Source: Patescibacteria group bacterium
GTDB lineage: Bacteria; Patescibacteriota; Patescibacteriia; JAHIZJ01
Direction: 5' to 3'
Length of the DNA stretch: 64,000 nucleotides
NCBI GenBank assembly: GCA_041650335.1
Contig: JBAZLK010000003.1
Coordinates: forward strand, 57,765 to 121,764
Shown: positions 1-64,000 of the stretch, in pieces
How the letters are laid out: every line of letters starts with the position of its first letter
Numbering within the stretch: the first letter of the stretch is position 1
Position numbers and translations under genes: made by a program
The notes under the pieces: generated by a model
The model's input: only the letters and a program-made list of their open reading frames with translations
Databases searched by the model: none
What the model was told of the DNA's origin: nothing

Positions 1-27
1 CTGTCCGACCGGCAGTCGGCTAGAAGG

Positions 28-321
28 CTATGTCTGTTTGTCAGATTCCTTCCGCTGGGTCGCAATTTTCCGTCTGGCGTACACCGGATAGAAATACATG
101 ATCAGGCCAGTCAACGCCATGAGTGTGAGGATGCCGCCGAACCATGGGCTTAAACGGTTGTGGATATAGCGCAGCAGGCCGAGATCAATAAATGACAGCG
201 ACCGTGAAACAAAATCTGGATATTTCAATAATAACCCTGAGGTTGCCATGACAAGAATAAGGGCCGATATTAACAAGACGAGCAATCGATGAATTTTTTT
301 TGAGAGCAGAAAGTTATTCAT
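28..321 (-). CDS. small integral membrane protein, hypothetical. Alternative upstream start at 465 would overlap the cytochrome b5 gene.
   Basis: Reading frame 28..465. The Met at 321 precedes two predicted TM helices (LLVLLISALILVMATSGLL; FGGILTLMALTGLIMYF). No match to a known family. Confidence 0.4.
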   Translation of the reverse strand: MNNFLLSKKIHRLLVLLISALILVMATSGLLLKYPDFVSRSLSFIDLGLLRYIHNRLSPWFGGILTLMALTGLIMYFYPVYARRKIATQRKESDKQT

Positions 322-337
322 GGCCGTTATAAAAAAA

Positions 338-769
338 TTATTTGGCGTTTGAATTGTTCGTATCAAGAGCGCCGATATGATATGACGCCAGATCGACGTA
401 CGCCACCGATGAGTGAGCGCCTCGGCCAGCCTTTGTTTGGAAAGCTTGCGTCGCATCTTGTCCACAATGCGGGATGATGATGTCGCCGCCGCCCGGATGG
501 AGCTTGAGATACCTCGTCACGTCATAGACAATGCCCTGGATAACGATCCAGCAGTCAGCCGGAGTAGCATGCTGAGCGACAACACCGGCGGTAAGGACTG
601 TTTGGTTCGTATTTGAATTGCTTCCGGTTATCGGACCGGCCGCCTTGTGTCGATAATACCCCGCGACATAATAGCCGATGATTACCCCGAAGATGAGGAT
701 TAGTATCACCCCGATGACAATTTCTTTTCTCATATGACGCAGTATATCATGCCGAATATTCTGAAACAA
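338..769 (-). CDS. cytochrome b5-like heme-binding domain protein, N-terminally membrane anchored
   Basis: N-terminal TM helix (IVIGVILILIFGVIIGYYVAGYY). The C-terminal segment ATPADCWIVIQGIVYDVTRYLKLHPGGGDIIIPHCGQDATQAFQ matches the cyt b5 fold signature (HPGG, His ligands). Start may be the Met at 733. Confidence 0.55.
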   Translation of the reverse strand: MFQNIRHDILRHMRKEIVIGVILILIFGVIIGYYVAGYYRHKAAGPITGSNSNTNQTVLTAGVVAQHATPADCWIVIQGIVYDVTRYLKLHPGGGDIIIPHCGQDATQAFQTKAGRGAHSSVAYVDLASYHIGALDTNNSNAK

Positions 770-818
770 TTCAATAACAAAACCGGATTATTTATCCGGC
801 TTTGTCGTCTGCAGGTAT

Positions 819-3080
819 TTAGTAGCGTCGGTTCGCGCGCGGTCCGCCATGACCGCCACCGTGGCGATCATAGGGTCGGCGCGGCGGTCGCGAACGGGCA
901 TAATTCATCCGTTCTTCGCGTTCGGCCGGCGTTTCTAAGAGCGCTCGACGCGACAAACTGATGCGGCCGCGTTCGGCATCAACTTCCAGCACCTTTACTT
1001 TCATGGTATCGCCGACTTTCACCACGTCCTCGATCTTATAGACCCGCTCGCGCGCCAGCTCGGAGATGTGAACCATACCGTCTTTCCCGGGCAGGAATTC
1101 GACGATTACGCCGATTTCTTTGCCGGTGTTCCGGTCGCTGACGATTTGCGTCACCGTCCCTTCATACTCTTCGCCGATCTGAATATCGCGGGTGAGGTTT
1201 GTAATCCAGTCGATCGCCTTCTGTGCCATCTCGGAATTATGCGACGTGACCATGATCAAGCCGTCATCCTCGATATCAATCTTGGTGACGTCCTTGCCTC
1301 CGCAATTATCGATAATGTCGTTAATTGTTTCGCCGCCCTTACCGATGACCTCGCGGATTTTCTTCGGATCAATGCGCATCGAGGTGATGCGCGGGGCATA
1401 GGGCGAGAGTTCGGCCCGCGGCGTAGCGATGGCCTCAGCCATTTTATCGAGAATAACGCCGCGCACTTTTTTCGCTCGTTCGAATGTCTTCTCGCAAACC
1501 TCCAAGCTGATGCCGGCGCATTTCACGTCCAGCTGAACGGCGGTAATACCATCCCGTGTCCCGGCGACCTTGAAATCCATATCGCCCGAATGGTCTTCTA
1601 AACCTTGAATATCGCTCAGCAAGCGGAATTTATTTTGTGCTTCGTCCGACATCATGCCGATTGATATGCCGGCGACCGGTTTTGTGATCGGCACCCCGGC
1701 ATCCATGAGAGCGAGGGTTGAGCCGCAGGTTGAAGCCATCGAGGTTGAACCGTTTGACGACAGGACTTCCGAGACCACCCGGACGGTATACGGAAATGTT
1801 TCCTTGTCCGGCAAGACGGGCAGGATCGCTTTTTCGGCAAGCGCCCCGTGGCCGATCTCCCGCCGGCCCGGACCGCGCAACGGCGCGACTTCGCCCACGG
1901 AAAATGCCGGAAAATTGTAATGATGCATATACCGCTTTTTGCCGCTTTCTTCCATGGTATCGAGGAACTGCTCATCTCCCGGCGAACCAAGCGTGACAAT
2001 CGACAGCACCTGCGTCTCGCCGCGGTTGAATAAGCCGGAGCCGTGAGTGCGCGGGAGGATGCCGACCTCGACCGACAGCGGCCGGATGTCTTCGATTCCG
2101 CGGCCGTCAACGCGCTTGCCTGTTTCCAAAACCATCGTTCGGATCGCCCGTTCGAGTAGTTTTTCTACCAGATCCGGCGCTTTCAGCCGCATTTCTTTTG
2201 TTACTTCGTTATCGGCTTTCAGCTCAGCATCGAGGTCGGCAAAAAGTTTCGCCTTTTTTTCCTCGAGCCGCGGCTTCTCGGCAGTCTGGACGATATCGCG
2301 CACGCGGTCTTCGCAAAATGAAACAACTTTTTTCTCGAGCAAGAGCTTCGACTTTTCAGCTTCGTCATCAGCCGCGACTTCGACCACCATTTTCGGCGTA
2401 CCGACTTTTTGCCGCACCTCTTCAATAAGGTCAATGATCTTGCGCAGGTGTTTTTGACCAAAGCGCAGAGCTTCCATCATCGTCGCTTCAGGTACTTCTT
2501 TCGCGCCGGCTTCGAGCATGACAATCCTCTCGGCATTGCCGACGACGACGAGATCGAGCTCTGATTTTTCCCGGGCCGAATAGGTTGGATTTAAAACCCA
2601 TTCGCCGTTTATCTGACCGACGCGGACGCCGCTGACCGGGCCGTTCCAGGGAATATTGGAAATCGTCAGCGCACACGACGCGGCGATCAGCGCGGAAATG
2701 TCGGGATCGTTCTCCTGATCGATCGACAGCACGGTAATCACGACTTGGACGTCATTGCGGATCGTGTCTTTGAAAAACGGTCTAATCGAACGGTCGATCA
2801 AACGCGATGATAAAATCGCCTCGTCGGTTGGTCGGCCCTCGCGTTTAATGAAGCGCGAGCCTTTAATCTTCCCGGCCGCGTAGAGACGTTCTTCATAATC
2901 GACGAGCAACGGGAAGTAGTCGATGCCTTCCCGAACGGTATCGCTCATCACCGCCGTGGCTAATACAACCGTGTCGCCGTACCGGATGGTGCATGAACCA
3001 TTCGCTTGGCCGGCGAATTTCCCGGTCTCGATGGTCATTTTGCGACCGCCGATCTCGGTTTCAAATGTGTTGAGTGGCAT
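819..3080 (-). CDS. pnp: polyribonucleotide nucleotidyltransferase (PNPase)
   Basis: 753-aa frame with two RNase PH domains, a KH domain and an S1 domain (GEEYEGTVTQIVSDRNTGKEIGVIVEF...), and an RG-rich C-terminal tail. Length and domain order are typical of PNPase. Confidence 0.95.
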   Translation of the reverse strand: MPLNTFETEIGGRKMTIETGKFAGQANGSCTIRYGDTVVLATAVMSDTVREGIDYFPLLVDYEERLYAAGKIKGSRFIKREGRPTDEAILSSRLIDRSIRPFFKDTIRNDVQVVITVLSIDQENDPDISALIAASCALTISNIPWNGPVSGVRVGQINGEWVLNPTYSAREKSELDLVVVGNAERIVMLEAGAKEVPEATMMEALRFGQKHLRKIIDLIEEVRQKVGTPKMVVEVAADDEAEKSKLLLEKKVVSFCEDRVRDIVQTAEKPRLEEKKAKLFADLDAELKADNEVTKEMRLKAPDLVEKLLERAIRTMVLETGKRVDGRGIEDIRPLSVEVGILPRTHGSGLFNRGETQVLSIVTLGSPGDEQFLDTMEESGKKRYMHHYNFPAFSVGEVAPLRGPGRREIGHGALAEKAILPVLPDKETFPYTVRVVSEVLSSNGSTSMASTCGSTLALMDAGVPITKPVAGISIGMMSDEAQNKFRLLSDIQGLEDHSGDMDFKVAGTRDGITAVQLDVKCAGISLEVCEKTFERAKKVRGVILDKMAEAIATPRAELSPYAPRITSMRIDPKKIREVIGKGGETINDIIDNCGGKDVTKIDIEDDGLIMVTSHNSEMAQKAIDWITNLTRDIQIGEEYEGTVTQIVSDRNTGKEIGVIVEFLPGKDGMVHISELARERVYKIEDVVKVGDTMKVKVLEVDAERGRISLSRRALLETPAEREERMNYARSRPPRRPYDRHGGGHGGPRANRRY

Positions 3081-3194
3081 TGAGAAATTCTCCTTTTGAG
3101 AATCCTCGTGACCCTCAGACTCCAGACTTTCATTAGAATGAAATGAAAAAGTCTGTTGGTCTGCGGGCCAAAGAGGACGCTGTAGTTAATTATG

Positions 3195-3791
3195 TTAAGA
3201 CTTCGTTTTTGGTGTTGGTTGATTTGCGGGTCTCGACCGGCCAACATTCTGGATCGGTTTTACCAGACGTTTCAAATTGAACGGCCCACGATGGTTGCGC
3301 AGCAAATATTTCGATTCGTCAAGGCAGAGATCGGTGAAATCGTCCACGACTTCGGTGAGGCGTGTTGAGGCGGAACGGGCAAAGGCCACGACCTCAACTT
3401 GTTGGCCGTAAAACTTCAAATATTCAACGAGTGGAATAAAGTCTCCGTCGCCGCTGACGATCACGACCACGTCCAGCCGGCTGGCTAAACGGATCGCGTC
3501 GACGGCTACGCCGACATCCCAATCGCCTTTTTTCTGGCCGCCGTAGAAAACCTGCAAATCCTTTGACCGCACTTCGAATCCCTGCTTGCTCAGGGCGTCA
3601 AAAAAACTCTGTTCGTCCGGCGCCTCGGCTTTGATCACATAGGCGATTGCCCGAATGAGCTTTCGGCCGGCCACCGCGGTTTTTAAAATTTCGCCAAAAT
3701 TAACCTTTGAGTTATAGATATTCTTGGCGGAATAGTACATGTTCTGCACGTCGACGAATACGCCGACGCGCTGTTCTGGGTGTTTCATCAT
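3195..3791 (-). CDS. NYN-domain (LabA-like) protein
   Basis: VGVFVDVQNMYY ... VIVSGDGDFIPLV matches the PIN-like NYN/LabA acidic core. The gene sits between rpsO and pnp. Confidence 0.7.
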   Translation of the reverse strand: MMKHPEQRVGVFVDVQNMYYSAKNIYNSKVNFGEILKTAVAGRKLIRAIAYVIKAEAPDEQSFFDALSKQGFEVRSKDLQVFYGGQKKGDWDVGVAVDAIRLASRLDVVVIVSGDGDFIPLVEYLKFYGQQVEVVAFARSASTRLTEVVDDFTDLCLDESKYLLRNHRGPFNLKRLVKPIQNVGRSRPANQPTPKTKS

Positions 3792-3840
3792 ATGTTTTTT
3801 GTCTTATCGAAAAAAGCCCGACTCAACGGGTATGCAATAA

Positions 3841-4110
3841 TTAATGCTTGAGTTTTAACTTCTTGATGAGGTTTTGATAGCTCTCGGCGTTCTCTTTTTC
3901 GAGATAGCGGAGCAGGCGGCGGCGTTGGCCGACCTTGCGGAGCAGGCCGCGCCGGGAAGAAAAATCCTTTTTATGATCGCGCAGGTGATCGGTGAGCTGC
4001 TGGATTTCCTCGGTCAAAATGGCGATCTGTACCTCGGACGAACCGGTATCGGTTTCGTGCGTTTTAAACTTTTTGATGAGCTCTTCTTTTTTTTGCTTGT
4101 CGATAGCCAT
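3841..4110 (-). CDS. rpsO: 30S ribosomal protein S15
   Basis: 89 aa; [49 protein letters not shown] is the canonical S15 sequence. Position upstream of pnp is the expected gene order. Confidence 0.9.
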
Positions 4111-4520
4111 GGGGCGTTCCTTTCGCGTCCGCGAAACCCGAGTTGCGTCCTAACCTTCGCTCTATTCCCTGGAACAAAGCGGGGCGCAACCAAGGAGTCG
4201 TACATTAATAATATAGCTTTTGCAAAATACCACGGCTGGCAGGACCTGTCAAGCGTCCCCGTGGAAGAAAAAAGGCGGTCTTAGGATTTCTCCAAAAGAT
4301 CCGCCGCTATAGCACCGATCACGCGGAAGGAAGCGCACCAATCTCGAGCTGCCAATGATCGTGTCCGCAGCTTGCGCAGGTTCCGAACTCCTCCCCTTCG
4401 ATTTTGTGTACGCTCTCGCCGCACCCCGTGCATTCAAAGAAGCCGTCGTATGGAACAGTCTCTTCAGACGACCATTCCACTATAATCTCACCTCCTTCAT
4501 CATCTGGAAGCTAGACTCTG

Positions 4521-5450
4521 TTAGAGGGTCTGACTCGTGAACTGCAGGTCTACCCCGTCCACCGTAAGAACGGCATAGCCTGGATGCCCCACGCCGAACT
4601 GTACGCCCCAGACCGCCGGCACAAACATCATCTCATACGGAACCGGTCCGAACTTGGCCAGCTCCTGGCTTGCCCTCAGCTTGGCATGGAAGTCACCGAA
4701 TACTACCGCCTTGATTCTGTCAGAGTAGTCCGAGATTCGTTCCTCAGAGATGACGTTCATCCGGTGGGTGAACAGCACAACCTGCTTTGGGCGACTGCTG
4801 GCGAGTGTCTCGGTGATGAAATCATTCTGCCGGCGAAGCAGATCCTGCAAGAAGGCGCTGTCCGAATCCTTGATCTGCCGCTTCCACCGGAAGAGGTCGC
4901 AGTCGATCCAGACGAACCGGAAGGCTTCGACTTCCTTCATGCCCCAGAGCGGCCCGGCCAATTCGAGCCAGTTGCGGATTGCCTCTTCACTCAGGTCACC
5001 TCCGATATCCCGAGTGATCTCAATCAGGATCTTCGACAAGTCGTTTCCCCAGCGAGGCCGGAAGAAGTAGTCGACTCCGTCGCGATATCCCAAGGGATGT
5101 TCTGACGGAACATGGAACAAGACCCGCCCCATCGATTCGCAAAGTCCGAGAAATTCGCCGAGAACCGATCGGCCCGCCGTTCCCTCGGCACCGCGTTCGG
5201 CAATGCCGTGGATTTGGTCGCCGAGCGTTATCAATCCGTCACTCTGCAGTGACGGATACACCCGCTGGAGCTTAGCGATCGCCCGTAAGTTCGTATGCCG
5301 AAGAAACCGGACGACCAGCCGGACAAGCCGTACTGAAACCCGTCTTTTCATCATCACAATCGGATACCACTGCTTGCGCAGCTGCTCTTCAGTGAGCTCA
5401 TCCGGATGATTCATGAGATGGGTGTTGGAAATGAGCACAAACCGTGTCAT
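4521..5450 (-). CDS. metallophosphoesterase-like (calcineurin-like) protein, tentative
   Basis: FVLISNTHL and TLGDQIHGIAERG loosely fit motifs I and II of calcineurin-like phosphoesterases. The remainder is unassigned. Confidence 0.35.
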   Translation of the reverse strand: MTRFVLISNTHLMNHPDELTEEQLRKQWYPIVMMKRRVSVRLVRLVVRFLRHTNLRAIAKLQRVYPSLQSDGLITLGDQIHGIAERGAEGTAGRSVLGEFLGLCESMGRVLFHVPSEHPLGYRDGVDYFFRPRWGNDLSKILIEITRDIGGDLSEEAIRNWLELAGPLWGMKEVEAFRFVWIDCDLFRWKRQIKDSDSAFLQDLLRRQNDFITETLASSRPKQVVLFTHRMNVISEERISDYSDRIKAVVFGDFHAKLRASQELAKFGPVPYEMMFVPAVWGVQFGVGHPGYAVLTVDGVDLQFTSQTL

Positions 5451-5701
5451 GGATAACCTCCACCTCAGATCAAGTCGTGACGATCCATCTATTCAGCCAT
5501 ACCCAGGAAACACTGCACTGTATACTATTTTTTGTGTACTGTCAAGAATGATTAAACCTGCGACTGGAAAGGCTAAGTATAGAAAAACCGTTGACCATAT
5601 TCGTTGATCAACGGTTGGACGACTGGTGAAGACGGCAAGAGAACAAACGGTACAGCCGGAAACTCGTGGCGGCGCCAGGAAAACGTGATCGAACCCGACG
5701 G

Positions 5702-6025
5702 CTAGATGCTCGTCACCAGATCGAATACGACCGGGCGATCCCGCCTCTGGCCAGGATTGTAGGCGCACATGTAGGCGCACCCCTCCAGAAAAACGTTGCC
5801 CGGCATCCACTGGCCGCGCTCGGAGTTATACTGCACGGTGGCGCGGCCCTTGAACTCGCGGTCCATCCGGACGCACGTGAAATCGATCGAGTGCATCGCC
5901 GTCCGGTCCGTAAGATCGACCGCCTGGGTAGTCACGCTTTCGGCCCTGCCAATGCTTCTGGACAGCGCCGCCTGAGCCATTCGCGTGACAAGCTCTTTCA
6001 CTACCGTCGCATCGCTCTTCGGCAT
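5702..6025 (-). CDS. hypothetical protein in a GC-rich patch
   Basis: 107-aa frame with protein-like composition. A GGGAGG Shine-Dalgarno lies 8 nt upstream of the ATG. No family match. Confidence 0.4.
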   Translation of the reverse strand: MPKSDATVVKELVTRMAQAALSRSIGRAESVTTQAVDLTDRTAMHSIDFTCVRMDREFKGRATVQYNSERGQWMPGNVFLEGCAYMCAYNPGQRRDRPVVFDLVTSI

Positions 6026-6344
6026 TCCCTGTTCCTCCCAAAGACCCTCTCTTTTGGTTGACTGATGCGGCCATACACCATGCTCGAGCTCTGTGGAAGT
6101 ACCACCGAAAAGATCGAGAGAAGTAACGTCCTGCTTTAGCGCACGCGGTAGACGTCTCGTTCACTCAGATGCATAATGACCCGAAACTTGATTGAGTAAG
6201 ACAGTGCGACAACATCAGACCTTATAATATAAAAAGTGGTTTGTCAATAGAATTAATAGAAACTTCAATAAAAACGACTTGATAATCCGCCTTGCATAAT
6301 AGTATGTGACTTGCAATTTTATAAATGTGTCGTAAAATATATGC

Positions 6345-7301
6345 ATGGTCGCAAATTCCCTCACCCAATATATCAAAGACTTTCTCGACTACCTCGAAAT
6401 CGAGCGGAATTGCAGTCTGGCTACGAAACGGAATTACCAGGCTTACCTTGATCGTTTTCTCGATTGGTCGAAATTGTCAAAACCGCAAGACATCACGCTT
6501 GAGGTCGTCCGGCAATTTCGGCTCTATCTCAATCGGCAGGAAAACCAGAAAAAGGAAACGCTCAAAAAAAGTACTCAGAACTACTATCTTATAGCGTTGC
6601 GGGCGTTTCTGAAATACTTGGCCAAACGTGATGTTAAAACTCTGGCGCCGGAAAAAATCGAACTGGCAAAAATGCCCGAACGCCAGGTGACCTTTCTCGA
6701 GGGCGACGATCTCGAACGTTTTCTGGCTGCTCCGCTGAAATCCGACGAGCCGGCCATCATTCAAAAGCGTGACAAGGCGATCTTGGAAATGTTTTTTTCA
6801 ACCGGCCTGCGCGTTTCCGAGCTGGCCGGACTGACTAAAGAAAACGTCAATCTGGCGAAAGACGAATTCACCATTCGCGGCAAGGGCAGCAAGCTCCGGC
6901 TCGTTTTCCTCTCCAACCAGGCCAAGCACTGGCTGAAACAATACCTCGACAGCCGGGCCGATGTTTCGCTCTATCTATTTGTCCGGCACGATCGGGCGAT
7001 CAAGCGTGGTGCCGCGGCTTCGCCGCTCACCTCACGAAGCATCCAACGCCTGGTCCAGCACTACGCAAAATCCGTCGGCATCACCAAACGCATCACCCCC
7101 CACGTGCTCCGGCACTCTTACGCCACCGACCTGCTGACTGGCGGCGCCGATATCCGGTCAGTCCAGTCGTTGCTCGGCCACGCGTCAATCACGACTACGC
7201 AAATTTATACCCATATCACCGATCAGCAGTTAAAGGACGTGTATAAGGCGTTTCACAGTCGGAAACGAACGCCTGGCAAGTTAATTGACACGCCGAAATA
7301 A
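6345..7301 (+). CDS. xerC: tyrosine recombinase, XerC/XerD type
   Basis: N-terminal SAM-like core-binding region (FLDYLEIERNCSLATKRNYQAYLDRFLDW). C-terminal catalytic box HVLRHSYATDLLTGGADIRSVQSLLGHASITTTQIYTHI contains R...HxxR...Y. Confidence 0.85.
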   Translation: MVANSLTQYIKDFLDYLEIERNCSLATKRNYQAYLDRFLDWSKLSKPQDITLEVVRQFRLYLNRQENQKKETLKKSTQNYYLIALRAFLKYLAKRDVKTLAPEKIELAKMPERQVTFLEGDDLERFLAAPLKSDEPAIIQKRDKAILEMFFSTGLRVSELAGLTKENVNLAKDEFTIRGKGSKLRLVFLSNQAKHWLKQYLDSRADVSLYLFVRHDRAIKRGAAASPLTSRSIQRLVQHYAKSVGITKRITPHVLRHSYATDLLTGGADIRSVQSLLGHASITTTQIYTHITDQQLKDVYKAFHSRKRTPGKLIDTPK

Positions 7302-7326
7302 TTCTCGTATTTTCAAATCACAACTT

Positions 7327-7401
7327 GCCCTCGTAGCTCAACGGATAGAGCGCCAGCCTTCTAAGCTGGACATAGAGGTTCGATTCCTCTCGAGGGCACC
7401 A
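7327..7401 (+). tRNA. tRNA-Arg (anticodon TCT), CCA encoded
   Basis: Cloverleaf read by hand. Acceptor stem gccctcg/cgagggc, anticodon stem ccagc/gctgg with loop cttctaa (anticodon TCT), T-arm agagg-ttcgatt-cctct, and a 3' ACCA end. Confidence 0.85.
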
Positions 7402-7421
7402 GTAAATTAAAAAATGGATAT

Positions 7422-7886
7422 ATGACCGCACCCGACTTACAAAAACTCGTCCAGGAAATCGTCGCCCAGGCGCAAAAACTGAAGGACGTTCGCACCGATG
7501 CAAAAGACGCACCGGTGAATTACGCCTGTGTCTTCGCCCAAAGCGATGAAGAATACTCCCGCCTGCTTGAAGTCGCTAAAAAGTTAGGCTTGGTTTTGAA
7601 CGAAACAAAAATGGGCCCGTTGTTCCAGATCAAGCCGCTGGACACCGCGGCCGGAAAACTTCAGCTCCTGAAAATCCGTCGGCCTGACGTGAATCGGCCC
7701 GAGCGGGGCGACGCGGATTTTACCGTGGCCGATTACCCGGCCTTTAAGGAAAAGTATCTTTCCCAACCCGGCTATAAACTCCTGCTTCGGGAACGATTTG
7801 AGATGATCGAGCTGGCTGATCCAAATTTTTCGGTTCTCGCCTATTTCTCCTACCCGCCGCTCGACCAACAATACCATCTCGTATGA
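7422..7886 (+). CDS. hypothetical protein
   Basis: 154-aa frame directly downstream of the tRNA. Its stop overlaps the start of the next gene (ATGA). No recognisable motif. Confidence 0.4.
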   Translation: MTAPDLQKLVQEIVAQAQKLKDVRTDAKDAPVNYACVFAQSDEEYSRLLEVAKKLGLVLNETKMGPLFQIKPLDTAAGKLQLLKIRRPDVNRPERGDADFTVADYPAFKEKYLSQPGYKLLLRERFEMIELADPNFSVLAYFSYPPLDQQYHLV

Positions 7887-8479
7887 GATACCTCTATGGG
7901 ATTATTATCGCCCTGATCGCCCTGGCGGCGTTCGTGGCGATCTGGACGCGCGCGTTTGGTCCCGCCGGCTCGATGTTGATTGTTCCAATCGGCATCGCAA
8001 TTATTTGGTCGATTGTCGCTTTTTTTGCCAGGCGCGGCCGGCTCGATAAACCGTATGGCGTCCGGCGCGTTTATCGCTCCCAAACCGTTAAGAAATCGCT
8101 CTCGGAAACAAGCCCGAAGATCCTATACTTTCAGCCTGACGAGGCGGCGGCAAAAAGGTTCGCCGTAAAATTAACTCAAGCCGGTTTTGACGTAATTCAC
8201 TTTCAAAGCCCCGGCGCCGATCCAGTCCAACTTGTCAAAAAGGAAAAGCCCGCCTTGATTATGGCCGACGTTATGATGCCCGGCCTGGACGGGCTGGAGC
8301 TGGCCCGGCAAATAAAGAAACAGCCTGAAACAAAAAATCTGCCAATCATCGGCGTATCGGATATCAGCAGCGAGGCCGTCCGTCAAAAAGCGCTCGCGGC
8401 TGGAATGAATGATTTTTTATCGCTGCGCCACCTGACAATAGATGAGATCGTGGTAAAAATTACCGAATATCTTCCCTAA
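7883..8479 (+). CDS. membrane-anchored response-regulator receiver (REC) domain protein
   Basis: Two N-terminal TM helices, then a CheY-like fold (ALIMADVMMPGLDGLELARQIKK...LPIIGVSDISS...AGMNDFL) carrying the phospho-acceptor Asp and the conserved Lys. Confidence 0.7.
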   Translation: MRYLYGIIIALIALAAFVAIWTRAFGPAGSMLIVPIGIAIIWSIVAFFARRGRLDKPYGVRRVYRSQTVKKSLSETSPKILYFQPDEAAAKRFAVKLTQAGFDVIHFQSPGADPVQLVKKEKPALIMADVMMPGLDGLELARQIKKQPETKNLPIIGVSDISSEAVRQKALAAGMNDFLSLRHLTIDEIVVKITEYLP

Positions 8480-8542
8480 CCTTATTTTGGCATATCGGGA
8501 AATAAAAAAACCGGTTGGTTTAACTAACGGGAAGTTATAATA

Positions 8543-9355
8543 TTATCTTCCATTTACGAACCGCAGAATGTCCGGCATCTTCACTCGAGCCGCCTTTTCA
8601 CCGGCGACAATGTGCTTCTTGACCGTCTTCGGATCAAAGAAATCATTGAAACCAACAAATGTCTCGCTGTGCGTTTGCGGTTCAATCACAATATCCGAGT
8701 CAAGGATTGTCTGATGGGCAAAATTATGACGGATAATGGTCAGGGCGCGATAGGTTACGTCAGTGATGCTCTTCTTCGACAGGCGTTTTAATCCGATCTC
8801 CGTTTCCAAACTGACCGAAATAACTTTATCGGCGCCAAGAAATCGGACGACATCATCTGGCACCGGGTTCGTCAATCCGCCGTCGGCCAGAAACCAGTTG
8901 TCGTAGGGAATCGGCGAAAAAACCGGGGTGGCGGAAATACTGGCATGAACCGCCTTAACCACGTCGCCCTCGTTAAGATGAACTTCCTTGCCAGTATGGA
9001 GGTCGGTCGCGACCACGGTCAGTGGAATTTTCAGATCGGAAAACTGAAGATAGCCGAGATGAGCGCGTAAAAACTTCTCGATTTTATTGCCGGCCATGAA
9101 GCCGCCTTTCCAGGTCGGGTCGATGAGCGCCAGCCATTGTTTCAGATTGCTGTGTTCCAACGCGAACGCTTCGATCTTCCGGCTGTCGCCCCAGGCCGCG
9201 TACAAGGCGCCGATCAACGCGCCGATACTCGTGCCCGCCATAAGATCGATCGGAACATGATTGTCTTCGAGTGTTTTCAGAACACCGATGTGCGTCAGCC
9301 CGCGCACCCCGCCGGAGCCAAGCGCTAGACCAATTTTTCTTTTTTTCATTATCAT
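8543..9355 (-). CDS. patatin-like phospholipase
   Basis: GLALGSGGVRG (oxyanion GGxR), GTSIG (GxSxG nucleophile) and DGGLTNPVP (DGG catalytic Asp) are all present. Confidence 0.8.
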   Translation of the reverse strand: MIMKKRKIGLALGSGGVRGLTHIGVLKTLEDNHVPIDLMAGTSIGALIGALYAAWGDSRKIEAFALEHSNLKQWLALIDPTWKGGFMAGNKIEKFLRAHLGYLQFSDLKIPLTVVATDLHTGKEVHLNEGDVVKAVHASISATPVFSPIPYDNWFLADGGLTNPVPDDVVRFLGADKVISVSLETEIGLKRLSKKSITDVTYRALTIIRHNFAHQTILDSDIVIEPQTHSETFVGFNDFFDPKTVKKHIVAGEKAARVKMPDILRFVNGR

Positions 9356-9415
9356 CTCGCTAACAATATTTTACGAATAATTATCTGCGTACCGTCGAAT
9401 CATGAAGCGCCTGTA

Positions 9416-9946
9416 TTATAGACGGCCAACTGATGAAATAATATAGATGCCAATTACGTTTGCCAAAAAAGATATGATGATAAATTTTTTGGCCGAGATC
9501 TTCGTGAAACTGAGTAAACCAGAGGCTAACTCATCCGGCAGCGGCGATGCGAGAATCGCCAGTCCAGATAGTGTTAATAGCCAGCTCGGCAATTTTTTAC
9601 TATCCGACAGGCGCGAGCGTAGAGCTTCAAGCAGGCCCTGGCGGGATTGCGTGCGCAATATGACAAACACGGTAACATCGTATACCGCCGCGCCCAGTCC
9701 GCCGATCAGCGCCACCAGCAGCGAGCTGATAGACGCTGGCATATTCAAGAAAACGACCGTCGCCATGCTCGAGGTAAAGGCCAGAGCATAAAGGACGCCG
9801 GCAAAAAAAGCGCCCATCAGACCCGACTGGTCAATTCGGCCGATGTATTGACGGACGGCCGGAAACTGGATGGCGATTACCGTAATGATAAGACCGGTGA
9901 CGAATATGGAAACCGATACCAGAGTACGGACGTTTTTGATATGCAT
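9416..9946 (-). CDS. polytopic membrane protein of unknown function
   Basis: 176-aa frame with 4-5 predicted TM helices. No catalytic motif recognised. Confidence 0.45.
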   Translation of the reverse strand: MHIKNVRTLVSVSIFVTGLIITVIAIQFPAVRQYIGRIDQSGLMGAFFAGVLYALAFTSSMATVVFLNMPASISSLLVALIGGLGAAVYDVTVFVILRTQSRQGLLEALRSRLSDSKKLPSWLLTLSGLAILASPLPDELASGLLSFTKISAKKFIIISFLANVIGIYIISSVGRL

Positions 9947-10019
9947 TGTGATGATGGTTCTGCTCTTGCCTACAGTATACTGTGTTCCGAACGATAATAA
10001 AAATTTCCGCTAGGTATTT

Positions 10020-10769
10020 TCACTGTGCCGCTATTTTTTTTACCGCCTCAATCAGCATGCTTTCCAAGGGTATGCCTTGATACTGTTCTTTGCTGATTTT
10101 TTTATTTTCCGATATGATCGAAACAGCCAAACCAGCTTTTTTTATTATATCCAAATAGGCATCTTTCAGAACCGCCCCCGCCACGCAGCCGGCGATCAGC
10201 GCCTCGTTTTTTCTTTGCTCAGGCGTCAGTTCGGCCAAGAGCACAATATCGGATACATACATCCGGCCGCCCGGCTTCAGCACTCGTTTCGCCTCCTGAA
10301 AAACTTTCAATTTATCCGGCGCCAGATTGATCACACAGTTTGAAATAATAATATCGGCTGAATTATCCGCGAGCGGAAGGTTTTCAATATCACCCAAGAT
10401 AAAATCAACGTTTCGAAAGTCCATTTTCAAGGCGTTGGTTTTTGCCTTGACGATCATTTCCTCGGTGAAATCAACTCCGATGACTTTGCCGGTTGGACCG
10501 ATACGCTTGGCCGCCAGAAAACAATCGATGCCCGCCCCGCTCCCGAGATCAACGACGACGTCACCCGGCCTCATCTTTCCAAACGCGACCGGGTTGCCAC
10601 ACCCCAAGCCGAGATCAGCCTCACCCACCTGCGCCAGGTCCTGTTCCGAGTAGCCGATATTTTTCGAAACGGTGTTTTGTCCGGCGCACGAACAACCGCA
10701 GGTTTTCATCGGCGTCCGGGCGATTTCGGAATATTTGTCTTTCACAATTTGCTTTGTGTTTTGAACCAT
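10020..10769 (-). CDS. SAM-dependent methyltransferase, arsenite methyltransferase (ArsM)-like
   Basis: N-terminal Cys cluster (CGCSCAG). Class I Rossmann motif VVVDLGSGAGIDCF. ADIIISNCVINLAPDK and the GAVLK block resemble ArsM/UbiE-type methyltransferases. Confidence 0.65.
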   Translation of the reverse strand: MVQNTKQIVKDKYSEIARTPMKTCGCSCAGQNTVSKNIGYSEQDLAQVGEADLGLGCGNPVAFGKMRPGDVVVDLGSGAGIDCFLAAKRIGPTGKVIGVDFTEEMIVKAKTNALKMDFRNVDFILGDIENLPLADNSADIIISNCVINLAPDKLKVFQEAKRVLKPGGRMYVSDIVLLAELTPEQRKNEALIAGCVAGAVLKDAYLDIIKKAGLAVSIISENKKISKEQYQGIPLESMLIEAVKKIAAQ

Positions 10770-10783
10770 AGATATTAATAACG

Positions 10784-10954
10784 TTATAACTCAATGCTTT
10801 TACGCTTATTCTTCAACTTTTTAACTTTGTTTTTTGACAAGTACGTCCAGCCTAAAACGCCAACGGCTGTTTCCACGGCCTCTTTCTCTTCAGTACTAAG
10901 CGTCTGCTTTTTTAACATGCTGATCAATACTGCGGCCGCTTCTTTATGGTCCAT
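10784..10954 (-). CDS. small hypothetical protein (56 aa), below the cutoff of the supplied ORF track
   Basis: Hand-translated: MDHKEAAAVLISMLKKQTLSTEEKEAVETAVGVLGWTYLSKNKVKKLKNKRKSIEL. It lies between the methyltransferase gene and tRNA-His. Confidence 0.25.
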   Translation of the reverse strand: MDHKEAAAVLISMLKKQTLSTEEKEAVETAVGVLGWTYLSKNKVKKLKNKRKSIEL

Positions 10955-11014
10955 AGGCTTATCATAACAAAAACCGCCCTAGTTGGCGATTTCTTAGTTA
11001 CGATGATTATCGTC

Positions 11015-11091
11015 TGGGGTGGCCAGTGGGACTTGCACCCACAACCGCCGGTTCCACAGACCGGTGCTCTACTAATTGAGCTATGGCCACC
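11015..11091 (-). tRNA. tRNA-His (anticodon GTG) with encoded G-1 and CCA
   Basis: The reverse complement gives GGTGGCCATAGCTCAATTAGTAGAGCACCGGTCTGTGGAACCGGCGGTTGTGGGTGCAAGTCCCACTGGCCACCCCA. Anticodon loop is ctGTGga. An extra 5' G pairs with discriminator C, which is the His hallmark. Confidence 0.85.
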
Positions 11092-11238
11092 ATAACAAAA
11101 TTCTCCTGGATTATAGCGTGTTTTTACTTATTTTGCAAGGCCCAAAAAGACGTACAATTAATGTTCTTGACAGCCCCGCTCAATCTCACTAAACTACGGG
11201 CAACACAGGTCCTTGGCCTATTCACAAAGGGGGTAAGC

Positions 11239-11889
11239 GTGGCCGTGGAAAAGACACAAAAACGGTATCTTTCACATGTCGAGTTTCTCCGGCTGGCTGA
11301 CAAGGTAGCGGTCATGCTCCGCCGGCGAAGGTTTGACCACTGCCTGCTTGTTTCCCGCGGAGGACTCTCGCCGGGAGGGTACTTGGCCAAGTGCGTGCCG
11401 TTCTACGACATCTTGGTCGCTTCCATCATGTGGTACAAGAAGGGGCGCAAACTCGCACGGCCGGTCATACTCCAGTTTCCGCCCGAGACCCTGCTCAACG
11501 GCCGTCGCATCCTGATCATTGATGACGTGTGGGATAGCGGCGATACGCTCGATCTTGTCCTGCACATGTGCGTCCGGGCCGGAGCCAAGGTCAGAATTGC
11601 CACCCTTCACTACAAACCCAGGAAGTCCACGCATCCAGGTCGGCCTGATTTCTTCGCCGAGGAAACGGAGGAGTGGATTGTCTATCCCTGGGAGGTGGTT
11701 TGGACAGTCCACATCGAGAAATCAGGCGTGAGACGAGGGACGTTCGTTCATGAATTCGACTGCAAGCCGAGAGCGGGCAAAAAAGTCGTTTTCGACCGGC
11801 CGCCCCACAGGAAGACAGTTGCGCGCACATTCGTTTTCACCAGCGTTGATTTCGATACGCATGTCGCGGTTCTTTCTCCGGTTTCATGA
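11239..11889 (+). CDS. gpt: xanthine-guanine phosphoribosyltransferase-like PRTase with a ~60-aa C-terminal extension
   Basis: VSRGGLSPGGYLA, the PRPP loop RILIIDDVWDSGDTL and the terminal WIVYPWE align with E. coli Gpt (VSRGGLVPG / IVIDDLVDTGGT / WIEQPWD). GTG start 5 nt after AAGGGGG, downstream of a TTGCAA-17-TACAAT promoter. The upstream part of the supplied ORF (from 11083) overlaps tRNA-His and is rejected. Confidence 0.7.
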   Translation: MAVEKTQKRYLSHVEFLRLADKVAVMLRRRRFDHCLLVSRGGLSPGGYLAKCVPFYDILVASIMWYKKGRKLARPVILQFPPETLLNGRRILIIDDVWDSGDTLDLVLHMCVRAGAKVRIATLHYKPRKSTHPGRPDFFAEETEEWIVYPWEVVWTVHIEKSGVRRGTFVHEFDCKPRAGKKVVFDRPPHRKTVARTFVFTSVDFDTHVAVLSPVS

Positions 11890-12005
11890 TCCCAGCGGTC
11901 ATCAAGCTGGGTCAATCTGAGCATGACGGCCCGCCGGACTTCTGTGCGGAGGAGACGAACGGCTGGATCGTCTATCCTTGGGAATTGCGGGAACATCAGT
12001 CGTAA
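11886..12005 (+). pseudogene. relic 3' end of a second gpt-like gene (40-codon frame overlapping the gpt stop as ATGA)
   Basis: Translates to MIPAVIKLGQSEHDGPPDFCAEETNGWIVYPWELREHQS*. PDFCAEETNGWIVYPWE parallels PDFFAEETEEWIVYPWE of the gene above. The nucleotide copies differ mostly at synonymous positions. Confidence 0.4.
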
Positions 12006-12565
12006 AGGAGGAAACGCGGTATGAAATCGCCCTGGAAAGTATTTATCGAGCGCAAAGGCGTCAACCGGTGTACATTCGACCATGTCTTCGAACCGGATCC
12101 GGTCGCCGGCGGCTAGATCAACTTCGACCAGCCCCCGCTTCTCGACCAGCCGGTTGGCCAGTACGAGATCCTGATGGTCGATAGCGTCCTCCGCATGGTG
12201 ATCATCAGGCCGAAGGATGACCTGGCTCATTGACGGTACCACCCATCCACCATGGGTGGCTTTTTTGTGGGAGCAAAGAAAAAGCCCGCCGTTTTTCAAA
12301 CGACGGACGGCTCGGCCTCGCCCAGGATATCAACGGTGATTTCCTTGCGAGAACCCGTGTTCACAATGCCGACGACGCGACAGCTGTATCGCTGCCAACC
12401 GCCGGCCTTAAGCCGAAAGTTGAGAATCTGCGTTTCGTCCCCACGCGGCGCATGACAGAACTCAGCCGTGGTTTGGCTCTCAGCCAATAGTTCGGAACCG
12501 GCTTGAACGTGCACTGCCCAGAGCGCGCTCATGGACACACCTCCTTCTCCGGCTGAAGACCGCAC
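11990..12565 (-). pseudogene. MOSC-domain protein gene disrupted by a frameshift near 12296-12300, with a degenerate 3' end
   Basis: Frame 1 (12565..12296) ends ...ITVDILGEAEPSVV*. Frame 2 (12299 downward) continues THGGWVV...DLVLANRLVEKRGLVEVDLAAGDRIRFEDMVECTPV, resembling the YiiM/MOSC core (HGG...GENLTL...CIGDRLRIG...EVTQP). Beyond about 12000 the frame runs antisense through the gpt relic. Confidence 0.4.
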
Positions 12566-12729
12566 GTCAACTCTCGCTCCCCGTCAACACAGCCCATCTT
12601 CTTATATTGTAGCACGATATTGCCATGAACATAATACGCTCATGAAAGCGACTGGACATTGTCTGAATAGCGGCATTATATTATGATGAATAGGAGAGGG
12701 TTTTCCTTTGTCAGAGCCGATTTACATCC

Positions 12730-13323
12730 ATGCGACGCACCGATACATATCGCCATAGCGGTTTTACTTTGATCGAGCTTTTAATTGTCATTGCCATCAT
12801 CGGCTTGATTACCAGTCTGGCGTTAATTTCCCTGCGTGGCGCGCAACAGAAAGCACGAGATACAAAGCGCCTCTATGATTTAAAAATGGTCAGAGAAGCG
12901 CTGGCGCTTTTTGAATCAGATAAAGGCCATAGCCTCACTCCGTGGCTAGACTTTCCTCAACAAATCGACTATTTCCTAGATGGATTTGGCGTCTTAGACG
13001 TTTCGTCAGAATGCGCTCTGAACCCAAGTGATTATTGTTTCCTGCCAATATTGAGAGAGTATTTTAAAACAGACGTTCCGGTCGATCCAATCAATAACAG
13101 CACATATCAATACGGCTATCTTTTTGACGATAACGGCTGTGTTTGCGCCAGGCCGGGCCAGCCCGGTTGTGATCCAGAACGGGCTAAAATGACGTACCTA
13201 TACGCTTCCCGTCTAGAAAAAACAACTACCGATCACGGCGAAGATCCGCAGTGCGCGGGTGGAGACGGCGCGCGTCTTAACGATGCCTATCAGAACGGCT
13301 TTGTCATCGTGGTCCGGCTCTAG
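12730..13323 (+). CDS. type IV pilin-like protein (prepilin with class III signal peptide)
   Basis: MRRTDTYRHSG|FTLIELLIVIAIIGLITSLAL is a basic leader, G-1, F+1, E+5 and a hydrophobic helix, which is a PilD substrate signature. The C-terminal Cys pair could form a disulfide loop. Confidence 0.8.
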   Translation: MRRTDTYRHSGFTLIELLIVIAIIGLITSLALISLRGAQQKARDTKRLYDLKMVREALALFESDKGHSLTPWLDFPQQIDYFLDGFGVLDVSSECALNPSDYCFLPILREYFKTDVPVDPINNSTYQYGYLFDDNGCVCARPGQPGCDPERAKMTYLYASRLEKTTTDHGEDPQCAGGDGARLNDAYQNGFVIVVRL

Positions 13324-13365
13324 CCCGAAATATTTATCAAAAGAATTATTACTTAGCATGCGACG

Positions 13366-13950
13366 ATGTCCATGGCTCGCGTCGACATTCATCGTCACAC
13401 CGGCTTCACTCTGATTGAACTTTTGGTGGTTATCGCCATCATCGGCTTGATTACCAGTCTGGCCCTGGTCAGTCTGCGCGGCGTCCAACAAAAGGCGCGC
13501 GACACGAGACGCCTGTATGACCTGAAACTCATCAGGGAGGCCGTGATCCGGTTTCAGCTCGATCGGGGCTACAATCCAACCCCCGGCTACGATGATTTCC
13601 AGGAAGATGAGGGCGGTATGGTTGGTGGTGCCGGGATGGACCATTCATCTCAGGATGGGTTTATGCCCATGCTGAAGGAGTATTTTAATACCGACACCCC
13701 AGTCGACCCGATCAACAACTTTTCTGGAGGCTACTTACGTGAATACCTGTACCTCGTCGACACGAGCGGTTGCTATTGCCCGACGCCGCCGATGACACCG
13801 CCGAACTGCGATCCGACGCGAGCGGGGATATCCTATCTCTTCATAATCCATCCTGAGAGAACCATGACCGACCACGGCGACGATCCGCACTGCTCGCTCT
13901 ATGGTGCATATCAGAATGGCTACGTCTTTGTTATCCCTCCACTGCGTTAG
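13366..13950 (+). CDS. type IV pilin-like protein, paralog of the preceding gene
   Basis: MSMARVDIHRHTG|FTLIELLVVIAIIGLITSLAL. Shares the C-terminal block DHGDDPHC...AYQNGYVFV with the upstream paralog (DHGEDPQC...AYQNGFVIV). Confidence 0.8.
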   Translation: MSMARVDIHRHTGFTLIELLVVIAIIGLITSLALVSLRGVQQKARDTRRLYDLKLIREAVIRFQLDRGYNPTPGYDDFQEDEGGMVGGAGMDHSSQDGFMPMLKEYFNTDTPVDPINNFSGGYLREYLYLVDTSGCYCPTPPMTPPNCDPTRAGISYLFIIHPERTMTDHGDDPHCSLYGAYQNGYVFVIPPLR

Positions 13951-14021
13951 GATTCAGTGGCTTGTCACATGATTCATTAAATTGTATAATATGATATATT
14001 ACAATTTTTTTTAATACAAAC

Positions 14022-14813
14022 ATGGCTAAAAAAACTCCCTCGGCTAAAAAGCTTCCGGCTCAACCGCAAACGAAAGCTCAAATCAAGACAACTGCTCCCG
14101 CCAAGACACAGACGCCGGCCAAGCAAACCAACAAGTCGGCTGCGCCGATGAAGGCCAAGGCGCCGACCCGGCCGGTCAAGATTAATTCCTATCTTATTTG
14201 GGCGATTATCATCATCACGGCCGTACTCGCCTACACGATGATTTGGGTTTCATATTGGTACAAAAGTGGTCTCGATGAGCTCACTTCGTCAAGCGTCATC
14301 ATCAATCATAACAGTAATACAAATACCACCACAAACGCGAATGCGAATGTCAACGGAGCGATCGTCCCGCCGACAACCGCGTGGAGTACGTATGAGAACA
14401 CCCAGTACGGCTATACCATAAAATATCCGAATACCTGGGCCGATGAAAACACCTCGATCGCCAACCCGGCCATGTTCGCCGATCCCGTGGCAATCGCTCA
14501 GGAAACGGACACGGAGCTCCTCCAAGGCACAAAGGTAGAAATCTATGTGGAAAACAGTAGTGCGTCAAACGTCGCCGCAGCCGTGCTCGCAAAAGACACT
14601 GAATGGACGGTGCTCCAGGAAACACAAACGGTTGTCGACAGCATAGCGGCGGTCCGCCGTCAGGTCCAAGCACTCAGTTTCACAAACGTCACCTATATCC
14701 TCAAGAACAACAAACTCTATAGCATTATCCAATATATTCCAAAACTGGCCGACCGAGGGATGTACACCGCGATCTACGGACAGATTCTGGCAAATTTTTC
14801 TTTCACCCAGTAA
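14022..14813 (+). CDS. single-pass membrane protein with Lys/Ala-rich cytoplasmic tail and Asn/Thr-rich extracellular linker
   Basis: The N-terminal 55 aa are K/A/P/T rich (histone-like). One TM helix (YLIWAIIIITAVLAYTMIWV) is followed by an NHNSNTNTTTNANANVNG linker and a globular domain. Confidence 0.5.
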   Translation: MAKKTPSAKKLPAQPQTKAQIKTTAPAKTQTPAKQTNKSAAPMKAKAPTRPVKINSYLIWAIIIITAVLAYTMIWVSYWYKSGLDELTSSSVIINHNSNTNTTTNANANVNGAIVPPTTAWSTYENTQYGYTIKYPNTWADENTSIANPAMFADPVAIAQETDTELLQGTKVEIYVENSSASNVAAAVLAKDTEWTVLQETQTVVDSIAAVRRQVQALSFTNVTYILKNNKLYSIIQYIPKLADRGMYTAIYGQILANFSFTQ

Positions 14814-14890
14814 TAATAGATAAAGAAACCGCCAGAGGAATCCGGCGGTTTTTTTATTATGTCGAATTATGAAAAATGGAATGTCTGTTT

Positions 14891-15307
14891 CTAGGCCTTT
14901 TTATTTAATTGGTCGCGCACGGTCATTATGCACGACCCATCGGCGACAATATCCATCCCGAGTTTCAGCGCCTTATCGCGGATATCTTGGCTCTCCGCGC
15001 CGGGCTGGAACCAAAGCTTGGCCACGTGGGCAAAATTGGCGTCATCGAGCACAGCTCCGCCTTCATCCGGTGAAACCACCACAATCGCAACATCAACTCC
15101 ACCCGGCACATCCTGAAGCCGATGGTAGACCGGGACACTGACGATTTTCGTGACTTTGGAGTTTGGGTTTACGCCAACAACTTTATGGCCGGCGTTGAAA
15201 AAATCGACCAGGACGCGATACCCGTATTTCTCTTGGTGGGTGCTAGCGCCGACGACAGCATATCGATATTTTTCATTTATAAACCTTTTTGCTCGTTCAG
15301 GGTCCAT
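14891..15307 (-). CDS. CoA-binding domain protein (YccU-like)
   Basis: RYAVVGASTHQEKYGYRV ... GHKVVGVNP ... VDVAIVVVSP is the Rossmann-like CoA-binding fold. Start chosen at MDPERAK. Confidence 0.65.
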   Translation of the reverse strand: MDPERAKRFINEKYRYAVVGASTHQEKYGYRVLVDFFNAGHKVVGVNPNSKVTKIVSVPVYHRLQDVPGGVDVAIVVVSPDEGGAVLDDANFAHVAKLWFQPGAESQDIRDKALKLGMDIVADGSCIMTVRDQLNKKA

Positions 15308-15477
15308 ATATTGTAGTATACAGAAAATAATTACATCTGTTAACAATCGACCCGGCGATAAGGAGGCGATGAAAATTAAGGAGGCTTTTTATTGACAACC
15401 GCGACAATTTCTCTTAAGATAGCGCCGTTGCTGACTATCGCTTGGTGATGTTATGGACACTTTTCAAGGGAGGTGGC

Positions 15478-16734
15478 ATGCGCCGAATCAGCCCGTACCT
15501 TTTCATCCTCACCTGTCTGTTCGCGGCCCAGCCGGCCCGATCGCAGGAACCACTTAGTCTCCGCTTCATGAGCCAGCACACCCAGCTGGACCGTTACCTC
15601 GGAACGACCGGGGTCGGCCAGATCACCGGACAGGACATCAAACTGTTCGTGGACAATCCACGGCGGACGCGGCTGCTCGCCCTGGAGATCGAGAACTTCG
15701 ACAACGACGTTCCCGACTCGATCGGCCTGGAGCTGCCCGAGAAACGCCGCAACATCGGCGTCTGCCTGCCGCTCACCAACCACTTCGCGTTGCGCTACGT
15801 CCACAACTCGTACGAGTACAACATCTCCAACGACTTCACCACCGAGGGCTACTATCCGTGTTACGATGACACGACCAACAAGATTATGCTGGGCTTCGAG
15901 GAAGACAACGAGCGTTCCTTCCTCGCCTACGGGTATGGACGGCGGCAGCTCGGTGCCTGGCAGCTTTACCTGGCTGCTTCGCAGGAGCGCTATGACAAAG
16001 GGATGCGACAGAAGGAGCGGGTGGTCAACGAGCGTTTGGGTCTCGCGGCCTGCAACAACCTCGCCGGCCTGCAGCTCTTTGCCTCCAGCACGTACAACTT
16101 CGAAACGGAACAGCCAACCTGGTCGGCTGGACTGGCCCGACCTGTCCCGATGGGTTCGCGCCAGCCCGGACTGTACGTTTCCGGCCGACTCAAACCTGAG
16201 GCGACATTCGTCCTGGCGATGTTCACGCTCGGTACGAAGGCCTTCTCCCAAGAGATGACAACCGACCTGCTTGCCTCTTCGGAAGTATCAACCATGCATA
16301 CCAGTCGCATCATTCGCGGCCGGGACTTCGATGTCGCGGGCGGTAGCTCATCGGGTTATAAGGTCCAGGAAATGAGCGATGTCGCCGGCTACCTCACCCT
16401 GGTGGACACCGAGGTGACCAAGACTGCCTCAGTCCGGGAGCTCGAAGCGGCTCTCTACGGTACGTTGTCCTGGTGCATCGGCCGACTGACCAACCCATTC
16501 ATCGGTTTCGCCCACTCGGAATCGCGCGACCTGGTCTACGACCCGGTCCTCCATCGCATGGATGACCCAGGCCAGAGCTGGAACACTGTCCTGCTCGGCG
16601 GAAAGATCGATGTGCTGTCGCGACCCGATCCGCGCGGAGCTAGGAAAACCGGCTACCTGAAACTGGAGTCAAAGCTCCGTTTCAGCCGGCACGGTTTTGA
16701 CGGCCTGTGCCTCGAAGGCACCTTCTGGCTCTAG
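15478..16734 (+). CDS. secreted hypothetical protein in a GC-rich patch
   Basis: Signal peptide MRRISPYLFILTCLFAAQPARSQ after a GGAGG RBS. About 400 aa with no recognisable catalytic motif; aromatic-rich, possibly a beta-rich fold. Confidence 0.5.
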   Translation: MRRISPYLFILTCLFAAQPARSQEPLSLRFMSQHTQLDRYLGTTGVGQITGQDIKLFVDNPRRTRLLALEIENFDNDVPDSIGLELPEKRRNIGVCLPLTNHFALRYVHNSYEYNISNDFTTEGYYPCYDDTTNKIMLGFEEDNERSFLAYGYGRRQLGAWQLYLAASQERYDKGMRQKERVVNERLGLAACNNLAGLQLFASSTYNFETEQPTWSAGLARPVPMGSRQPGLYVSGRLKPEATFVLAMFTLGTKAFSQEMTTDLLASSEVSTMHTSRIIRGRDFDVAGGSSSGYKVQEMSDVAGYLTLVDTEVTKTASVRELEAALYGTLSWCIGRLTNPFIGFAHSESRDLVYDPVLHRMDDPGQSWNTVLLGGKIDVLSRPDPRGARKTGYLKLESKLRFSRHGFDGLCLEGTFWL

Positions 16735-16830
16735 GCCAAACCCGATTCATTCATTGATTCCGGGTTTTTTTCTTTGGTGCTATCTGGTACAATGGAGGTG
16801 TTTCGATACCTTAGCAATTAACTCATTTTT

Positions 16831-17916
16831 ATGAACCAAAAAGGCTTTATTTCGCTTGTTGCCACGATTATCATCGTGCTCGCCGTTCTGGCCGCTGGGG
16901 CGTATTATTATGGCCGTGGTTCGGGAAAGGTGATAACAGAAAATCGCGACGTGACCACCTTTTCAAAAATCTCGCTCAAAGGCATTGGCAATTTAAAAAT
17001 CAGTCAGGGTGAAACGGAAAGCCTCCGCATCGAGGCCGAAGACAACCTCATGAAAAAGATCGAGACCGAAGTGCGCGGCGACACGCTTCACATCGGTTTT
17101 AAATTGGCCTGGCCGTTTTGGAGCGTCTGGCCGACGAAAGACGTCAATTTCTATGTGACCGTGAAAAATCTTTCTGACGTCAGTGTTAACGGGTCAGGAA
17201 AAATCGACTTTGCCACCCTGGCTCTCCAGGACGTAGATTTACGCGTTAGTGGCTCGGGTACCATCACCGGTACAACGCTAACTGGCCGCGATGTTAATAT
17301 TGACATTAGCGGTTCGGGGAAAGTTCGGCTCGGCCTGAATGTTGAAAAAATTGTTTCACACATCAGCGGTTCGGGCGACTTCTCGCTCAATGGCACCGCG
17401 ACTGATCAAGAGATTTCCATCAGCGGTTCGGGGAAGTACTTGGCCAAAGATCTGGTCAGTCAGAATGTGAAGGTCGATATCAGCGGCTCGGGGAAATCTG
17501 AGGTAAACGCCCAAAAAAGTCTGACGGTAAAAATCAGCGGCAGCGGCAGCGTCTCATATTTCGGCCAGCCGGTAATCGATCAGTCCATTTCCGGCTCGGG
17601 CAAGATTGAACGGCTTACCGGCAACCCGACAACGAATACAAACATAAACTCCAACACAAACACAGCCGCCAATGTAAATTATCTACCGCCTCCAAGCAGT
17701 GCCTATGCCAATAACCCGAAATATTGTGAAAAAACGTCAGACTGCATCGCTGTTGATCATCCCCTAAATCATTGCTACAAGGCCTACTACAATATCTACG
17801 CCCAGACCGAGATTGAAGCTTATAGAAACCAGACCGGCGCCATGATACTGGATTGCCCATTTTTCGGACCAGCCATATGCGAAAATAACGTCTGTACTGG
17901 ACAACCACAGACATAA
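16831..17916 (+). CDS. DUF2807 / GIN-domain (putative adhesin head) protein with Cys-rich C-terminal domain
   Basis: N-terminal TM anchor, then at least 8 tandem ~20-aa beta-helix-like repeats each containing (I/V)SGSG(K/T). An NTNINSNTNTAANVN linker precedes a C-terminal 8-Cys module. Confidence 0.6.
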   Translation: MNQKGFISLVATIIIVLAVLAAGAYYYGRGSGKVITENRDVTTFSKISLKGIGNLKISQGETESLRIEAEDNLMKKIETEVRGDTLHIGFKLAWPFWSVWPTKDVNFYVTVKNLSDVSVNGSGKIDFATLALQDVDLRVSGSGTITGTTLTGRDVNIDISGSGKVRLGLNVEKIVSHISGSGDFSLNGTATDQEISISGSGKYLAKDLVSQNVKVDISGSGKSEVNAQKSLTVKISGSGSVSYFGQPVIDQSISGSGKIERLTGNPTTNTNINSNTNTAANVNYLPPPSSAYANNPKYCEKTSDCIAVDHPLNHCYKAYYNIYAQTEIEAYRNQTGAMILDCPFFGPAICENNVCTGQPQT

Positions 17917-17993
17917 GATACATTAGACATAAGATACACTTAAAAAAACCGGCGACCAAATGGGAGCCGGTTTTTTATTTCACTAAGCCGAAA

Positions 17994-18251
17994 TCAGTTC
18001 CGTTTTTCGACGACAATCGAACATTTCGTCAGCAACGCAGCCATGGCGCCGAGGGCGGCGAAGACAGGCAGCAGTACTGCGCCGACCGCCGCGAACGTCA
18101 CCGGTATTTCCAATATCGACTCACCTTTTTCGTTTTTGATAATGATCCGGCGAATGTTGCCCTGATGGATCAATTCCTTTACTTTTTGGACGAGCTCGTC
18201 GCCGTTGATTTTGAATTCCTCTTGATTCGGGCTTGTTTTTTCGGTTGCCAT
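17994..18251 (-). CDS. DUF4342-like small protein
   Basis: 85 aa; EEFKINGDELVQKVKELIHQGNIRRIIIKNEKGESILEIPVTFAAVGAVLLPVFAALGAMAALL matches the DUF4342 pattern. Confidence 0.5.
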   Translation of the reverse strand: MATEKTSPNQEEFKINGDELVQKVKELIHQGNIRRIIIKNEKGESILEIPVTFAAVGAVLLPVFAALGAMAALLTKCSIVVEKRN

Positions 18252-18482
18252 AATGTTGTTGGATTTTTTAATAATTATTCAGAGAAAATTAAGGTTCGCA
18301 CTATAGTATATTATTTACCTAACCTGAGCGTACGAATTTCGTTCCACATGTGGACAACTTTTATGAATAGGTGCTCGCTTTTCAGCTAGGCTATATCACT
18401 GTACACTGTTGCCCAAATACTCATCACTGCCAGACGCGGCACGCACGACACGCCCTTCGCCCTAATATGTTATCACGCCATT

Positions 18483-19640
18483 ATGAGACGGACAAAAGCA
18501 AAGGTTATCTATATACAGAAAATTACGCCAACCGTCATCGAGTTGGCCATCGCCCGATCGGACGGACGTCCGTTTTTCGAATTTCGGGCGGGTCAATACG
18601 CAACCGTGAGCTTCCCCGATCAGCCGAGCCTCCGGGGCGAGCGTTCCTTTTCCATCGCCAGCGCTCCGAGCGAGCGTTCTCGGCTGCGTTTCGGTGTTCG
18701 GGTCGTCGGACGATATACCACCAAATTAAGCCAGCTCCAGCCCGGCGAACGGGTCATGGTTGGTGGACCGTTTGGGAAATTTACGTATGAACCCGAACGC
18801 GACGACGCCTCGGTATTCCTTGCCGGCGGCATCGGCATCACCCCTTTTCTGAGCATGATCCAGCTGGCGACGGAGCGCGGTTTGAGCCAGCGCCTGACGC
18901 TTTTTTACAGCGTCCGATCATTGAACGACGCCTCGTATCAAAACGATCTGGAGCGGTGGCAGCAAACGAATCCGAATTTTAAATATTTTCTCGCGGTCAC
19001 GAACGGCCAGCTTCGGCCACCCGCTGACAACCTGATCTCGGGCCGGCTGAACCGCGAGCTGCTCACAAAGAAATTAGCTGACGATCTCTGGAACCGGACG
19101 TACTTTTTGTGCGGCCCGCCCGCCTTTATGTCGGCCATGACAGCCATGCTGCGCTCAATGGGTTTTTCGACGAAGGTCATCCATTCCGAGCGTTTCGGCG
19201 TTGGCTCGCAAGAATTTATTGAACGCGGCACGCCGATTCCGAAATATGTTTTCGCCGCCTGGGGCGTATCAACCGCCATTCTGCTTGGTGCAATCGTCCG
19301 GATCGAGCAAGCCAAACATCTTATTATCCCTCCCACCCAGGACACATCCGCTGAGGCCGCACCGATCGCCAACGAACAAGGGGATAATAGCAATCAGACA
19401 AACTCTGCCCATCTTCCAACCGTTGAACAGAGTGCAGCCCAGCCAACGCCGGCACCAACAACCAAGCCGACTGCTCCAACTCCGACACCAGCACCGAGCC
19501 CAGCGCCGAAACCGACCCCGGCTCCATCAACAAATACCGCTGTCCCGTCGCAACCAACGACAAATATTAACTCACCAGCGCCGGCACCGACCCCGGCCCC
19601 GAAACCAGCTCCCGTCGTTCCTCGGACAACGGTTTCATAA
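18483..19640 (+). CDS. FNR-like FAD/NAD(P)-binding oxidoreductase with C-terminal TM helix and Pro/Thr/Ala-rich tail
   Basis: RAGQYATVSF ... RSFSIASAP (RxYS FAD motif), LAGGIGITPFLSMI (GGxGxxP NAD motif) and YFLCGPPAFM (CGPxxM). Followed by a TM helix YVFAAWGVSTAILLGAIVRI and ~110 aa of PT-rich low complexity. Confidence 0.7.
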   Translation: MRRTKAKVIYIQKITPTVIELAIARSDGRPFFEFRAGQYATVSFPDQPSLRGERSFSIASAPSERSRLRFGVRVVGRYTTKLSQLQPGERVMVGGPFGKFTYEPERDDASVFLAGGIGITPFLSMIQLATERGLSQRLTLFYSVRSLNDASYQNDLERWQQTNPNFKYFLAVTNGQLRPPADNLISGRLNRELLTKKLADDLWNRTYFLCGPPAFMSAMTAMLRSMGFSTKVIHSERFGVGSQEFIERGTPIPKYVFAAWGVSTAILLGAIVRIEQAKHLIIPPTQDTSAEAAPIANEQGDNSNQTNSAHLPTVEQSAAQPTPAPTTKPTAPTPTPAPSPAPKPTPAPSTNTAVPSQPTTNINSPAPAPTPAPKPAPVVPRTTVS

Positions 19641-19652
19641 TCTCCAAGCTTT

Positions 19653-20597
19653 ATGGTATCGCCACCGACCGCCACCAGACAATTTCCCGCCCTCGGCACG
19701 ATTGTTGCCGGTGGTTTTCGCCTCGATCCGGTGACCGCCGACCGACTTTTTGACGATCTTCAACGACAGATCGCCGTGTTTGAAAATCGCTTCAGCCGTT
19801 TTCTTCCCGATTCAGAACTATCTCGACTTAATCAACGAGCCGGTAAACGCGTTCCGGTCAGCCGCGATCTAATCAAGCTTATATTGACTGCCCAAGGGAT
19901 CTGGCGGTATACCGACGGTCTGATTGATTCGACAATCGGTCAGGCGCTCGTCGCGGCCGGGTATGATGCACCCTTTGAGCTTTTGCCGTACCGGGTTGAA
20001 ACCTCCGACCGACCAATGGCGAAATCAGAACATTCCTTCGCCGAAGTCAAGATCAACCGGAAACAAAAAACGGTATTCTTTCCGGCTGATCTACAATTTG
20101 ATTTTGGCGGTCTTGGCAAAGGCTATCTGCTCGACCAACTCCGGTCACGGGTAAAAGCGAAGACGTCTAATTATTGGCTGTCCCTCGGCGGCGACATGAT
20201 CGTGTCGGGCACCGACACGGACGGCCGCGCCTGGTCAATCGGCATCCAGGACCCAAACAAGCCGGAGCGGGATTTTGCCTACTTACGCCTCCCCGCTGGA
20301 GAATGGAACGTGGCTACCTCCGGCACCACGAAGCGGCGCGGCGGACAATCGAAAAAATCTTGGCATCATATCATCGACCCGCGAACCGGCCAACCAGCCC
20401 GAACCGACGTTATCCAAACGACTGTTTTGGCGCCGACCGCGGTGGAGGCTGATGCCCTGGCAAAAGTCGTTCTACTGCTCGGTCCGACCGCTGGCCTGAA
20501 GTGGGCTGCACGCCACAACCTTGAAGCGCTGATTGTGACAAAAGACAGCCGCACGCATACTACGCCCATGCTAAAAAATTACTTGGCTCAGGTATGA
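19653..20597 (+). CDS. apbE: FAD:protein FMN transferase (ApbE family)
   Basis: ApbE hallmarks DFGGLGKGY, ATSGTTKRRG and WHHIIDPRTG. Its stop overlaps the next start (ATGA). Confidence 0.8.
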   Translation: MVSPPTATRQFPALGTIVAGGFRLDPVTADRLFDDLQRQIAVFENRFSRFLPDSELSRLNQRAGKRVPVSRDLIKLILTAQGIWRYTDGLIDSTIGQALVAAGYDAPFELLPYRVETSDRPMAKSEHSFAEVKINRKQKTVFFPADLQFDFGGLGKGYLLDQLRSRVKAKTSNYWLSLGGDMIVSGTDTDGRAWSIGIQDPNKPERDFAYLRLPAGEWNVATSGTTKRRGGQSKKSWHHIIDPRTGQPARTDVIQTTVLAPTAVEADALAKVVLLLGPTAGLKWAARHNLEALIVTKDSRTHTTPMLKNYLAQV

Positions 20598-21565
20598 AAT
20601 TGAGATATCTATTTGCGTTTGCCACTATCAGTTTGTTCATGCTCATTCGTCCCCTGGCAGTGCGCGCTGCGACGGCCACAACGACGACGACCCTGGCGGA
20701 TTCGAGCACGGAACGCCAGGCCGAGATTGAATCAGACGACGAAAAAGAGGTGGACGAAGCGCCGGAGGTTGCGCCCACGCCAAGCACGATCCAGCCCGTT
20801 GAACCAGACGCGCCGGTGGCAACAGCGCCAGTTATTATACCGACGCCCACGGTTGAAACAGCGCCGGCCACACCGACTCAACCGAAAACGGTAGCCACTC
20901 CAAGTGCCGACCAAGTGCCGACGGCTGAAACGGCGCCGAATAACACAGCCGCGCCGCTGACCGAACCGCCCACAGACGCCGCACCCGCCATCACACCCCA
21001 AGCGGCAAACTCCCCGCTTTCTTGGACCTGGATCGCGACGCGGGCGGCCGGTATCGCTTCCTTTCTTCTTCTGGCCGTGATCACAATAACCGGGATAAGC
21101 CTAACGACCGGTCTACTCTTTCGCCTCATGTCGCCAGCTTCAGCCTGGTCAATGCATCGCGCGATCGGCTCCGCGCTGCTTGTCTCCATAATCATTCATA
21201 TTGGCGCGCTGCCGTTTGACCGCTTCATCAGACTACGCGTGGTCGATCTCTTGGTACCATTTGCCTCCAGCTATCGCCCGACTCTTGTTGCCCTTGGTAT
21301 TTTCGGATTTTATCTGCTCCTTCTTGTTCTCGGCACATCGCTCTACACGCTCACGTCGCATGCCCGGTTCTGGCGCACTGTCCACTTCTTCGGTTTCCCA
21401 ATGTTTGTCATGATTTTCCTCCATAGCGTTTTGATCGGTTCCGACAGTAAACAGCCGTGGATGATCGCGATGTATTGGAGTACGGCTGTTTTGGTCAGTC
21501 TCTTCGTTGTCTATCGGCTCGCCTGGAAATATCGAAAACCGGCCCTGGCAAATTATGCCGACTAA
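20594..21565 (+). CDS. ferric-reductase-type (FRD, PF01794-like) di-heme transmembrane protein with extracellular acidic/PT-rich N-terminal region
   Basis: Signal peptide, then ~130 aa rich in Ala/Pro/Thr/Glu/Asp, then 6 TM helices. Paired His residues in two helices (MHRAIGSALLVSIIIHIG; VHFFGFPMFVMIFLHSV) match bis-heme ligands of NOX/MsrQ-type domains. Confidence 0.6.
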   Translation: MKLRYLFAFATISLFMLIRPLAVRAATATTTTTLADSSTERQAEIESDDEKEVDEAPEVAPTPSTIQPVEPDAPVATAPVIIPTPTVETAPATPTQPKTVATPSADQVPTAETAPNNTAAPLTEPPTDAAPAITPQAANSPLSWTWIATRAAGIASFLLLAVITITGISLTTGLLFRLMSPASAWSMHRAIGSALLVSIIIHIGALPFDRFIRLRVVDLLVPFASSYRPTLVALGIFGFYLLLLVLGTSLYTLTSHARFWRTVHFFGFPMFVMIFLHSVLIGSDSKQPWMIAMYWSTAVLVSLFVVYRLAWKYRKPALANYAD

Positions 21566-21576
21566 TTTGTCTTTTT

Positions 21577-22257
21577 TTAATTATGGCAAACATAGAGGCA
21601 CGGATCGAGCCAGCCAGAAAGTTCGGACTGGGCGCCCACGTAACCTTTGATATTGATGTCTGTTCCTTTATGAAAGCCGAGGTGTAAATGCTTCCGTTCG
21701 CCGCCCGTTTCCGAACTGTAATTATTTCCGAGAACGCCAAGCTCGTCTCCGCGAGTGATAGTGTCACCAACCCTCTGTTTGATGCTTGATAACCGCAGAT
21801 GCCCGTAGATCACGGTGATCGCTTCCCCATTGAGCTGACACGACTGCACCGCCACCCCGCCATACCCGCTGGCCGTCTCACGCACGCTGAGCGGGCCGGT
21901 ACAAACTGCTCGAACCGCTACTTCGGCGTTCAGCTCGTCCGAAAAAATCTCGAAATCAGCGCCCGTGTGATACCCACGGAAATGCTCCGGCTGAACAGGC
22001 GAGGTTTGGGGTGTGATAAATATACCGAACGGTTTTTTCGTCACCCGTTCACCTGAACGCGTGAGCGGCGGAAGGAATGTGTCAGCGGCTGAATTTGTCT
22101 GAGCGGGGAGCGATGAATTATTGACAATCGTATTTGTATTGGACGGGGCCGGTGGCGTGTTCGATTGATTCTGGGTTGGCGAAGATAACAATCGAAGCGA
22201 CAGAAAGACCGCACCAACGAAGAAAATTATTACGATGAGGATATATCCCTTTTTCAT
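21577..22257 (-). CDS. M23 family metallopeptidase
   Basis: N-terminal TM/signal. HTGADF, ITVIYGHL and HLHLGFH supply the HxxxD...HxH zinc ligands of LytM-type peptidases. Confidence 0.75.
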   Translation of the reverse strand: MKKGYILIVIIFFVGAVFLSLRLLSSPTQNQSNTPPAPSNTNTIVNNSSLPAQTNSAADTFLPPLTRSGERVTKKPFGIFITPQTSPVQPEHFRGYHTGADFEIFSDELNAEVAVRAVCTGPLSVRETASGYGGVAVQSCQLNGEAITVIYGHLRLSSIKQRVGDTITRGDELGVLGNNYSSETGGERKHLHLGFHKGTDINIKGYVGAQSELSGWLDPCLYVCHN

Positions 22258-22489
22258 AGTGTCGTTACACGAACAAATTCAGGAAAAGATAAGGTTGTTA
22301 TGGTATAAAGAATACGCGAGCAGGCCACAGCGTCATACCTAATACGCTCCGTGTGGAAAAATAATGATGAAATGATTTTCTCGGCGTCGGCATCATGAGG
22401 CTTGTCTCAACTTAGGGAAAAAAGTGCGTCTATGAAGCAACCATAATTTCTGCTATAATGCACTACCCTAAATACTAACACACTCTCAT

Positions 22490-23065
22490 ATGACAAACTA
22501 TCTTCGACCGCCTAGCCAACAAGCAGATGCAAAGCCAGAAGGCTTTCGCTCCATCTATACGCTCTATGCGCCAAAAGTATTTAATTATCTCTGGTATCGC
22601 GTCGGCAATAATTATGCCGTGGCCGAAGACCTCATGCAGGAAACGTTCCTGCGCGCCTTCGAACGCCTGCCCTTCTACACCCAGCGCGGCTATTCCTACC
22701 TGACGTATCTCATTACCATCGCGCACAATCAGCTCATGAATTACTTCCGACGGCCGATCACCTTGTCGCTCGAAGAAGCCTATTACCTGACGGTTGACAC
22801 CAGTTCCGAAGTCGAACGTCGGCTCATGGCGAGCCATGTTTGGGGTCACATCCGTCGCTTGCCGCCGAGCGAGTACCGTCTCTTTGATCTCCGCTACCGG
22901 CAAGATTTATCCATCAAAGCAATCTCAAAAAAAGTTCATAAGTCGGAAAACGCCGTCAAATTGACGCTCAGCCGCTCCCGAGAAAAAATCCGCCGCGAGC
23001 TCGCCCAAGAAGACCGACTACAAAAAGTCTCGTTCCATCGCGCTACCCAGCCCGCTGCCGCCTGA
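22490..23065 (+). CDS. RNA polymerase sigma factor, ECF (sigma-70 group 4) family
   Basis: Region 2 LMQETFLRAFERLPFY...YLTYLITIAHNQLMNYFRR. Region 4 HTH DLRYRQDLSIKAISKKVHKSENAVKLTLSRSREKIR. Preceded by a TGcTATAAT-like -10 element. Confidence 0.8.
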   Translation: MTNYLRPPSQQADAKPEGFRSIYTLYAPKVFNYLWYRVGNNYAVAEDLMQETFLRAFERLPFYTQRGYSYLTYLITIAHNQLMNYFRRPITLSLEEAYYLTVDTSSEVERRLMASHVWGHIRRLPPSEYRLFDLRYRQDLSIKAISKKVHKSENAVKLTLSRSREKIRRELAQEDRLQKVSFHRATQPAAA

Positions 23066-23395
23066 CACCTTTTTCTGGCTCAGGTGTTTAATATAATGTA
23101 AGGGAAAACAATATTGTTGTTGTTTTTCCCTAATAACCCACCTTTTTTACGGCAAAACCGGCTCCCTACAGCCGGTTTTGTTATTGGCTTGACTATCGAT
23201 ATAAACCCGTTATACTGACCAGCTTGTCGGTCAAACGATAAGCACTGGCACCTTTCACGCCCTGGACGGAATGCCCTGCACCGGAGTCCGAAATTCGGGC
23301 GACTGGCGCAGGGATGGCCGGCCTTGGCACTTCCGCCTGCAGGATAGCCCGGCTTTCTAGAGTCGGACAGACCTGCGGTACCGGAGGATGATATC

Positions 23396-24247
23396 ATGCT
23401 AGACTGTCAGGAGTGCGACCGGGCCGAAAGGCAAAAGGAGGAACGGCGAGACTATCAGCCAATTCTGTATCTGGTTGCCGGATTACTTCTTTTCTCCGCC
23501 GGGGTCATCGGCCTTACGTATGGATTCGTGTACGGCTGGAAATCACTGGATGACCAAGTACACGCCTTGGTGGGTTCTATCGGCACCGTCGGTCTCATCC
23601 TAGCGCTCTGGAGATTCTTGGTCCCATATGTCAGGCGAACTGTCAAGGGTTGTTACCTCTACGACTACGTCAATCACCGGAGCGAAGGACATACCCACCT
23701 GACGCAGCCCCAGTACGGCTTTTCGGATGACTATGAGTCCAATGCCAAGGGGCCGATTTTCCGGATCGCTCTCGGCGGTTGGTTCAAGAGCAGCGCCGTG
23801 CTGCATCAGCCATCCGGCCACTGGTGGCACCATCTGAAGCGGGCTGATGGCATTCAGTTCCAATCAGGAAACAGTTACTCGCTGAGCGACCCGGAAGGAG
23901 GCCGCCTGCCACCGATGACTCTGGCCGAGCTGCGCTGGGTGGTGGAATGTTTCACCGGACTGCGCACGCTGATTGAATTCGCCCGAGTGGTTGAAAGACA
24001 GCGGGATCATCTGGGCGGAACGGCTTGCGCAGTTGTCCGCTATGCGAAGGACTCTAAAGACCGGGAGAAGTCGCCGACTGCCCGGAGCATGCGACTGATG
24101 CTCGAACAGGGAGTTCGGACCGTTCCTGCTCATCGTTACGGCGGCTCGGTCGACTCCTCAGGCCTGCTGGCTAGCTGGGAGGCTCTCGCGACCCAGATGC
24201 TCCCTCCAGACCCGGCCAACACCAGCGAGCGAGCCACCGGCAGCTGA
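23396..24247 (+). CDS. hypothetical membrane protein (2 TM) in a GC-rich patch
   Basis: Cys-containing N-terminus (MLDCQECDRAE), two TM helices and a ~200-aa soluble domain. No family match. Confidence 0.45.
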   Translation: MLDCQECDRAERQKEERRDYQPILYLVAGLLLFSAGVIGLTYGFVYGWKSLDDQVHALVGSIGTVGLILALWRFLVPYVRRTVKGCYLYDYVNHRSEGHTHLTQPQYGFSDDYESNAKGPIFRIALGGWFKSSAVLHQPSGHWWHHLKRADGIQFQSGNSYSLSDPEGGRLPPMTLAELRWVVECFTGLRTLIEFARVVERQRDHLGGTACAVVRYAKDSKDREKSPTARSMRLMLEQGVRTVPAHRYGGSVDSSGLLASWEALATQMLPPDPANTSERATGS

Positions 24248-24365
24248 TTGGTTGATCTATTTCTCTCCGCGCCAAGGACGATTATGTCCGCGGCGCTTTT
24301 TCATAGCCGGAAGATTGACAGTAAAGAAAAATGATGCTAGTATACTGAGTTGTTAAACAAATTAT

Positions 24366-25205
24366 ATGACAGTGTCGTCGCGAAAAAAATCTATCTGGCT
24401 GTCCATTGCCCTGATTGCGGTGACTGGTTTGTTTTTTGCCTATCAGTACCGAGTCACCCTGAAAGAATGGGTGAGCGGAAACGCCGTTAGTGATTTACCC
24501 CCAGCCCAGCCGAGTACGAATTTCAATCGCAACACCGCCAATGAGAACAGCAGCGACAACACGAACCAGCCTGCCAACGAAAACATGAATAGCGCTGTAA
24601 ACATTCAGCCACGACCGCTGCCCGCCGAAATTAACTTAAAAGTGCCCTTTACCCCCCAGGCTCCGGATGCGAATTGGGACATGCCCTACCAGGAAGCCTG
24701 CGAGGAAGCGGCCGCGATCATGATCAATGCCTATTGGGATAAGAAAACGTCGTTTACGAAACAAGAGGCGGACGCAGCTATTCTCGATCTGGTTGCGTTT
24801 GAAGAACAGCACTATGGCTTTTATAAGGATACTGACGGCGCGGAGACTGTCCGATTTATCAAAGACAAGTGGGGATATGAAACGGTTGATTTGTATACCG
24901 GGGACGAGGTAACCATCGAGCGGATGAAGCGCGAAGTGGCGAATGGCTATCCCGTGCTCGTCCTGACGGCCGGCCGGATGCTCGGCAATCCGAATTACAA
25001 AGCGCCCGGACCGATCTACCATGCGCTCGTGGTCAAGGGATACAAAAAAGACGGCACGATCATTACTAATGATCCGGGTACGCGGAAAGGAGCTGATTAC
25101 GTCTATGATCCGCAAACCCTGCTCAATGCAATCCACGAATGGAACAATGGCGACGTGAACAACGGTCAGAGGGTCATGATTGTGATCCGTCCGAAAAGCG
25201 AGTAA
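24366..25205 (+). CDS. C39-like peptidase domain protein (Peptidase_C39_2 / YvpB-like), membrane anchored
   Basis: TM anchor, Asn-rich linker, then PFTPQAPDANWDMPYQEACEEAAAIMINAYW... with a Cys/His arrangement typical of C39-like papain-fold domains. Confidence 0.55.
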   Translation: MTVSSRKKSIWLSIALIAVTGLFFAYQYRVTLKEWVSGNAVSDLPPAQPSTNFNRNTANENSSDNTNQPANENMNSAVNIQPRPLPAEINLKVPFTPQAPDANWDMPYQEACEEAAAIMINAYWDKKTSFTKQEADAAILDLVAFEEQHYGFYKDTDGAETVRFIKDKWGYETVDLYTGDEVTIERMKREVANGYPVLVLTAGRMLGNPNYKAPGPIYHALVVKGYKKDGTIITNDPGTRKGADYVYDPQTLLNAIHEWNNGDVNNGQRVMIVIRPKSE

Positions 25206-25309
25206 TCACTCATTTTCCATTACTATTGACAAGCGATAATCATACCGAGTATGATATTTTTGTTTTTGGATCGCCAAACCGTCAACAAGTCCTCGAAGGA
25301 GGGTGAGGA

Positions 25310-25579
25310 ATGACAGCGGCTACCCAGTCCCGGAGAAAGATCGGCGAGGTGGTTGCACATCAGATGATGCGGAACGGGCTAAGGGTCTTCGTCGTCACAG
25401 GCGCAGAAGGATCTCTGCATGTTGGGGGTGAGATCGCGCTTGGAAAGGCTCCGCTCATCACCGTCAATGGCCTGGAACGCGATGGTCAGCCGATCGAGTC
25501 GGTCGGCGGCGGAGCGAAGGTGAGCTTTCACCTGTCCGATAATCGCATCATCCCAAACGGCACGCCGGTCTTCGCCTAG
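25310..25579 (+). CDS. small hypothetical protein
   Basis: GGAGGGTGAGG RBS 2-3 nt before the ATG. An intrinsic terminator (gagacctgcttcggtgggtctc + T5) follows the stop. 89 aa, GC-rich. Confidence 0.45.
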   Translation: MTAATQSRRKIGEVVAHQMMRNGLRVFVVTGAEGSLHVGGEIALGKAPLITVNGLERDGQPIESVGGGAKVSFHLSDNRIIPNGTPVFA

Positions 25580-25584
25580 ACCGA

Positions 25585-25627
25585 CGGTTACTCCAACGGC
25601 CTTGGCCGTCGAGACCTGCTTCGGTGG
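25585..25627 (+). terminator. rho-independent terminator
   Basis: gagacc-tgcttcgg-tgggtctc hairpin followed by ttttt. Confidence 0.6.
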
Positions 25628-25658
25628 GTCTCTTTTTCAATAAAAAAGGGGGCGGGTA

Positions 25659-26372
25659 TTAACCACCCCCGGCGCCTTCCTCGTCGGAAAGCGGTCGAAC
25701 GATCCCGGTAGCCGGAGCAGTGTGAAGATGCCGTATCTGCGGGCTGGTGAAGAAACCGGCAAACGGTTCATTCCGGTCATTGTAGTAGCGCCGGCTTTGT
25801 TCTCCGAGCTCGGCAATCCAAGGCTGGATCCGCGGCTGCCAATCAGCCAATTCGTGACGGAATACCGCCGCCATCGGCAAAAGAATATCCAGTGTTTCGT
25901 GCGCCTTCCGTTCCCGGCTTTCCGGCGGCATGACGTCGCAGGTGCGGAAGTAGTGCAGTCGGTCGCCCAATTTCAGCGGGATTACGCGCGGATTACGCTG
26001 GGCGCAGCGATAGAGCTTCCCATAGTACAGCACGGCTTGCGCAATCCAGCCAAGCTGGCTGAACTCCTTGTCGCAGGTAACGGCCTCAACCAGATCCGCT
26101 ACTTCGGGACCGAACAAGTCGCAGATCACGGCGATGCAGACAGCCGTGTCCTCATCGAGGTCGTGGAGTATGGCCGCGCACACCTCAACCCAGGTGCAAC
26201 CGATCGCCAGCATATAACCGGCGACGGCATAGGCGTGGCTGACCGCCGGCGCTCCCGAGCGGCGGAACTTGCCAGCCATGGCCTGTTCGGCAATGTCGCT
26301 TGCCTGATAGACTCGCTCTGGCTGGACGATGCCGGAACGCGCCAGTTGAAGCCGAAATTCGTCCTTTGTCAT
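25659..26372 (-). CDS. HD-domain hydrolase of the RelA/SpoT type (small alarmone hydrolase-like)
   Basis: HAYAVAGYML ... ILHDLDEDTAV ... LFGPEVADLVEAVT parallels the RelA/SpoT hydrolase motifs (HP...LHDVIEDT...FG..VA.LVEGVT). Confidence 0.65.
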   Translation of the reverse strand: MTKDEFRLQLARSGIVQPERVYQASDIAEQAMAGKFRRSGAPAVSHAYAVAGYMLAIGCTWVEVCAAILHDLDEDTAVCIAVICDLFGPEVADLVEAVTCDKEFSQLGWIAQAVLYYGKLYRCAQRNPRVIPLKLGDRLHYFRTCDVMPPESRERKAHETLDILLPMAAVFRHELADWQPRIQPWIAELGEQSRRYYNDRNEPFAGFFTSPQIRHLHTAPATGIVRPLSDEEGAGGG

Positions 26373-26768
26373 AACCCACCCCCTGAATACCGAATCCGTG
26401 GTTGTGCGCCCCTTCCGTCTAACACCGAAGCGCTTCTTCCGTTGAAAGAGCAGGAACAGTCCTATTGTTCACGTGTACGAGAAAACATGGTGATAAACAA
26501 AAAATCGCCTGGTTCGGCGATTAGTCTTTTGGCACACACCTACTCCTCGGGAGGAAGAACGTGAAGATACTTCGCGGTCTCCTCTTCCCTCTCTTTTCCG
26601 ACCAGGCCGCTGGGAAGATGCCAATATTCATATAGTAAATTTGCTCCATTATATCATCGTTTCAGCGACGGTCAAGTGTACAATCCACCGTCAAAATACT
26701 ACCTTGTATGATTCCGAGATTAGTGCTACGGTATTGATAGAGAATATAATAATTCACTCACGTATAGT

Positions 26769-27569
26769 ATGAACCGCAAAACTTCGGTTTCGATCATCCT
26801 TACGTCGCTTATTCTCATTGTCGGAGTCGGCGCGCTCACACTTTTCGTATATCTGCCGAAGAAAAAGGCGCAACAAAACAAGAGCGACGTTCTGGGCGCA
26901 AAAACAACCAGCACTCTCGAAACGACAACGGCGTATTTGACAACGCAGGTCGGCGTCGTAAAAGAATTGGAACGTCTGATCCGCAATTCCGGGCCAGTCT
27001 ATTCCGATCGCGAAAATAGTCAATACACGCTCGACGATCAACGCAAAACAGCCGATTCCGCCCGACAAAAACTTCTCGCTTTTAAAGTCCAGGCACAAGG
27101 CTGGGTCATTCCGGCCGAGGCCGGAGAGGTTCAAGCGCTTTTTCAAAAAGTGCTCGATCAGGAATTGGCCGTCAGCGACTCATATCAAAAAGCCTTTAAC
27201 CAAATAACGAGCAACGCCCAGGAAGCGCAATTCACCTTGGTCGAATCAGCGCGCTTACGAGCTGAGAGTGAAAAACTCGTTGCCGGCCTGAAAACAAAAA
27301 ATGGCGAATTGCTAAAAAATACTGGCGTGGCATTCACTGACTCCGACGGCGACACGTTGCCGGATGTCTGGGAACGAATTGCCGGCAGCGACCAAACGCT
27401 GGTTGATACCGACGACGATGGACTGCTTGACGGCGAAGAATTCAATCTCTATCTTACGAAGCCATACGAACCCGATACCGATGCTGATGGTTTTAGCGAC
27501 GGCCAGGAAATAACGAACGGCTTTAACCCGATTGGCCTTGGTAAACTGACACCGTCGGTAACCAATTAA
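26769..27569 (+). CDS. membrane-anchored protein with C-terminal thrombospondin type-3-like Ca-binding repeats
   Basis: TM anchor and coiled-coil-like middle. The C-terminus carries DSDGDTLPD, DTDDDGLLDGEE and DTDADGFSDGQE (DxDxDG-type repeats). Confidence 0.55.
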   Translation: MNRKTSVSIILTSLILIVGVGALTLFVYLPKKKAQQNKSDVLGAKTTSTLETTTAYLTTQVGVVKELERLIRNSGPVYSDRENSQYTLDDQRKTADSARQKLLAFKVQAQGWVIPAEAGEVQALFQKVLDQELAVSDSYQKAFNQITSNAQEAQFTLVESARLRAESEKLVAGLKTKNGELLKNTGVAFTDSDGDTLPDVWERIAGSDQTLVDTDDDGLLDGEEFNLYLTKPYEPDTDADGFSDGQEITNGFNPIGLGKLTPSVTN

Positions 27570-27735
27570 ACTTGTTTTCCGTATTTCGATAGTCAACCAG
27601 CCGGCCCCGTGGTCGGTTGGTTTTTCTAGGCGGGACTCCGCAAGTGGTGTATACTTTTACTAGGTTTACGCCCTCACCCTTGATTTTTTTCACTGTTCTG
27701 GTATACTCACAAATTCTTAGAAATTTACGTAATCC

Positions 27736-29322
27736 ATGGAAAACGAGCCACCACAACAACCGATCGCCAAGTTCGTCCACGCCTATCAACAGCCAAATCT
27801 CGACTTCGCCGCTTTCCCGTCCGAGCCCCGTATCCAGGTCAGTCAGATGGCCAGCCGGATGGCTTTTATTTATGAACGGATCCGCAACGCGCTTGAATAT
27901 CAGGAGCTTCATCTGATCCGAAAGAACGCCATTGAACGGATAATGAAACGGCGCCTGATGACGCGGGTAAAGCCGTCAGAGCTTGGCCAGGACCTGATTT
28001 ATGAACTTATCCGCGGCCGCTATCTGCCCGACAAACAAGTTCCGGAACATAAAATTGCCGACGTTACGAATATTCTCAATAAATACTTCTACCTTTTTAA
28101 CCGGATCGGCGTCTATCAAAAAGGCGGGGAAAAACGAAAAACGTACAAATGGCTCATTGGCGTTGCAGCCGCTGAGATCGACCAAACATTGATTTCTTCA
28201 AACAAGATGCAGGCGTTGGCTGAATTCATGTATGCCACCATCCAAAAAAACATCCAGCTCGACCAGAAAATACCAGACTTGGAAAAAAACATCCAAATCT
28301 ATCTCGCCGTTCAGCGGGCACTCCTGCGCTCGGATCAGTCGATCCTCCGCTATCAACTCTTTCTCTATTACAATCAGGGCTGGTATCAGGCTGACCGGGC
28401 CTTCGTTGAAAAACTGGCTCAAAACCTGCGCGCCATAAAAGGCGAGATTGAACGCCAGATCAGTCATCCGATCGGCGATAATCTCTTTCGCTACCTCAAA
28501 AAATACTGCATCTATTTTCACGTTATGAAAGACGTGGTCGAAGAAGATCCGGCCACGGCGCTGCAGCGCTTTTCGGATTTCTCAAACCTCGAGGTCAGCT
28601 TAAAAAAAGCCTGTGCGGAACGGTATAACCAAGCCCGACGGAAGCTTCGAACCGGAGCGGTCCGGGCAATTATCTACATCTTCATTACTAAAATGATGCT
28701 GGCGCTGATCATGGAAGTGCCGTACGACCTCTATTTGAAAGGTGAAACAAATTTGTATCATCTCGGTCTGAATGTTGTGTTTCACCCGCTCCTGCTGTTT
28801 CTCGTCGCCTTGACCGTCCGGATCCCGGCTGAAGAAAACACCGCCCAGATTATCACCGGGGTGAAAAGCATCCTGGCCCGAGGCGATGCCGGTGAAATCT
28901 TGATCCAACGCATTGTCCGGCGACGGAAAATACTCACGACAGCTTTCAACTTTTTTTACGTCGTGATCTTTCTGGTGACCTTCGGAGCGATTATCTATAT
29001 TCTGAACCGCTTTAATTTCAATGAGCTCAGTATCGCTTTGTTCCTGCTGTTTTTAACACTGGTCAGCTTTTTTGGCATCAAGATGCGCGAAGAGGCGAAA
29101 GAGTATATCGTCGTCGGCCGCCGGGAAAGCACGCTCGGATTTATTATCGACCTCTTTTCCATGCCGATTGTTCGGGCCGGCCGCTGGATCAGCTTAAAAT
29201 CACCAAAAGTAAATGTGCTGCTTTTCGTTTTCGACTTTATTATCGAGGCGCCCTACAAGACATTCGTCAATATTTTTGACGAATTGACAAAGTTTATTCG
29301 CGAGAAAAAAGAAGAGTTATAA
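27736..29322 (+). CDS. hypothetical protein with ~300-aa soluble N-domain and 4-5 C-terminal TM helices
   Basis: 528-aa frame with no recognisable motif. Hydrophobic helices in the last ~200 aa. Confidence 0.5.
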   Translation: MENEPPQQPIAKFVHAYQQPNLDFAAFPSEPRIQVSQMASRMAFIYERIRNALEYQELHLIRKNAIERIMKRRLMTRVKPSELGQDLIYELIRGRYLPDKQVPEHKIADVTNILNKYFYLFNRIGVYQKGGEKRKTYKWLIGVAAAEIDQTLISSNKMQALAEFMYATIQKNIQLDQKIPDLEKNIQIYLAVQRALLRSDQSILRYQLFLYYNQGWYQADRAFVEKLAQNLRAIKGEIERQISHPIGDNLFRYLKKYCIYFHVMKDVVEEDPATALQRFSDFSNLEVSLKKACAERYNQARRKLRTGAVRAIIYIFITKMMLALIMEVPYDLYLKGETNLYHLGLNVVFHPLLLFLVALTVRIPAEENTAQIITGVKSILARGDAGEILIQRIVRRRKILTTAFNFFYVVIFLVTFGAIIYILNRFNFNELSIALFLLFLTLVSFFGIKMREEAKEYIVVGRRESTLGFIIDLFSMPIVRAGRWISLKSPKVNVLLFVFDFIIEAPYKTFVNIFDELTKFIREKKEEL

Positions 29323-29419
29323 TATTCGGTAATTCATAAAAAAGAAAAGAGGCGGTCCAACCCGGTTGGGTGGAAACGCCTCGTTTGTGATTCACTAGGA
29401 ATCACGGGAACAATGAAGT

Positions 29420-32400
29420 CTACTTTCTCGGCAGCGAGTGAATGCCACCCTGGCCCTGCCGTTCATGGAGATCCCAGGCGTAGCTGGCGAGCTGCGCCGG
29501 ATCGATCGGGTCGCCATCAACGTACAAGAACAGGATATTGGCATCATCAACGTGGTGCAGCTGCGCTTGGGCGTACTTGGAGGGCATGCAGCCCTGGGGA
29601 CAGACGGCCACACCGCCATGACGCAGGTCCACGATGGTCAGGGCCGCCTCTCCTTCAGGCGCGCCTTCAAAGTACGGTTTGACCGCTTCCATTACCGGCT
29701 CGATCCTGGTGTGCGTGTTCCGGCCAATCGCCCGAGCGACGACCCGGTCCAGGCGCCAGAATACCCACCACTGCAGGAGGGCCTTCAGGCTGACCGCGAC
29801 GCGATTGAACTGATCGCGCTTATGGCCGTGCCCTTGGGTCCAGGTGAGATACTGGATCCATTCGTGGATCGTTGAGCGCCGAACCCTGACATTGTGGTCA
29901 GCCAGTATTCTGACTACATTGCCATTGGCATGGGGATCTCTGACCACGTAGATCTCGCCCGAGAGGTGTCCCTGGACGACATTGGCCGCCCGCTCAGGAT
30001 CAATCCAGATCGACTGAAACTCACGGACGACTCGGTCCAAGAAACCGGGCAGCCCCCAGTCGCACAGCCAATCTCGGATCTGACCCGGCAAGCGCTGGGC
30101 TACCGGACGAACCTTCAACTGCTCTACCGCTCGTGCCATCGCCCACTGATACACTCGATCGACGTCAGCCGGGTTCCGGGCGATCGGCAGATAGTAGCAC
30201 CAGAGCTCATCCAGCAGATCAGCCAGCATGACTGCGGCGCAAGCCTTGAGCCGCAGGTGCTTTCCCACGCCGTCATAGGCATTGTCCGATGAAGTAGCAA
30301 ACAGGTGAACTGCCTGCGCTGGATCCAGCTGGGTCAGAATGATCCCGTGCTGCGTCCGGTAGGAACCGAAGCGGCAGGGACCAGTCGTCGCCGGCATGAA
30401 CCAGTAGAAGTGTTTGATCTCGGGATATCGCGGCAGAACCTCCCGAACCATGTGCTCGAGAACGCCGGTCACGTACATGTACGGGACGCACTCTTTGCCG
30501 GTCGCGTACCGGCCGCGACCCAGACGGAGTATCCGGTCATCGGTCGGCGGCGCCGCGATTACCCTGATGCCGATTGACGAATAGACCGCGGTCAGCAAGG
30601 GCTCAAGGTTGCCAAACTGGCACAGAACCAGAGCTGATTCGGGGTCATTCGGATCAAACGGCTTCCCCGTGTCGTGTTCCTGCAGCAAGGTGAGGTCCGT
30701 GACCAGCGCGCGCTGGTCGCCCTCTCTCAAGTGATGTCGCATGGCGTAGACGCTTGACTGAATCCGCGTCGTAAAGCCGCCCATGCCCGTATGCCCATCG
30801 GTCTCGATGATGCAGTAGGGCACGTCGGCGATGTACCGCAGCCAGTGCTCCAGAAACGCGTCCGGCCCGCAGGAGTAGCAGGTGATCATCAGGGGGTAAA
30901 CGCCGGGTCGCCGGTGCAGATCAACCACCGCCCTGAGAATCCTCTGCCCCTCGCCCCAGTACACTAGGTCGAGAAAAGGCGTGGTCGGATCCACCGGGTA
31001 GCAGTCAACCGGAATGGCCACGACGCCGCTACCCTGGATGATCTCTGGGATCTGCCCATTGATCGCCGGGGAGAGCGTGGCATAGAGCCGGCCCAGCACC
31101 ACGACGGCCGGGACGCGATGTTCTGCGGCATAATCCAGAGCGCGCTGACCGATCGCCAGACAATGCTCTTGGAAATCCCGCTGCACCCCAACGGCCAAGT
31201 AAAAAGCCCGAAGGCTTTCTGCTTTGGTGCGGCCCAGCTCCCGTCCCATCGAGACAAACACTCGTCGCACTTCCTCGCTCGTCTGCCAATTCAGGCCGAA
31301 CTTGATCACCGGCCTCAGGATCTTCATCCCGGAACCCGATGAATCGTTCGGAATCACTCCGTTGATGGCGGCAGCCACCAGCTCGGGCGTTCCCTGAACC
31401 AGCGGGCACGTACTGCCGATGTCGCAGCCGCTCTCCCGAGGCAGTAGGACCACCTTGGGAAAGAAGATCAGATCAACGCCCAGTTCAACCGCCTCGTCAG
31501 CCAGACCATGGGCAACCTTGACCGGCGCACACATGTCTTTGCCTAAACTGATTTCCTCGCCCCGCTTGAGGGTTTTGGTGGTCGGTTCAAGCACTTTGAC
31601 ATTCACGCCGAGGTTGGCCAAGAACGAACTGAATAGGGGCATGAACCGGACGTTGGCCAGAGTCAGCGGAACCGCCACGGTTGGTTGCCCGGCTCGATCC
31701 ACCGGTAAGGCCCGAATCAAAGCATCATGAAGTTTGCGCCGTTCGTCAAACGGCTTTGGCGCGTCAGTCGGCAGTCTGTTTCTGGTGTTTCCTTCGTGCA
31801 GCGGGCACATACCGCCTGACTTAACCGTCACCGTCTGATCGCCGATTGACACCTTCGTCCGCTCAATCCTGCACTTGGCACCGCATTCGCGGTTGCCGCA
31901 TACAAAGCTTGAGCGTTCGACAACCTCTGCCGCCAGAAATCGCCCGAGATCAAACGTCTGATCCAGAACAATCTGTTCCTGACGGCATTGCTCCAGCGTC
32001 AACAAGGCGATACCGATAGCCCCGGTAGCGCCTGGCCGAGGTGGTACGATTACCTTTCGACCAGTTACCGCCGCGATCGCCATAGGCAAGGCGATGTTAT
32101 TCACCGGCATGCCGAGCGCGAAGATGACCTCTTCCAGTCCCAGCTGTCCGACCAGCCGGTTTAACCAGTTGTAGGCAATGAAGTAGAAGCGACCGGCGGC
32201 GATGTCTTGGACGGTAAAGCCCTCACCCAACGCCCGGTCAGCAATGTCCCCAGAGAAGACGACACAGGTCTGACCCATGTCGATCGGCTCCCGCGAGTCG
32301 AGCGCCCACCGGCCAAATTCCTGAATCGTCGTATTCATCCGTCTCGCGTCGTACTCAACTTCAGATCCGGTTCCGGCAGAACAGGCTCGGTTCATGTCTG

Positions 32401-33757
32401 AACCAACCGGCACTCCGTTCCGAATATTGATCACCTTAGCATCCTGGCCGCCCAGCTCACAAACCGTAACCGACCGGCCATGCTCAGGATCGTAGTGACA
32501 AGCACCCGTAGCATGGGCGGTGATCTCGGTTTCAACCAGCATCTGATTCCGCAAACCGCCAAAGCAAGCCTCAGCCACGTCGTAGACCGCGCGCCGACCC
32601 GAACCGGTAAAGCCGAGACTGACGATCTGAACTCGGTCTCCGACGGCAGCCAGCATTTGCCGAACGATCAGCTGTGCAGCGGCGACCGGATTGCTGTTGG
32701 TCGGAACGTAGTCGTCCCAGACCCGGCGTCCGGTAACGATGTCGATCAAGGCTGCCTTGGTTCCGGTTGAGCCGGAATCAATGCCAAGCGCGGCTTGTCC
32801 GCTCCAATGTGCCAGATCAAAATCCGGCTCGGTCAGCTTCTGGACCAGGTGAGCCGCCGTGTTAAGCGGCTTAAACGAACGGATGCTCCGAGACTTAGGA
32901 CGAACGACAGTTGCTGAATCAGCGGTGTAGCTCGACACCTGACCAGCCACGACCAAATCAGCCGCGATCAATCCCGCACCCCAGGCTTCGAAATAGTCAG
33001 CCTCGGGATGGATTTCAATCGTCGGCTGGCCGATCATCGACTGGAGAGAGTCTATAACCGGCTGATTCTTGGTCACGCCACCGATTACGATCACCCGCCC
33101 GTCAATCGAGTTCTTCCTAAACAGGGCGTAAACAGATGCGGCAATGCCTCGGAAATAGCTCTTCAGCAAGACCGCAATGTCTTCGCCCGCATTGGCTAGG
33201 TGAGTGATCTCAGACTGGGCGAACGCCGCACAGCGCGGAACGAACTCAACCACTCGGTCAGTTGCCTGCGCCGCAGTAATCGCCTCGGGTACGTTCATGC
33301 CGGCTCTGGCGCATTGCTTCTCAACCGCTTCACCCGTGCCAGCCGAACACTTTTCAGCCAGCGAATTAGAGTATTCACCACCTTGGTTGCGCGTGAGCAC
33401 GCTGTAGCCCCCGGCGCTGATCCGAATCAGGTTGATCGGCTCGTGGCCGACACCCTCAATCGGAGGAAAGAAATACTCGCAGGCACGATTCAGAGCCGCA
33501 TCTCTGGGAATGTCACTTTGAACTTGTCCCCCAAGAATGCTGCCCAAGCTGCCGGTCGCCACCACCTTACGAATCCGTGAATGGTCCAGTCGCGCCCAGA
33601 TCTGGCCGACCGCCTCACTCGGATTGCGCTGATGGTGGCACAGCATTTCGTCAACCTTCAGCCAGCTTCCATCAGATCGCTCCAGGACGATCGCCGCCAC
33701 GGTAGTCCGCCCGACTTTCAGGCCGACTACCTGGTCTTTCTGAGCCACACTGATCAT
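29420..33757 (-). CDS. giant fusion protein with two BadF/BadG/BcrA/BcrD-type ATPase (dehydratase-activase) domains plus a Cys-rich 2-hydroxyacyl-CoA-dehydratase-like C-terminal region
   Basis: Domain 1: KCSAGTGEAVE, AQSEITH, IGGVTKNQ (compare HgdC KCAAGTG / ESEVIS / TGGVAQN). Domain 2: LGIDSGSTGTKAAL, ELGGQDAKVI, RACSAGTGSE. The last ~800 aa carry CxxC-type clusters and CRFGSY. AGGAGG RBS 4 nt before the start. Confidence 0.7.
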   Translation of the reverse strand: MISVAQKDQVVGLKVGRTTVAAIVLERSDGSWLKVDEMLCHHQRNPSEAVGQIWARLDHSRIRKVVATGSLGSILGGQVQSDIPRDAALNRACEYFFPPIEGVGHEPINLIRISAGGYSVLTRNQGGEYSNSLAEKCSAGTGEAVEKQCARAGMNVPEAITAAQATDRVVEFVPRCAAFAQSEITHLANAGEDIAVLLKSYFRGIAASVYALFRKNSIDGRVIVIGGVTKNQPVIDSLQSMIGQPTIEIHPEADYFEAWGAGLIAADLVVAGQVSSYTADSATVVRPKSRSIRSFKPLNTAAHLVQKLTEPDFDLAHWSGQAALGIDSGSTGTKAALIDIVTGRRVWDDYVPTNSNPVAAAQLIVRQMLAAVGDRVQIVSLGFTGSGRRAVYDVAEACFGGLRNQMLVETEITAHATGACHYDPEHGRSVTVCELGGQDAKVINIRNGVPVGSDMNRACSAGTGSEVEYDARRMNTTIQEFGRWALDSREPIDMGQTCVVFSGDIADRALGEGFTVQDIAAGRFYFIAYNWLNRLVGQLGLEEVIFALGMPVNNIALPMAIAAVTGRKVIVPPRPGATGAIGIALLTLEQCRQEQIVLDQTFDLGRFLAAEVVERSSFVCGNRECGAKCRIERTKVSIGDQTVTVKSGGMCPLHEGNTRNRLPTDAPKPFDERRKLHDALIRALPVDRAGQPTVAVPLTLANVRFMPLFSSFLANLGVNVKVLEPTTKTLKRGEEISLGKDMCAPVKVAHGLADEAVELGVDLIFFPKVVLLPRESGCDIGSTCPLVQGTPELVAAAINGVIPNDSSGSGMKILRPVIKFGLNWQTSEEVRRVFVSMGRELGRTKAESLRAFYLAVGVQRDFQEHCLAIGQRALDYAAEHRVPAVVVLGRLYATLSPAINGQIPEIIQGSGVVAIPVDCYPVDPTTPFLDLVYWGEGQRILRAVVDLHRRPGVYPLMITCYSCGPDAFLEHWLRYIADVPYCIIETDGHTGMGGFTTRIQSSVYAMRHHLREGDQRALVTDLTLLQEHDTGKPFDPNDPESALVLCQFGNLEPLLTAVYSSIGIRVIAAPPTDDRILRLGRGRYATGKECVPYMYVTGVLEHMVREVLPRYPEIKHFYWFMPATTGPCRFGSYRTQHGIILTQLDPAQAVHLFATSSDNAYDGVGKHLRLKACAAVMLADLLDELWCYYLPIARNPADVDRVYQWAMARAVEQLKVRPVAQRLPGQIRDWLCDWGLPGFLDRVVREFQSIWIDPERAANVVQGHLSGEIYVVRDPHANGNVVRILADHNVRVRRSTIHEWIQYLTWTQGHGHKRDQFNRVAVSLKALLQWWVFWRLDRVVARAIGRNTHTRIEPVMEAVKPYFEGAPEGEAALTIVDLRHGGVAVCPQGCMPSKYAQAQLHHVDDANILFLYVDGDPIDPAQLASYAWDLHERQGQGGIHSLPRK

Positions 33758-33939
33758 TCACTGCCTCCTTCTATTCGTGTTCACTGATTGCCCTACCTAC
33801 GTAAAAACACGGGTTTTCAAAGACCGTGTTTATCTTTATTTTTAAGCCAATTTGGCTATATACCTTGTAGCAGGTATATGTCGTATTGTCAAAAAAGAAA
33901 AAATGGCTCAAACCGTGTCGGTCGAGCCAAGAAGAAAGA

Positions 33940-35010
33940 TCACACGTCGATGTGGCGACGGAAGTACCGTTCCTCCACGGGCTGGAAGAGGCGGGTTGCC
34001 TCTGCCAGATCAACGCGATGCATCCATTGCAGCGTGCGGATCACGTTGGTCGGCGTCACATTGACGACCTGAGGAGTAAACCAGCCGAGATGGTAGAGAT
34101 GACCGAGAGGCGTGTCGAAGACCTTGACCTGGCCGCGAACGAACACAGCCAGTGCAAAGACCCCGCCGAGCAGCCCGTGTTCGCACCCCCACTGATCGAT
34201 CGGCGCCATACACTTCTCGTCAGTGATCGAGGCCAGCTGATACGCTTCCATAGCCTCGAGAATCTGAGCTTTGGTCAGAGGCTTCTCTTCCCGACCGATC
34301 GCCCAGAGATGAGGGCTGTGCATACCTTGAACCGGCAGCTTCATGGCATCGGTGACGATCCGAAGCCCCGGCAGCAGCCTGCCCACGTCACCGCCGTGGT
34401 GCGTCCCATACTCATCATCGTCGAAGTCGCTGAACGATGGACCAGTGCACACTTTCGGGTTGCCGCGGTCCGTGTCCCGCCGGTTGAAGCCAGCCACGAC
34501 CAGTACGAGATCCGCGCCTGCCTTCTGGAGAATGCGGATGGCCGTCACCGCGCTGTGGTCGTTACAGGAAGCGTTCTGAAGCCAGACCTCAGCGAGCGAC
34601 TGGTCGTCATCCACACCGAGACAGGTGATCTTGCCGAAGCCGTGTTCCGCGCCCTGTGCGATGAACCGTCTCGTGCCATCATCATACTTCCGGTACAGCT
34701 CCTCCTGGAGGGCTAGAGCATTGTCCGTGCAGTCGATGATGACGGTCGAGCCACCGATCGCGTCTTCCACCCCCATGGGCTTGAACCTCTGGCTCTCGAA
34801 GGCAGGAATCATGTCCGGCCAGGTGGCCAGCCGGACACCGCCCGCGACGAGCTCGTGCAGGACCGAACGATGCGTGATCTTGCCCTTGTCGCCGGCTCTC
34901 TTCACGAGAAAGACGTTCTCGAGACCGAATCCCTCACGGAACTCCGCCAGGATTCTCGCGGTTCTCCTGCCGATCGTGCTTGACCCAACGACTGTTACGC
35001 TGCCCATCAT
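33940..35010 (-). CDS. NAD(P)-binding dehydrogenase with GAPDH/semialdehyde-dehydrogenase-like catalytic Cys
   Basis: N-terminal Rossmann VTVVGSSTIGRRTARIL. LQNASCNDHSAV resembles the GAPDH active site (NASCTTN). GAGGAGG RBS. Confidence 0.5.
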   Translation of the reverse strand: MMGSVTVVGSSTIGRRTARILAEFREGFGLENVFLVKRAGDKGKITHRSVLHELVAGGVRLATWPDMIPAFESQRFKPMGVEDAIGGSTVIIDCTDNALALQEELYRKYDDGTRRFIAQGAEHGFGKITCLGVDDDQSLAEVWLQNASCNDHSAVTAIRILQKAGADLVLVVAGFNRRDTDRGNPKVCTGPSFSDFDDDEYGTHHGGDVGRLLPGLRIVTDAMKLPVQGMHSPHLWAIGREEKPLTKAQILEAMEAYQLASITDEKCMAPIDQWGCEHGLLGGVFALAVFVRGQVKVFDTPLGHLYHLGWFTPQVVNVTPTNVIRTLQWMHRVDLAEATRLFQPVEERYFRRHIDV

Positions 35011-35186
35011 TGACCTCCTCGATGGCCGCATACACCCGGGTAATCGCTTCGAACACAACTCGTTCCTCGGAACGAAAGAAGGCCTGAGTTACCCTCCCCT
35101 GCCTTCTTACCAATCAAATAGTATTACGTATGATAAAGTATGACAAGTGCTTTTTTCCACAGCATTGCTGTTAAAAATACATAGCT

Positions 35187-35606
35187 GTGATAGAATGTTG
35201 TTACATTTGCGTTTTTTTGGTGTTCTGTCGGCAAAGGTTGGTAAAAAATATTCGTGGTTTTTTTCTTTTTCCCCTCATGATTTTTATCGGTCAATTTTTT
35301 GAGATATTAGCCATCGATCGGCAAAAAACAGCCGCTGAATTTCAGCTGCCGTCTTTCGAATTGCCCGAGATCGATTATGCCGGTCTGGCCATTAACGGGG
35401 CGATGTGGCTGGCGATCTTTTTGGCGTTTTTTATGTTAAGCCGGATGATCTTCCATATCTATAAGCTCGCCGTTGCCGGCGCTGACGATGAAAACCGAGA
35501 AATGGCAAAGGATAATATTAAGAAAAATATCGGGTTTTTCCTTCTGGCATCGCTTTCGTGGATGGCCTTGTCTTTCTTCCAGCACGGTATCTCGCAATAT
35601 TTTTAG
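35187..35606 (+). CDS. hypothetical membrane protein
   Basis: 139-aa frame with 3 predicted TM helices. Confidence 0.35.
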   Translation: MIECCYICVFLVFCRQRLVKNIRGFFLFPLMIFIGQFFEILAIDRQKTAAEFQLPSFELPEIDYAGLAINGAMWLAIFLAFFMLSRMIFHIYKLAVAGADDENREMAKDNIKKNIGFFLLASLSWMALSFFQHGISQYF

Positions 35607-35793
35607 GCATTCCATACGCCGACATTTCCTTAACGCTCGGCGCTGTCAGGAATTTCTTTGCCGGCAAGCAGGCTTAAATAGGCCGAATATTGTCGCTTAT
35701 CCCAACCGGAGCGCCTATTATTTGTCAATTATTGGAAAATATATTATAATGTACTGGCAGACGGCATTATTTTATCCATATTTAGGCACAATA

Positions 35794-36258
35794 ATGTCAG
35801 ACGAAAAATTTGTCACTCAATTAAAAGACTTAGACACGACAAAACAAAACACTGAGTCTGATGATAGTGTGAATTTATTCACGTCAGATGACGGCGAGGG
35901 CGATGTTTACTTAGAAGAAGATTATTCCGGCCAGCTGGCCGTTGATGTCTACCAAACGCCTAAGGACATTGTCATTAAATCGACCATCGCCGGCGTACAA
36001 CCCGAGGATCTCGACATCACCATTAATAATGACATGGTCACGATCAAGGGCATCCGCCGGAAAGAGGAGGTTGTCGCCGACGAAGACTATATCTACAACG
36101 AATGCCACTGGGGCGGTTTTTCCCGCTCGATTATTTTACCAGTCGATATCAAAGAAGACCGCGTCAAGGCGAACCTGAAAAACGGTATCTTGACCATTGT
36201 CCTCCCGAAAGCCGGAAAATCAAAAGTCCGCGTTGTTGAAGTCCACGAAGAAACATAA
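35794..36258 (+). CDS. small heat shock protein, Hsp20/alpha-crystallin family
   Basis: Alpha-crystallin domain: LAVDVYQTPKDIVIKSTIAGVQPEDLDITINNDMVTIKGIRRKEE...GGFSRSIILPVDIKEDRVKANLKNGILTIVLPK. Confidence 0.85.
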   Translation: MSDEKFVTQLKDLDTTKQNTESDDSVNLFTSDDGEGDVYLEEDYSGQLAVDVYQTPKDIVIKSTIAGVQPEDLDITINNDMVTIKGIRRKEEVVADEDYIYNECHWGGFSRSIILPVDIKEDRVKANLKNGILTIVLPKAGKSKVRVVEVHEET

Positions 36259-36274
36259 TTTTATACGGATCACT

Positions 36275-37501
36275 ATGCAAAGACGCCTTTTCATTCTTGT
36301 CCTCCTTTGCCTGGCTGCGGCCAGTGTTATTACGACCCTGACCGTCCGGGCTGATTCGTTGAGCGGCAACGACGAGACCGGGTTAACAAACAAAGATCTG
36401 CGAACCGCCCGAACCGACGTTCAAAACAGCAAGCAATTTTTCCGCGATGCGAAAATAAATTGGGAAAAAGCGCGCGACGCCTATCAAGAAGACCCCAGCG
36501 CGAGCAACCTGGAATCAGCCAAGAAGTACGCTGTTCAGCTGATCAAACAGGCAATCGACGTTTTCGATAAACACTATTTCCTCCTGGCCGCTCGGCTGAA
36601 GAATTCGACAGGCCTCGCCGAGGCCGAGCGAGCGACCATGCTTACTGATTTGACCACTGAGCAGGTCTGGCTTCAAACTCAGCGCGTGGCAATATCTGAA
36701 ACCAATGATCCAGCCGTCATCACTGATATCGCCAACCGGCTGAATACCTATCGGACAGAGAAAAGCGTTTTCGTAAAAAAGGTGGTTGGCGTTATCGTCA
36801 GCAGCCGGATCCAAACAATTCTGACTCAAATGAACGACGCCACCGCTCGCGTCGATGATGATGTGACGATATTAACCGCTCTGCAAAAAGACACCGGATC
36901 GGTAACAAGCCCGCGCGCGGATTTTGCCTTGAAGCTGGCAGCGGCAAAAGAAAAATACCAGCTTGGCCACGATGGTTTCGCGAGCTTGGCAAATGCCGCG
37001 ACAGTGGAACAAGATTTTGAGTCAGCGCTGGCTAAGCTCCGCGAGTCCGGCGAGAAACTTACCGACGCCAAAACATCGTTGGATCAAATTATCGCCGAAC
37101 TGAAAAAAGTGAAAGCCTCGCGGGTCGGCGGCAATGGCAAGCTGTCCGTGACTGGAGAGGGAAGTTTCGTCATTTCGGCGAGCGAGGGCACGGTGACAAT
37201 TGCCGCTGGGAAAACGCCGACGCTCGAGGTTTTTGATCGCGCCGGCGATTGCACGGTTGAAACACAGGGCGCCGCGACCAAAATACCGGCTGGCCGGAAA
37301 ACGAGTTATTCCGGGTTTACCCAGGCAACCATCACCGGCACGGATTTCTTGCTTCTCTATACCGGCGCGACGACCGAACTGACCGCTGCCGGCACAGGCC
37401 GGGCCTATCTGAAAGGCACCGGCACGTTTCAGGCCGTACCGGACGGCGTGGCGGAAAGCTTCGCGGATGAAGGCGGCGTCATTTTTAACCTTACTCAATA
37501 A
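36275..37501 (+). CDS. secreted hypothetical protein
   Basis: Signal peptide MQRRLFILVLLCLAAASVITTLTVRA. Alpha-helical or coiled-coil middle and a beta-rich C-terminal part. Confidence 0.5.
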   Translation: MQRRLFILVLLCLAAASVITTLTVRADSLSGNDETGLTNKDLRTARTDVQNSKQFFRDAKINWEKARDAYQEDPSASNLESAKKYAVQLIKQAIDVFDKHYFLLAARLKNSTGLAEAERATMLTDLTTEQVWLQTQRVAISETNDPAVITDIANRLNTYRTEKSVFVKKVVGVIVSSRIQTILTQMNDATARVDDDVTILTALQKDTGSVTSPRADFALKLAAAKEKYQLGHDGFASLANAATVEQDFESALAKLRESGEKLTDAKTSLDQIIAELKKVKASRVGGNGKLSVTGEGSFVISASEGTVTIAAGKTPTLEVFDRAGDCTVETQGAATKIPAGRKTSYSGFTQATITGTDFLLLYTGATTELTAAGTGRAYLKGTGTFQAVPDGVAESFADEGGVIFNLTQ

Positions 37502-37513
37502 CCGCAGGACTAT

Positions 37514-37783
37514 ATGAGAAAAAAAACGCGCGTTAGTATTATCCTCATTATCGTCATCGTTATTGTTGCGGCTGGCGCCTGGTACTTTTTCTTCCGGTCG
37601 TCATCAAAGAAGGAGACCTCAAAAAACAATACGAACCAGGTCGAGGATCTCGGATACGATAGCGTGCTTGATACAAGCGATCTGAGTAAGATTGATCCGG
37701 CCAGCGCCGTGGATGCGCTTGATCTGGATGTTCAAGATTACGCCCAGCCGGATGTAAGCCTTGAAATTGAGCTGACAAAATGA
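37514..37783 (+). CDS. small single-TM protein
   Basis: RVSIILIIVIVIVAAGAWYFFF. The stop overlaps the next start (ATGA). Confidence 0.4.
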   Translation: MRKKTRVSIILIIVIVIVAAGAWYFFFRSSSKKETSKNNTNQVEDLGYDSVLDTSDLSKIDPASAVDALDLDVQDYAQPDVSLEIELTK

Positions 37784-38019
37784 CTGCCTCAGACGCCCGC
37801 GAAGCGATCGTAACATCCGTCGAAGAGACAACGGTTATTCTCGATTGTGACGGCCAGAAAATTTCCTGGCCGAAAAAACATGCTCCAAAAAACGTGGCGG
37901 TCGGCGATCGACTCATGCTCGCGCTTATGGATGTAGCCGCCTACCAAGCCAAGCGCGAAGAGCTTGCCAAAGCAATTTTAAACGACATCCTTCAGGATAA
38001 CGAAAACAAGGAGGTATGA
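37780..38019 (+). CDS. DUF3006-like small protein
   Basis: AIVTSVEETTVILDCDGQKISWPKKHAPKNVAVGDRLMLAL resembles the DUF3006 pattern (IVDRIE...AVLE.DDG...LP...EGD.L). Translationally coupled to the VanW gene. Confidence 0.45.
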   Translation: MTASDAREAIVTSVEETTVILDCDGQKISWPKKHAPKNVAVGDRLMLALMDVAAYQAKREELAKAILNDILQDNENKEV

Positions 38020-39992
38020 CTGCAGCGCCAGCCAAACAGAAAAAAACGCCTCAACGGCGGTGGTTGTGGGTAACCCTGGCCGTCGTTTTTATAATTATTA
38101 TTGGTCTCGCCGGCCTACTCGCCTATCAAGTCTCAGCCTATCGCGACAGCGTAATCCCGGGCGTTCGGCTGGCTGGACGCGCTCAGGCTGGACTGATGAG
38201 CCGCCTGAGCCAATCAAGTCTTGAGTCGCTCCTCGCCACCTACCAACGAGACATTGACGACCAGGGCTTTATGTTCGAATTTCAGACGCGAAAGGCAAAT
38301 CTCCCTTCGCTCGTCCAGTCGACGGTCGATCCAGATCTTTCCCAGCAGCTTTTTTCGGTAGACATCACCGCGACGAAAGACGCCGTCTGGAGCTATGGCC
38401 ACCACGCCTCATTTGGGCGCAATGCGCAGGATGTTATCCGGGCGTTCTTTATCGGGATTGATGTCCCGGTGCGATACTCGCTTAATCGAGACGGTGTGAA
38501 GAAAGTCCTGCAGGAGAATTTTAAAGAATACGATAATCCAGCGACAAATCCGAAAATAACCGTTCAGTCAAACGGGACGATTTCCGTCACTCCGGAACAA
38601 TCCGGCGAAACGCTCGATTACGATCAAGCCCTGTCTGAATTGTCCGCTCAGATCGAAACGCTCGATAATGAGACAATCACGCTAAAAAAAATATACGACC
38701 AGCCGACGATCACTGTCGATGAAATTTCGTCGGCCCGAACCGACCTTACCGCCCTGATAAAAACGCTGCCCTGGACGCTCAGCTACGAAGACAAGCGTTG
38801 GGCGATTACCGTGGCCGAGGTAACGCATTGGTTCCGCTTCAGCCGTCGCGACGATGGCTCAGTCACCTTCGATTTCGATCCTGCGGGCGTGGCCCAATTC
38901 CTTGATGCGACTCCCGGACCAATTCTCAACGTCGAGGCGAAAGAAGGGAAGTTCAAAATCGACAACGGCCGCGTGACGGAATTCCAAGTTAGCACGCCCG
39001 GCCAACACATTGACCTAGACAAGACGGTTGCCAATCTCAATGAGGCGATGATCATAAACGGCGCCACGGAGAGCCCGATTGCCATTCAGACCACGGAACC
39101 GCAATCAAAAGAAACGGATGTTAATGAGCTCGGCATTACGGAATTGGTGGCCGAAGGACGAACCGATTTCAGAGGCAGCCCGGCGAACCGGGTGCATAAT
39201 ATCACCGTCGGCGCCGAGACGCTCAACGGTCTCGTCATTAAGCCGGGCGAGGAATTTTCATTAATCAAAGCGCTCGGAAAAATCGACGCCTCAACCGGCT
39301 ACAAGAGCGAGCTGGTCATCAAGGGAAATAAAACAGTGCCGGAATACGGCGGCGGTCTCTGCCAAATTGGCACGACCTTTTTCCGGCTCGTTTTAAATAC
39401 CGGCCTGCCGGTTCTCGAACGGCAAAACCATTCCTACCGCGTCTCGTATTACGAACCGCCGGTTGGAAAAGACGCCACCATTTACGATCCCAAGCCGGAT
39501 TTTCGCTTCACCAACGACTATGATCATCACTTGCTTTTACAGACCCGGATTGAGGGCACGCAATTGATTTTTGAGTTCTATGGCACCAAGGACGCGCGGA
39601 CAATCGAACAGACCGATCCAAAAGTTTATAATTACGTCAGCCCTGGTCCGACGAAGATGGTTGAAACTGAAGATCTGGCCCCGGGCGAGAAAAAATGCAC
39701 CGAAAAAGCCCACACCGGCGCTGACGCGGAATTCACCTATACCGTCACGTATCCGAATGGGGAGGTTAAACCAACTGTCTTTAAATCACACTATAAAGCG
39801 TGGCCAGCCGTTTGTCTGGTTGGAAAACAGCCTAGCGCGCCTGAAACACCGCCGGTCGAACCGCCTGTCACCAATACGAACACAAACACCAACCTAAATG
39901 CCAACGTGAACACGAATTCTAACGCCAATACAAATACAACAACCAACACGAACACGAATAGCAACGCTAACGTTAACGCAGAAACCCCGTAA
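38016..39992 (+). CDS. VanW family protein with C-terminal Asn/Thr-rich tail
   Basis: N-terminal TM helix. VanW core GGGLCQIGTTFFRLVLNTGLPVLERQNHSYRVSYYEP...GKDATIYDPKPDFRFTNDYDHHLLLQT. The last 40 aa are an NTNTNTNLNANVNTNSNANTNTTTNTNTNSNANVNA tail. Confidence 0.8.
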   Translation: MTAAPAKQKKTPQRRWLWVTLAVVFIIIIGLAGLLAYQVSAYRDSVIPGVRLAGRAQAGLMSRLSQSSLESLLATYQRDIDDQGFMFEFQTRKANLPSLVQSTVDPDLSQQLFSVDITATKDAVWSYGHHASFGRNAQDVIRAFFIGIDVPVRYSLNRDGVKKVLQENFKEYDNPATNPKITVQSNGTISVTPEQSGETLDYDQALSELSAQIETLDNETITLKKIYDQPTITVDEISSARTDLTALIKTLPWTLSYEDKRWAITVAEVTHWFRFSRRDDGSVTFDFDPAGVAQFLDATPGPILNVEAKEGKFKIDNGRVTEFQVSTPGQHIDLDKTVANLNEAMIINGATESPIAIQTTEPQSKETDVNELGITELVAEGRTDFRGSPANRVHNITVGAETLNGLVIKPGEEFSLIKALGKIDASTGYKSELVIKGNKTVPEYGGGLCQIGTTFFRLVLNTGLPVLERQNHSYRVSYYEPPVGKDATIYDPKPDFRFTNDYDHHLLLQTRIEGTQLIFEFYGTKDARTIEQTDPKVYNYVSPGPTKMVETEDLAPGEKKCTEKAHTGADAEFTYTVTYPNGEVKPTVFKSHYKAWPAVCLVGKQPSAPETPPVEPPVTNTNTNTNLNANVNTNSNANTNTTTNTNTNSNANVNAETP

Positions 39993-40030
39993 TACGACGC
40001 CGTCACAAGATTTATCCCCAGGGGGGACTC

Positions 40031-40059
40031 TTGACGGTGTTTTTTAGTTACGATAGAAT
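40031..40059 (+). promoter_or_regulatory. sigma70-like promoter (TTGACG-17-TAGAAT). The -35 hexamer lies within the VanW terminator stem.
   Basis: Spacer is exactly 17 nt and the -10 is TAGAAT. No CDS follows for ~900 nt. Confidence 0.4.
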
Positions 40060-40065
40060 GCTTTT

Positions 40066-40378
40066 CATGTGCCCACATTCGGGCGAGAGTGGCGCAGCGG
40101 GGATCTCGCCCACCGTTCTGAGGGTTTCGGCTCTCCGCGGTGGATCGAGATCCCCCTCCCACTTACATTGCACCTTCTTCTCGCAAGGTATAGATAATGG
40201 GGTGAGGCCTCCCCTACACGTTTCTACGTGTACCGGTGGCCGAACGCATGCAACACTGACACCAGGAAGGTCATCCGAACCATGGAAGGTTCTCACCCCA
40301 GCTACCCCCGCCGCGCGCCATCACGTTTCCCCTTGTTGTACCCCGACACGTGATGGTCGCGCGGTTTTTCATTTACTT
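40066..40378 (+). ncRNA. candidate structured ncRNA 1 (unassigned family), ~310 nt, ending in a strong intrinsic terminator
   Basis: GC-rich, no credible ORF on either strand. Long helices such as ggggatctcgcccaccg...cggtggatcgagatcccc, acacgtttctacgtgt and gaaccatggaaggttc. 3' hairpin ccgcgcgccatcacg/cgtgatggtcgcgcgg + T5 (40311..40370). Confidence 0.35.
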
Positions 40379-40389
40379 GACAATACGCA

Positions 40390-40672
40390 AAAAGAAATGA
40401 TACGATTCGCCCGTCCACGGCAACCAAAACACGGAGGTGCGTCGTGACCAGACGGAACAACCGTCCCCCAAGATGCAGCGCCGGGCATCCACCAACAACG
40501 ATGGAAGCCGAGGCCTCATCGAAACACAAGACGGTTTACCGCTGCCCCGGATGCGGACAAACCACAACGGTCCACACCGAAAAGGGCAGGGTCGTCCAAC
40601 CCGCCTACTGATCATTCTCCCAGTCCGAAAGATTGTGCCCCGTCTCGCCCATGCGCCGAGACGGTTTTTGTA
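40390..40672 (+). ncRNA. candidate structured ncRNA 2 (unassigned family), ~280 nt, with its own promoter-like element and terminator
   Basis: TTGACA at 40377..40382 right after the first terminator, with a weak -10 (TACGAT). GC-rich untranslatable body. Terminator ccgtctcg-cccatgcgc-cgagacgg + T5 at 40640..40672. Confidence 0.3.
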
Positions 40673-40974
40673 TATTTTTCCACCTTTACTTTTTTTGCCA
40701 ACACCCTACAATACAAAACAGCTGATCGAGTACCTGCAGTCAAGAGAATTTTCCTGAGGAGATAGAAAAGGTGAAACACCTGTTCTAGCCTCAGAAAAAC
40801 CCCCATGCTTTTCGTGACTGCAGATACCTGACCAGCTGAATAAATTCAATATCGAGACTAATCTTCAATTCTCGATTTTTTCGAGAACGCGCTATCTTAT
40901 CACACCTAAAAAATCTTGTCAAGACCCCTCAAAAGGTGGTACACTGAGGTGACTTATCTTCTCTAATAAAGCAT

Positions 40975-41955
40975 ATGACGATCAAAAACATCTATGACCT
41001 GGCAGTTCGTCTCGGCATTGCCAATGATCTCCGCGGCCAAAAAGCGGTCGTAAAAAAGCTCAATAAAGAACGGGCAAAATATGAAGCGCTCCGCGGCGAT
41101 GACCGGAAGGAATTTGACATCGAACGATTGACCAATCCTTTTTCTGATACGCGCATTTACTACGGCAATCCAGAGCTACCGGTCCGACGCGTCCTGGCCG
41201 GGATCGATATCGAAGCGGCCGAAATACTCATGGCCAAAGAGCTGAGCCGGCAGAAACCCATTGACTTGATTATTTCGCACCATCCGATCGGCGTCGGTTT
41301 GGCCGGTCTGGACGAGGTGATGCAGATGCAAGCGGAAATTTACGCTCTCTACGGCGTTCCGATCAATATCGGTGAATCATTGCAGCGCAAGCGAATCAGC
41401 GAAGTGGCGCGTTCGATCTCGGCCGAGAATCACAACAAGACCGTCGACGCCGCCCGGCTGATGAATATGCCGTTAATGTCAATGCATACGGCGACGGATA
41501 ATCTGGTCGCAAAATTCCTTGATACGCTCATCAGACGACAACGCCAAACATTGGACACCGTTGACGATGTCATGAAGCTCTTAAAAACGATACCGGAATA
41601 CGCCGCGGCCATGCGCCTAAAAGCCGGCCCGAAACTCTTCGCCGGACACCTGGATCACTCCCTTGGGAAAATTGCCCTCTCGGAAGTGACGGGCGGTACC
41701 TCGGGCGCGAAAGAAATTTTCGCGGAACTCTCACGCGCCGGCGTGGGAACAATTGTCGGCATGCACATGTCCGAAGAACACAAAAACGAAGCGGAGAAAA
41801 ACCATCTCAACGTCATCATCGCCGGACATATTTCATCCGATTCGATTGGCTTGAATCTGTACCTCGATGAACTTGAGAAAAAAGGTATCGAGATCATTCC
41901 CTGCGGCGGTTTGATCCGCGTCAGCCGTCTTAAAAAAGTTCAGTCTAAAAAATAG
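40975..41955 (+). CDS. Nif3/YqfO family (DUF34) dinuclear metal centre protein
   Basis: DLIISHHPIG (HHP motif) ... TIVGMHMSEEH ... IIAGHISSDS. Bipartite NIF3 fold with a central insert. Confidence 0.55.
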   Translation: MTIKNIYDLAVRLGIANDLRGQKAVVKKLNKERAKYEALRGDDRKEFDIERLTNPFSDTRIYYGNPELPVRRVLAGIDIEAAEILMAKELSRQKPIDLIISHHPIGVGLAGLDEVMQMQAEIYALYGVPINIGESLQRKRISEVARSISAENHNKTVDAARLMNMPLMSMHTATDNLVAKFLDTLIRRQRQTLDTVDDVMKLLKTIPEYAAAMRLKAGPKLFAGHLDHSLGKIALSEVTGGTSGAKEIFAELSRAGVGTIVGMHMSEEHKNEAEKNHLNVIIAGHISSDSIGLNLYLDELEKKGIEIIPCGGLIRVSRLKKVQSKK

Positions 41956-41958
41956 CCC

Positions 41959-42981
41959 ATGCCCAAGGAACGCGTCATTACCGGTGAGGAAAAGCCGGAA
42001 GATGAACGGCTCGACTACACGTTGCGGCCGAAAACTCTGAAAGAATACGTCGGCCAGGACACAATCAAGGCGAACTTGAAGATTTTCATGTCCGCGGCAA
42101 AAAAGCGGAATGAGGCGATTGAGCACGTCCTCCTCCACGGCTCGCCCGGTCTCGGCAAGACAACGTTAGCGCACATCATCGCCCGGGAAATGGGCGTCAA
42201 TATCCGCGTCACTTCCGGTCCGGCCATCGAACGAGCCGGCGACCTCGGTTCGATCCTGACGAATTTAGAAGACCATGATATTATTTTCATTGACGAAATA
42301 CACCGCTTGAACCGAGTAGTCGAAGAAACGCTCTATCCGGCGATGGAGGAGTATGGCATCGACATCGTCCTTGGCAAGGGTTTGGGCGCCCGCACTATGC
42401 GCCTGGATCTGCCGAAATTCACGCTCATCGGCGCCACCACGCAAATCAGCAAACTATCCTCGCCGCTCCGCGACCGGTTCGGCAACACCTTCCGGCTTGA
42501 TTACTATGCCGACAAGGACATTGAGCAGATTCTTCAGCGGTCGGCGAAAATCCTCCGCATCCCGATTGAAGCCGAGGCGGTGAAAGAAATCGCCCGCCGC
42601 AGCCGGAAAACGCCGCGCATCGCCAACCGGCTGTTGAAACGGGTGCGTGATTATGCCGAGATGGAAAACGACGGCCAGGTAACCATCGCCTCAACTCAAA
42701 CCGCGCTCGAAATGCTGGAAATCGACAAATTCGGGCTCGATAAGACTGACCGTCTTATTCTACAAACAATCATCGATAAATACAGCGGCGGGCCGGTTGG
42801 CTTGAACACTATCGCCGCCTCGACCTCAGAAGAGATGGACACAATCATGGAGGTCTATGAACCGTTCCTGCTCCAGCTCGGCTTCCTCGCCCGCACCACG
42901 CGCGGCCGGGTCGTGACCAAACTCGCTTACGACCACCTTAACCGAAAACCGCCGGCCAACCTCCAGGATAAATTAATCTAG
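41959..42981 (+). CDS. ruvB: Holliday junction branch migration ATPase RuvB
   Basis: Walker [12 protein letters not shown], Walker [11 protein letters not shown], sensor and winged-helix regions. 340 aa. Confidence 0.95.
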
Positions 42982-42982
42982 T

Positions 42983-43537
42983 ATGCCCCGCCTGCTTCTC
43001 CATGCCTGCTGCGCGCCGTGCGTGGTTTATCCGATCGAGCGACTTGAACCCGAATTTGAACTCGGCGTGTTTTTTTATAATCCAAACATCCAGCCGGCCG
43101 AGGAATATGACAAGCGGCTGGCCGAATTGATCCGCTTTTGCCAAAAACAGAATATGGTTCTTATTGAACGACCGTACGATACTGTCGAGTGGTTTGATAA
43201 AATAAAAGGTCTCGAGAACGAGCCCGAGCGCGGCCGGCGGTGTGATGTCTGTTACGAAATGCGCTTAAGAAAAACGGCTGAGTATGCGAAGAAGAATGGC
43301 TTTGCCTGGTTTGGCACCGGACTGACTAGCAGCCCGTATAAAAAAGCGGATAAAATAAACGAGCTCGGCAAACTGTTAGAAAAAGAATTGGGCGTAAAAT
43401 ATTACGCCGCCGATTTCAAGAAAAAGGGCGGGGCGCTCCGGGCCGTGGAGCTTTCAAAGAAATACGGTTTTTACCGCCAAAATTATTGCGGGTGCATTTT
43501 TTCGAAACGGGAGCGTGATAGGAAAATAAAATCGTGA
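42983..43537 (+). CDS. queH: epoxyqueuosine reductase QueH (DUF208)
   Basis: LLHACCAPC signature, CDVCYEMR, YCGC. 184 aa. Confidence 0.85.
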   Translation: MPRLLLHACCAPCVVYPIERLEPEFELGVFFYNPNIQPAEEYDKRLAELIRFCQKQNMVLIERPYDTVEWFDKIKGLENEPERGRRCDVCYEMRLRKTAEYAKKNGFAWFGTGLTSSPYKKADKINELGKLLEKELGVKYYAADFKKKGGALRAVELSKKYGFYRQNYCGCIFSKRERDRKIKS

Positions 43538-43541
43538 TGAT

Positions 43542-44561
43542 ATGAAGCTTTCGTTGTTTGACTATCGCCTTCCGAAATCATGCATCGCTCAAAAACCCGT
43601 CCGGCCGCGCGATCACTCGCGGCTTCTGGTGTTGAACCGGAAAACGAAAACAATCGAACACCGGCATTTTTATGATCTGGCTGAATACCTAAAACCCGGT
43701 GACGTGCTCGTGCTGAACAATTCAAAGGTATTTCCGGCTCGTTTGATCGGCCGGAAACCGACCGGTGGCAAAATTGAAGTTTTTTTATTGCACCAAGAAA
43801 ATCCGAACACCTGGTCTTGTTTGCTTGGCGGCAAAGGGCGACGGGTTGGATTAACCATCACTGTAGGCGGACAAGCGCTTGTCCGCCTACGAGGCATAAT
43901 AACAAAAGCCCTGCCTGACAACACCTGGCGCATTCGCTTCAACCAAGCCGGCCAAAAACTCATAGCCGCCATCAATGATCTTGGTCAAGCGCCCACCCCG
44001 CCGTATATCAAACGCGCCTCGAATCTGAAAGAATACCAGACGGTCTACGCCGACAAGCCCGGCTCAGTGGCCGCGCCAACCGCCGGGTTTCACTTTACAA
44101 AACCATTACTAAACAAACTGCGGAAACGAGGCGTCCACGCCGAGTTTATAACCTTGCACGTCGGCCTGGGCACATTCCAGCCGGTAAAATTTAACGACAT
44201 AGAAAAACACCGGATGCACCCGGAATTTGTCGAGGTTGACAAAGCCGTCCATCAGCGGCTAGTGAAAGCAAAAAAAGAAGGCCGGCGCATTATCGCGGTC
44301 GGCACCACGACGGTCCGGACACTCGAAACCTTGCCGAAAAAACCCGCCACCTCACGACGCTGGATAAATACGTTCATCTACCCAGGTTACAAATTCAAGA
44401 TGGTCGACGGCTTGGTGACGAATTTTCATTTGCCAAAATCGACCCTTCTTATGCTTGTTTCGGCCTTTGCCGGACGGACGCTCATACTCAAGGCGTATAC
44501 ACGGGCCATACAAAAGGGATATCGGTTCTATTCCTTCGGCGACGCCATGCTGATATTATAA
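43542..44561 (+). CDS. queA: S-adenosylmethionine:tRNA ribosyltransferase-isomerase QueA
   Basis: MKLSLFDYRLPKSCIAQKP.RPRD.SRLLVL...GDVLVLNNSKVFPARL...GFHFT are typical QueA blocks. 339 aa. Confidence 0.9.
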   Translation: MKLSLFDYRLPKSCIAQKPVRPRDHSRLLVLNRKTKTIEHRHFYDLAEYLKPGDVLVLNNSKVFPARLIGRKPTGGKIEVFLLHQENPNTWSCLLGGKGRRVGLTITVGGQALVRLRGIITKALPDNTWRIRFNQAGQKLIAAINDLGQAPTPPYIKRASNLKEYQTVYADKPGSVAAPTAGFHFTKPLLNKLRKRGVHAEFITLHVGLGTFQPVKFNDIEKHRMHPEFVEVDKAVHQRLVKAKKEGRRIIAVGTTTVRTLETLPKKPATSRRWINTFIYPGYKFKMVDGLVTNFHLPKSTLLMLVSAFAGRTLILKAYTRAIQKGYRFYSFGDAMLIL

Positions 44562-44641
44562 CGCTGACAAATTCGCAAAACAGGCACGGAGCGTAATAAA
44601 AAGACGCGGTAAGATTGCGTCTTTTTTTGCTGGATTGGATG

Positions 44642-44944
44642 TTACGCCGTAGTCGCCACGATTTCGGCGAAGTGTTCCAGGGCTTTTTTTTGGGAATCCT
44701 CCAGATCCTTGAACGGCTGGCGCAAGATGCAGTAGCTGATCGCCTCCAGATAGACCAGCGGGTTGTGGCTGTTGAGCTGCTTATCTTTAAGGTATTGGCG
44801 GGCGCAGCTCAAGAGATCGGTCATTTCAGCCGAATCTTCGGCCGGCAGCTTCACCTCGTCGCTAAAAAATCCTTGCTGGATAAGAAACGTCTGTAATTCC
44901 ACGGCCGACGGATGATAATCAATGTGTTGGTCCGTTGAATCCAT
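44642..44944 (-). CDS. hypothetical protein
   Basis: 100-aa acidic frame, no motif. Confidence 0.3.
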   Translation of the reverse strand: MDSTDQHIDYHPSAVELQTFLIQQGFFSDEVKLPAEDSAEMTDLLSCARQYLKDKQLNSHNPLVYLEAISYCILRQPFKDLEDSQKKALEHFAEIVATTA

Positions 44945-44949
44945 ACATT

Positions 44950-46989
44950 TTAATATATTTGCTTAAGCGTGACGCCGGTATAGTAATACTGGAGAATTTC
45001 CGTCCAGGTTTTTCCCTGGCTGGCCATACCCAGCGCGCCTTGGGCGCTCATACCAACGCCGTGGCCCCACAGGGTCATGCCCTTGCAGTTTGGGTCCGAA
45101 ACGGAGACGAGCCACGGGTACGGTCCGCCCGACCAGACTTCATTCCAGGAGCGTGTCCGGCCGTCGCTGCGAGAAAAATATGGCGTGATCGCGACCGAGT
45201 TATCAAAGGTAACAATCGTACCGGCCGTAGCCTTGGCGTTTTCCGCCATCTTTGGCGCGCGAAGCTCAAAATTATAGCCGCGATAAACCTGATCGTATTG
45301 GGCGTCGACGGTAAAATGCTCAGCCGCGTGTTTGGTGTTGCGCTGGATGTGGTAATAGGCGTAGGTTCGCGCGGCCGTGATAAGCGCTTTGACGAATTCA
45401 GGCGGCGCGTTGCCGGATGATTCGGCGAGTCCACCGAGATAGGATTCCAACGGCAGCTCGTTGATGACCCATAATTTCTCCGTTGCCTCGGCCCAGCGGA
45501 TTTCGATCGCGCCGCGGAAACGGTTATCATTCAGGGTGGTGTTCCAGGCTGGCCGGTTTTCATAGCTGAGCAGCTCAACAACGCCGTTCGGTTCGGCCGG
45601 CTCAAACCGGAGGTATTGGGTCGTGGTGTACCGCTTATGGCCGAGATCATAGAGATAGGTGCCGTTGCTGTATGAAACAGCCACCGGCGTTCCGGCCTGG
45701 GCGGTCTGGAGCGTCCGTCCCTGACCGTCGACAATCGCGAAGGTGGTATTGGCGGTCAGACGAATAAGCGCCGTCGTATTGTACAGTCCAACGCGAATAT
45801 CGGGTTGCTGCCGTTCCCCGCCAGCCGGTCCACTGACGGTGATGTGGTAGCTGAATGCTCCGCCGCTCAGCCAGGTTAAATTTTCGGCCACAATGCCGAA
45901 CGACTCATCATAGACGCCGGGCTGCAAGGGCGCCTTCAGCGTGAAGGAGAAACGGCCGACCTCGCCCGGCTTCACCACCGCGGTATCGAGGCGGGTCGGA
46001 CGATAATAATATTCAGTCCAGTTTTCGTGTTGGAAGGCTGAGAGGCGGCCGGCTGGATTGGTGACATTCAAGGCGATAAAATGATCGCCGGTATTTGTCC
46101 AAGTAGCTGTTCCGGTGTTCTTCACGTCCGCCCAGACGGTAAACGAATCACCCGGTTCGACCGTCGGGTTGACCTTGCTATGTTTGACGATTTTCGCCTG
46201 GTAGGCCGGCGGGGGCGGCGTGACAGTGAGCGACAGCGAAACATGTCCGCCCTCAAGCCAAGTATAGTTTTCAGCCACTAAATTATAGTTTTCGACATAA
46301 TCGCCGGGCTCATCCGGAGCGCGAAGGGCGAAGCGGATGGTCCCGGTTTGGCCGGGCTGGACGAGTGGCTCAAGGAGTCGGGCTGGACGATAATCAGCCC
46401 GCCAAAAAGGGTGACGGAAGGGCGACGTGCGGCCAGCTGGGTCAGTGACGTTCAGGGCGATGAAGCGATCGCCAAAGCTGGTCCAGACCGCGCTCCCGGT
46501 ATTTTTCACTTTTATCTCAACGGTGAGTGAGCGTCCGGTTTCAACGGTTATTTTTCCGGTTGGCTGGCTGACAATAGCTGCTTGATATAACGGCGTCGGG
46601 GCAGCGGTCGGGCGATAGGTCTGGACGCCTAAGACCGCGCTCCCTTCGGCAGCGAGCAAGGCGTGATCATTGACGGCTGGTTGCTCTGGCAAGTCAACCG
46701 GCAGGAGTAAATTGAAGTAATCGCCGATATAACCCCGGCTGATTGTCTCACGAACCGCGTTTTGTTCAACCGTGCTCCAAATTTCGGCGCTGGCATTATT
46801 GACCGTTTGGACAAAGTTCAACGCCTGAGCCGCGGCAATGACGCCGAGCATGAAAATAAAAAGACGGATTGTTTTTTCCGCCAACGCCTGACCGGTCCGG
46901 TCCCCACGATAAAAGGGCCCGCTGGAATTATCCAAGACGCCCTTTGCATGAAAAACACCCCAAGTTTTATTTTGTTTTTGTGTTTGCAT
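44950..46989 (-). CDS. SpoIID/LytB domain protein with N-terminal tandem Ig-like (NBR1/CARDB-like) repeats
   Basis: C-terminal SpoIID core ...GHGVGMSAQGALGMASQGKTWTEILQYYYTGVTL. The N-terminal part has two ~110-aa repeats (VKNTGSAVWTSFGDRFIALNVTDPAGRTSPFRHPFW / VKNTGTATWTNTGDHFIALNVTNPAGRLSAFQHENW). Signal peptide present. Confidence 0.8.
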   Translation of the reverse strand: MQTQKQNKTWGVFHAKGVLDNSSGPFYRGDRTGQALAEKTIRLFIFMLGVIAAAQALNFVQTVNNASAEIWSTVEQNAVRETISRGYIGDYFNLLLPVDLPEQPAVNDHALLAAEGSAVLGVQTYRPTAAPTPLYQAAIVSQPTGKITVETGRSLTVEIKVKNTGSAVWTSFGDRFIALNVTDPAGRTSPFRHPFWRADYRPARLLEPLVQPGQTGTIRFALRAPDEPGDYVENYNLVAENYTWLEGGHVSLSLTVTPPPPAYQAKIVKHSKVNPTVEPGDSFTVWADVKNTGTATWTNTGDHFIALNVTNPAGRLSAFQHENWTEYYYRPTRLDTAVVKPGEVGRFSFTLKAPLQPGVYDESFGIVAENLTWLSGGAFSYHITVSGPAGGERQQPDIRVGLYNTTALIRLTANTTFAIVDGQGRTLQTAQAGTPVAVSYSNGTYLYDLGHKRYTTTQYLRFEPAEPNGVVELLSYENRPAWNTTLNDNRFRGAIEIRWAEATEKLWVINELPLESYLGGLAESSGNAPPEFVKALITAARTYAYYHIQRNTKHAAEHFTVDAQYDQVYRGYNFELRAPKMAENAKATAGTIVTFDNSVAITPYFSRSDGRTRSWNEVWSGGPYPWLVSVSDPNCKGMTLWGHGVGMSAQGALGMASQGKTWTEILQYYYTGVTLKQIY

Positions 46990-47196
46990 AGACTTTTTGT
47001 TTTTGTTTTTCTATCTATATATTATCATATTTTTCACAAAAAGTCAATGCATAACGCCGGTCACGGGCCACTCCTTGAGTGATGAAAAGTCGACTGTATT
47101 ATTACTGAACAATTTTAGTGTTCACTGTCAAAAAACGCGAGTTTGCCAAGTACGCCCGATAAATGATATGATTTTGGCAGCATTGGTCTATTCATC

Positions 47197-48618
47197 ATGA
47201 CACTTACCCGACGCATCGCCCACAATACTTTTTATCAAACGCTCGGCCGAATCATCAGCACGATTCTCGGCCTCGTTGTTTTTGGCCTGTTGGCTCGCTA
47301 TCTCGGCACGGACGGGTATGGACAGTATTCAACGGTCATCGCTTTTATCCAGATCTTCGCGGTCGTGCTCGACCTCGGCCTCTATATTATCCTGATCAAA
47401 AAGATTTCCGAACCGGATGCCCCAGTCGAGCGCATCGTCAATAACGTTTTTACCCTGCGTTTCTTTTCAGCCATTATTTTTCTCAGCCTGGCGCCGATTG
47501 TGGCTCTGTTTTTTCCGTATCCCGCCCCAATAAAAATCGGGATCGCCATCACCACACTTTCCTACCTTTTCATCTCCCTGAACCAGGTCCTGACCGGACT
47601 GTTCCAAAAAAATCTGCAGATGAACAAAATCGCCGTGGCTGAGGTCGTCGGACGGATTGCTCTTTTGGCAGCGACCGGCGCGGTGCTTTTTTTTCACCTC
47701 AATCTGTACGCCGTTTTTGGATCAGTCATTGCCGGAAGCTTGGCAAACTTTTTGTACGTGTTTATTTCAGCCCATAAATTCGTTCGCCTCCGCTTCACGT
47801 TTGATTGGCCGATCTGGCGCCAGGTTTTGAGCGAATCTTGGCCGATCGGCCTGTCGGTGGCGCTTAATCTGATTTATTTTAAGGCCGATACCGTGATCTT
47901 ATCGCTCTACCGACCAGCGGCGGACGTCGGCATTTACGGAGCCACGTACAAGGTTCTCGAAGTCTTAGTCACTATTCCGGCAATGTTCGCCGGGCTGATC
48001 ATGCCGCTTATTACCGCCGCCTTCGTGGTCAAAGATCTCGAACGTTTCCGATTCGTCATGCAACGGGCCTTTGATTTCCTGGCCATGATGGCCTTGCCGC
48101 TGATCGGCGGGACGGTCTTCATCGCCACGCCGCTGATGGTTTTGGTCGCGGGCGGCGAGTTCTCGGCCGCTGGTTCAGTTTTGAAAATCCTGGTCGTGGC
48201 CACCGGCATTATCTTCATCGGCAGTTTATTCGGCAACGCGGTCGTGGCCGTGAACCGGCAAAAGCCGATGATCTGGATTTATCTGGCCGTCGCGGTCATC
48301 TCGCTCACCGGCTATCTCATTCTCATTCCCCGCTATAGCTATTACGGCGCCGCCGGCGTCACGGTCGCGTCTGAAACGATGATCATGCTCGGCTCTTATT
48401 TCATGGTTAATCGAGCGGCTCAGTTGAAGCTCCGGTTCGGTAAGATCGGAAAAATGGTGCTTGCAACCGCAGTCATGTCAGGCGCCCTTTGGCTCAGCCG
48501 CGACCTCTCCTGGCTCTGGCTGGTACCGATCGGACTCGGGGTCTACGTCGTCTGCCTCTACCTCTTCCGAGTCGTCTCAAAAGCCGAATTAAAAGAAATC
48601 CTATCGCTCTCCCGATGA
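47197..48618 (+). CDS. polysaccharide biosynthesis protein / Wzx-like oligosaccharide flippase (MOP superfamily)
   Basis: 473 aa, ~12-14 TM. The N-terminal block NTFYQTLGRIISTILGLVVFGLLARYLG is typical of Wzx/PST family. Confidence 0.75.
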   Translation: MTLTRRIAHNTFYQTLGRIISTILGLVVFGLLARYLGTDGYGQYSTVIAFIQIFAVVLDLGLYIILIKKISEPDAPVERIVNNVFTLRFFSAIIFLSLAPIVALFFPYPAPIKIGIAITTLSYLFISLNQVLTGLFQKNLQMNKIAVAEVVGRIALLAATGAVLFFHLNLYAVFGSVIAGSLANFLYVFISAHKFVRLRFTFDWPIWRQVLSESWPIGLSVALNLIYFKADTVILSLYRPAADVGIYGATYKVLEVLVTIPAMFAGLIMPLITAAFVVKDLERFRFVMQRAFDFLAMMALPLIGGTVFIATPLMVLVAGGEFSAAGSVLKILVVATGIIFIGSLFGNAVVAVNRQKPMIWIYLAVAVISLTGYLILIPRYSYYGAAGVTVASETMIMLGSYFMVNRAAQLKLRFGKIGKMVLATAVMSGALWLSRDLSWLWLVPIGLGVYVVCLYLFRVVSKAELKEILSLSR

Positions 48619-49742
48619 AAAATGTTCTGATTTTGAAATTCCCTTACTCCTCTCAATACGGCGGCGGCGAACGCCACACTGTGTTACTCGTCGAACAATT
48701 GCAGAAATTGGACGTGCATTTTTTTCTCGTCTCGTCTTGTCCCGTGCTCCTGGCTGAATTCAGCCGGCGGCGTTGGCCAACGCAGAAACTCTGGCTGCCG
48801 CGAGAGCCGGTTTCAAAGATCGCCCTGCTGTTGTTTCCGCTCTGGGCGTGGCTGGCCTTTTTCATCCTGATCGGCGTACTCGTCCGCGCCCGTTTTACTC
48901 AGGGTGTTCGAACCGTTTACTGCCTCTCCCTGACGGAAAAAATACTTGCCACCATTCCAGCCCGGCTCCTCGGGCTGAGGGTCATCTGGGCTGAACACGT
49001 CGGCTTTCACCGTTGGCTGACGAAAAATCCGCTGCGATATTTCTATCGTCTGTTTTCAAAATTCGCCACGATTGTCGTGATCTCACAGGCGCTCCAGCAT
49101 CAGCTTGTCGACCTGGGCGTGGCCAAGAAAAACATCACGGTTATCTATAACGGCTTTGACTTCCCGTATTTTACCGGTCTCTGCCAACCAGCCGCCGGCC
49201 AGAAACCGGATCAATATGTGGTCGGGACATTGTGTCGGCTGGAAAAAGAAAAGGGCGTTGAGGTGTTATTGCTCGCCTGCCAAAAAGCGATTGAGATAAT
49301 CCCGTATTTACGGCTCATTATTGTCGGTGAGGGCGGCGAACGCAAGCGCCTCGAGTGGCTGGCGAAAAATCTGAGCCTTGATCGGCGTGTTCAATTCGTC
49401 GGCTTCCAGCAAGAACCGGCGCTCTGGCTCAGGGATTTTGACGTGTTCGTGCTTCCGTCGGTGAAGCGCGAGTCGTTCGGCGCGTCGCTGGTTGAGGCGC
49501 TGGCTTTGGAACGGCCCGTGGTGGCCTCAAACCTCGAGGGCATCCCAGAAATTGTCAAACAGAATGAAACCGGCCTGCTGGTCCAGCCGGGCAATTCCGA
49601 GGAGCTGGCCCAAGCGCTCATCTACCTGTATCAACACCCGGAAACAGCGCGCCAATTGGCTCAGCGCGGCCGGCAGTATGTTGAAGGTCAATTTACAGTC
49701 GAACGCATGATCAGTGCTTTTTTCCGATTGTTCAGCGAATAA
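48615..49742 (+). CDS. glycosyltransferase family 4 (GT-B)
   Basis: Start overlaps the upstream stop (ATGA). C-terminal EGIPEIVKQNETGLLVQPGNSEELAQAL is the GT4 E-x7-E nucleotide-sugar binding motif. Confidence 0.8.
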   Translation: MKNVLILKFPYSSQYGGGERHTVLLVEQLQKLDVHFFLVSSCPVLLAEFSRRRWPTQKLWLPREPVSKIALLLFPLWAWLAFFILIGVLVRARFTQGVRTVYCLSLTEKILATIPARLLGLRVIWAEHVGFHRWLTKNPLRYFYRLFSKFATIVVISQALQHQLVDLGVAKKNITVIYNGFDFPYFTGLCQPAAGQKPDQYVVGTLCRLEKEKGVEVLLLACQKAIEIIPYLRLIIVGEGGERKRLEWLAKNLSLDRRVQFVGFQQEPALWLRDFDVFVLPSVKRESFGASLVEALALERPVVASNLEGIPEIVKQNETGLLVQPGNSEELAQALIYLYQHPETARQLAQRGRQYVEGQFTVERMISAFFRLFSE

Positions 49743-49743
49743 C

Positions 49744-51234
49744 ATGGGAAACATATTAAAACAATTACGCTCACGGGAAACGATCATCGGCGGTTTGTTC
49801 GTCCTTGCCACCGTGCTGCTCTTAGGACTAGCCACCGCCAAGCTACCAGTGCTGCTGCCGCTCGGGGGGGTTGTCCTGGCCGGCCTGGCGCTCTTCACCT
49901 ATCGCTCGCCGTTCCTGGCGCTGCTGGTGATCACCTTTTTCCTGCCGTTCGAGCGCATCGGTTCTTACGACGTCGCCGGCATCACCGTCCGGCCGAGCCA
50001 GATCCTGGCGCTCATCCTGATCGTCGTCTGGTTTTTGCATGGCGTGATCAATCGGAATTTCCGGACCCAGAAGAATCCGATCATCATCCCGCTGATCGCC
50101 TTTCTCCTGATCAATCTCGTCTCGCTGACCGGCGCAGCCAATATCCAGCGCTCCATTCTCGTGTTTGCTTTTACCCTTTTCACCATCGGCTTCAGCCTCC
50201 TCATCCCGAATTACGTCACCGACGAGGTGAAGCTGCGGCGCGTCATCCGTATCCTCCTGATCACTACCACCTTGGTCGCGCTCTTTGGTCTGTGGCAATT
50301 CTTCGGCGACATGATCGGCCTGCCGACCACCCTGACCGGGCTGCGCGAGCACTATACGAAGATTGTCTTCGGCTTCCCGCGCATTCAGTCGACCGCGCTT
50401 GAGCCGCTCTATTTCGCAAATTTCCTACTCATCCCGATCGCCGTGATCTACGCGCTGCTGATCAGCCGGTCGAGCTCGATCAAAATGATTCGGCTCCTGC
50501 CGCTTTTCATTCTGACTGTTTTAAATCTTGTTTTAACCGTGTCACGCGGCGGCTACCTCGGCGTGATCGTCATTATTCTCGTGGTGAGCTTTGTTTATCT
50601 GCGAAAAATATTCCGCTGGCAATTTCTGGTTTCGCTGGTTGTTGGGATAGTCGTGGTATGGTTTTTTGCCATTCGGGCGCTCGGCTTCGGCGACGTCTTC
50701 CAATTAAATGCCGAAACCTTCCTGACCCACATCGTCGATTCTTTTTCCGGCCCGGCCTACACTGAACGCATCGAGACGTTTCAGTGGGCTGAAGAGGCCT
50801 GGCGGGCAAATCCGATCCTCGGCATCGGGCCCGGTCAATACGGTCCGTTCGTCTCCGCCCATCCGTATATTGAGCCAAAAGAAGGTTGGAAAATCGTGAA
50901 TAACGAGTTTATCGAATTGCTGGCGGAAACAGGTGTCCTCGGCCTGGCTGCGTTCCTGGTTGTCATCGGCAGCCTCGTCATCCGCTCGCTCAAGGCTATT
51001 GTCCGCGCACGCACGCCCTATCTCCGGGCGCTCATGACCGCGCTCCTGGCCGCCCTGCTCGGCATCCTTGCCCAGTACATGACCTTCTCTATCTTATACA
51101 TCATGCACGTCTGGTTCCTGATCGGGCTCATGGTGGCGGTTCAGAACATTATTCTGAATCCGGCCGTGACCGAACCCGATCCAACGCCCGAAGAATTGGC
51201 TAGTCATACTACCATTCAACCGCCTCAGCCATGA
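49744..51234 (+). CDS. O-antigen ligase / polymerase-like (Wzy_C domain) membrane protein
   Basis: About 12 TM. LNLVLTVSRGGYLGVIVI, then a large periplasmic loop with WAEEAWR...ILGIGPGQY. Confidence 0.65.
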   Translation: MGNILKQLRSRETIIGGLFVLATVLLLGLATAKLPVLLPLGGVVLAGLALFTYRSPFLALLVITFFLPFERIGSYDVAGITVRPSQILALILIVVWFLHGVINRNFRTQKNPIIIPLIAFLLINLVSLTGAANIQRSILVFAFTLFTIGFSLLIPNYVTDEVKLRRVIRILLITTTLVALFGLWQFFGDMIGLPTTLTGLREHYTKIVFGFPRIQSTALEPLYFANFLLIPIAVIYALLISRSSSIKMIRLLPLFILTVLNLVLTVSRGGYLGVIVIILVVSFVYLRKIFRWQFLVSLVVGIVVVWFFAIRALGFGDVFQLNAETFLTHIVDSFSGPAYTERIETFQWAEEAWRANPILGIGPGQYGPFVSAHPYIEPKEGWKIVNNEFIELLAETGVLGLAAFLVVIGSLVIRSLKAIVRARTPYLRALMTALLAALLGILAQYMTFSILYIMHVWFLIGLMVAVQNIILNPAVTEPDPTPEELASHTTIQPPQP

Positions 51235-52520
51235 TTATTGGCCTGATCAGCCTCGTTGTCTTTTTCGCCCTCGCCATCTTACGTTTCCAATGGGCGTCGC
51301 GCGTTTTGGTATTGCTGTTACCGGCGTATCTGGTTCGCTTTTCCATATTTGGCATTCCGTTCACCCTGCTCGAAGGGATGATTCTCATACTTTTCTGTGC
51401 TTGGGTCGGCCGGGTGATTGTTTTCCGCGAAGGCCGGAAATTAATCCTGCCCTGGAAATGGGTAATTCTCTTTTTCCTGGCCGCCGCCACCGCATCCGTG
51501 TTCGTGGCGCCGGAACTAAAGCCTGCGCTGGGCTTATGGAAAGCCTATTTCATTGAACCAGTACTATTATTTCTCGTGCTGGTAAACACGGTGAAAAAAA
51601 CCTCTGAAAAACGCTGGCTCGTGTACGCTCTTGGTTTGAGCGCCATTTTCATCAGTCTCTATGCCGCCGGCCAATACCTCGGGTTTTTCAAAAGCCCGGC
51701 GCCCTGGATCAATGAAACGCCCAAGCGCGTCTCCTCGGTGTTCGACTACCCGAACGCGGTCGGCCTGTATCTCACGCCTATTGTGGTTTTATTCCTGAGC
51801 TTTTTCGCTTTCAAACGCGCAGCCGCCAACCGCCTGTTCACAGCTTTTGTCGTGATCCTCGGCCTAGCCGCCATATTTTTCTCATTCACCCGCGGGGCAA
51901 TCCTCGGCTTTGCGGCCGCGCTGGTTTTCCTCGGTTTTGTCAGTGAACGGAAAAAATTGATCTGGCTGATAATCGCCGTTACCATCGGCACCAGTCTTAT
52001 CCTGCCGGCGAGCCGCCATGTGATCAATTCGGTCGTCAGTGTAAAAGACACCTCGACCGATGTGCGCGTGGTCCTCTGGCAGGGCACCTGGAATCTCCTG
52101 AAAGCCCACCCCTGGCTCGGCGCCGGCCTCGGCGGCTTCCCCGCGCTCTACGACAAATACCGGCTGATCAAACATACGGAGCTCCTGCTCTATCCTCACA
52201 ATATTTTCCTCAATTTCTGGGTTGAGACCGGTTTGGCTGGCTTAATTGCCTTCCTTGGCATACTCCTGTCGTTCTTCCGCCGGGGTATCCGCGCCATCCA
52301 CACAGACAAAAGCCGCATCTGCGGTTACAGTCTCATGGCCAGCATGATCGCGCTCGTGGTCTACGGCCTGGTCGAAGCGCCCTATTTCAAGAACGACCTC
52401 TCAGCCCTGTTCTGGGTTTTATGCGCCTTAGTGGTTATCGCCAGCCGACACGTTGAACGGGACGATGTGCTTAGCCCCGAGGCGGCGGAGAGATTGAAGA
52501 AGAATAGGATGCAGGTCTGA
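51231..52520 (+). CDS. O-antigen ligase-like membrane protein, paralog of the preceding gene
   Basis: FSFTRGAILGFAAALVFL, periplasmic loop LWQGTW...GAGLGGF. Start overlaps the previous stop. Confidence 0.65.
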   Translation: MIIGLISLVVFFALAILRFQWASRVLVLLLPAYLVRFSIFGIPFTLLEGMILILFCAWVGRVIVFREGRKLILPWKWVILFFLAAATASVFVAPELKPALGLWKAYFIEPVLLFLVLVNTVKKTSEKRWLVYALGLSAIFISLYAAGQYLGFFKSPAPWINETPKRVSSVFDYPNAVGLYLTPIVVLFLSFFAFKRAAANRLFTAFVVILGLAAIFFSFTRGAILGFAAALVFLGFVSERKKLIWLIIAVTIGTSLILPASRHVINSVVSVKDTSTDVRVVLWQGTWNLLKAHPWLGAGLGGFPALYDKYRLIKHTELLLYPHNIFLNFWVETGLAGLIAFLGILLSFFRRGIRAIHTDKSRICGYSLMASMIALVVYGLVEAPYFKNDLSALFWVLCALVVIASRHVERDDVLSPEAAERLKKNRMQV

Positions 52521-52561
52521 ATTATAACAACTCGTTTCAATAAATATTCTTTTTTCACTTT

Positions 52562-52798
52562 ATGGAAATCAAGATCCTCGACGGCGCCAACCTCGATATC
52601 GACCTCGTGTCCCAGGACAAAACGTCATGGAAGCAAATGTCGTGCCCCTGGAACGAAGCTGACGGCACCAACACTCACAAATGCGCCGTTAAAAATGTTT
52701 CGATCTGCGAGTATTTTTGCGGTATTCAATATCTCGATAATGTGTTGTGCTGCTATCCAAACAAGAACGAATCAGTGGATAATAAGCAGAAAAAGTGA
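52562..52798 (+). CDS. small Cys-rich protein (78 aa, 7 Cys), AT-rich island
   Basis: MSCPWNEADGTNTHKCAVKNVSICEYFCGIQYLDNVLCCYP. No family recognised. Confidence 0.4.
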   Translation: MEIKILDGANLDIDLVSQDKTSWKQMSCPWNEADGTNTHKCAVKNVSICEYFCGIQYLDNVLCCYPNKNESVDNKQKK

Positions 52799-52880
52799 AT
52801 CGGCTGAATCGCTCGGGATGACGCGTTCAGTCCCGAGGCGGCGGCTGAAGAAAATAAGACTACCCTAAGTTAAATGAAAC

Positions 52881-53261
52881 ATGAATAATTCGGTTGGCAT
52901 ACTTTTTGAAAACGGCGAGGGGAAAATACTCTTTTTGCTGAGAGACGATAAGCCGACTATTCCCCATCCCAACCAATGGGATGTTTTGGGCGGCGTGGTG
53001 GAAGACGGTGAAACAGCCGAGCAAGCCATTGTCAGGGAAATGCACGAGGAGCTTGAACTTGATCTGAAGGATTTCAAGGTATTTAAAGTATTTCATTGGC
53101 CGGAAAAGATTGAAACTATTTTTTATAAGAAACTGGATCTGGATATTAATAAAATCAATCTTCATGAGGGGCAAAAGATAAAATATTTTTCCAAAGAAGA
53201 ATTGCTTCAAATGAATCTGGCTTTTCACGACAATGAAATAGTCAGACAGTTTTTCTTGTAA
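52881..53261 (+). CDS. NUDIX hydrolase
   Basis: NUDIX box GGVVEDGETAEQAIVREMHEELEL (Gx5Ex7REUxEExGU). Confidence 0.8.
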   Translation: MNNSVGILFENGEGKILFLLRDDKPTIPHPNQWDVLGGVVEDGETAEQAIVREMHEELELDLKDFKVFKVFHWPEKIETIFYKKLDLDINKINLHEGQKIKYFSKEELLQMNLAFHDNEIVRQFFL

Positions 53262-53270
53262 ATCCTTTTA

Positions 53271-53921
53271 ATGAATAGCCTGCCCAAAATAACAGCACCC
53301 GGCTTGGCCGTCGACATCGACGAGACGCTTTCCTGGACCATCGGCTACTGGGTGGAAAGGATGCAGGAGAAATTTGGCAATCCCGAAAATCTCACGGTCA
53401 AGGAAATAATCGAGAAGTACCGCTACACCCAGAACGTGCCCTATTGGCAGTCAGCCGAGGCCAAACAGTGGATGCACGACAAAATCAACTCCGACGATTT
53501 GCAAAAAGAACTTCCCTTAATCGAGGGTAGCAACACGTATCTAGAAAAAATCAATTCCATCATTCCGATCGCGGCGTATATAACCGTTCGACCGGAATCT
53601 GTGATTAGCGGCACCCAAGCCTGGCTCAACAAACACGGTTTCCCAAAAGCGCCTATCATCTGCAAACCGCTGGACGTAGACCATGGGGATGGTAATAGAT
53701 GGAAAGCCGATATCCTGCAAAAACTATATCCGGATATCCTGGGCATGATCGACGACAACGCACTACTTCTTGATTTCCTCGACGCCAAATACCCGGGCGT
53801 TATTTTTCTCTACGACCACCACACAATTGATAGCGCTCTTAACGTCATCGCATGCAAAAACTGGGTGGAGGTGTATGGGGAGGTGAGAAGATATTTCAGT
53901 AAAGTAAATATGGCTATTTGA
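53271..53921 (+). CDS. HAD-superfamily hydrolase, 5'(3')-deoxyribonucleotidase-like
   Basis: Motif I VDIDETL (DxDxT) and motif IV GMIDDN. Overall length and spacing resemble NT5C-type nucleotidases. Confidence 0.55.
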   Translation: MNSLPKITAPGLAVDIDETLSWTIGYWVERMQEKFGNPENLTVKEIIEKYRYTQNVPYWQSAEAKQWMHDKINSDDLQKELPLIEGSNTYLEKINSIIPIAAYITVRPESVISGTQAWLNKHGFPKAPIICKPLDVDHGDGNRWKADILQKLYPDILGMIDDNALLLDFLDAKYPGVIFLYDHHTIDSALNVIACKNWVEVYGEVRRYFSKVNMAI

Positions 53922-54029
53922 GCATTACTGACCGCGGTGATAACATGATAAAAGTGAGTGATACCACATACCAACGCCAATCAAATAAGATAACCATGGG
54001 TTAAAAGATAAATATTTTCATAATCCGCT

Positions 54030-54872
54030 ATGTCAACAGTACTAAATGATAGTTTGTACAAGAGATTTGGCCTTGAGATCGATTTGGAAGAAGTCCAATC
54101 GGGTTTTTGCATGTATACTAAAAATGTTTTACTAGATTATTTATCTCCAATTATAAGTCCTGAAATATATAACAATACGAGTATATTAAAAGAAATACAA
54201 ACGAATACTCTAACCGAGTCTTGCCGTCAGCTTTTTAAGGATCCAAGAGCATATTATAGTTATGATAATTTCATTAAAAGAATTTTCGATATAAATTGTA
54301 TATCTTTTGAAAAATATCTAATAAATTTACAAATATTCATTAACGTGCTGTTTAATTATAAACAAATTAGACCCGAACTTAATCAAGTTTTAGAAAATTT
54401 ATCGAATTATCTCATTGATTATCCAATATTAAACATCGCCCTTAAAATATATAAAAGTAAACCCGCCCAAATATTACCCTCCATATCAAAAACCATTGAT
54501 TTAAACATTGAAAATACTTTAAATATTTTAGAGACCATAAAATATAAACCAGTGCTGATAAATTATGAAGAGGGTCTAAAAGAATTTCTATTAGCAAAAA
54601 CTCAATCGCAATTGAAAGATGTTGTCGAAGACATGTTAACTGCATGTGATGAGTTAGCAAAAATAGCCTTAAAGGATAAAAATAAAGGATTCAAACACTT
54701 TTTTAAAAACAGCGACAATTACTTTAAAAATCGAAGTACTAAAGAACTTTATAGAAATCTAAAGGATTGGATGGATAGTATAAAACATGGTTCATTGAAA
54801 GATTTTGATCGGATGGATATTGAAACAATTATTAATGCCGTATCTTCATTTATAAGATTAATGGCAAAATAG
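54030..54872 (+). CDS. hypothetical protein with extreme AT bias (roughly 28% GC)
   Basis: 280-aa Ile/Asn/Lys/Leu-rich frame, uninterrupted, no motif. Confidence 0.5.
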   Translation: MSTVLNDSLYKRFGLEIDLEEVQSGFCMYTKNVLLDYLSPIISPEIYNNTSILKEIQTNTLTESCRQLFKDPRAYYSYDNFIKRIFDINCISFEKYLINLQIFINVLFNYKQIRPELNQVLENLSNYLIDYPILNIALKIYKSKPAQILPSISKTIDLNIENTLNILETIKYKPVLINYEEGLKEFLLAKTQSQLKDVVEDMLTACDELAKIALKDKNKGFKHFFKNSDNYFKNRSTKELYRNLKDWMDSIKHGSLKDFDRMDIETIINAVSSFIRLMAK

Positions 54873-54954
54873 TTTTTATATACTCTACCTAAAAAACCCG
54901 CACCGGCCAATAGAACACAATTTTATCCGCGCTTTTTAGGAAAATAATACACAT

Positions 54955-55560
54955 ATGAAACAAACAATTTGCCTATTCGGCGACAGCATCACCTGGGGCG
55001 CCTGGGATCGGGAACGGGGCGGCTGGGCTGCCCGGCTGAGAAGCTATTTGGAAACGAATAACCGCGATGTTGCCGTGTACAACTGCGGCGTATCCGGCGA
55101 TACGGTTGCGGATTTGCTTCAACGATTCGATGTCGAGTGCAAAGCCAGGGGCCCAAACATCATCGTCTTGTCGATCGGGATAAATGACTCTCGATATTAC
55201 ACGACAAAAGACAAACCAGAAACAACCCCCGAGCAATTTCAAAAGAACTTTGACGAACTTCTTAAGAAGGCAAAAAAGTATGCTGATGCAATCATCTGTT
55301 TGGGGCTCACTAAAGTGGATGAAAAGATAACAACGCCCTGCTCTTGGAAGCCAGATAAGTACTACGATGATGAAAATATCAGAAAGTATGACGCGATAAT
55401 GCAAAAGTCTTGTGACCACGCCGGTGTACTTTTTCACAGCCTGTATGACTTACTAGACTTTTCCGATCTTGTCGATGGTTTACACCCCAGCTCCAAAGGG
55501 CATGAAAAAATGTTTCTAGCGATAAAAGATTTTTTTCAGAAACAGGGGTATATATCATAG
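54955..55560 (+). CDS. SGNH/GDSL family hydrolase
   Basis: Block I ICLFGDSITWG (GDS nucleophile), block III GINDS, block V DGLHPSSKGH (DxxH). Confidence 0.8.
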   Translation: MKQTICLFGDSITWGAWDRERGGWAARLRSYLETNNRDVAVYNCGVSGDTVADLLQRFDVECKARGPNIIVLSIGINDSRYYTTKDKPETTPEQFQKNFDELLKKAKKYADAIICLGLTKVDEKITTPCSWKPDKYYDDENIRKYDAIMQKSCDHAGVLFHSLYDLLDFSDLVDGLHPSSKGHEKMFLAIKDFFQKQGYIS

Positions 55561-55667
55561 CTGGTAATTAACGTATTTCTCTACTCAGCTCGAGAAATAT
55601 TTTTTAAATTAAAAAGTCGTGCAGTAAGCCACACGACTCGAAGTTCGAAGGTGCAATTCTTCAGAGG

Positions 55668-55883
55668 TTATCGGAGAAGAATCGTGCCTGTCCGACCTTC
55701 GCAGTTGTCGCCCTTGGCGGATATGGTACCCGCGGCCAGGCGCTGCTTGATGACGCCTTCCAGGGCAGTGCCTTTGGCACACTGGAAGCCGCCTGGTCCC
55801 ATGCTCAGAAAACCGCATGTCGTCTCACCCTGGCCGGGCTGGCACGTCTTCTCGATGTGTTCTGCTGTTAGCTCCAAGATCAT
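55668..55883 (-). CDS. small Gly/Cys-containing protein (71 aa), tentative
   Basis: MILELTAEHIEKTCQPGQGETTCGFLSMGPGGFQCAKGTALEGVIKQRLAAGTISAKGDNCEGRTGTILLR. AAGGAGG precedes the start but with only 2 nt spacing. Same strand as the gene upstream of it. GC-rich. Confidence 0.3.
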   Translation of the reverse strand: MILELTAEHIEKTCQPGQGETTCGFLSMGPGGFQCAKGTALEGVIKQRLAAGTISAKGDNCEGRTGTILLR

Positions 55884-56011
55884 CACCTCCTTCTTGGTTT
55901 ACAGAACACCCTACCTTAGCACGTGCCTACGTAATGTCAAATTGCTGGAAGTTGTTAATCAAAAAAGACCCTGTTTATTACTCGTCGGGTCTCGGTAACG
56001 AGTGTGTGCTG

Positions 56012-56806
56012 CTAAACGATGCTCACGCCGGCCTGGTTGAGCTCGAGGACGATGCTCGCCTCGTCGTCCAGGATCTGGCCATCGCACCAGTCGAGGCGGT
56101 CCTCGTCACAGCCGGTGCACCGGGCGTAGAGCCGGTCGGGATTCCCGCCGGGATCGCGCCGCGTCACTTCCCAGACGCGGCCGTGCGCATCCCTGATGCC
56201 GTTGCCCAGCGCCAGATCACGCCAGGCCGTCTGCGTGATCGGGGTTCTGAATACGCCGAGCTTGACCGCAAGTTGGCGAAGAGCGTCGTTTCCGGTAGGC
56301 GCGCCGATGATCGCCATGCAGAAATCCGGGCGGGGATCGGGCACGGCGTTCCAGTGATTGGGGAACGGATTGGCGAGACGAACCTCTGTCTGCCTTCCCC
56401 GCACGTCAACGACGGCACTGAACACAGCGGTTGGGGCGCCGCCGTCCTCGCCGGTACGATCACGAAAGTCGCTGCCGCTTCCGAAGTACCGACTAACAGC
56501 GTCCGGAAACTGGTTGAAGCTCATTCGCGCCGCCTCAGCTGACGCATCGGGTTCCGTTGCGGCCGTGCCGGCATCAGTCGCCGTCACCGTGAGGCTCACC
56601 TCGAGCCGGGTGACCTCGCCGTCATCGGTGTAGTGGGGTTCCGCTGAGACACCGCTCTGGACCTGGAGGGTCCGGCGGTCCATCGACACCTGGCCGACTC
56701 GGATCTGCCCGGCCGGAGCATCCGGACCAGGATCGTAAACGCGCCAGATCTCGTACCCGTTCTCGAAACTGAATAGATCCCCGGGCTTGAGCGTGCTTAA
56801 GAGCAT
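56012..56806 (-). CDS. hypothetical protein in a GC-rich patch
   Basis: AGGAGG RBS 6 nt before the ATG at 56806 (MLLSTLKPGDLF...). 265 aa, no motif. Confidence 0.45.
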   Translation of the reverse strand: MLLSTLKPGDLFSFENGYEIWRVYDPGPDAPAGQIRVGQVSMDRRTLQVQSGVSAEPHYTDDGEVTRLEVSLTVTATDAGTAATEPDASAEAARMSFNQFPDAVSRYFGSGSDFRDRTGEDGGAPTAVFSAVVDVRGRQTEVRLANPFPNHWNAVPDPRPDFCMAIIGAPTGNDALRQLAVKLGVFRTPITQTAWRDLALGNGIRDAHGRVWEVTRRDPGGNPDRLYARCTGCDEDRLDWCDGQILDDEASIVLELNQAGVSIV

Positions 56807-57143
56807 GAGGTTCCTCCTTCTCCGTGGACATTCATGGCCATGAGCGCATCGTGACAACAACCGCCCATACTAGCATATTTCCGTGAATTGTCAAGGTGGC
56901 TATCTGAAGCGCCGTTTCAAAAAATGCGATAAAAAAGCGCCCCTATAAATACGTTTATACCACTGTCATCCCGAACTTGTTTCGGGATCTCACTGCTGCA
57001 CTATGGAGATACTGAAACAAGTTCAGTATGACAATTAGAAAACGGCGCTTTCCGGCAAAGCCGGACTTTTCTGTTACCTTTCTTTTTAAAAGGAAGGTAA
57101 CAAAGGACTTGTAAATTCACCCATCCTGAATTACGATGAGTAT

Positions 57144-57764
57144 ATGAAAGGCAATAAAACCCAAATCTTCTACATCCACGGCGGCGATACCCACCCGAAC
57201 GAACGGGCCTATCAGCGCTGGCTGAGAATGCGGCCGGTCACCATCGAGAAAAAAATCACCTGGACCACGACCTATCTCGACCAGGCGCTGGGCCGGCGGT
57301 TTCACATCATCCGTCCCCGGATGCCGCTCCAGGACAACGCGAAGTACCGGGACTGGAAAACGCATTTCGAACGGTTTTTCCCGAAACTGAAAAACAATAT
57401 TATCCTCATCGGCCAGTCGCTTGGCGGCATTTTCCTAGCCAAGTATCTGTCAGAAAACAAATTTCCCCGGAAGATATTATCCGCCTACCTGGTCTGTCCA
57501 CCATTTGACGACACCCTGCGGAAAGAGCGCCTGGCTGGCGGATTCCGGCTGAAGTCCGACTTGTCGCTGATCAAAAAGAACGCACCGAAACTTACGTTGT
57601 TATTTTCGAAGAACGACGATGTCGTTCCGTATGTTCACGCAGCCAAGTACGCGAAGAAATTGCCGCACGCGAAGGTGCTTGTCTACAAACACATAAACGG
57701 ACACTTCCGGGTGGCAAGGTTGCCGGAGATTGTCAGGATGATTAAGCACGATATAAAAAAATAG
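57144..57764 (+). CDS. alpha/beta hydrolase, YdeN/RBBP9-like serine esterase
   Basis: Nucleophile elbow ILIGQSLGG (GxSxG) plus an Asp and His (INGHF) further C-terminal. 206 aa. Confidence 0.7.
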   Translation: MKGNKTQIFYIHGGDTHPNERAYQRWLRMRPVTIEKKITWTTTYLDQALGRRFHIIRPRMPLQDNAKYRDWKTHFERFFPKLKNNIILIGQSLGGIFLAKYLSENKFPRKILSAYLVCPPFDDTLRKERLAGGFRLKSDLSLIKKNAPKLTLLFSKNDDVVPYVHAAKYAKKLPHAKVLVYKHINGHFRVARLPEIVRMIKHDIKK

Positions 57765-57765
57765 C

Positions 57766-58140
57766 ATGAAAATTATACGAAAAGAAGAAACGCCATTTGT
57801 GGCAAAGCCTGAAGGCACGAATGTCCGCTATTATTTGCGCGACGAATACGAGGTGCATCATAATGAACAGGCCCCCGGCTCAACGCAAACGTGGCACCAT
57901 CACGAGAAAATCCTCGAGACGTTGTATATTATCGAGGGCGAACTGACAGCTGAATGGAAACACGACGGGAAAAGCGAAAAAACAATCGTCCGGGCCGGCG
58001 ACTTGATCGAAACGGAAAACACGCCGCATACGTTTACCAACCATACTGATAAAATCGTTAAGTTTATTGTTATTAAGCAGGTGCCGACTGGAACTAGTAA
58101 ACGCGACATTTTAAAAAGCGATAAGGTCGTTGATCAATAA
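57766..58140 (+). CDS. cupin domain protein
   Basis: WHHHEKILETLYIIEGEL...AGDLIETENTPHTFTN shows the two cupin motifs (G(X)5HXH... / G(X)5PXG(X)2H...). Confidence 0.7.
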   Translation: MKIIRKEETPFVAKPEGTNVRYYLRDEYEVHHNEQAPGSTQTWHHHEKILETLYIIEGELTAEWKHDGKSEKTIVRAGDLIETENTPHTFTNHTDKIVKFIVIKQVPTGTSKRDILKSDKVVDQ

Positions 58141-58248
58141 ACGTTACGAAGAAAACTTTGGCAATATAATTAAGTAAGCGGACAAGCCTTGCCCCGTCGA
58201 ATGACGGGAGCTTGTCCGCCTACTTTTTATTGTATTTTGTTGTCGTCG

Positions 58249-60192
58249 CTACTGCCTGGGCGCGAGCGAGAAGTTCACGTTTTTGGCAATATTGCCGATC
58301 GTGACTGTTACGTTTCGCAAGCTAGGCAGGTCATAATACGGGCTGACAACAGTGACGCGGCGCGCGCCGGGAGCGATCCCGTCGACAACATAGTAGCCGT
58401 TCGAGTCTGACCAGGCTGAAAACACCGTATCAACTATCTTCACCAGCGCGGAAACGGGCAGACCGGTCACCTTATCCGTCAGGTAGCCGGAAACCGAGCC
58501 GGCCGGCGCGAGGGCCACGTTTGAGCCGGCAGTCTGACCAGCCGTGACGTTAACGTTTACAATCTGGGTAATATATTTGGTCGAGCTGATTTTCAGACGA
58601 TAGGTGTTGGTTTTCAGGCTCCGTACCAGGTAATACCCTTTTTCATCAGTCACGGCAGACGTATACGGAATCTCCTTGCCGTTATTCGGCGCATAAACCT
58701 CGACAACCGCGCCCGCGACGGCTTTGCCGCCAGCCGTCACCCGTCCGCGGATTGAGCCGCCCTTGTCGAGTCGGTACTTTTGGCCGGTCGTATTGGCATT
58801 TAAGGTGATTGTTTCCTTGGTATACGTAATGTAGCCGTTGAGGATGATTTTCAGCCGGTAATCACCAGGTGAGACATTGCGGAAGGTGAAGCCGCCGTCG
58901 CTCTTCGTGGTAAAGGCGTAATCAGCCACCTCCGAGCGGGTTTTATTCCGTTTAAATAGATAGACAACCGCATTATCGAGCGGGGCGCCGCTCTTTGATT
59001 TCACGGATCCGCTGAATTTCACAGCCGCTGGCAGGGTGAGGTTTTTACCCGAGGTGGTCTGACCGGCGCTGACGGAAACGCTATAAAGCTTCTGGCCGAC
59101 GTAATAGTTCCGGGTGGCCGTAACCGTATAACTGGTCGACGGTTTCAGCCGTGAGAGCGTATACTTCCCGCCCGACCCAGTCGTCGTGGTATAGACATGG
59201 CCGGAGCCGTCATCGGCCGTAACGGTAACGCCCGAGAGACCGCTGCCGTTCGATTTCGTGATTTTGCCTTTTATCTTTCCTCCCTTGTTCAAGGAGAGAT
59301 TCCGATTTGTCAGATGTGTGTCATCGCTCGCAATGGAAACGTCCGCTGTTTTTGTGACATATCCCGACGCGCTGACCGTCATCGTATAATCACCCACAGC
59401 CGTACTATTCATGGTATACATGTCGTAAATAGATACCGTATACCGGCCGGACGAGTTCGTCGTGGCCCCGTAAGTGCCGCCGCCCGACTTCGTAAGGGTC
59501 ACCGTCGCACCGGATAGAGCAGATCCGCTGGCATTCCTTATCACGCCGGAAACGGTGCTGGCCGGTTTCAGCCAAAAATTCCTGGTCACAGTCTGTTCAT
59601 CACCAGTCAAATTGACACCGCTTACGGAAGCGCTGAAATATCCAGGTTTTTGGATTACCACATTGTACACGCCAGCCGCCGAAACAGCGTAGTCGTCAGG
59701 CAACGGAATACTATAATACACGCCGCTCGAGGTTGAGGTTGCATACCCGTACCCGTTCACCGAGCCGCCGGCGTGGGTATAATAAATGGTCGCCCCACCC
59801 ACTCGAGTAACTCCATCAGATGCGTATACGCGTCCGGTAAAACGGCCGCGCTTGGTTAGAGAAAAATTTTTAGTCACCGTACCGGCGCTCGTAACCGTGG
59901 CTGTTTTTGTCTGTTGGATCAAATACATATTGGAAACATTCCCTAGATACATGTAGTGTGTTACGTCATACGTGCCGGGCGCCACGGCAACGCTGTATGA
60001 GCCATCGGCTCCGGTCGTGGCGTATTCGACAGACCCAGTGCTTGTGCTCTGCACATACATAGTCAATGATTCAATCGGACTGCCGTTTGACGCGTACGTG
60101 ACGGTCCCCTGGATTGTTCCATCCGCGGCCAGGGCGGGCGTGGCCACAATAAAAGCCGCGCCGATGATGAACGCGTAGAGAAGTTTTTTCAT
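58249..60192 (-). CDS. secreted multi-repeat protein of carboxypeptidase-regulatory-like / Cna-B-like beta-sandwich domains
   Basis: Signal peptide MKKLLYAFIIGAAFIVATPALA. At least 7 ~85-aa repeats with recurring G.V....G.P...A.V....(S/T)...TD.NG.Y patterns (e.g. GSIRGRVTAGGKAVAGAVVEVYA...TDEKGYY). Confidence 0.65.
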   Translation of the reverse strand: MKKLLYAFIIGAAFIVATPALAADGTIQGTVTYASNGSPIESLTMYVQSTSTGSVEYATTGADGSYSVAVAPGTYDVTHYMYLGNVSNMYLIQQTKTATVTSAGTVTKNFSLTKRGRFTGRVYASDGVTRVGGATIYYTHAGGSVNGYGYATSTSSGVYYSIPLPDDYAVSAAGVYNVVIQKPGYFSASVSGVNLTGDEQTVTRNFWLKPASTVSGVIRNASGSALSGATVTLTKSGGGTYGATTNSSGRYTVSIYDMYTMNSTAVGDYTMTVSASGYVTKTADVSIASDDTHLTNRNLSLNKGGKIKGKITKSNGSGLSGVTVTADDGSGHVYTTTTGSGGKYTLSRLKPSTSYTVTATRNYYVGQKLYSVSVSAGQTTSGKNLTLPAAVKFSGSVKSKSGAPLDNAVVYLFKRNKTRSEVADYAFTTKSDGGFTFRNVSPGDYRLKIILNGYITYTKETITLNANTTGQKYRLDKGGSIRGRVTAGGKAVAGAVVEVYAPNNGKEIPYTSAVTDEKGYYLVRSLKTNTYRLKISSTKYITQIVNVNVTAGQTAGSNVALAPAGSVSGYLTDKVTGLPVSALVKIVDTVFSAWSDSNGYYVVDGIAPGARRVTVVSPYYDLPSLRNVTVTIGNIAKNVNFSLAPRQ

Positions 60193-60421
60193 GTGTGTAT
60201 TGTGAATACTTAGTACTCTTAGTATAGCAATGGATGGGATTCCGCGCTAGCAAGCGAATTTTTTCTCATGTTTCAAAGGCCTAAGCACAATCGGAGCGGG
60301 ACTTGACGTTCGGTCCGTATATGATACATTATTCAGTCGAGCCAATATGACTATTTGCGGTTGTGCTGGCTTCGGACGACGGGGTTACGGTCGGACACAC
60401 GGATAGAAGGAGGGTTTAGTC

Positions 60422-61036
60422 ATGGAGCTGAAGATTCCGCCAACTGCCTACGGCGTGACCTTGTTTGTGCGCCGGGGCGAGGCGCACAAGGGAGTGCCGG
60501 CCATAAGCCGCACCTTGACCCAAGAGGGCGCTGATCACTGCATCAGGGTCAGCTCATACTGGGAAGAGGTGATCGGCTCACTGAGCGCTCGGTTCGACAG
60601 GCCTCGGTATTTCACCGGTCCGATGCCCGCCATGGTGCTCACGTGCTACTTCATCTTCGGGCCGTCGGCGATTACCGTCCACCCGCACCTCGCCTCCACG
60701 GTCAGCGGCAAGACCGTTCAGGAAGGTCGCTGGTTCGAGGCACAGCGGGCGGCCGGCAAGACCCGAGTCCAGATCATCCGAGCGCTCTGGGAAGATCCGA
60801 CGATCTGGGAGGGGCAACCGTTCGAGCATCAGAGCCGGCAGGTGCACCAATTCCTCGTGGAAGAAGAGGCTGGGCTCTTCCGCATCGCCGTCAGCGACGA
60901 GCCGTCGATCACCCTCGCGCTCCTCGGCACGGTCGACGACGACATGCTCGGCCTGGGTCCCTGCGAAGGACTTCTGATCTTCCGTGATCGGGAGGGCACC
61001 ATCGTTGGCACCCAGAAGCTTGTTCCCTCAGCCTAG
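60422..61036 (+). CDS. hypothetical protein in a GC-rich patch
   Basis: 204-aa frame followed by a hairpin + T6 terminator (gtcagtccagggtttcctcggactgac tttttt). Confidence 0.45.
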   Translation: MELKIPPTAYGVTLFVRRGEAHKGVPAISRTLTQEGADHCIRVSSYWEEVIGSLSARFDRPRYFTGPMPAMVLTCYFIFGPSAITVHPHLASTVSGKTVQEGRWFEAQRAAGKTRVQIIRALWEDPTIWEGQPFEHQSRQVHQFLVEEEAGLFRIAVSDEPSITLALLGTVDDDMLGLGPCEGLLIFRDREGTIVGTQKLVPSA

Positions 61037-61201
61037 CGCCGCCCTTCGGCGTTGCGCGTCAGTCCAGGGTTTCCTCGGACTGACTTTTTTATTGTCCCCG
61101 CAATATAAAATTGCAGAAACAATAAAAAACGGGTAACTCTGTGAAAAGTTACCCGGCAATGCCGAAAGTTGGTGGTCGAGATTGCCCGACAGAAGGTGCG
61201 C

Positions 61202-62056
61202 TCATTCTTCCCGGCGAAAGACCGTGTCCGGAAAGGTGAGCTGGGTTGATTCGGGGTTGATCAGCGCCTGCGTGCACCCCATACCCTGCAGTAAACGGAA
61301 GCTCTCCCGCAAGCCCGCCAGGGCTGCAGCGAGGACAGCACCGTTGTTCACCGCCAAAGAAATCGGCTTTTCCACACATGGCGGTGGCGCACTCTCGCGT
61401 GGAGGCGTTGCGGCGTCTTCTCCTGGATCCGGATCGTCCCCCGAGCCTCCTTCGAGCCAAGCGCCAATTTCCTCGAGTAGATCGGCCGCCCGGACATCCT
61501 TCGGATCGAGACGATACTGGATCGCCCCGTCTGAAACGCGTACGGCACAGTGAAGATAGCGACCATCGCCGCTGACTTCCAGCCGGTAGGGTTGTCCCGC
61601 CTGGAGCTGGAGCAGATGATTGTGCTCTCGATCGTACGTAGCAACGCGCGGGTTTCCCTCGAAATAGTCCTCGAGCCCCGCCAGCGTGACCGGCTGACGC
61701 GTCCCGCCACTGTCCGGACCGGGTGGCGGCTTTTCGTCCGCTTCGGACGCAGGATCCCGCGGCTGAAATCCCGGAAAGGCCTGCCGCAATTCTGTAACCA
61801 TGTCATGTACATTGGCGCCGGGTGCCGGGCGGATGTCGATCGGCTGAAGCCAACAGCCCTCGTAGTACGTTACGATAACGCGATCATCCTTGACGTTTGC
61901 AGCTGGCAAGCGCGCCGGCCCGACGTACGGCTGACGCGGTCTCGGCGTAACTGACTGAACGCGGCCTTTCAGCACCACCTTAATCCAGGCGATGAGCTGG
62001 ACTAGGTGCGCTTGAAAGAGCGCCTCCGGTTCAAAAGCCCGCTCCGTTGAACTCAT
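61202..62056 (-). CDS. hypothetical protein in a GC-rich patch
   Basis: AGGAGG RBS 6 nt upstream of ATG (MSSTERAFEPE...). Convergent with the preceding gene, separated by a bidirectional terminator pair. Confidence 0.45.
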   Translation of the reverse strand: MSSTERAFEPEALFQAHLVQLIAWIKVVLKGRVQSVTPRPRQPYVGPARLPAANVKDDRVIVTYYEGCWLQPIDIRPAPGANVHDMVTELRQAFPGFQPRDPASEADEKPPPGPDSGGTRQPVTLAGLEDYFEGNPRVATYDREHNHLLQLQAGQPYRLEVSGDGRYLHCAVRVSDGAIQYRLDPKDVRAADLLEEIGAWLEGGSGDDPDPGEDAATPPRESAPPPCVEKPISLAVNNGAVLAAALAGLRESFRLLQGMGCTQALINPESTQLTFPDTVFRREE

Positions 62057-62278
62057 GGCTGCCTCCTTCTGGCCGCTTGGCCAGATTGCCTGAAACAAAA
62101 GCCGTGGCGTGCGCTCTGCAAATAACCGACCCCACCTTACCAATCGCACCCCCGGGTTGTCAAATAAAAATCGGATAGCCCTAATCAGTAATTGCCTTGA
62201 TGTGATCAATATTATCCCCCTGGACAAAAGTCCAAAAATGCGCTATAATTACTGCAGAAAGTAAAAATAAAAACACAA

Positions 62279-64000
62279 ATGATACTTCGCAAAACAACAA
62301 AGCGCGTGGGGGGCGTATTCGCTATTCTGGCTGTCCTCTGGCTCTGCCTGGCTTCGTACCAGGCCACGGCCAGCGCCCCGGATCGCATTAGCGCTGAAAC
62401 GATTCAGCAAAATACTTTGGGTGAACAAGCACGTTCTCCTTTTTTAATTGGCACGGAATATCAATCGCCAGACATCATGTTGTCAAAAGCCGCCACGGTT
62501 TTCGGCTTTACCTGGCACGGTACCGTCACCGCGACTTTTTCCGTTCAATATAAAAACGATACCACATGGTCGGATTGGAAAAAAGTGCCGGCGATGGAGG
62601 GGGTCGGAAAAAATGACCTTTCTGGCACTGATCTGCTTTTTGTCAGTCCCACCACAACCTTCCGCTACCGCTATACCGCCAGCGAACCGCTAACCAATGT
62701 TCAGGCGTTCGCGCTCCGTGTCGACTCCCGGACTGGCGTTGTTAGTTGGCTCCAGCGATTTCTCCAGTCATTCGTACCCGCCAGCCACGCAAATACACCG
62801 ATCATTCCGCGCGCTGACTGGGGCGCGAATGAAGAAATCAGCTTTTGGGAACCAGAATACGCCCAACCTGAGAAAATTATCGTCCATCATACCGCCGGCG
62901 CTGACGGCAGCGTCAATCCCGAAACCGTCATCCAGTCAATCCAATACTGGCACGCCGTGGCGCTGGGCTGGGGCGACATCGGCTATAATTATCTGATCGA
63001 CGCCAACGGAAATATTTACGAAGGGCGCAAGGGTGGCGACGGCGTGATCGGCGCCCACGCCTATCGTAATAGCGCTTGCAACGAACAGCGTTTCGGCGGC
63101 GACCACGTCGGCGTCGACTTTAATCGCGGCACGATCGGCATTTCGCTGCTCGGAAATTATCAGGACGACGAGCCGACTGCCGCCGCGCTTGATTCGTTGA
63201 GCCGACTGATCGCTGACAAGGCGCATCGCTATGGCATTTCACCGATCGGCTTCTCAAATTTCCAGGATCTCGTGCACGTGCCGAATGTCCTCGGTCATAA
63301 GGACGTTGACTGTACGCTCTGCCCCGGAACGAACGTTGAGGATCGGCTCGTTTCAATACGGACGCTCAGCCAGCATTACTACGACGAGCTCGGCACGCCG
63401 GAGGCGACTACCCGAGCGAGCTTTGTCGCCGCCAGCGATCGTGATTTCAATCTTCAAACCCAGGAGACAATAACCCTGTGGGCGGATTTTAAAAACACCG
63501 GCACGTCAACCTGGCACAGGAATGACACTGTTCCGCTCATGCTGGCAGTAAGTCACGCCGGCTCGCCCTTGGCAGATTCCAGCTGGTTGTCCGACACCGC
63601 CGTCGCAAAATTACACACCGTCAGCGTCGCGCCGGGCGAAACCGGACGTTTTGAATTCACCATCACCGCGCCAAACGACCATCTCGAGGTGACCGAAACC
63701 TTTCAACTCGTCCAGGATGGATTAGCAATCGTCAATACGGATTTTCAGCTTGTTGTCCACGTGACCGGGCTGGACTGGGCGGCCCGGCCGAAAACCCAGG
63801 CCGTCAACGCAGCCAGCTTTCTGGGCGCGCGGCTGCCGACCAGCCTGACGTTTACGAATGCCGGCACACAAACGTGGACGCGCGATAATACCTACCTCTA
63901 TATCTATGACCTCGGCGACGCCACCAGCCGCTATCGTGACCGCGATTGGTCGGAACCGGATGGCAAAATATTGCTCAAACAGACAAGCGTAAAGCCTGGC
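62279..64000 (+). CDS. N-acetylmuramoyl-L-alanine amidase (Amidase_2/PGRP domain) with C-terminal Ig-like repeats; 3' end beyond the window
   Basis: Hand-translated open frame from ATG 62279 to the window end. Absent from the supplied track because no stop lies within the window. Signal peptide, then IIVHHTAG...GWGDIGYNYLIDANGNIYEGRKGG...CPG (Amidase_2). Then repeats with NTGTSTWHRND / NAGTQTWTRDN like those of the SpoIID protein. Confidence 0.75.
   Translation, partial: MILRKTTKRVGGVFAILAVLWLCLASYQATASAPDRISAETIQQNTLGEQARSPFLIGTEYQSPDIMLSKAATVFGFTWHGTVTATFSVQYKNDTTWSDWKKVPAMEGVGKNDLSGTDLLFVSPTTTFRYRYTASEPLTNVQAFALRVDSRTGVVSWLQRFLQSFVPASHANTPIIPRADWGANEEISFWEPEYAQPEKIIVHHTAGADGSVNPETVIQSIQYWHAVALGWGDIGYNYLIDANGNIYEGRKGGDGVIGAHAYRNSACNEQRFGGDHVGVDFNRGTIGISLLGNYQDDEPTAAALDSLSRLIADKAHRYGISPIGFSNFQDLVHVPNVLGHKDVDCTLCPGTNVEDRLVSIRTLSQHYYDELGTPEATTRASFVAASDRDFNLQTQETITLWADFKNTGTSTWHRNDTVPLMLAVSHAGSPLADSSWLSDTAVAKLHTVSVAPGETGRFEFTITAPNDHLEVTETFQLVQDGLAIVNTDFQLVVHVTGLDWAARPKTQAVNAASFLGARLPTSLTFTNAGTQTWTRDNTYLYIYDLGDATSRYRDRDWSEPDGKILLKQTSVKPG

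Follow-up and report, generated by a model that had tools for sequence, protein, structure and literature searches.

Ether lipids in anaerobes are formed from ester-linked membrane lipids, without oxygen, by PlsA/PlsR and Ger, and a single such gene is enough to give E. coli ether-lipid synthesis (PMC13159169, PMC12838417, PMC9702350). Ger and PlsA are defined by the "BBD" architecture, which combines two PF01869 domains with PF09989 (PMC13159169); the C-terminal part of BBD proteins varies (PMC13159169), and verified single-ORF PlsA proteins are 1415-1640 aa long (PMC12838417). Whether the product is an alkyl or an alkenyl lipid cannot be told from sequence (PMC11868695). PlsA/PlsR is encoded by CPE1194/1195 in C. 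perfringens and as a single ORF in E. faecalis, L. cremoris, B. longum and Listeria, the last of which is cited in a review as carrying plsA/plsR orthologues (PMC9702350). Ger, as found in T. maritima (Tmari_0479/AGL49404) and D. alkenivorans (SHJ90043), is one chain of ~1400-1450 aa with two PF01869 domains, PF09989 and a second catalytic region, and is encoded by a stand-alone gene in anaerobes. We take the PlsA/Ger family to sit within the benzoyl-CoA reductase/2-hydroxyacyl-CoA dehydratase superfamily. The HadBC/HadI, BzdNOPQ/MbdNOPQ and DCCP/DCCP-R systems have separate subunits with PF06050 signatures, and their substrates are CoA thioesters or small molecules.

Here we describe a protein of BBD architecture from a Patescibacteria group bacterium. 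The window, meaning the whole 64,000-nucleotide stretch of DNA that was analysed, contains a GC-rich block of 5.6 kb (29420..35058) that had been singled out in an earlier note made from the sequence alone. The block is real: its GC content is 0.591, compared to 0.520 in the remainder of the window, and it ranks highest of 584 sliding 5.6 kb windows, with a maximum of 0.562 outside it. It holds a large gene encoding 1445 aa and, upstream on the same strand, a gene for a GAPDH-like dehydrogenase (Table 1). The host genome is reduced, as the note had supposed, and the host is a Patescibacteria MAG; NCBI lists an identical protein under that name. Judged from its sequence, the 1445-aa ORF is probably a single-polypeptide member of the PlsA/PlsR-Ger group and thus a putative anaerobic ether-lipid synthase.

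Table 1. Features of the two genes and of the sequences between and upstream of them, in window coordinates.
Feature	Coordinates	Strand	Remarks
1445-aa fused PlsA/Ger-type protein (putative)	29420..33757	(-)	order Act1-Act2-Cys4 linker-Red1-Red2
Act1, first BcrAD_BadFG domain	32948..33736	(-)	~residues 8-270; candidate cluster Cys C137, C176
Act2, second BcrAD_BadFG domain	31988..32794	(-)	~residues 322-590; candidate cluster Cys C459, C498
Four-Cys beta-hairpin linker	31793..31912	(-)	C620, C625, C629, C651
Red1, DUF2229 catalytic module	30728..31681	(-)	~residues 693-1010; Cys C743, C784, C963, C919
Red2, second diverged HAD/BCR-like module	29423..30640	(-)	~residues 1040-1445; C1090, C1128, C1390
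Intrinsic terminator after GAPDH-like gene	33891..33929	(-)	hairpin, then U-run
356-aa type II GAPDH-like dehydrogenase	33940..35010	(-)	start ATG; orphan allele adjoining large gene
Two overlapping sigma-70-like promoter matches upstream of GAPDH-like gene	35118..35159	(-)	consensus matches only

The earlier note had read two activase domains in the large ORF and had named PF01869, PF09989 and PF06050 (HGD-D) as the Pfam families to look for. HMM searches recovered both domains as PF01869 BcrAD_BadFG stretches (E 1.5e-41), and the protein scored 171.7 bits against NCBIfam TIGR00241, above the cutoff of 125.4. PF09989 (DUF2229) was also found, at residues 693-919 (E 4e-40) with a second, weak match at residues 1052-1106 in the Red2 region, but PF06050 gave no match even at E<=10. 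The Cys-rich region had been likened to the catalytic subunits of 2-hydroxyacyl-CoA dehydratases or benzoyl-CoA reductases, and the fold search bears this out: its top seven matches were HadC, DCCP, BzdN, MbdN, HadB, BzdO and MbdO. Red2 is a confident HAD/BCR-like fold in the AF2 model and the fold search. The two activase domains differ in their nucleotide motifs. Act2 is canonical (GIDSGSTGTK and ELGGQDAK) and matches the HadI activator 4eht at E 7e-22, whereas Act1 is degenerate, with GLKVG and GGYS standing where the motifs would read GxDxG and GGQD. The D14K change in the Act1 phosphate-1 motif is confined to the six members of the window protein's clade.

The four linker cysteines are invariant in a 34-sequence alignment, and the linker forms three beta strands in the AF2 model. 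Counting cysteines across alignments, as the earlier note had proposed, gave 13 invariant candidate cluster ligands (C137, C176, C459, C498, C620, C629, C651, C743, C784, C963, C1090, C1128 and C1390), all of which are kept from the window protein's clade to the L. monocytogenes homologue. The linker motif is retained in that homologue except for C625, and C919 of Red1 is conserved in at least 90% of aligned sequences.

More than 2000 full-length homologues share this architecture, with coverage of 98-100% and E values down to 1e-268. They come from Myxococcota, Desulfobacterota and Nitrospirota, groups from which Ger has been reported (PMC11868695). The nearest relatives outside Patescibacteria are from Desulfobacterota, Myxococcota, Thermoleophilia and Chloroflexi MAGs (31-35% identity), environmental groups with Ger homologues, rather than from the Firmicutes or Archaea that the earlier note had proposed to check. 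A Desulfatibacillaceae protein is 31% identical, and D. alkenivorans, a member of that family, has a verified Ger. The fused L. monocytogenes homologue is colinear over 1233 columns (23% identity, E 2e-63). For the verified PlsA/Ger proteins themselves (CPE1194/1195, EF1327, T. maritima AGL49404 and D. alkenivorans SHJ90043), the comparison covered published architecture and length. At 1445 aa, the protein lies within the verified PlsA length range, which fits the assignment. It shares the Act1-Act2-Red1-Red2 order with PlsA/PlsR and its candidate Fe-S cysteines with the Listeria homologue. Contrary to the earlier note, the family cannot now be called poorly characterised: the architecture is that of PlsA/PlsR and Ger, which have already been studied (PMC13159169, PMC12838417, PMC9702350).

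Several features nevertheless set the window protein apart. The canonical ATPase motifs (GLDVGST, ELGGEDAK) are intact in Act1 of the Listeria type, whereas Act1 is degenerate in the window protein and in the whole environmental group. Compared with Ger, its clade has lost the Act1 phosphate-1 Asp, and it is found in a Patescibacteria bacterium, a host presumed to have no lipid synthesis. T. maritima Ger has small HGD-D matches (PMC13159169), which the 1445-aa protein lacks.

The large gene is 94% identical to its counterpart in the related genome L009, with a dN/dS of 0.10 that indicates purifying selection, and the gene order is shared by four related Patescibacteria genomes. We take one Patescibacteria clade to have gained the large gene long ago and to have passed it on by vertical inheritance since. 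The loci of 79 homologues have no conserved neighbour family in common; a gene that stands alone fits with the ability of single genes to give ether lipids in E. coli.

An unlikely alternative places the protein in the same BBD superfamily but gives it another substrate, such as a different ester, a thioester or a small molecule. This view holds that the clade has diverged from PlsA/Ger. The identities of 31-35% to non-clade relatives and 23% to the Listeria type mean that function could have shifted, and the clade's long stem branch and its specific D14K substitution point the same way. Experiments have covered just a few members of the family (PMC13159169, PMC12838417), and ether lipids were not seen in a CPR-enriched fraction (10.1101/465690). 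However, the protein retains full-length colinearity, the domain order and all candidate cluster cysteines, and genes of an alternative pathway were not found nearby. The family also stands alone, as expected for an enzyme acting on ubiquitous membrane lipids.

If the protein is a PlsA/Ger-type enzyme, its substrate, product, ATP use and electron donor would by analogy be those of that family. Act1 and Act2 in tandem would share one [4Fe-4S] cluster through C137/C176 and C459/C498, which a low-potential donor would reduce. ATP hydrolysis would then push the electron into the Fe-S clusters of Red1 and Red2; since the nucleotide motifs of Act1 are lost, Act2 is probably the only domain to hydrolyse ATP. 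At Red1 and Red2, reduction and dehydration of the sn-1 ester carbonyl of a membrane glycerolipid would yield a vinyl ether (plasmalogen), or an alkyl ether upon further reduction. Because Patescibacteria are believed to have no de novo lipid synthesis, the substrates would likely be lipids from a host or neighbour, and the enzyme would serve as a lipid-remodelling device.

The earlier note had suggested a compact 2-hydroxy-acid or thioester pathway, in which a fused 2-hydroxyacyl-CoA dehydratase or benzoyl-CoA-reductase-like enzyme is coupled to the GAPDH-like dehydrogenase. We consider this improbable. Its appeal is that the fold search ranks the catalytic subunits HadBC, BzdNO and MbdNO closest, that the activase domains match HadI and HgdC, and that both genes adjoin on the same strand in the four related genomes. 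Yet the absence of PF06050 and the single fused polypeptide do not correspond to a 2-hydroxyacyl-CoA dehydratase (HgdAB/HadBC with HgdC/HadI), which has separate alpha/beta subunits and a homodimeric activator. Nor is there the stand-alone homodimeric activator of such dehydratases (~260-270 aa): here two activase domains are fused in tandem to the catalytic part. No CoA-transferase or 2-hydroxyacid dehydrogenase genes occur among the window's annotated ORFs, none are enriched beside the 79 homologues, and acyl-CoA genes were not found nearby; the fused protein thus differs from the HadBC, BzdNOPQ and DCCP systems in context as well as in build.

The arrangement of the two genes also speaks against such a pathway. 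The terminator between them is strong (hairpin of -15 kcal/mol, z -4.8, 0/200 shuffles as good) and is conserved in L009, which places the genes on different transcripts. A ribosome-binding site and a terminator belong to the GAPDH-like gene alone, as do promoter-like sites in a region 92-100% identical to L009. A clade member of the large gene (L003/L004) lacks an adjoining GAPDH-like gene, and none was found within ~6 kb of 79 other large-gene homologues. Elsewhere, the GAPDH-like family occurs in unrelated contexts: beside transketolase, among housekeeping genes and on a phage-like contig. Moreover, the GAPDH-like coding sequence is exactly replaced in L009 by a 30%-identical allele between flanks of ~90% identity, while the large gene has changed little. 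Coupling is not supported by these results, and we read the GAPDH-like gene as an independent transcription unit outside the large gene's function.

The dehydrogenase itself was described correctly as GAPDH-like with a catalytic Cys. Its likely start is the ATG at 35010/35007, 4 nt past a GGAGG, rather than the TTG at 35058; the NCBI protein is 355 aa. The protein has a type II GAPDH fold, matching archaeal phosphorylating enzymes at TM 0.74-0.82 (2czc, 1b7g, 1cf2, 2yyy), and carries NASCN (with the SCN catalytic Cys), RR and THH motifs. Only type II GAPDH models matched it (equivalogs NCBIfam NF003251 and TIGR01546), below their cutoffs (55 vs 185 bits and 33 vs 232.9 bits), and its "normal" relatives also fall below the NCBIfam cutoffs, at 70-103 bits. 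The NAD motif is GSSTIG, in contrast to GTGTIG in type II GAPDH, and the protein departs from that family at many nearly invariant positions. The protein belongs to a separate bacterial branch with ~130 detectable relatives.

A reading that joins the two genes in a lipid-remodelling module specific to a single Patescibacteria clade is very unlikely. Here, a single-ATPase PlsA/Ger enzyme would make host ester lipids into ether lipids, and the GAPDH-like protein, which changes unusually fast, would feed or clear the lipid pool as a non-glycolytic phosphorylating fatty-aldehyde/acyl-phosphate oxidoreductase, with the wholesale allele swap between near-identical genomes as an adaptation to different hosts. 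Recent horizontal insertion of the GC-rich block, or its origin as an assembly chimera (a concern of the earlier note), is hardly credible. In favour are its GC content, the highest of any 5.6 kb stretch of the window, and nearest outgroups from other phyla. Against it, 30940..38007 is reproduced with 100% identity in an independent Logan assembly, L009 is colinear across both block borders at 87-91% nucleotide identity, the gene order recurs in L001/L002 and L005/L006, orthologous genes of relatives share the GC excess, several window genes equal or exceed the block in GC (of 47 genes, the GAPDH-like gene is the 2nd and the large ORF the 7th richest in GC), and the large gene is under purifying selection.

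The PlsA/Ger-type family is already known; here a probable member turns up in a tiny symbiotic bacterium that probably has no lipid synthesis of its own. CPR bacteria are described as lacking lipid synthesis, and the sole lipidome of a CPR-enriched fraction that we found reports no bacterial ether lipids (10.1101/465690). A PlsA/Ger-type gene under selection in a CPR clade predicts that some CPR bacteria remodel scavenged ester lipids into ether lipids. Such remodelling, if it occurs, would bear on CPR membranes and host dependence, and on how bacterial ether lipids serve as environmental biomarkers. In keeping with a lipid role, the window has further genes for a patatin-like phospholipase, a GDSL lipase and a serine hydrolase.

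That precisely the GAPDH-like coding sequence has been exchanged is a small puzzle of its own, one of gene-level allele turnover in these genomes. Among 15 billion proteins, none is more than 33% identical to the window's allele.

Pfam places two BcrAD_BadFG domains and a DUF2229 domain (residues 693-919) in the large protein, with a second, weak DUF2229 match at residues 1052-1106, and the protein scores above the cutoff of the NCBIfam acyl-CoA dehydratase activase domain. The Pfam HGD-D family gave no match in it. The same architecture recurs, with 98-100% length coverage, in over 2000 proteins 1400-1550 aa long. The conservation of cysteines was read from a 34-sequence alignment, and the invariant residues, together with the Pfam domains, bear out the description of a giant ORF with two activase domains and a Cys-rich region.

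Large ORF, candidate cluster cysteines of its product, and possible lipid-scavenging genes
Feature	Position	Strand	Remark
Large ORF	29420..33757	minus	1445 aa
Act1 (first activase domain) Cys	C137/C176		invariant in 34-sequence alignment
Act2 (second activase domain) Cys	C459/C498		invariant in 34-sequence alignment
Four-Cys hairpin	C620, C625, C629, C651		invariant in 34-sequence alignment
First catalytic module Cys	C743, C784, C963; C919		first three invariant; C919 in at least 90% of sequences
Second catalytic module Cys	C1090, C1128, C1390		invariant
Patatin-like phospholipase	8543..9355	minus	
GDSL-like lipase/acylhydrolase	54955..55560	plus	
Serine hydrolase	57144..57764	plus	

The family had been called poorly characterised, but the literature on PlsA/PlsR and Ger covers this architecture. 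In Clostridium perfringens, PlsA/PlsR reduce diacyl lipids at the sn-1 ester and so yield plasmalogens; in many bacteria the PlsA and PlsR parts are joined in one ORF (PMC9702350). E. coli gains plasmalogen synthesis from one-ORF versions of Enterococcus, Lactococcus and Bifidobacterium, which are 1415-1640 aa long and described as Act1-Act2-Red1-Red2 (PMC12838417). Ger, a "modified PlsA" of Thermotoga maritima and Desulfatibacillum alkenivorans, yields 1-O-alkyl glycerol ethers in E. coli only anaerobically, and its definition requires a PF01869 pair together with PF09989 and leaves the rest variable (PMC13159169). The window protein shares this two-PF01869 plus PF09989 architecture with Ger. 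Over its full length it is 31-35% identical to proteins of groups in which Ger has been reported, including a Desulfatibacillaceae MAG; the best Desulfatibacillaceae-like match (P0148) is metagenome-derived. As a stand-in for experimentally verified PlsA/Ger we used the fused homologue from Listeria monocytogenes, whose record is mislabelled "plasmid". The two proteins align colinearly over 1233 columns (23% identity, E 2e-63) and have all candidate cluster cysteines in common except C625 and C919. Judged by its domain layout, its homology over the full length and the conservation of cofactor sites, the large protein is probably a member of the PlsA/Ger family. The feature is real and its anatomy is as described, with a gene of a known family in an unusual host.

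The cysteine pairs of the two activase domains match, at the sequence level, the pattern of two cysteines per domain that bridge a [4Fe-4S] cluster in HgdC-type activators. The nucleotide motifs of Act2, GIDSGSTGTK and ELGGQDAK, are the canonical ASKHA ones. In Act1, the phosphate-2 motif has been lost throughout the environmental group (GxxGYS, with no GGQD), whereas Listeria retains ELGGEDAK. The phosphate-1 Asp of Act1 is replaced by Lys (GLKVG for GxDxG; residues 12-14, window 33716..33724), and GLKVG is present in all six clade members and in no other homologue. We infer that Act1 may serve as a structural partner that donates cluster ligands, with ATP hydrolysis probably left to Act2.

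The GC-rich block was confirmed. GC content is 59.1% in 29420..35058 and 52.0% in the remaining window (window average 52-53%), and this interval is the maximum among 584 sliding 5.6 kb windows, the highest value elsewhere being 56.2%. Among the 47 window genes, the GAPDH-like gene ranks 2nd in GC and the large ORF 7th; four other genes equal or exceed the large ORF. Both genes also lie 5-10 GC points above their surroundings in the related genomes L001/L002 and L005/L006. Because the orthologues share the GC excess and other window genes are similarly GC-rich, we rejected the argument from GC for recent horizontal transfer. There is no chimera at the island: a Logan assembly built from SRR8542065 matches the window with 100% identity across 30940..38007, and L009, a contig of a second genome, is colinear over both island borders at 87-91% nucleotide identity. 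The window gene order (HD_4, TSP3, 528-aa protein, large gene, GAPDH-like gene) recurs in the more distantly related L001/L002 and L005/L006. Past the GAPDH-like gene, HSP20 follows in L001/L002 and VanW in L001, and the L005/L006 sequence ends before this point. The large gene has a dN/dS of 0.10 relative to L009, which indicates purifying selection. The island is neither an assembly artefact nor a recent insertion. NCBI assigns an identical copy of the large protein to a Patescibacteria group MAG. The neighbours of the island (VanW, HSP20, RuvB, QueA/QueH, glycosyltransferases and many proteins of unknown function) fit a Patescibacteria origin, and Rfam and tRNA scans of the island region returned nothing relevant.

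In a rough neighbour-joining tree, the window protein and six close relatives (59-94% identity) form one clade with P0007, a comparison protein, as sister. The earlier note had asked whether the nearest homologues are from Firmicutes or Archaea; the sequences among which the clade is nested are environmental ones of Desulfobacterota, Thermoleophilia and Chloroflexi, and Listeria is far away. L012, a further homologue from Patescibacteria, branches at a different point, and its position suggests at least two acquisitions within the phylum. Two metagenome scans for close relatives of the clade found none. In a related Patescibacteria genome (L003, 13126..13926; L004, 12097..12819), a heliorhodopsin gene lies ~800 bp from the PlsA/Ger-like gene, in a different context that lacks a GAPDH-like neighbour.

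The ORF upstream of the large gene, likewise on the minus strand, encodes, as proposed, a GAPDH-like dehydrogenase. Although listed from a TTG at 35058, it almost certainly starts at the ATG at 35010/35007, which GGAGG precedes by 4 nt; the NCBI protein has 355 aa. The protein falls within a small branch of bacterial sequences akin to the type II GAPDH of archaea. The branch profile hits archaeal GAPDHs in the PDB at ~1e-25, and the best matches of the AlphaFold model (pLDDT 88) are four archaeal structures (TM 0.74-0.82). All members of the branch score below the NCBIfam equivalog cutoffs. One family member (L008, 7001..8086) lies on a phage-looking contig with many small ORFs and HNH and GIY-YIG nucleases.

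Comparison of the window (33940..35003) with L009 (4674..5843) showed 92-100% nucleotide identity as far as the first GAPDH-like codons, chance-level identity over exactly the coding sequence, and recovery ~20 nt past the stop, at the terminator. At the amino-acid level the two alleles are 30% identical, and their nucleotide sequences show no similarity. The L009 allele is "normal", with 53% identity to the L001 orthologue, whereas the window allele is 25-30% identical to L009, L001 and the other family members compared. When 1.84 billion cluster representatives were scanned exhaustively with HMMER, no relative of the window allele exceeded 33% identity. This allele keeps the family-invariant residues and alters many nearly invariant ones, such as GSSTIG for GTGTIG and SCNDH for SCNTH. 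A diversity-generating or hypermutation origin was rejected, because nucleotide similarity is gone throughout the coding sequence and the flanks are 89-96% identical. The simplest reading is that an unsampled donor supplied a xenologous allele, which replaced the coding sequence precisely.

Coupling of the dehydrogenase to the large gene was not upheld. Directly after the GAPDH-like stop codon, between the two genes, come a hairpin (-15 kcal/mol, z -4.8) and then a U-run, and the GAPDH-like gene carries promoter-like sites and a ribosome-binding site of its own. Its relatives occur beside transketolase and serine-pathway genes, amid the housekeeping genes of one contig that resembles CPR, and on another that resembles phage. 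No copy of the gene accompanies the clade member in L003/L004, nor does one lie within ~6 kb of any of 79 other homologues. Among 127 ORFs flanking these 79 homologues there was no conserved partner, the commonest family occurring 3 times, which fits a stand-alone enzyme. On this evidence the two genes do not appear to be partners.

The large enzyme would be a reductase/dehydratase of the radical type, driven by ATP, that turns the sn-1 esters of membrane glycerolipids into ethers under anoxia, plausibly remodelling scavenged lipids; we favour this reading with moderate confidence. The scavenging role is proposed because CPR bacteria reportedly lack lipid biosynthesis and obtain lipids from other cells (10.1101/465690), and because the window encodes a phospholipase, a lipase and a hydrolase that are possible scavenging enzymes. 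Bacterial ether lipids were absent from one CPR-enriched lipidome (10.1101/465690), and alkyl and alkenyl ether products are not distinguishable by sequence (PMC11868695). A protein of the same superfamily acting on a diverged substrate is a less favoured, rather unlikely reading. The acyl-CoA or 2-hydroxy-acid pathway of the earlier note is very improbable, since by terminator, context and absence beside homologues its presumed GAPDH-like component is not partner-like.

Several other features were observed. L009 (CAYJKP010000002.1), about 90% identical to the window at the nucleotide level over 15 kb, is titled "uncultured Gammaproteobacteria bacterium", a label that its sequence suggests is probably wrong. 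The HSP20 ORF (35473..36258, plus strand) has 261 aa when read from its listed TTG. Since the orthologues are 154-155 aa long and their alignments begin at residue 108, translation probably starts near 35794. An AT-rich stretch at about 53000..55500 (GC 0.36-0.38 vs 0.52) holds an NT5C-like nucleotidase and a 280-aa protein without a family match, and the GDSL lipase gene begins in it. A phage-family tyrosine recombinase (integrase; 6345..7301, plus strand) lies directly upstream of tRNA-Arg(TCT) (7327..7401, plus strand), and this locus may be an integration site. Finally, a 385-aa FAD/NAD-binding oxidoreductase, the flavin transferase ApbE and a 323-aa protein without a family match, encoded in that order at 18483..21565 (plus strand), could form an electron-transfer module.

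What the first reader, a model, noticed from the sequence alone, without database searches (positions are those of the whole stretch)
39993..40975. About 0.9 kb GC-rich non-coding stretch containing two tandem promoter-to-terminator units: candidate unassigned structured ncRNAs
Intergenic space is otherwise tiny in this window, yet no credible ORF exists here in any frame. Unit 1 has TTGACG-17-TAGAAT (40031..40059), a ~310-nt GC-rich body with several long, internally complementary helices, and a 15-bp-stem terminator + T5 (40311..40370). Unit 2 starts immediately after with TTGACA (40377..40382), has a ~250-nt GC-rich body, and ends in terminator ccgtctcg/cgagacgg + T5 (40640..40672). I could not match the conserved cores of tmRNA, RNase P RNA, SRP RNA or 6S RNA by eye. 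Unit 1 carries AGGAAGGUCAUCC, which loosely recalls RNase P P4 (AGGAAAGUCC) but in the wrong position. The caveat on unit 1's promoter is recorded under noticed_but_rejected. These could be known RNAs in divergent CPR form or a new RNA family.
Basis: seen in the sequence. Interest (0 to 1): 0.65.

Follow-up and report, generated by a model that had tools for sequence, protein, structure and literature searches.

The report
Three small genes, two unassigned RNAs
The 1-kb "empty" stretch in this Patescibacteria (CPR) genome holds three tiny independent genes: a ~305-nt highly folded RNA, a 55-residue zinc-ribbon-like protein, and on the opposite strand a ~180-nt hairpin RNA that matches no Rfam family, covaries strongly across 14 genomes, and whose core also appears in three phage-like contigs.

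Summary
The VanW–NIF3 gap (39993-40975) holds three transcription units, not two.

- **U1 (+, ~40066-40370):** a ~305-nt strongly folded non-coding RNA (z -6.65). It has a conserved promoter and 5' end. Counterparts sit at the same place in three other genomes, with the same hairpin order but unalignable sequence. It has no Rfam or ARAGORN match.
- **U2 (+):** not an ncRNA. It is an mRNA with a GGAGG ribosome-binding site and a 55-codon ORF (40444-40611). The sister genome keeps this ORF without indels despite 29% nucleotide divergence (dN/dS 0.24). The Cys/His ligands of a zinc-ribbon-like module are conserved.
a consensus promoter, a 5' stem-loop, a 120-nt hairpin with an invariant 10-nt bulge (CGAMAAGCAU) and a U-tract. 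It occurs in 14 Patescibacteria loci. On an 11-sequence alignment 94.6% of cells pair and 24 of 37 pairs show double changes (0/500 shuffles). Its core recurs in three phage-like contigs. It has no Rfam or literature match.

Functions are unknown. U3 most likely offers a specific binding platform.

The parts
40012..40020 (+). Conserved box TTATCCCCA upstream of the U1 promoter
   Evidence: Invariant in window, L002, L175, L176 and L177 (alignment A9). Its role is unknown.
40031..40059 (+). U1 promoter, TTGACG-17-TAGAAT
   Evidence: Both hexamers are kept in L002 while the spacer changes. The same TTGAC-17/18-TAGAMT is found in L175, L176 and L177.
40066..40370 (+). U1: a ~305-nt structured non-coding RNA (5' end inferred from the -10 element, 3' end from the terminator)
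   Evidence: MFE -137 kcal/mol, z -6.65. No Rfam hit above chance level and no ARAGORN hit. Against L002 there are 24 substitutions plus indels of 3, 2, 1 and 1 nt. Only 8 substitutions fall in paired columns where 14.7 are expected (P=0.004).
40070..40085 (+). U1 5' mini-hairpin carrying the only sequence shared with distant counterparts (GUGCCCA)
   Evidence: GTGCCCA sits at RNA position 10 in window, L175 and L176.
40087..40164 (+). U1 hairpin H1: a 78-nt rod with a 10-bp perfect helix (GGGGAUCUCG/CGAGAUCCCC) and a UUCG-type tip
   Evidence: Long hairpins of 70-90 nt occupy the same place in L175 and L176. The tip sequence TTCGGCT is shared with L176 (A9).
40198..40300 (+). U1 multibranch domain H2 (contains AGGAAGGUCAUCC)
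   Evidence: Analogous closed multibranch domains occur in L175 and L176.
40310..40370 (+). U1 3' hairpin (17-bp stem, 20-nt C-rich loop) plus U5, an intrinsic-terminator-like end
   Evidence: The stem is unchanged in L002, with one compensatory pair.
40377..40406 (+). U2 promoter, TTGACA-18-TACGAT with TG extension
   Evidence: The -35 element is identical in L002 and the -10 is TAGGAT there.
40433..40437 (+). Shine-Dalgarno GGAGG, 6 nt before the GTG start
   Evidence: Read from sequence. Conserved in L002, while indels occur only outside the ORF.
40444..40611 (+). U2 ORF: a 55-aa basic zinc-ribbon-like protein (MTRRNNRPPRCSAGH...YRCPGCG...)
   Evidence: Against L002, 48 of 168 nt differ with no indel. 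dN/dS is 0.24 in this frame and 1.62 and 0.80 in the other two, and 24 of the 48 differences are at third positions. P9, C11, G14, H15, M20, C34, P35 and C37 are invariant with two modules of P0005.
40640..40672 (+). U2 intrinsic-terminator-like hairpin plus U5
   Evidence: Kept in L002 with changes in the loop and at the innermost stem pair.
40894..40922 (-). U3 promoter, TTGACA-17-TAAGAT (extended -10), on the minus strand
   Evidence: The -35 is invariant and TGnTAnnnT is kept in all 8 loci aligned (A7), and also in L174-L176 and L179.
40708..40888 (-). U3: a ~180-nt minus-strand small RNA (ends inferred)
40868..40888 (-). U3 5' stem-loop GUUCUCGA-AAAAA-UCGAGAAU. On the plus strand it mimics a terminator.
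   Evidence: The GTT of GTTC after the -10 is invariant in A7. The stem differs on both sides yet still pairs in L175 (GUUCUCUG/CAGAGAAC), read.
40719..40838 (-). U3 conserved 120-nt hairpin (P1-P2, bulge, P3-P4)
   Evidence: CM R2 finds it in 14 distinct Patescibacteria loci. 94.6% of cells pair, 24 of 37 pairs show double changes, 0/500 shuffles reach this. Read on the plus strand only 80.3% pair.
40805..40814 (-). Invariant 10-nt bulge CGAAAAGCAU (CGACAAGCAU in most relatives) between P2 and the G.U-rich helix GGGGG/UUCUC
   Evidence: Identical apart from one A/C position in 16 distinct sequences, including 3 phage-like contigs.
40708..40718 (-). U-tract (UUUUGUAUUGU) directly 3' of the U3 hairpin
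   Evidence: A U-run follows the hairpin in 9 of 12 aligned loci (A11).
40916..40945 (+). NIF3 promoter, TTGTCA-18-TACACT. Its -35 is the palindrome TCTTGTCAAGA shared back-to-back with the U3 promoter.
   Evidence: Conserved in L005, L003, L174, L175, L176 and L179.

Best explanation
The gap is a compact cluster of three autonomous small genes. It lies in a variable interval between a VanW-like gene and the nif3-ruvB-queH-queA cluster of a Patescibacteria genome.

**U1.** It is transcribed rightward from a sigma-70-type promoter and ends at a long hairpin plus U5. The ~305-nt RNA is built of several long, stable helices. Selection keeps the helices and the promoter/5' end but not the sequence. 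I therefore infer that it acts through its shape, as a scaffold, decoy or double-stranded-RNA substrate, rather than through a conserved active site.

**U2.** It is an ordinary small mRNA with promoter, SD, 55 codons and terminator. The product is a basic protein with one C-x3-H...C-P-x-C zinc-ribbon-like module. This gene was inserted between U1 and U3 only in the window/L002 lineage.

**U3.** It is transcribed leftward from a near-consensus promoter whose -35 hexamer overlaps, as a palindrome, the -35 of the nif3 promoter. The ~180-nt RNA consists of a 5' stem-loop, a rod-like hairpin and a U-tract. The rod carries an invariant 10-nt bulge next to an invariant G.U-rich helix.
- I infer that the bulge/helix is a specific docking site, more likely for a protein than for an mRNA.
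- I infer that the shared -35 makes U3 and nif3 initiation mutually exclusive on one template.

**Shown:** anatomy, conservation, coding signal, covariation, strand. **Inferred:** transcript ends, expression, binding partner, promoter competition.
For: **Layout.**

**U2 coding.**
- RBS and ORF are present.
- The frame is kept without indels at 29% divergence. dN/dS is 0.24 against 1.62 and 0.80 out of frame.
- HMMER against 1.8 billion proteins gave 5 hits, all repeats of the same Cys/His module (P0001 E 3.9e-13, P0005 E 8.5e-4).
- The ligand residues are invariant.
- The AF2 model shows three short strands.

**U1.**
- z is -6.65.
- None of 89 consensus pairs is broken between window and L002.
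- Substitutions avoid paired columns (P=0.004) and break few pairs (P=0.0125).
- U1 diverges 7.7%, against pS 0.25 and dS 0.31 in NIF3.
- Counterparts have the same promoter and 5' end and z values of -10.1 and -5.2.

**U3.**
- The minus strand folds 1-19 kcal/mol better in all 9 loci tested.
- Promoter and GTTC are conserved.
- Covariation statistics.
- There are 65 G.U cells on the minus strand against 7 on the plus strand.
- U3 keeps its own promoter where other genes separate it from NIF3 (L179 and L008).
- The core is found in phage-like contigs, always co-directional with flanking genes, with P2 covarying.
Against: - There are no expression data, so every transcript end is inferred from consensus matches.
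- U1 structure conservation rests on one close pair plus counterparts that cannot be aligned. MFE alone does not decide its strand. A 42/43-aa ORF (40069-40197) stays open in L002 with an in-frame 3-nt indel, so a peptide is not excluded.
- U1 is absent from L005 and L174, which by NIF3 identity are closer to the window than the genomes that do have it. It is therefore dispensable.
- The U2 protein has no full-length homologue. Its synonymous divergence (pS 0.55) exceeds that of NIF3, which is unexplained.
- No partner for U3 is known, and no convincing complementary target was found nearby.
- In L179, L180 and the phage-like contigs the motif lies upstream of same-strand ORFs, so a cis-acting role is possible.
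Confidence: 0.7

Rival explanations
1. One reading: units 1 and 2 are both structured non-coding RNAs, possibly divergent housekeeping RNAs (RNase P, tmRNA, SRP, 6S).
For: Both units have a promoter and a terminator. U1 is strongly structured.
Against: U2 folds weakly (z -2.06) and shows a coding substitution pattern with SD and a conserved frame. No Rfam family matches above chance level even at E<=10, and ARAGORN finds nothing. U1 and U2 are missing from close relatives, which does not fit housekeeping RNAs.
Confidence: 0.08
2. U1 is not a functional RNA. It would be decayed coding sequence, or palindromic repeat elements that landed behind a promoter, and the hairpins would be by-products.
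For: The body sequence is not conserved beyond the close pair. Presence among relatives is patchy. The stems are long and nearly perfect, like repeat elements. The VanW-NIF3 interval is variable in content.
Against: U1 diverges about 4 times more slowly than synonymous sites, and substitutions spare the stems. There is no second copy in the 64-kb window and no match in phage or plasmid collections. No protein-family hit was found for its ORFs. Promoter, 5' end and terminator are conserved in four genomes.
Confidence: 0.15
3. The conserved hairpin (U3) is read from the plus strand, either as a small RNA or as a riboswitch-like leader of nif3.
For: It lies 137-183 nt upstream of nif3 in most loci. 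A weak plus-strand promoter-like site (TTTACT-16-TACAAT) and a terminator-like hairpin flank it in the window. The first CM was built on the plus strand.
Against: Read on the plus strand, only 80.3% of cells pair, against 94.6% on the minus strand, with 7 G.U cells against 65. The minus strand has the lower MFE everywhere. The conserved nif3 promoter lies downstream of the hairpin. The plus-strand flanks do not align among loci, and a terminator-like hairpin downstream is seen only in the window and L002. In L008 and L179 other genes separate it from nif3. The phage copies are co-directional with their genes in the minus-strand sense.
Confidence: 0.04
4. U3 is mainly a cis-acting element (attenuator, processing or stability element, or orphan riboswitch) rather than a trans-acting small RNA.
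For: In L179 and L180 and in all three phage-like contigs the motif sits upstream of same-strand ORFs. An invariant bulge flanked by covarying helices is the usual look of a ligand or protein aptamer.
Against: In the window, L002, L005, L174-L176 and L090 nothing coding follows it on its strand. It runs straight into convergent genes and ends in a U-tract. The downstream genes differ in every case.
Confidence: 0.2
5. The U3 hairpin works as folded single-stranded DNA (a recombination or replication site), not as RNA.
For: Bulged imperfect hairpins that tolerate G.T pairs occur in attC sites and single-strand origins (from general knowledge). The variable cargo lies next to it. Copies occur in phage-like contigs.
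Against: An invariant consensus promoter and a GTTC start region travel with it in every Patescibacteria locus examined by eye or alignment (12 of the 14). A U-tract follows it. No integrase or Rep gene is adjacent in the window.
Confidence: 0.04

Closest known systems
Orphan structured small-RNA motifs defined by comparative genomics (the kind catalogued in Rfam)
   Same: U3 has its own promoter, a covarying helical scaffold, a few invariant unpaired nucleotides, an intrinsic-terminator-like 3' end and a lineage-restricted distribution.
   Different: No Rfam 15 model matches U3 or its relatives above chance level, even with relaxed thresholds. The 13-mer core is absent from the searchable literature.
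6S RNA
   Same: A rod-like RNA of 150-200 nt, probably abundant, with structure conserved more than sequence. This applies to U3 in shape and to U1 in its mode of evolution.
   Different: 6S has a large two-sided central bubble and paired 5'/3' ends. U3 has a one-sided 10-nt bulge opposite a single U, and a free 5' stem-loop. The 6S models do not match. U1 is multi-domain, not a rod.
Y RNA / bacterial YrlA (Ro-binding stem)
   Same: Recalled from memory only: a basal helix ...GUC-C-GA... paired to ...UU-GAC... followed by a U-tail resembles U3's AGUCA-CGA... / ...UCU-UGACU plus U-tract.
   Different: No Y_RNA or YrlA family was reported in the Rfam scans, which covered all 4227 families. There is no tRNA-like domain. 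U3's bulge is 10 nt, not a single C. Presence of a Ro/Rsr (TROVE) protein in the genome could not be checked. This is a lead, not a test.
Large bacterial ncRNAs of unknown function (OLE, GOLLD, ROOL, raiA)
   Same: U1 and its counterparts are 305-400 nt, have extreme folding energies (z down to -10.1), are intergenic and have their own promoter.
   Different: Those families have many invariant nucleotides and Rfam models. U1 shares only 7 nt outside its promoter with its counterparts and matches none of them.
Small zinc-ribbon / zinc-finger proteins (e.g. Pfam HVO_2753_ZBP, DUF7560)
   Same: The U2 protein is about 55 aa and basic. It has two metal-binding knuckles (C11/H15 and C35/C38) and three short beta-strands in the model.
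   Different: It scores below every Pfam cut-off (best 18.9 bits against 33.2). The first knuckle is C-x3-H rather than C-x2-C. The only relatives are repeat modules inside larger proteins. There is no fold match in the PDB.

Membership tests
Bacterial RNase P RNA | Covariance-model match including the P4 helix and conserved regions (GGAAAGUCC..., ACAGAA...) | tested here: not met
   No RNase P model matched at gathering score or at E<=10 over 39900-41050, nor in the counterparts L174-L176. AGGAAGGUCAUCC at 40264-40276 lies in an internal loop of H2.
tmRNA | tRNA-like domain formed by the 5' and 3' ends, plus a tag reading frame | tested here: not met
   ARAGORN found 0 genes in 39800-41100. 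Rfam found none.
Bacterial SRP (4.5S) RNA | Hairpin with conserved domain IV loops and a GNRA tetraloop at the tip | tested here: not met
   No Rfam match. The tip of the U3 hairpin varies in sequence and loop size among loci.
6S RNA | Rod with a large two-sided central bubble and a closing stem made of both ends; a 6S covariance-model match | tested here: not met
   No match. U3 has a 10-nt bulge opposite one U.
Y RNA / YrlA | Rfam model match; neighbouring or genomic Ro (TROVE) gene; tRNA-like module in bacterial forms | tested here: inconclusive
   No model match and no tRNA-like domain. No TROVE domain appears among the flanking genes annotated. The rest of the genome could not be read.
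Stand-alone bacterial small RNA gene (as a kind) | Own promoter | tested here: met
   U1. U3. These are consensus matches conserved across genomes, not measured activity.
Stand-alone bacterial small RNA gene (as a kind) | Intrinsic-terminator-like 3' end | tested here: met
   U1: hairpin plus U5. U3: hairpin plus U-tract in 9 of 12 loci.
Stand-alone bacterial small RNA gene (as a kind) | Base pairs supported by covariation | tested here: met
   U3: 24 of 37 pairs show double changes, 0/500 shuffles reach this, and slid controls pair at 39-52% against 94.6%. U1: only weak support, one compensatory pair plus stem-sparing substitutions.
Stand-alone bacterial small RNA gene (as a kind) | Transcript detected | not testable with these tools
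   No expression data are available.
Protein-coding gene (for unit 2) | Open frame with SD and start codon, conserved in frame, with an excess of synonymous change | tested here: met
Zinc-ribbon fold | Two knuckles supplying four Cys/His ligands, conserved among relatives | tested here: met
   C11, H15, C35 and C38 are kept in L002, and the four ligand columns are invariant across both P0005 modules (printed as C11, H15, C34, C37). Metal binding itself was not tested.
Pfam HVO_2753_ZBP (PF07754) | Score at or above the gathering cut-off | tested here: not met
   18.9 bits against 33.2.
Riboswitch or leader of nif3 | Lies on the gene's strand between its promoter and its start codon | tested here: not met
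   The RNA reads from the opposite strand. The conserved nif3 promoter lies between it and the gene.
MITE / non-autonomous transposon | Terminal inverted repeats with target duplication, and several copies per genome | tested here: not met
   The 27-nt inverted repeat 40029-55 / 40898-924 is simply the U1 and U3 promoters, which share one architecture. Each is conserved in genomes that lack the other. There is no second copy in the window.
Type III toxin-antitoxin (ToxIN-like) | RNA made of tandem direct repeats, followed by a toxin gene behind a terminator | tested here: not met
   There are no tandem repeats in U1. U2 has its own promoter and no PADLOC- or Pfam-type toxin hit was sought beyond Pfam. 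PADLOC was not searched.
Retron msr-msd | Adjacent reverse-transcriptase gene | tested here: not met
   The neighbours are VanW, NIF3, RuvB, QueH and QueA.

The most novel reading that the evidence does not exclude
The U3 core is a 9-10-bp covarying helix, then the invariant bulge CGAMAAGCAU (flanked by the invariant CA and GG of CACGAMAAGCAUGG), then a G.U-rich helix, closed by UCUUG. It may define a previously undescribed and widespread RNA module shared by Patescibacteria chromosomes and unrelated phages (G+C around the motif 44-66%). Its invariant pocket would bind a specific ligand or a universal cellular factor. U1-type RNAs may be a new class of 300-400-nt RNAs selected only for long helices, for example as double-stranded-RNA decoys or scaffolds in episymbiotic bacteria.
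Probability: 0.3. Interest if true: 0.75.

Novelty: new member of a known kind. Interest (0 to 1): 0.55.

Why it matters
My two literature searches found no described non-coding RNA of this kind in Patescibacteria (CPR), and these organisms are largely uncultured.

**A concrete RNA family to test.**
- U3 gives a covariation-backed family with an exact sequence signature and a working covariance model.
- It can be searched across metagenomes and mapped in metatranscriptomes.
- The same core occurs in phage-like contigs, so whatever it binds may be exploited by viruses. That makes the partner worth finding.

**A possible regulatory link.** The palindromic shared -35 suggests a simple competition switch between a small RNA and a DNA-repair/queuosine gene cluster.

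**A caution for sequence-only scans.**
- A promoter-to-terminator unit with raised G+C can be a small protein gene that gene callers miss.
- A hairpin RNA can sit on the strand opposite to the one that looks obvious.

Tried and rejected
- **Rfam.** Gathering threshold on the whole window and on 16 related loci. Relaxed E<=10 or E<=1 searches on the region, on L174-L176, on the phage-like loci and on window gap 11850-12780. Only tRNAs and chance miRNA/snoRNA-type hits came back.
- **ARAGORN.** Nothing.
- **Pfam on the longer ORFs overlapping the gap.** The five largest (138, 106, 82, 80 and 55 aa) were scanned. Only sub-threshold zinc-finger hits appeared, for the 55-aa ORF.
- **Word-indexed protein search with the 55-aa protein.** Nothing.
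- **AF2 single-sequence model and Foldseek against the PDB.** pLDDT 65 and no match with E<1.
- **blastn of the region against phage and plasmid collections.** Nothing real.
- **JGI metagenome scan with NIF3.** No relative closer than 60%, so it gave no new U1 or U2 copies.
- **RNA-RNA duplex predictions.** U1 or U3 against the U2 RBS region, the nif3 leader and each other scored no better than shuffles (z >= 0).
- **Search for sites complementary to the U3 bulge** in the window and the loci. Only the locus itself, plus a 3-mismatch site at the U1 promoter/start (40056-40069), which lies largely upstream of the inferred start.
- **First model of U3 on the plus strand**. Abandoned after the strand tests.
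- **An 8-codon plus-strand ORF (MLF/VVTAD-x-stop) and a 64-aa minus-strand ORF starting at the conserved CATG.** No SD, and lengths are not conserved (17 aa in L005), so both were rejected as coding.
- **The 138-aa ORF 40031-40447.** Its frame is broken by indels in L002.
- **Other ORF-poor gaps flagged by a crude scan.** Gap 48619-49713 is a glycosyltransferase gene, and 11890-12729 holds small minus-strand genes.
- **Literature searches** for CPR 6S or structured RNAs and for the 13-mer. Nothing relevant.


Full report
**Where the region lies.** The stretch 39993-40975 sits between the stop codon of a 658-aa VanW/PG_binding_4 protein and the start of a NIF3-family gene. RuvB, QueH and QueA follow NIF3. 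The organism is a Patescibacteria (CPR) bacterium. The nearest public genomes carrying the same gene order are MAGs labelled Patescibacteria. Gene callers placed no gene in the gap on a Logan contig that carries the same NIF3 protein and matches the region 100%.

**Checking the observation.**
The region holds 7 promoter-like sites, against 1.5 expected.
- Unit 1 folds far better than shuffled controls (-137 kcal/mol, z -6.65).
- Unit 2 does not stand out (z -2.06).
- G+C is raised only in units 1 and 2 (59.6% and 59.8%, against 52.7% for the window). The last 300 nt are at 40%.
- Two statements fail. There is a credible ORF, and there are three units rather than two.

**Unit 2 is a small protein gene.**
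- A GGAGG lies 6 nt before a GTG that opens a 55-codon frame (40444-40611). The frame ends 30 nt before the terminator.
- In the sister genome L002 (NIF3 97% identical) this segment is the most diverged part of the gap, with 48 of 168 nt different. Even so, the frame has no indel, while the flanking untranslated parts do.
- Half of the differences fall on third codon positions. dN/dS is 0.24 in this frame, against 1.62 and 0.80 in the other two.
- The word-indexed protein search found nothing.
- An exhaustive HMMER pass over 1.8 billion representatives found five proteins. All of them match through repeated copies of one Cys/His module.
- Aligned with the two modules of the 112-aa protein P0005, the residues P9, C11, G14, H15, M20, C34, P35 and C37 are invariant.
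- The single-sequence AlphaFold model is weak (pLDDT 65). It shows three short strands, as a zinc ribbon would, and has no PDB fold match. Pfam zinc-finger families score below their cut-offs.
- I conclude that this is a lineage-specific, fast-evolving zinc-ribbon-like protein. Its synonymous divergence (pS 0.55) exceeds that of NIF3 (0.25), which I cannot explain.

**Unit 1 is a plausible structured non-coding RNA.**
- Against L002 it differs by 24 substitutions and by indels of 3, 2, 1 and 1 nt, which break the long frames.
- None of the 89 consensus base pairs is lost.
- Using the structure predicted from the window sequence alone, only 8 substitutions fall in paired columns, where 14.7 are expected (P=0.004). 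Only 4 pairs break, where 9.5 are expected (P=0.0125).
- Overall divergence is 7.7%, against 25% at NIF3 synonymous sites.
- blastn finds no other copy. However, L175 (NIF3 71%) and L176/L177 (69%) carry, at the same spot, a unit with the same upstream box (TTATCCCCA), the same TTGAC-17/18-TAGAMT promoter and the same RNA start (..ACGUGCCCA in a mini-hairpin).
- Those units are 366 and 397 nt long and fold with z -10.1 and -5.2. They show the same order of parts: a mini-hairpin, a 70-90-nt rod, a closed multibranch domain, a long 3' hairpin and a terminator.
- Beyond the 5' end only GUGCCCA is shared by all three lineages, plus the H1 tip UUCGGCU between the window and L176.
- L005 (82%) and L174 (78%) lack the unit.
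- The strand rests on the conserved promoter and the T-runs. Folding energy alone is ambiguous.
- A 42-aa ORF (40069-40197) stays open in L002 but has no SD. The sample is too small to test it.

- A 120-nt inverted repeat (40719-40838) is nearly identical in L002 and recognisable by blastn in L005 and L003.
- I first modelled it on the plus strand. Four observations reversed that.
  1. In all nine loci then available, the minus strand folds 1-19 kcal/mol better and uses 4-10 G.U pairs instead of 0-5. The plus-strand runs CCCCC and AAGAA become a GGGGG/UUCUU wobble helix.
  2. A near-consensus promoter, CTTGACAAG-N12-TGnTAAGAT followed by GTTC, is invariant on the minus strand in every locus aligned and in L174-L176 and L179.
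  3. The A-run before the hairpin on the plus strand is a U-tract after it on the minus strand in 9 of 12 loci.
  4. The same helices read on the plus strand pair in only 80.3% of cells, against 94.6% on the minus strand. There are 7 G.U cells on the plus strand against 65 on the minus strand.
- On a MAFFT alignment of 11 distinct sequences, 24 of 37 pairs show changes on both sides. No shuffle out of 500 reaches any of the five measures. Sliding the partners drops pairing to 39-52%.
- The covariance model finds the RNA in 14 distinct Patescibacteria loci and nowhere else among about 180 related loci.
- U3 keeps its promoter where a GNAT gene (L008) or a 185-aa gene (L179) separates it from nif3. 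It is therefore an autonomous gene.
- The window RNA would run from about 40888 to about 40708. It has a 5' stem-loop (the stem differs on both sides yet still pairs in L175), the rod and the U-tract.

**The U3 core also occurs in phage-like contigs.**
- Exact-pattern scans of IMG/VR followed by the covariance model gave three different phage-like contigs: L169=L172, L189 and L186 (G+C around the motif 44-66%).
- These contigs carry ParB/PAPS-reductase/YqaJ genes (L169=L172), Rad52/GroES/GroEL genes (L189) and a DUF7695 gene (L186).
- In each, the same core is present and is co-directional with the flanking genes.
- Laid in register, all 16 distinct sequences share several features:
  - a 9-10-bp helix whose sequence varies but always pairs;
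  - the bulge CGA(A/C)AAGCAU;
  - a helix that starts GGG;
  - 37-48 nt of apical hairpin;
  - the closing UCUUG.
- Neither Rfam nor the searchable literature knows this core.

**How it probably works.**
- *Shown:* three units with their own promoter-like and terminator-like signals, a coding signature in one, and structural selection in two.
- *Inferred for U3:* an invariant unpaired decamer next to an invariant run of G.U pairs is the usual signature of a specific docking site.
  - Phage copies in unrelated contexts, and the lack of complementary targets nearby, make a protein or other common factor more likely than an mRNA seed. My rough weights are 45% protein or factor, 30% base-pairing and 20% cis-acting aptamer-like element.
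  - The last option gains from the copies that sit upstream of same-strand ORFs.
  - The U3 promoter and the nif3 promoter share the palindrome TCTTGTCAAGA as their -35 elements. One RNA polymerase should exclude the other, so U3 and nif3 initiation would be coupled. This is inference only.
- *Inferred for U1:* conservation of helices without conserved nucleotides points to a shape-dependent role as a scaffold, decoy or RNase III substrate. Its patchy presence shows it is accessory.

**Comparison with known families.**
- RNase P, tmRNA, SRP and 6S RNAs were tested and are not met.
- U3 resembles 6S RNA only in being a rod. From memory it resembles the Ro-binding stem of Y RNAs, but no Y_RNA or YrlA family was reported in the Rfam scans.
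- The 27-nt inverted repeat bracketing the gap is two promoters of one design, not transposon ends.
- There is no reverse transcriptase and there are no tandem repeats, so the retron and ToxIN analogies fail.

**Verdict.**
- The interval contains one candidate ~300-nt structured RNA, one overlooked small protein gene and one well-supported new small-RNA family.
- These are new members of known kinds. The most interesting open possibility is that the U3 core is a widespread binding module shared with phages.

Noticed in passing
window 40898-40945 (also L005 ~3905-3965, L003 ~3915-3970, L174-L176, L179 ~2420-2470): The nif3 promoter (TTGTCA-17/18-TACACT-like) and a minus-strand promoter (TTGACA-17-TAAGAT-like) are back to back. 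They share one palindromic -35 (TCTTGTCAAGA). In L179 the minus-strand partner drives a 185-aa gene instead of the small RNA.
   Followed up: partly
L003 3088-3700; L005 3480-3737; L007 2889-3659; L008 3198-3884; L179 777-2358; L180 1828-2118: The VanW-NIF3 interval is a variable slot. Relatives carry other promoter-to-terminator units (L003), unrelated short sequence (L005), a 256-aa ORF (L007), a GNAT acetyltransferase (L008) or minus-strand genes (L179, L180), always beside the conserved hairpin RNA.
   Followed up: partly
window 43863-43890 and 58172-58225: A repeated perfect palindrome, GTAGGCGGACAAGC|GCTTGTCCGCCTAC, occurs at two distant sites. It could be a shared terminator or a small repeat element.
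   Followed up: no
window 56964-57033: A hairpin with 28-nt arms (86% complementary) lies inside a 283-nt ORF-poor gap, with a second 15-nt-arm hairpin at 57072-57102. This may be another small RNA or a terminator.
   Followed up: no
window 39880-39990: The VanW-like protein ends in a low-complexity Asn/Thr-rich tail (TNTNLNANVNTNSNANTN...) encoded by 18-24-nt imperfect repeats.
   Followed up: no
window 40805-40831 (+), same place in L003, L005, L007, L083, L090: On the plus strand the conserved CATG opens an 8-codon frame, M-L-(F/V)-V-(T/S)-(A/T)-(D/E)-x-stop, in 6 of 8 loci. The covarying helix changes give conservative residue changes. There is no SD, so it is probably a by-product of RNA conservation.
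   Followed up: partly
window 40058-40069 vs 40805-40816: The 12-mer ATGCTTTTCATG at the U1 promoter/start matches the plus-strand copy of the U3 bulge region (ATGCTTTTCGTG). U3 could therefore pair with 9 nt there, but most of the site lies upstream of the inferred U1 start.
   Followed up: partly
L083 304-387 and 529-542: A second, partial copy of the U3 core (GTGGACACGACAAGCCCCG) lies beside the full copy, within U3's inferred 5' region.
   Followed up: no
proteins P0001 (3842 aa), P0002, P0003, P0004 (680 aa): Large proteins built of many tandem copies of the same YRCPxC...GRV...CGH module as the 55-aa protein. In P0004 about seven near-identical 47-aa repeats fill the C-terminal half.
   Followed up: partly
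L002, L004, L008, L009 and others (record titles): Several MAG records titled 'uncultured Gammaproteobacteria' or 'Saccharibacteria' carry NIF3 proteins and gene order typical of the Patescibacteria relatives. L002 is 97% identical to the window protein. The titles look like mislabels.
   Followed up: no
window 11890-12729: This apparent 840-nt gap holds two probable small minus-strand genes. One has GGAGG-N7-ATG at about 12533. No Rfam hit was found.
   Followed up: partly
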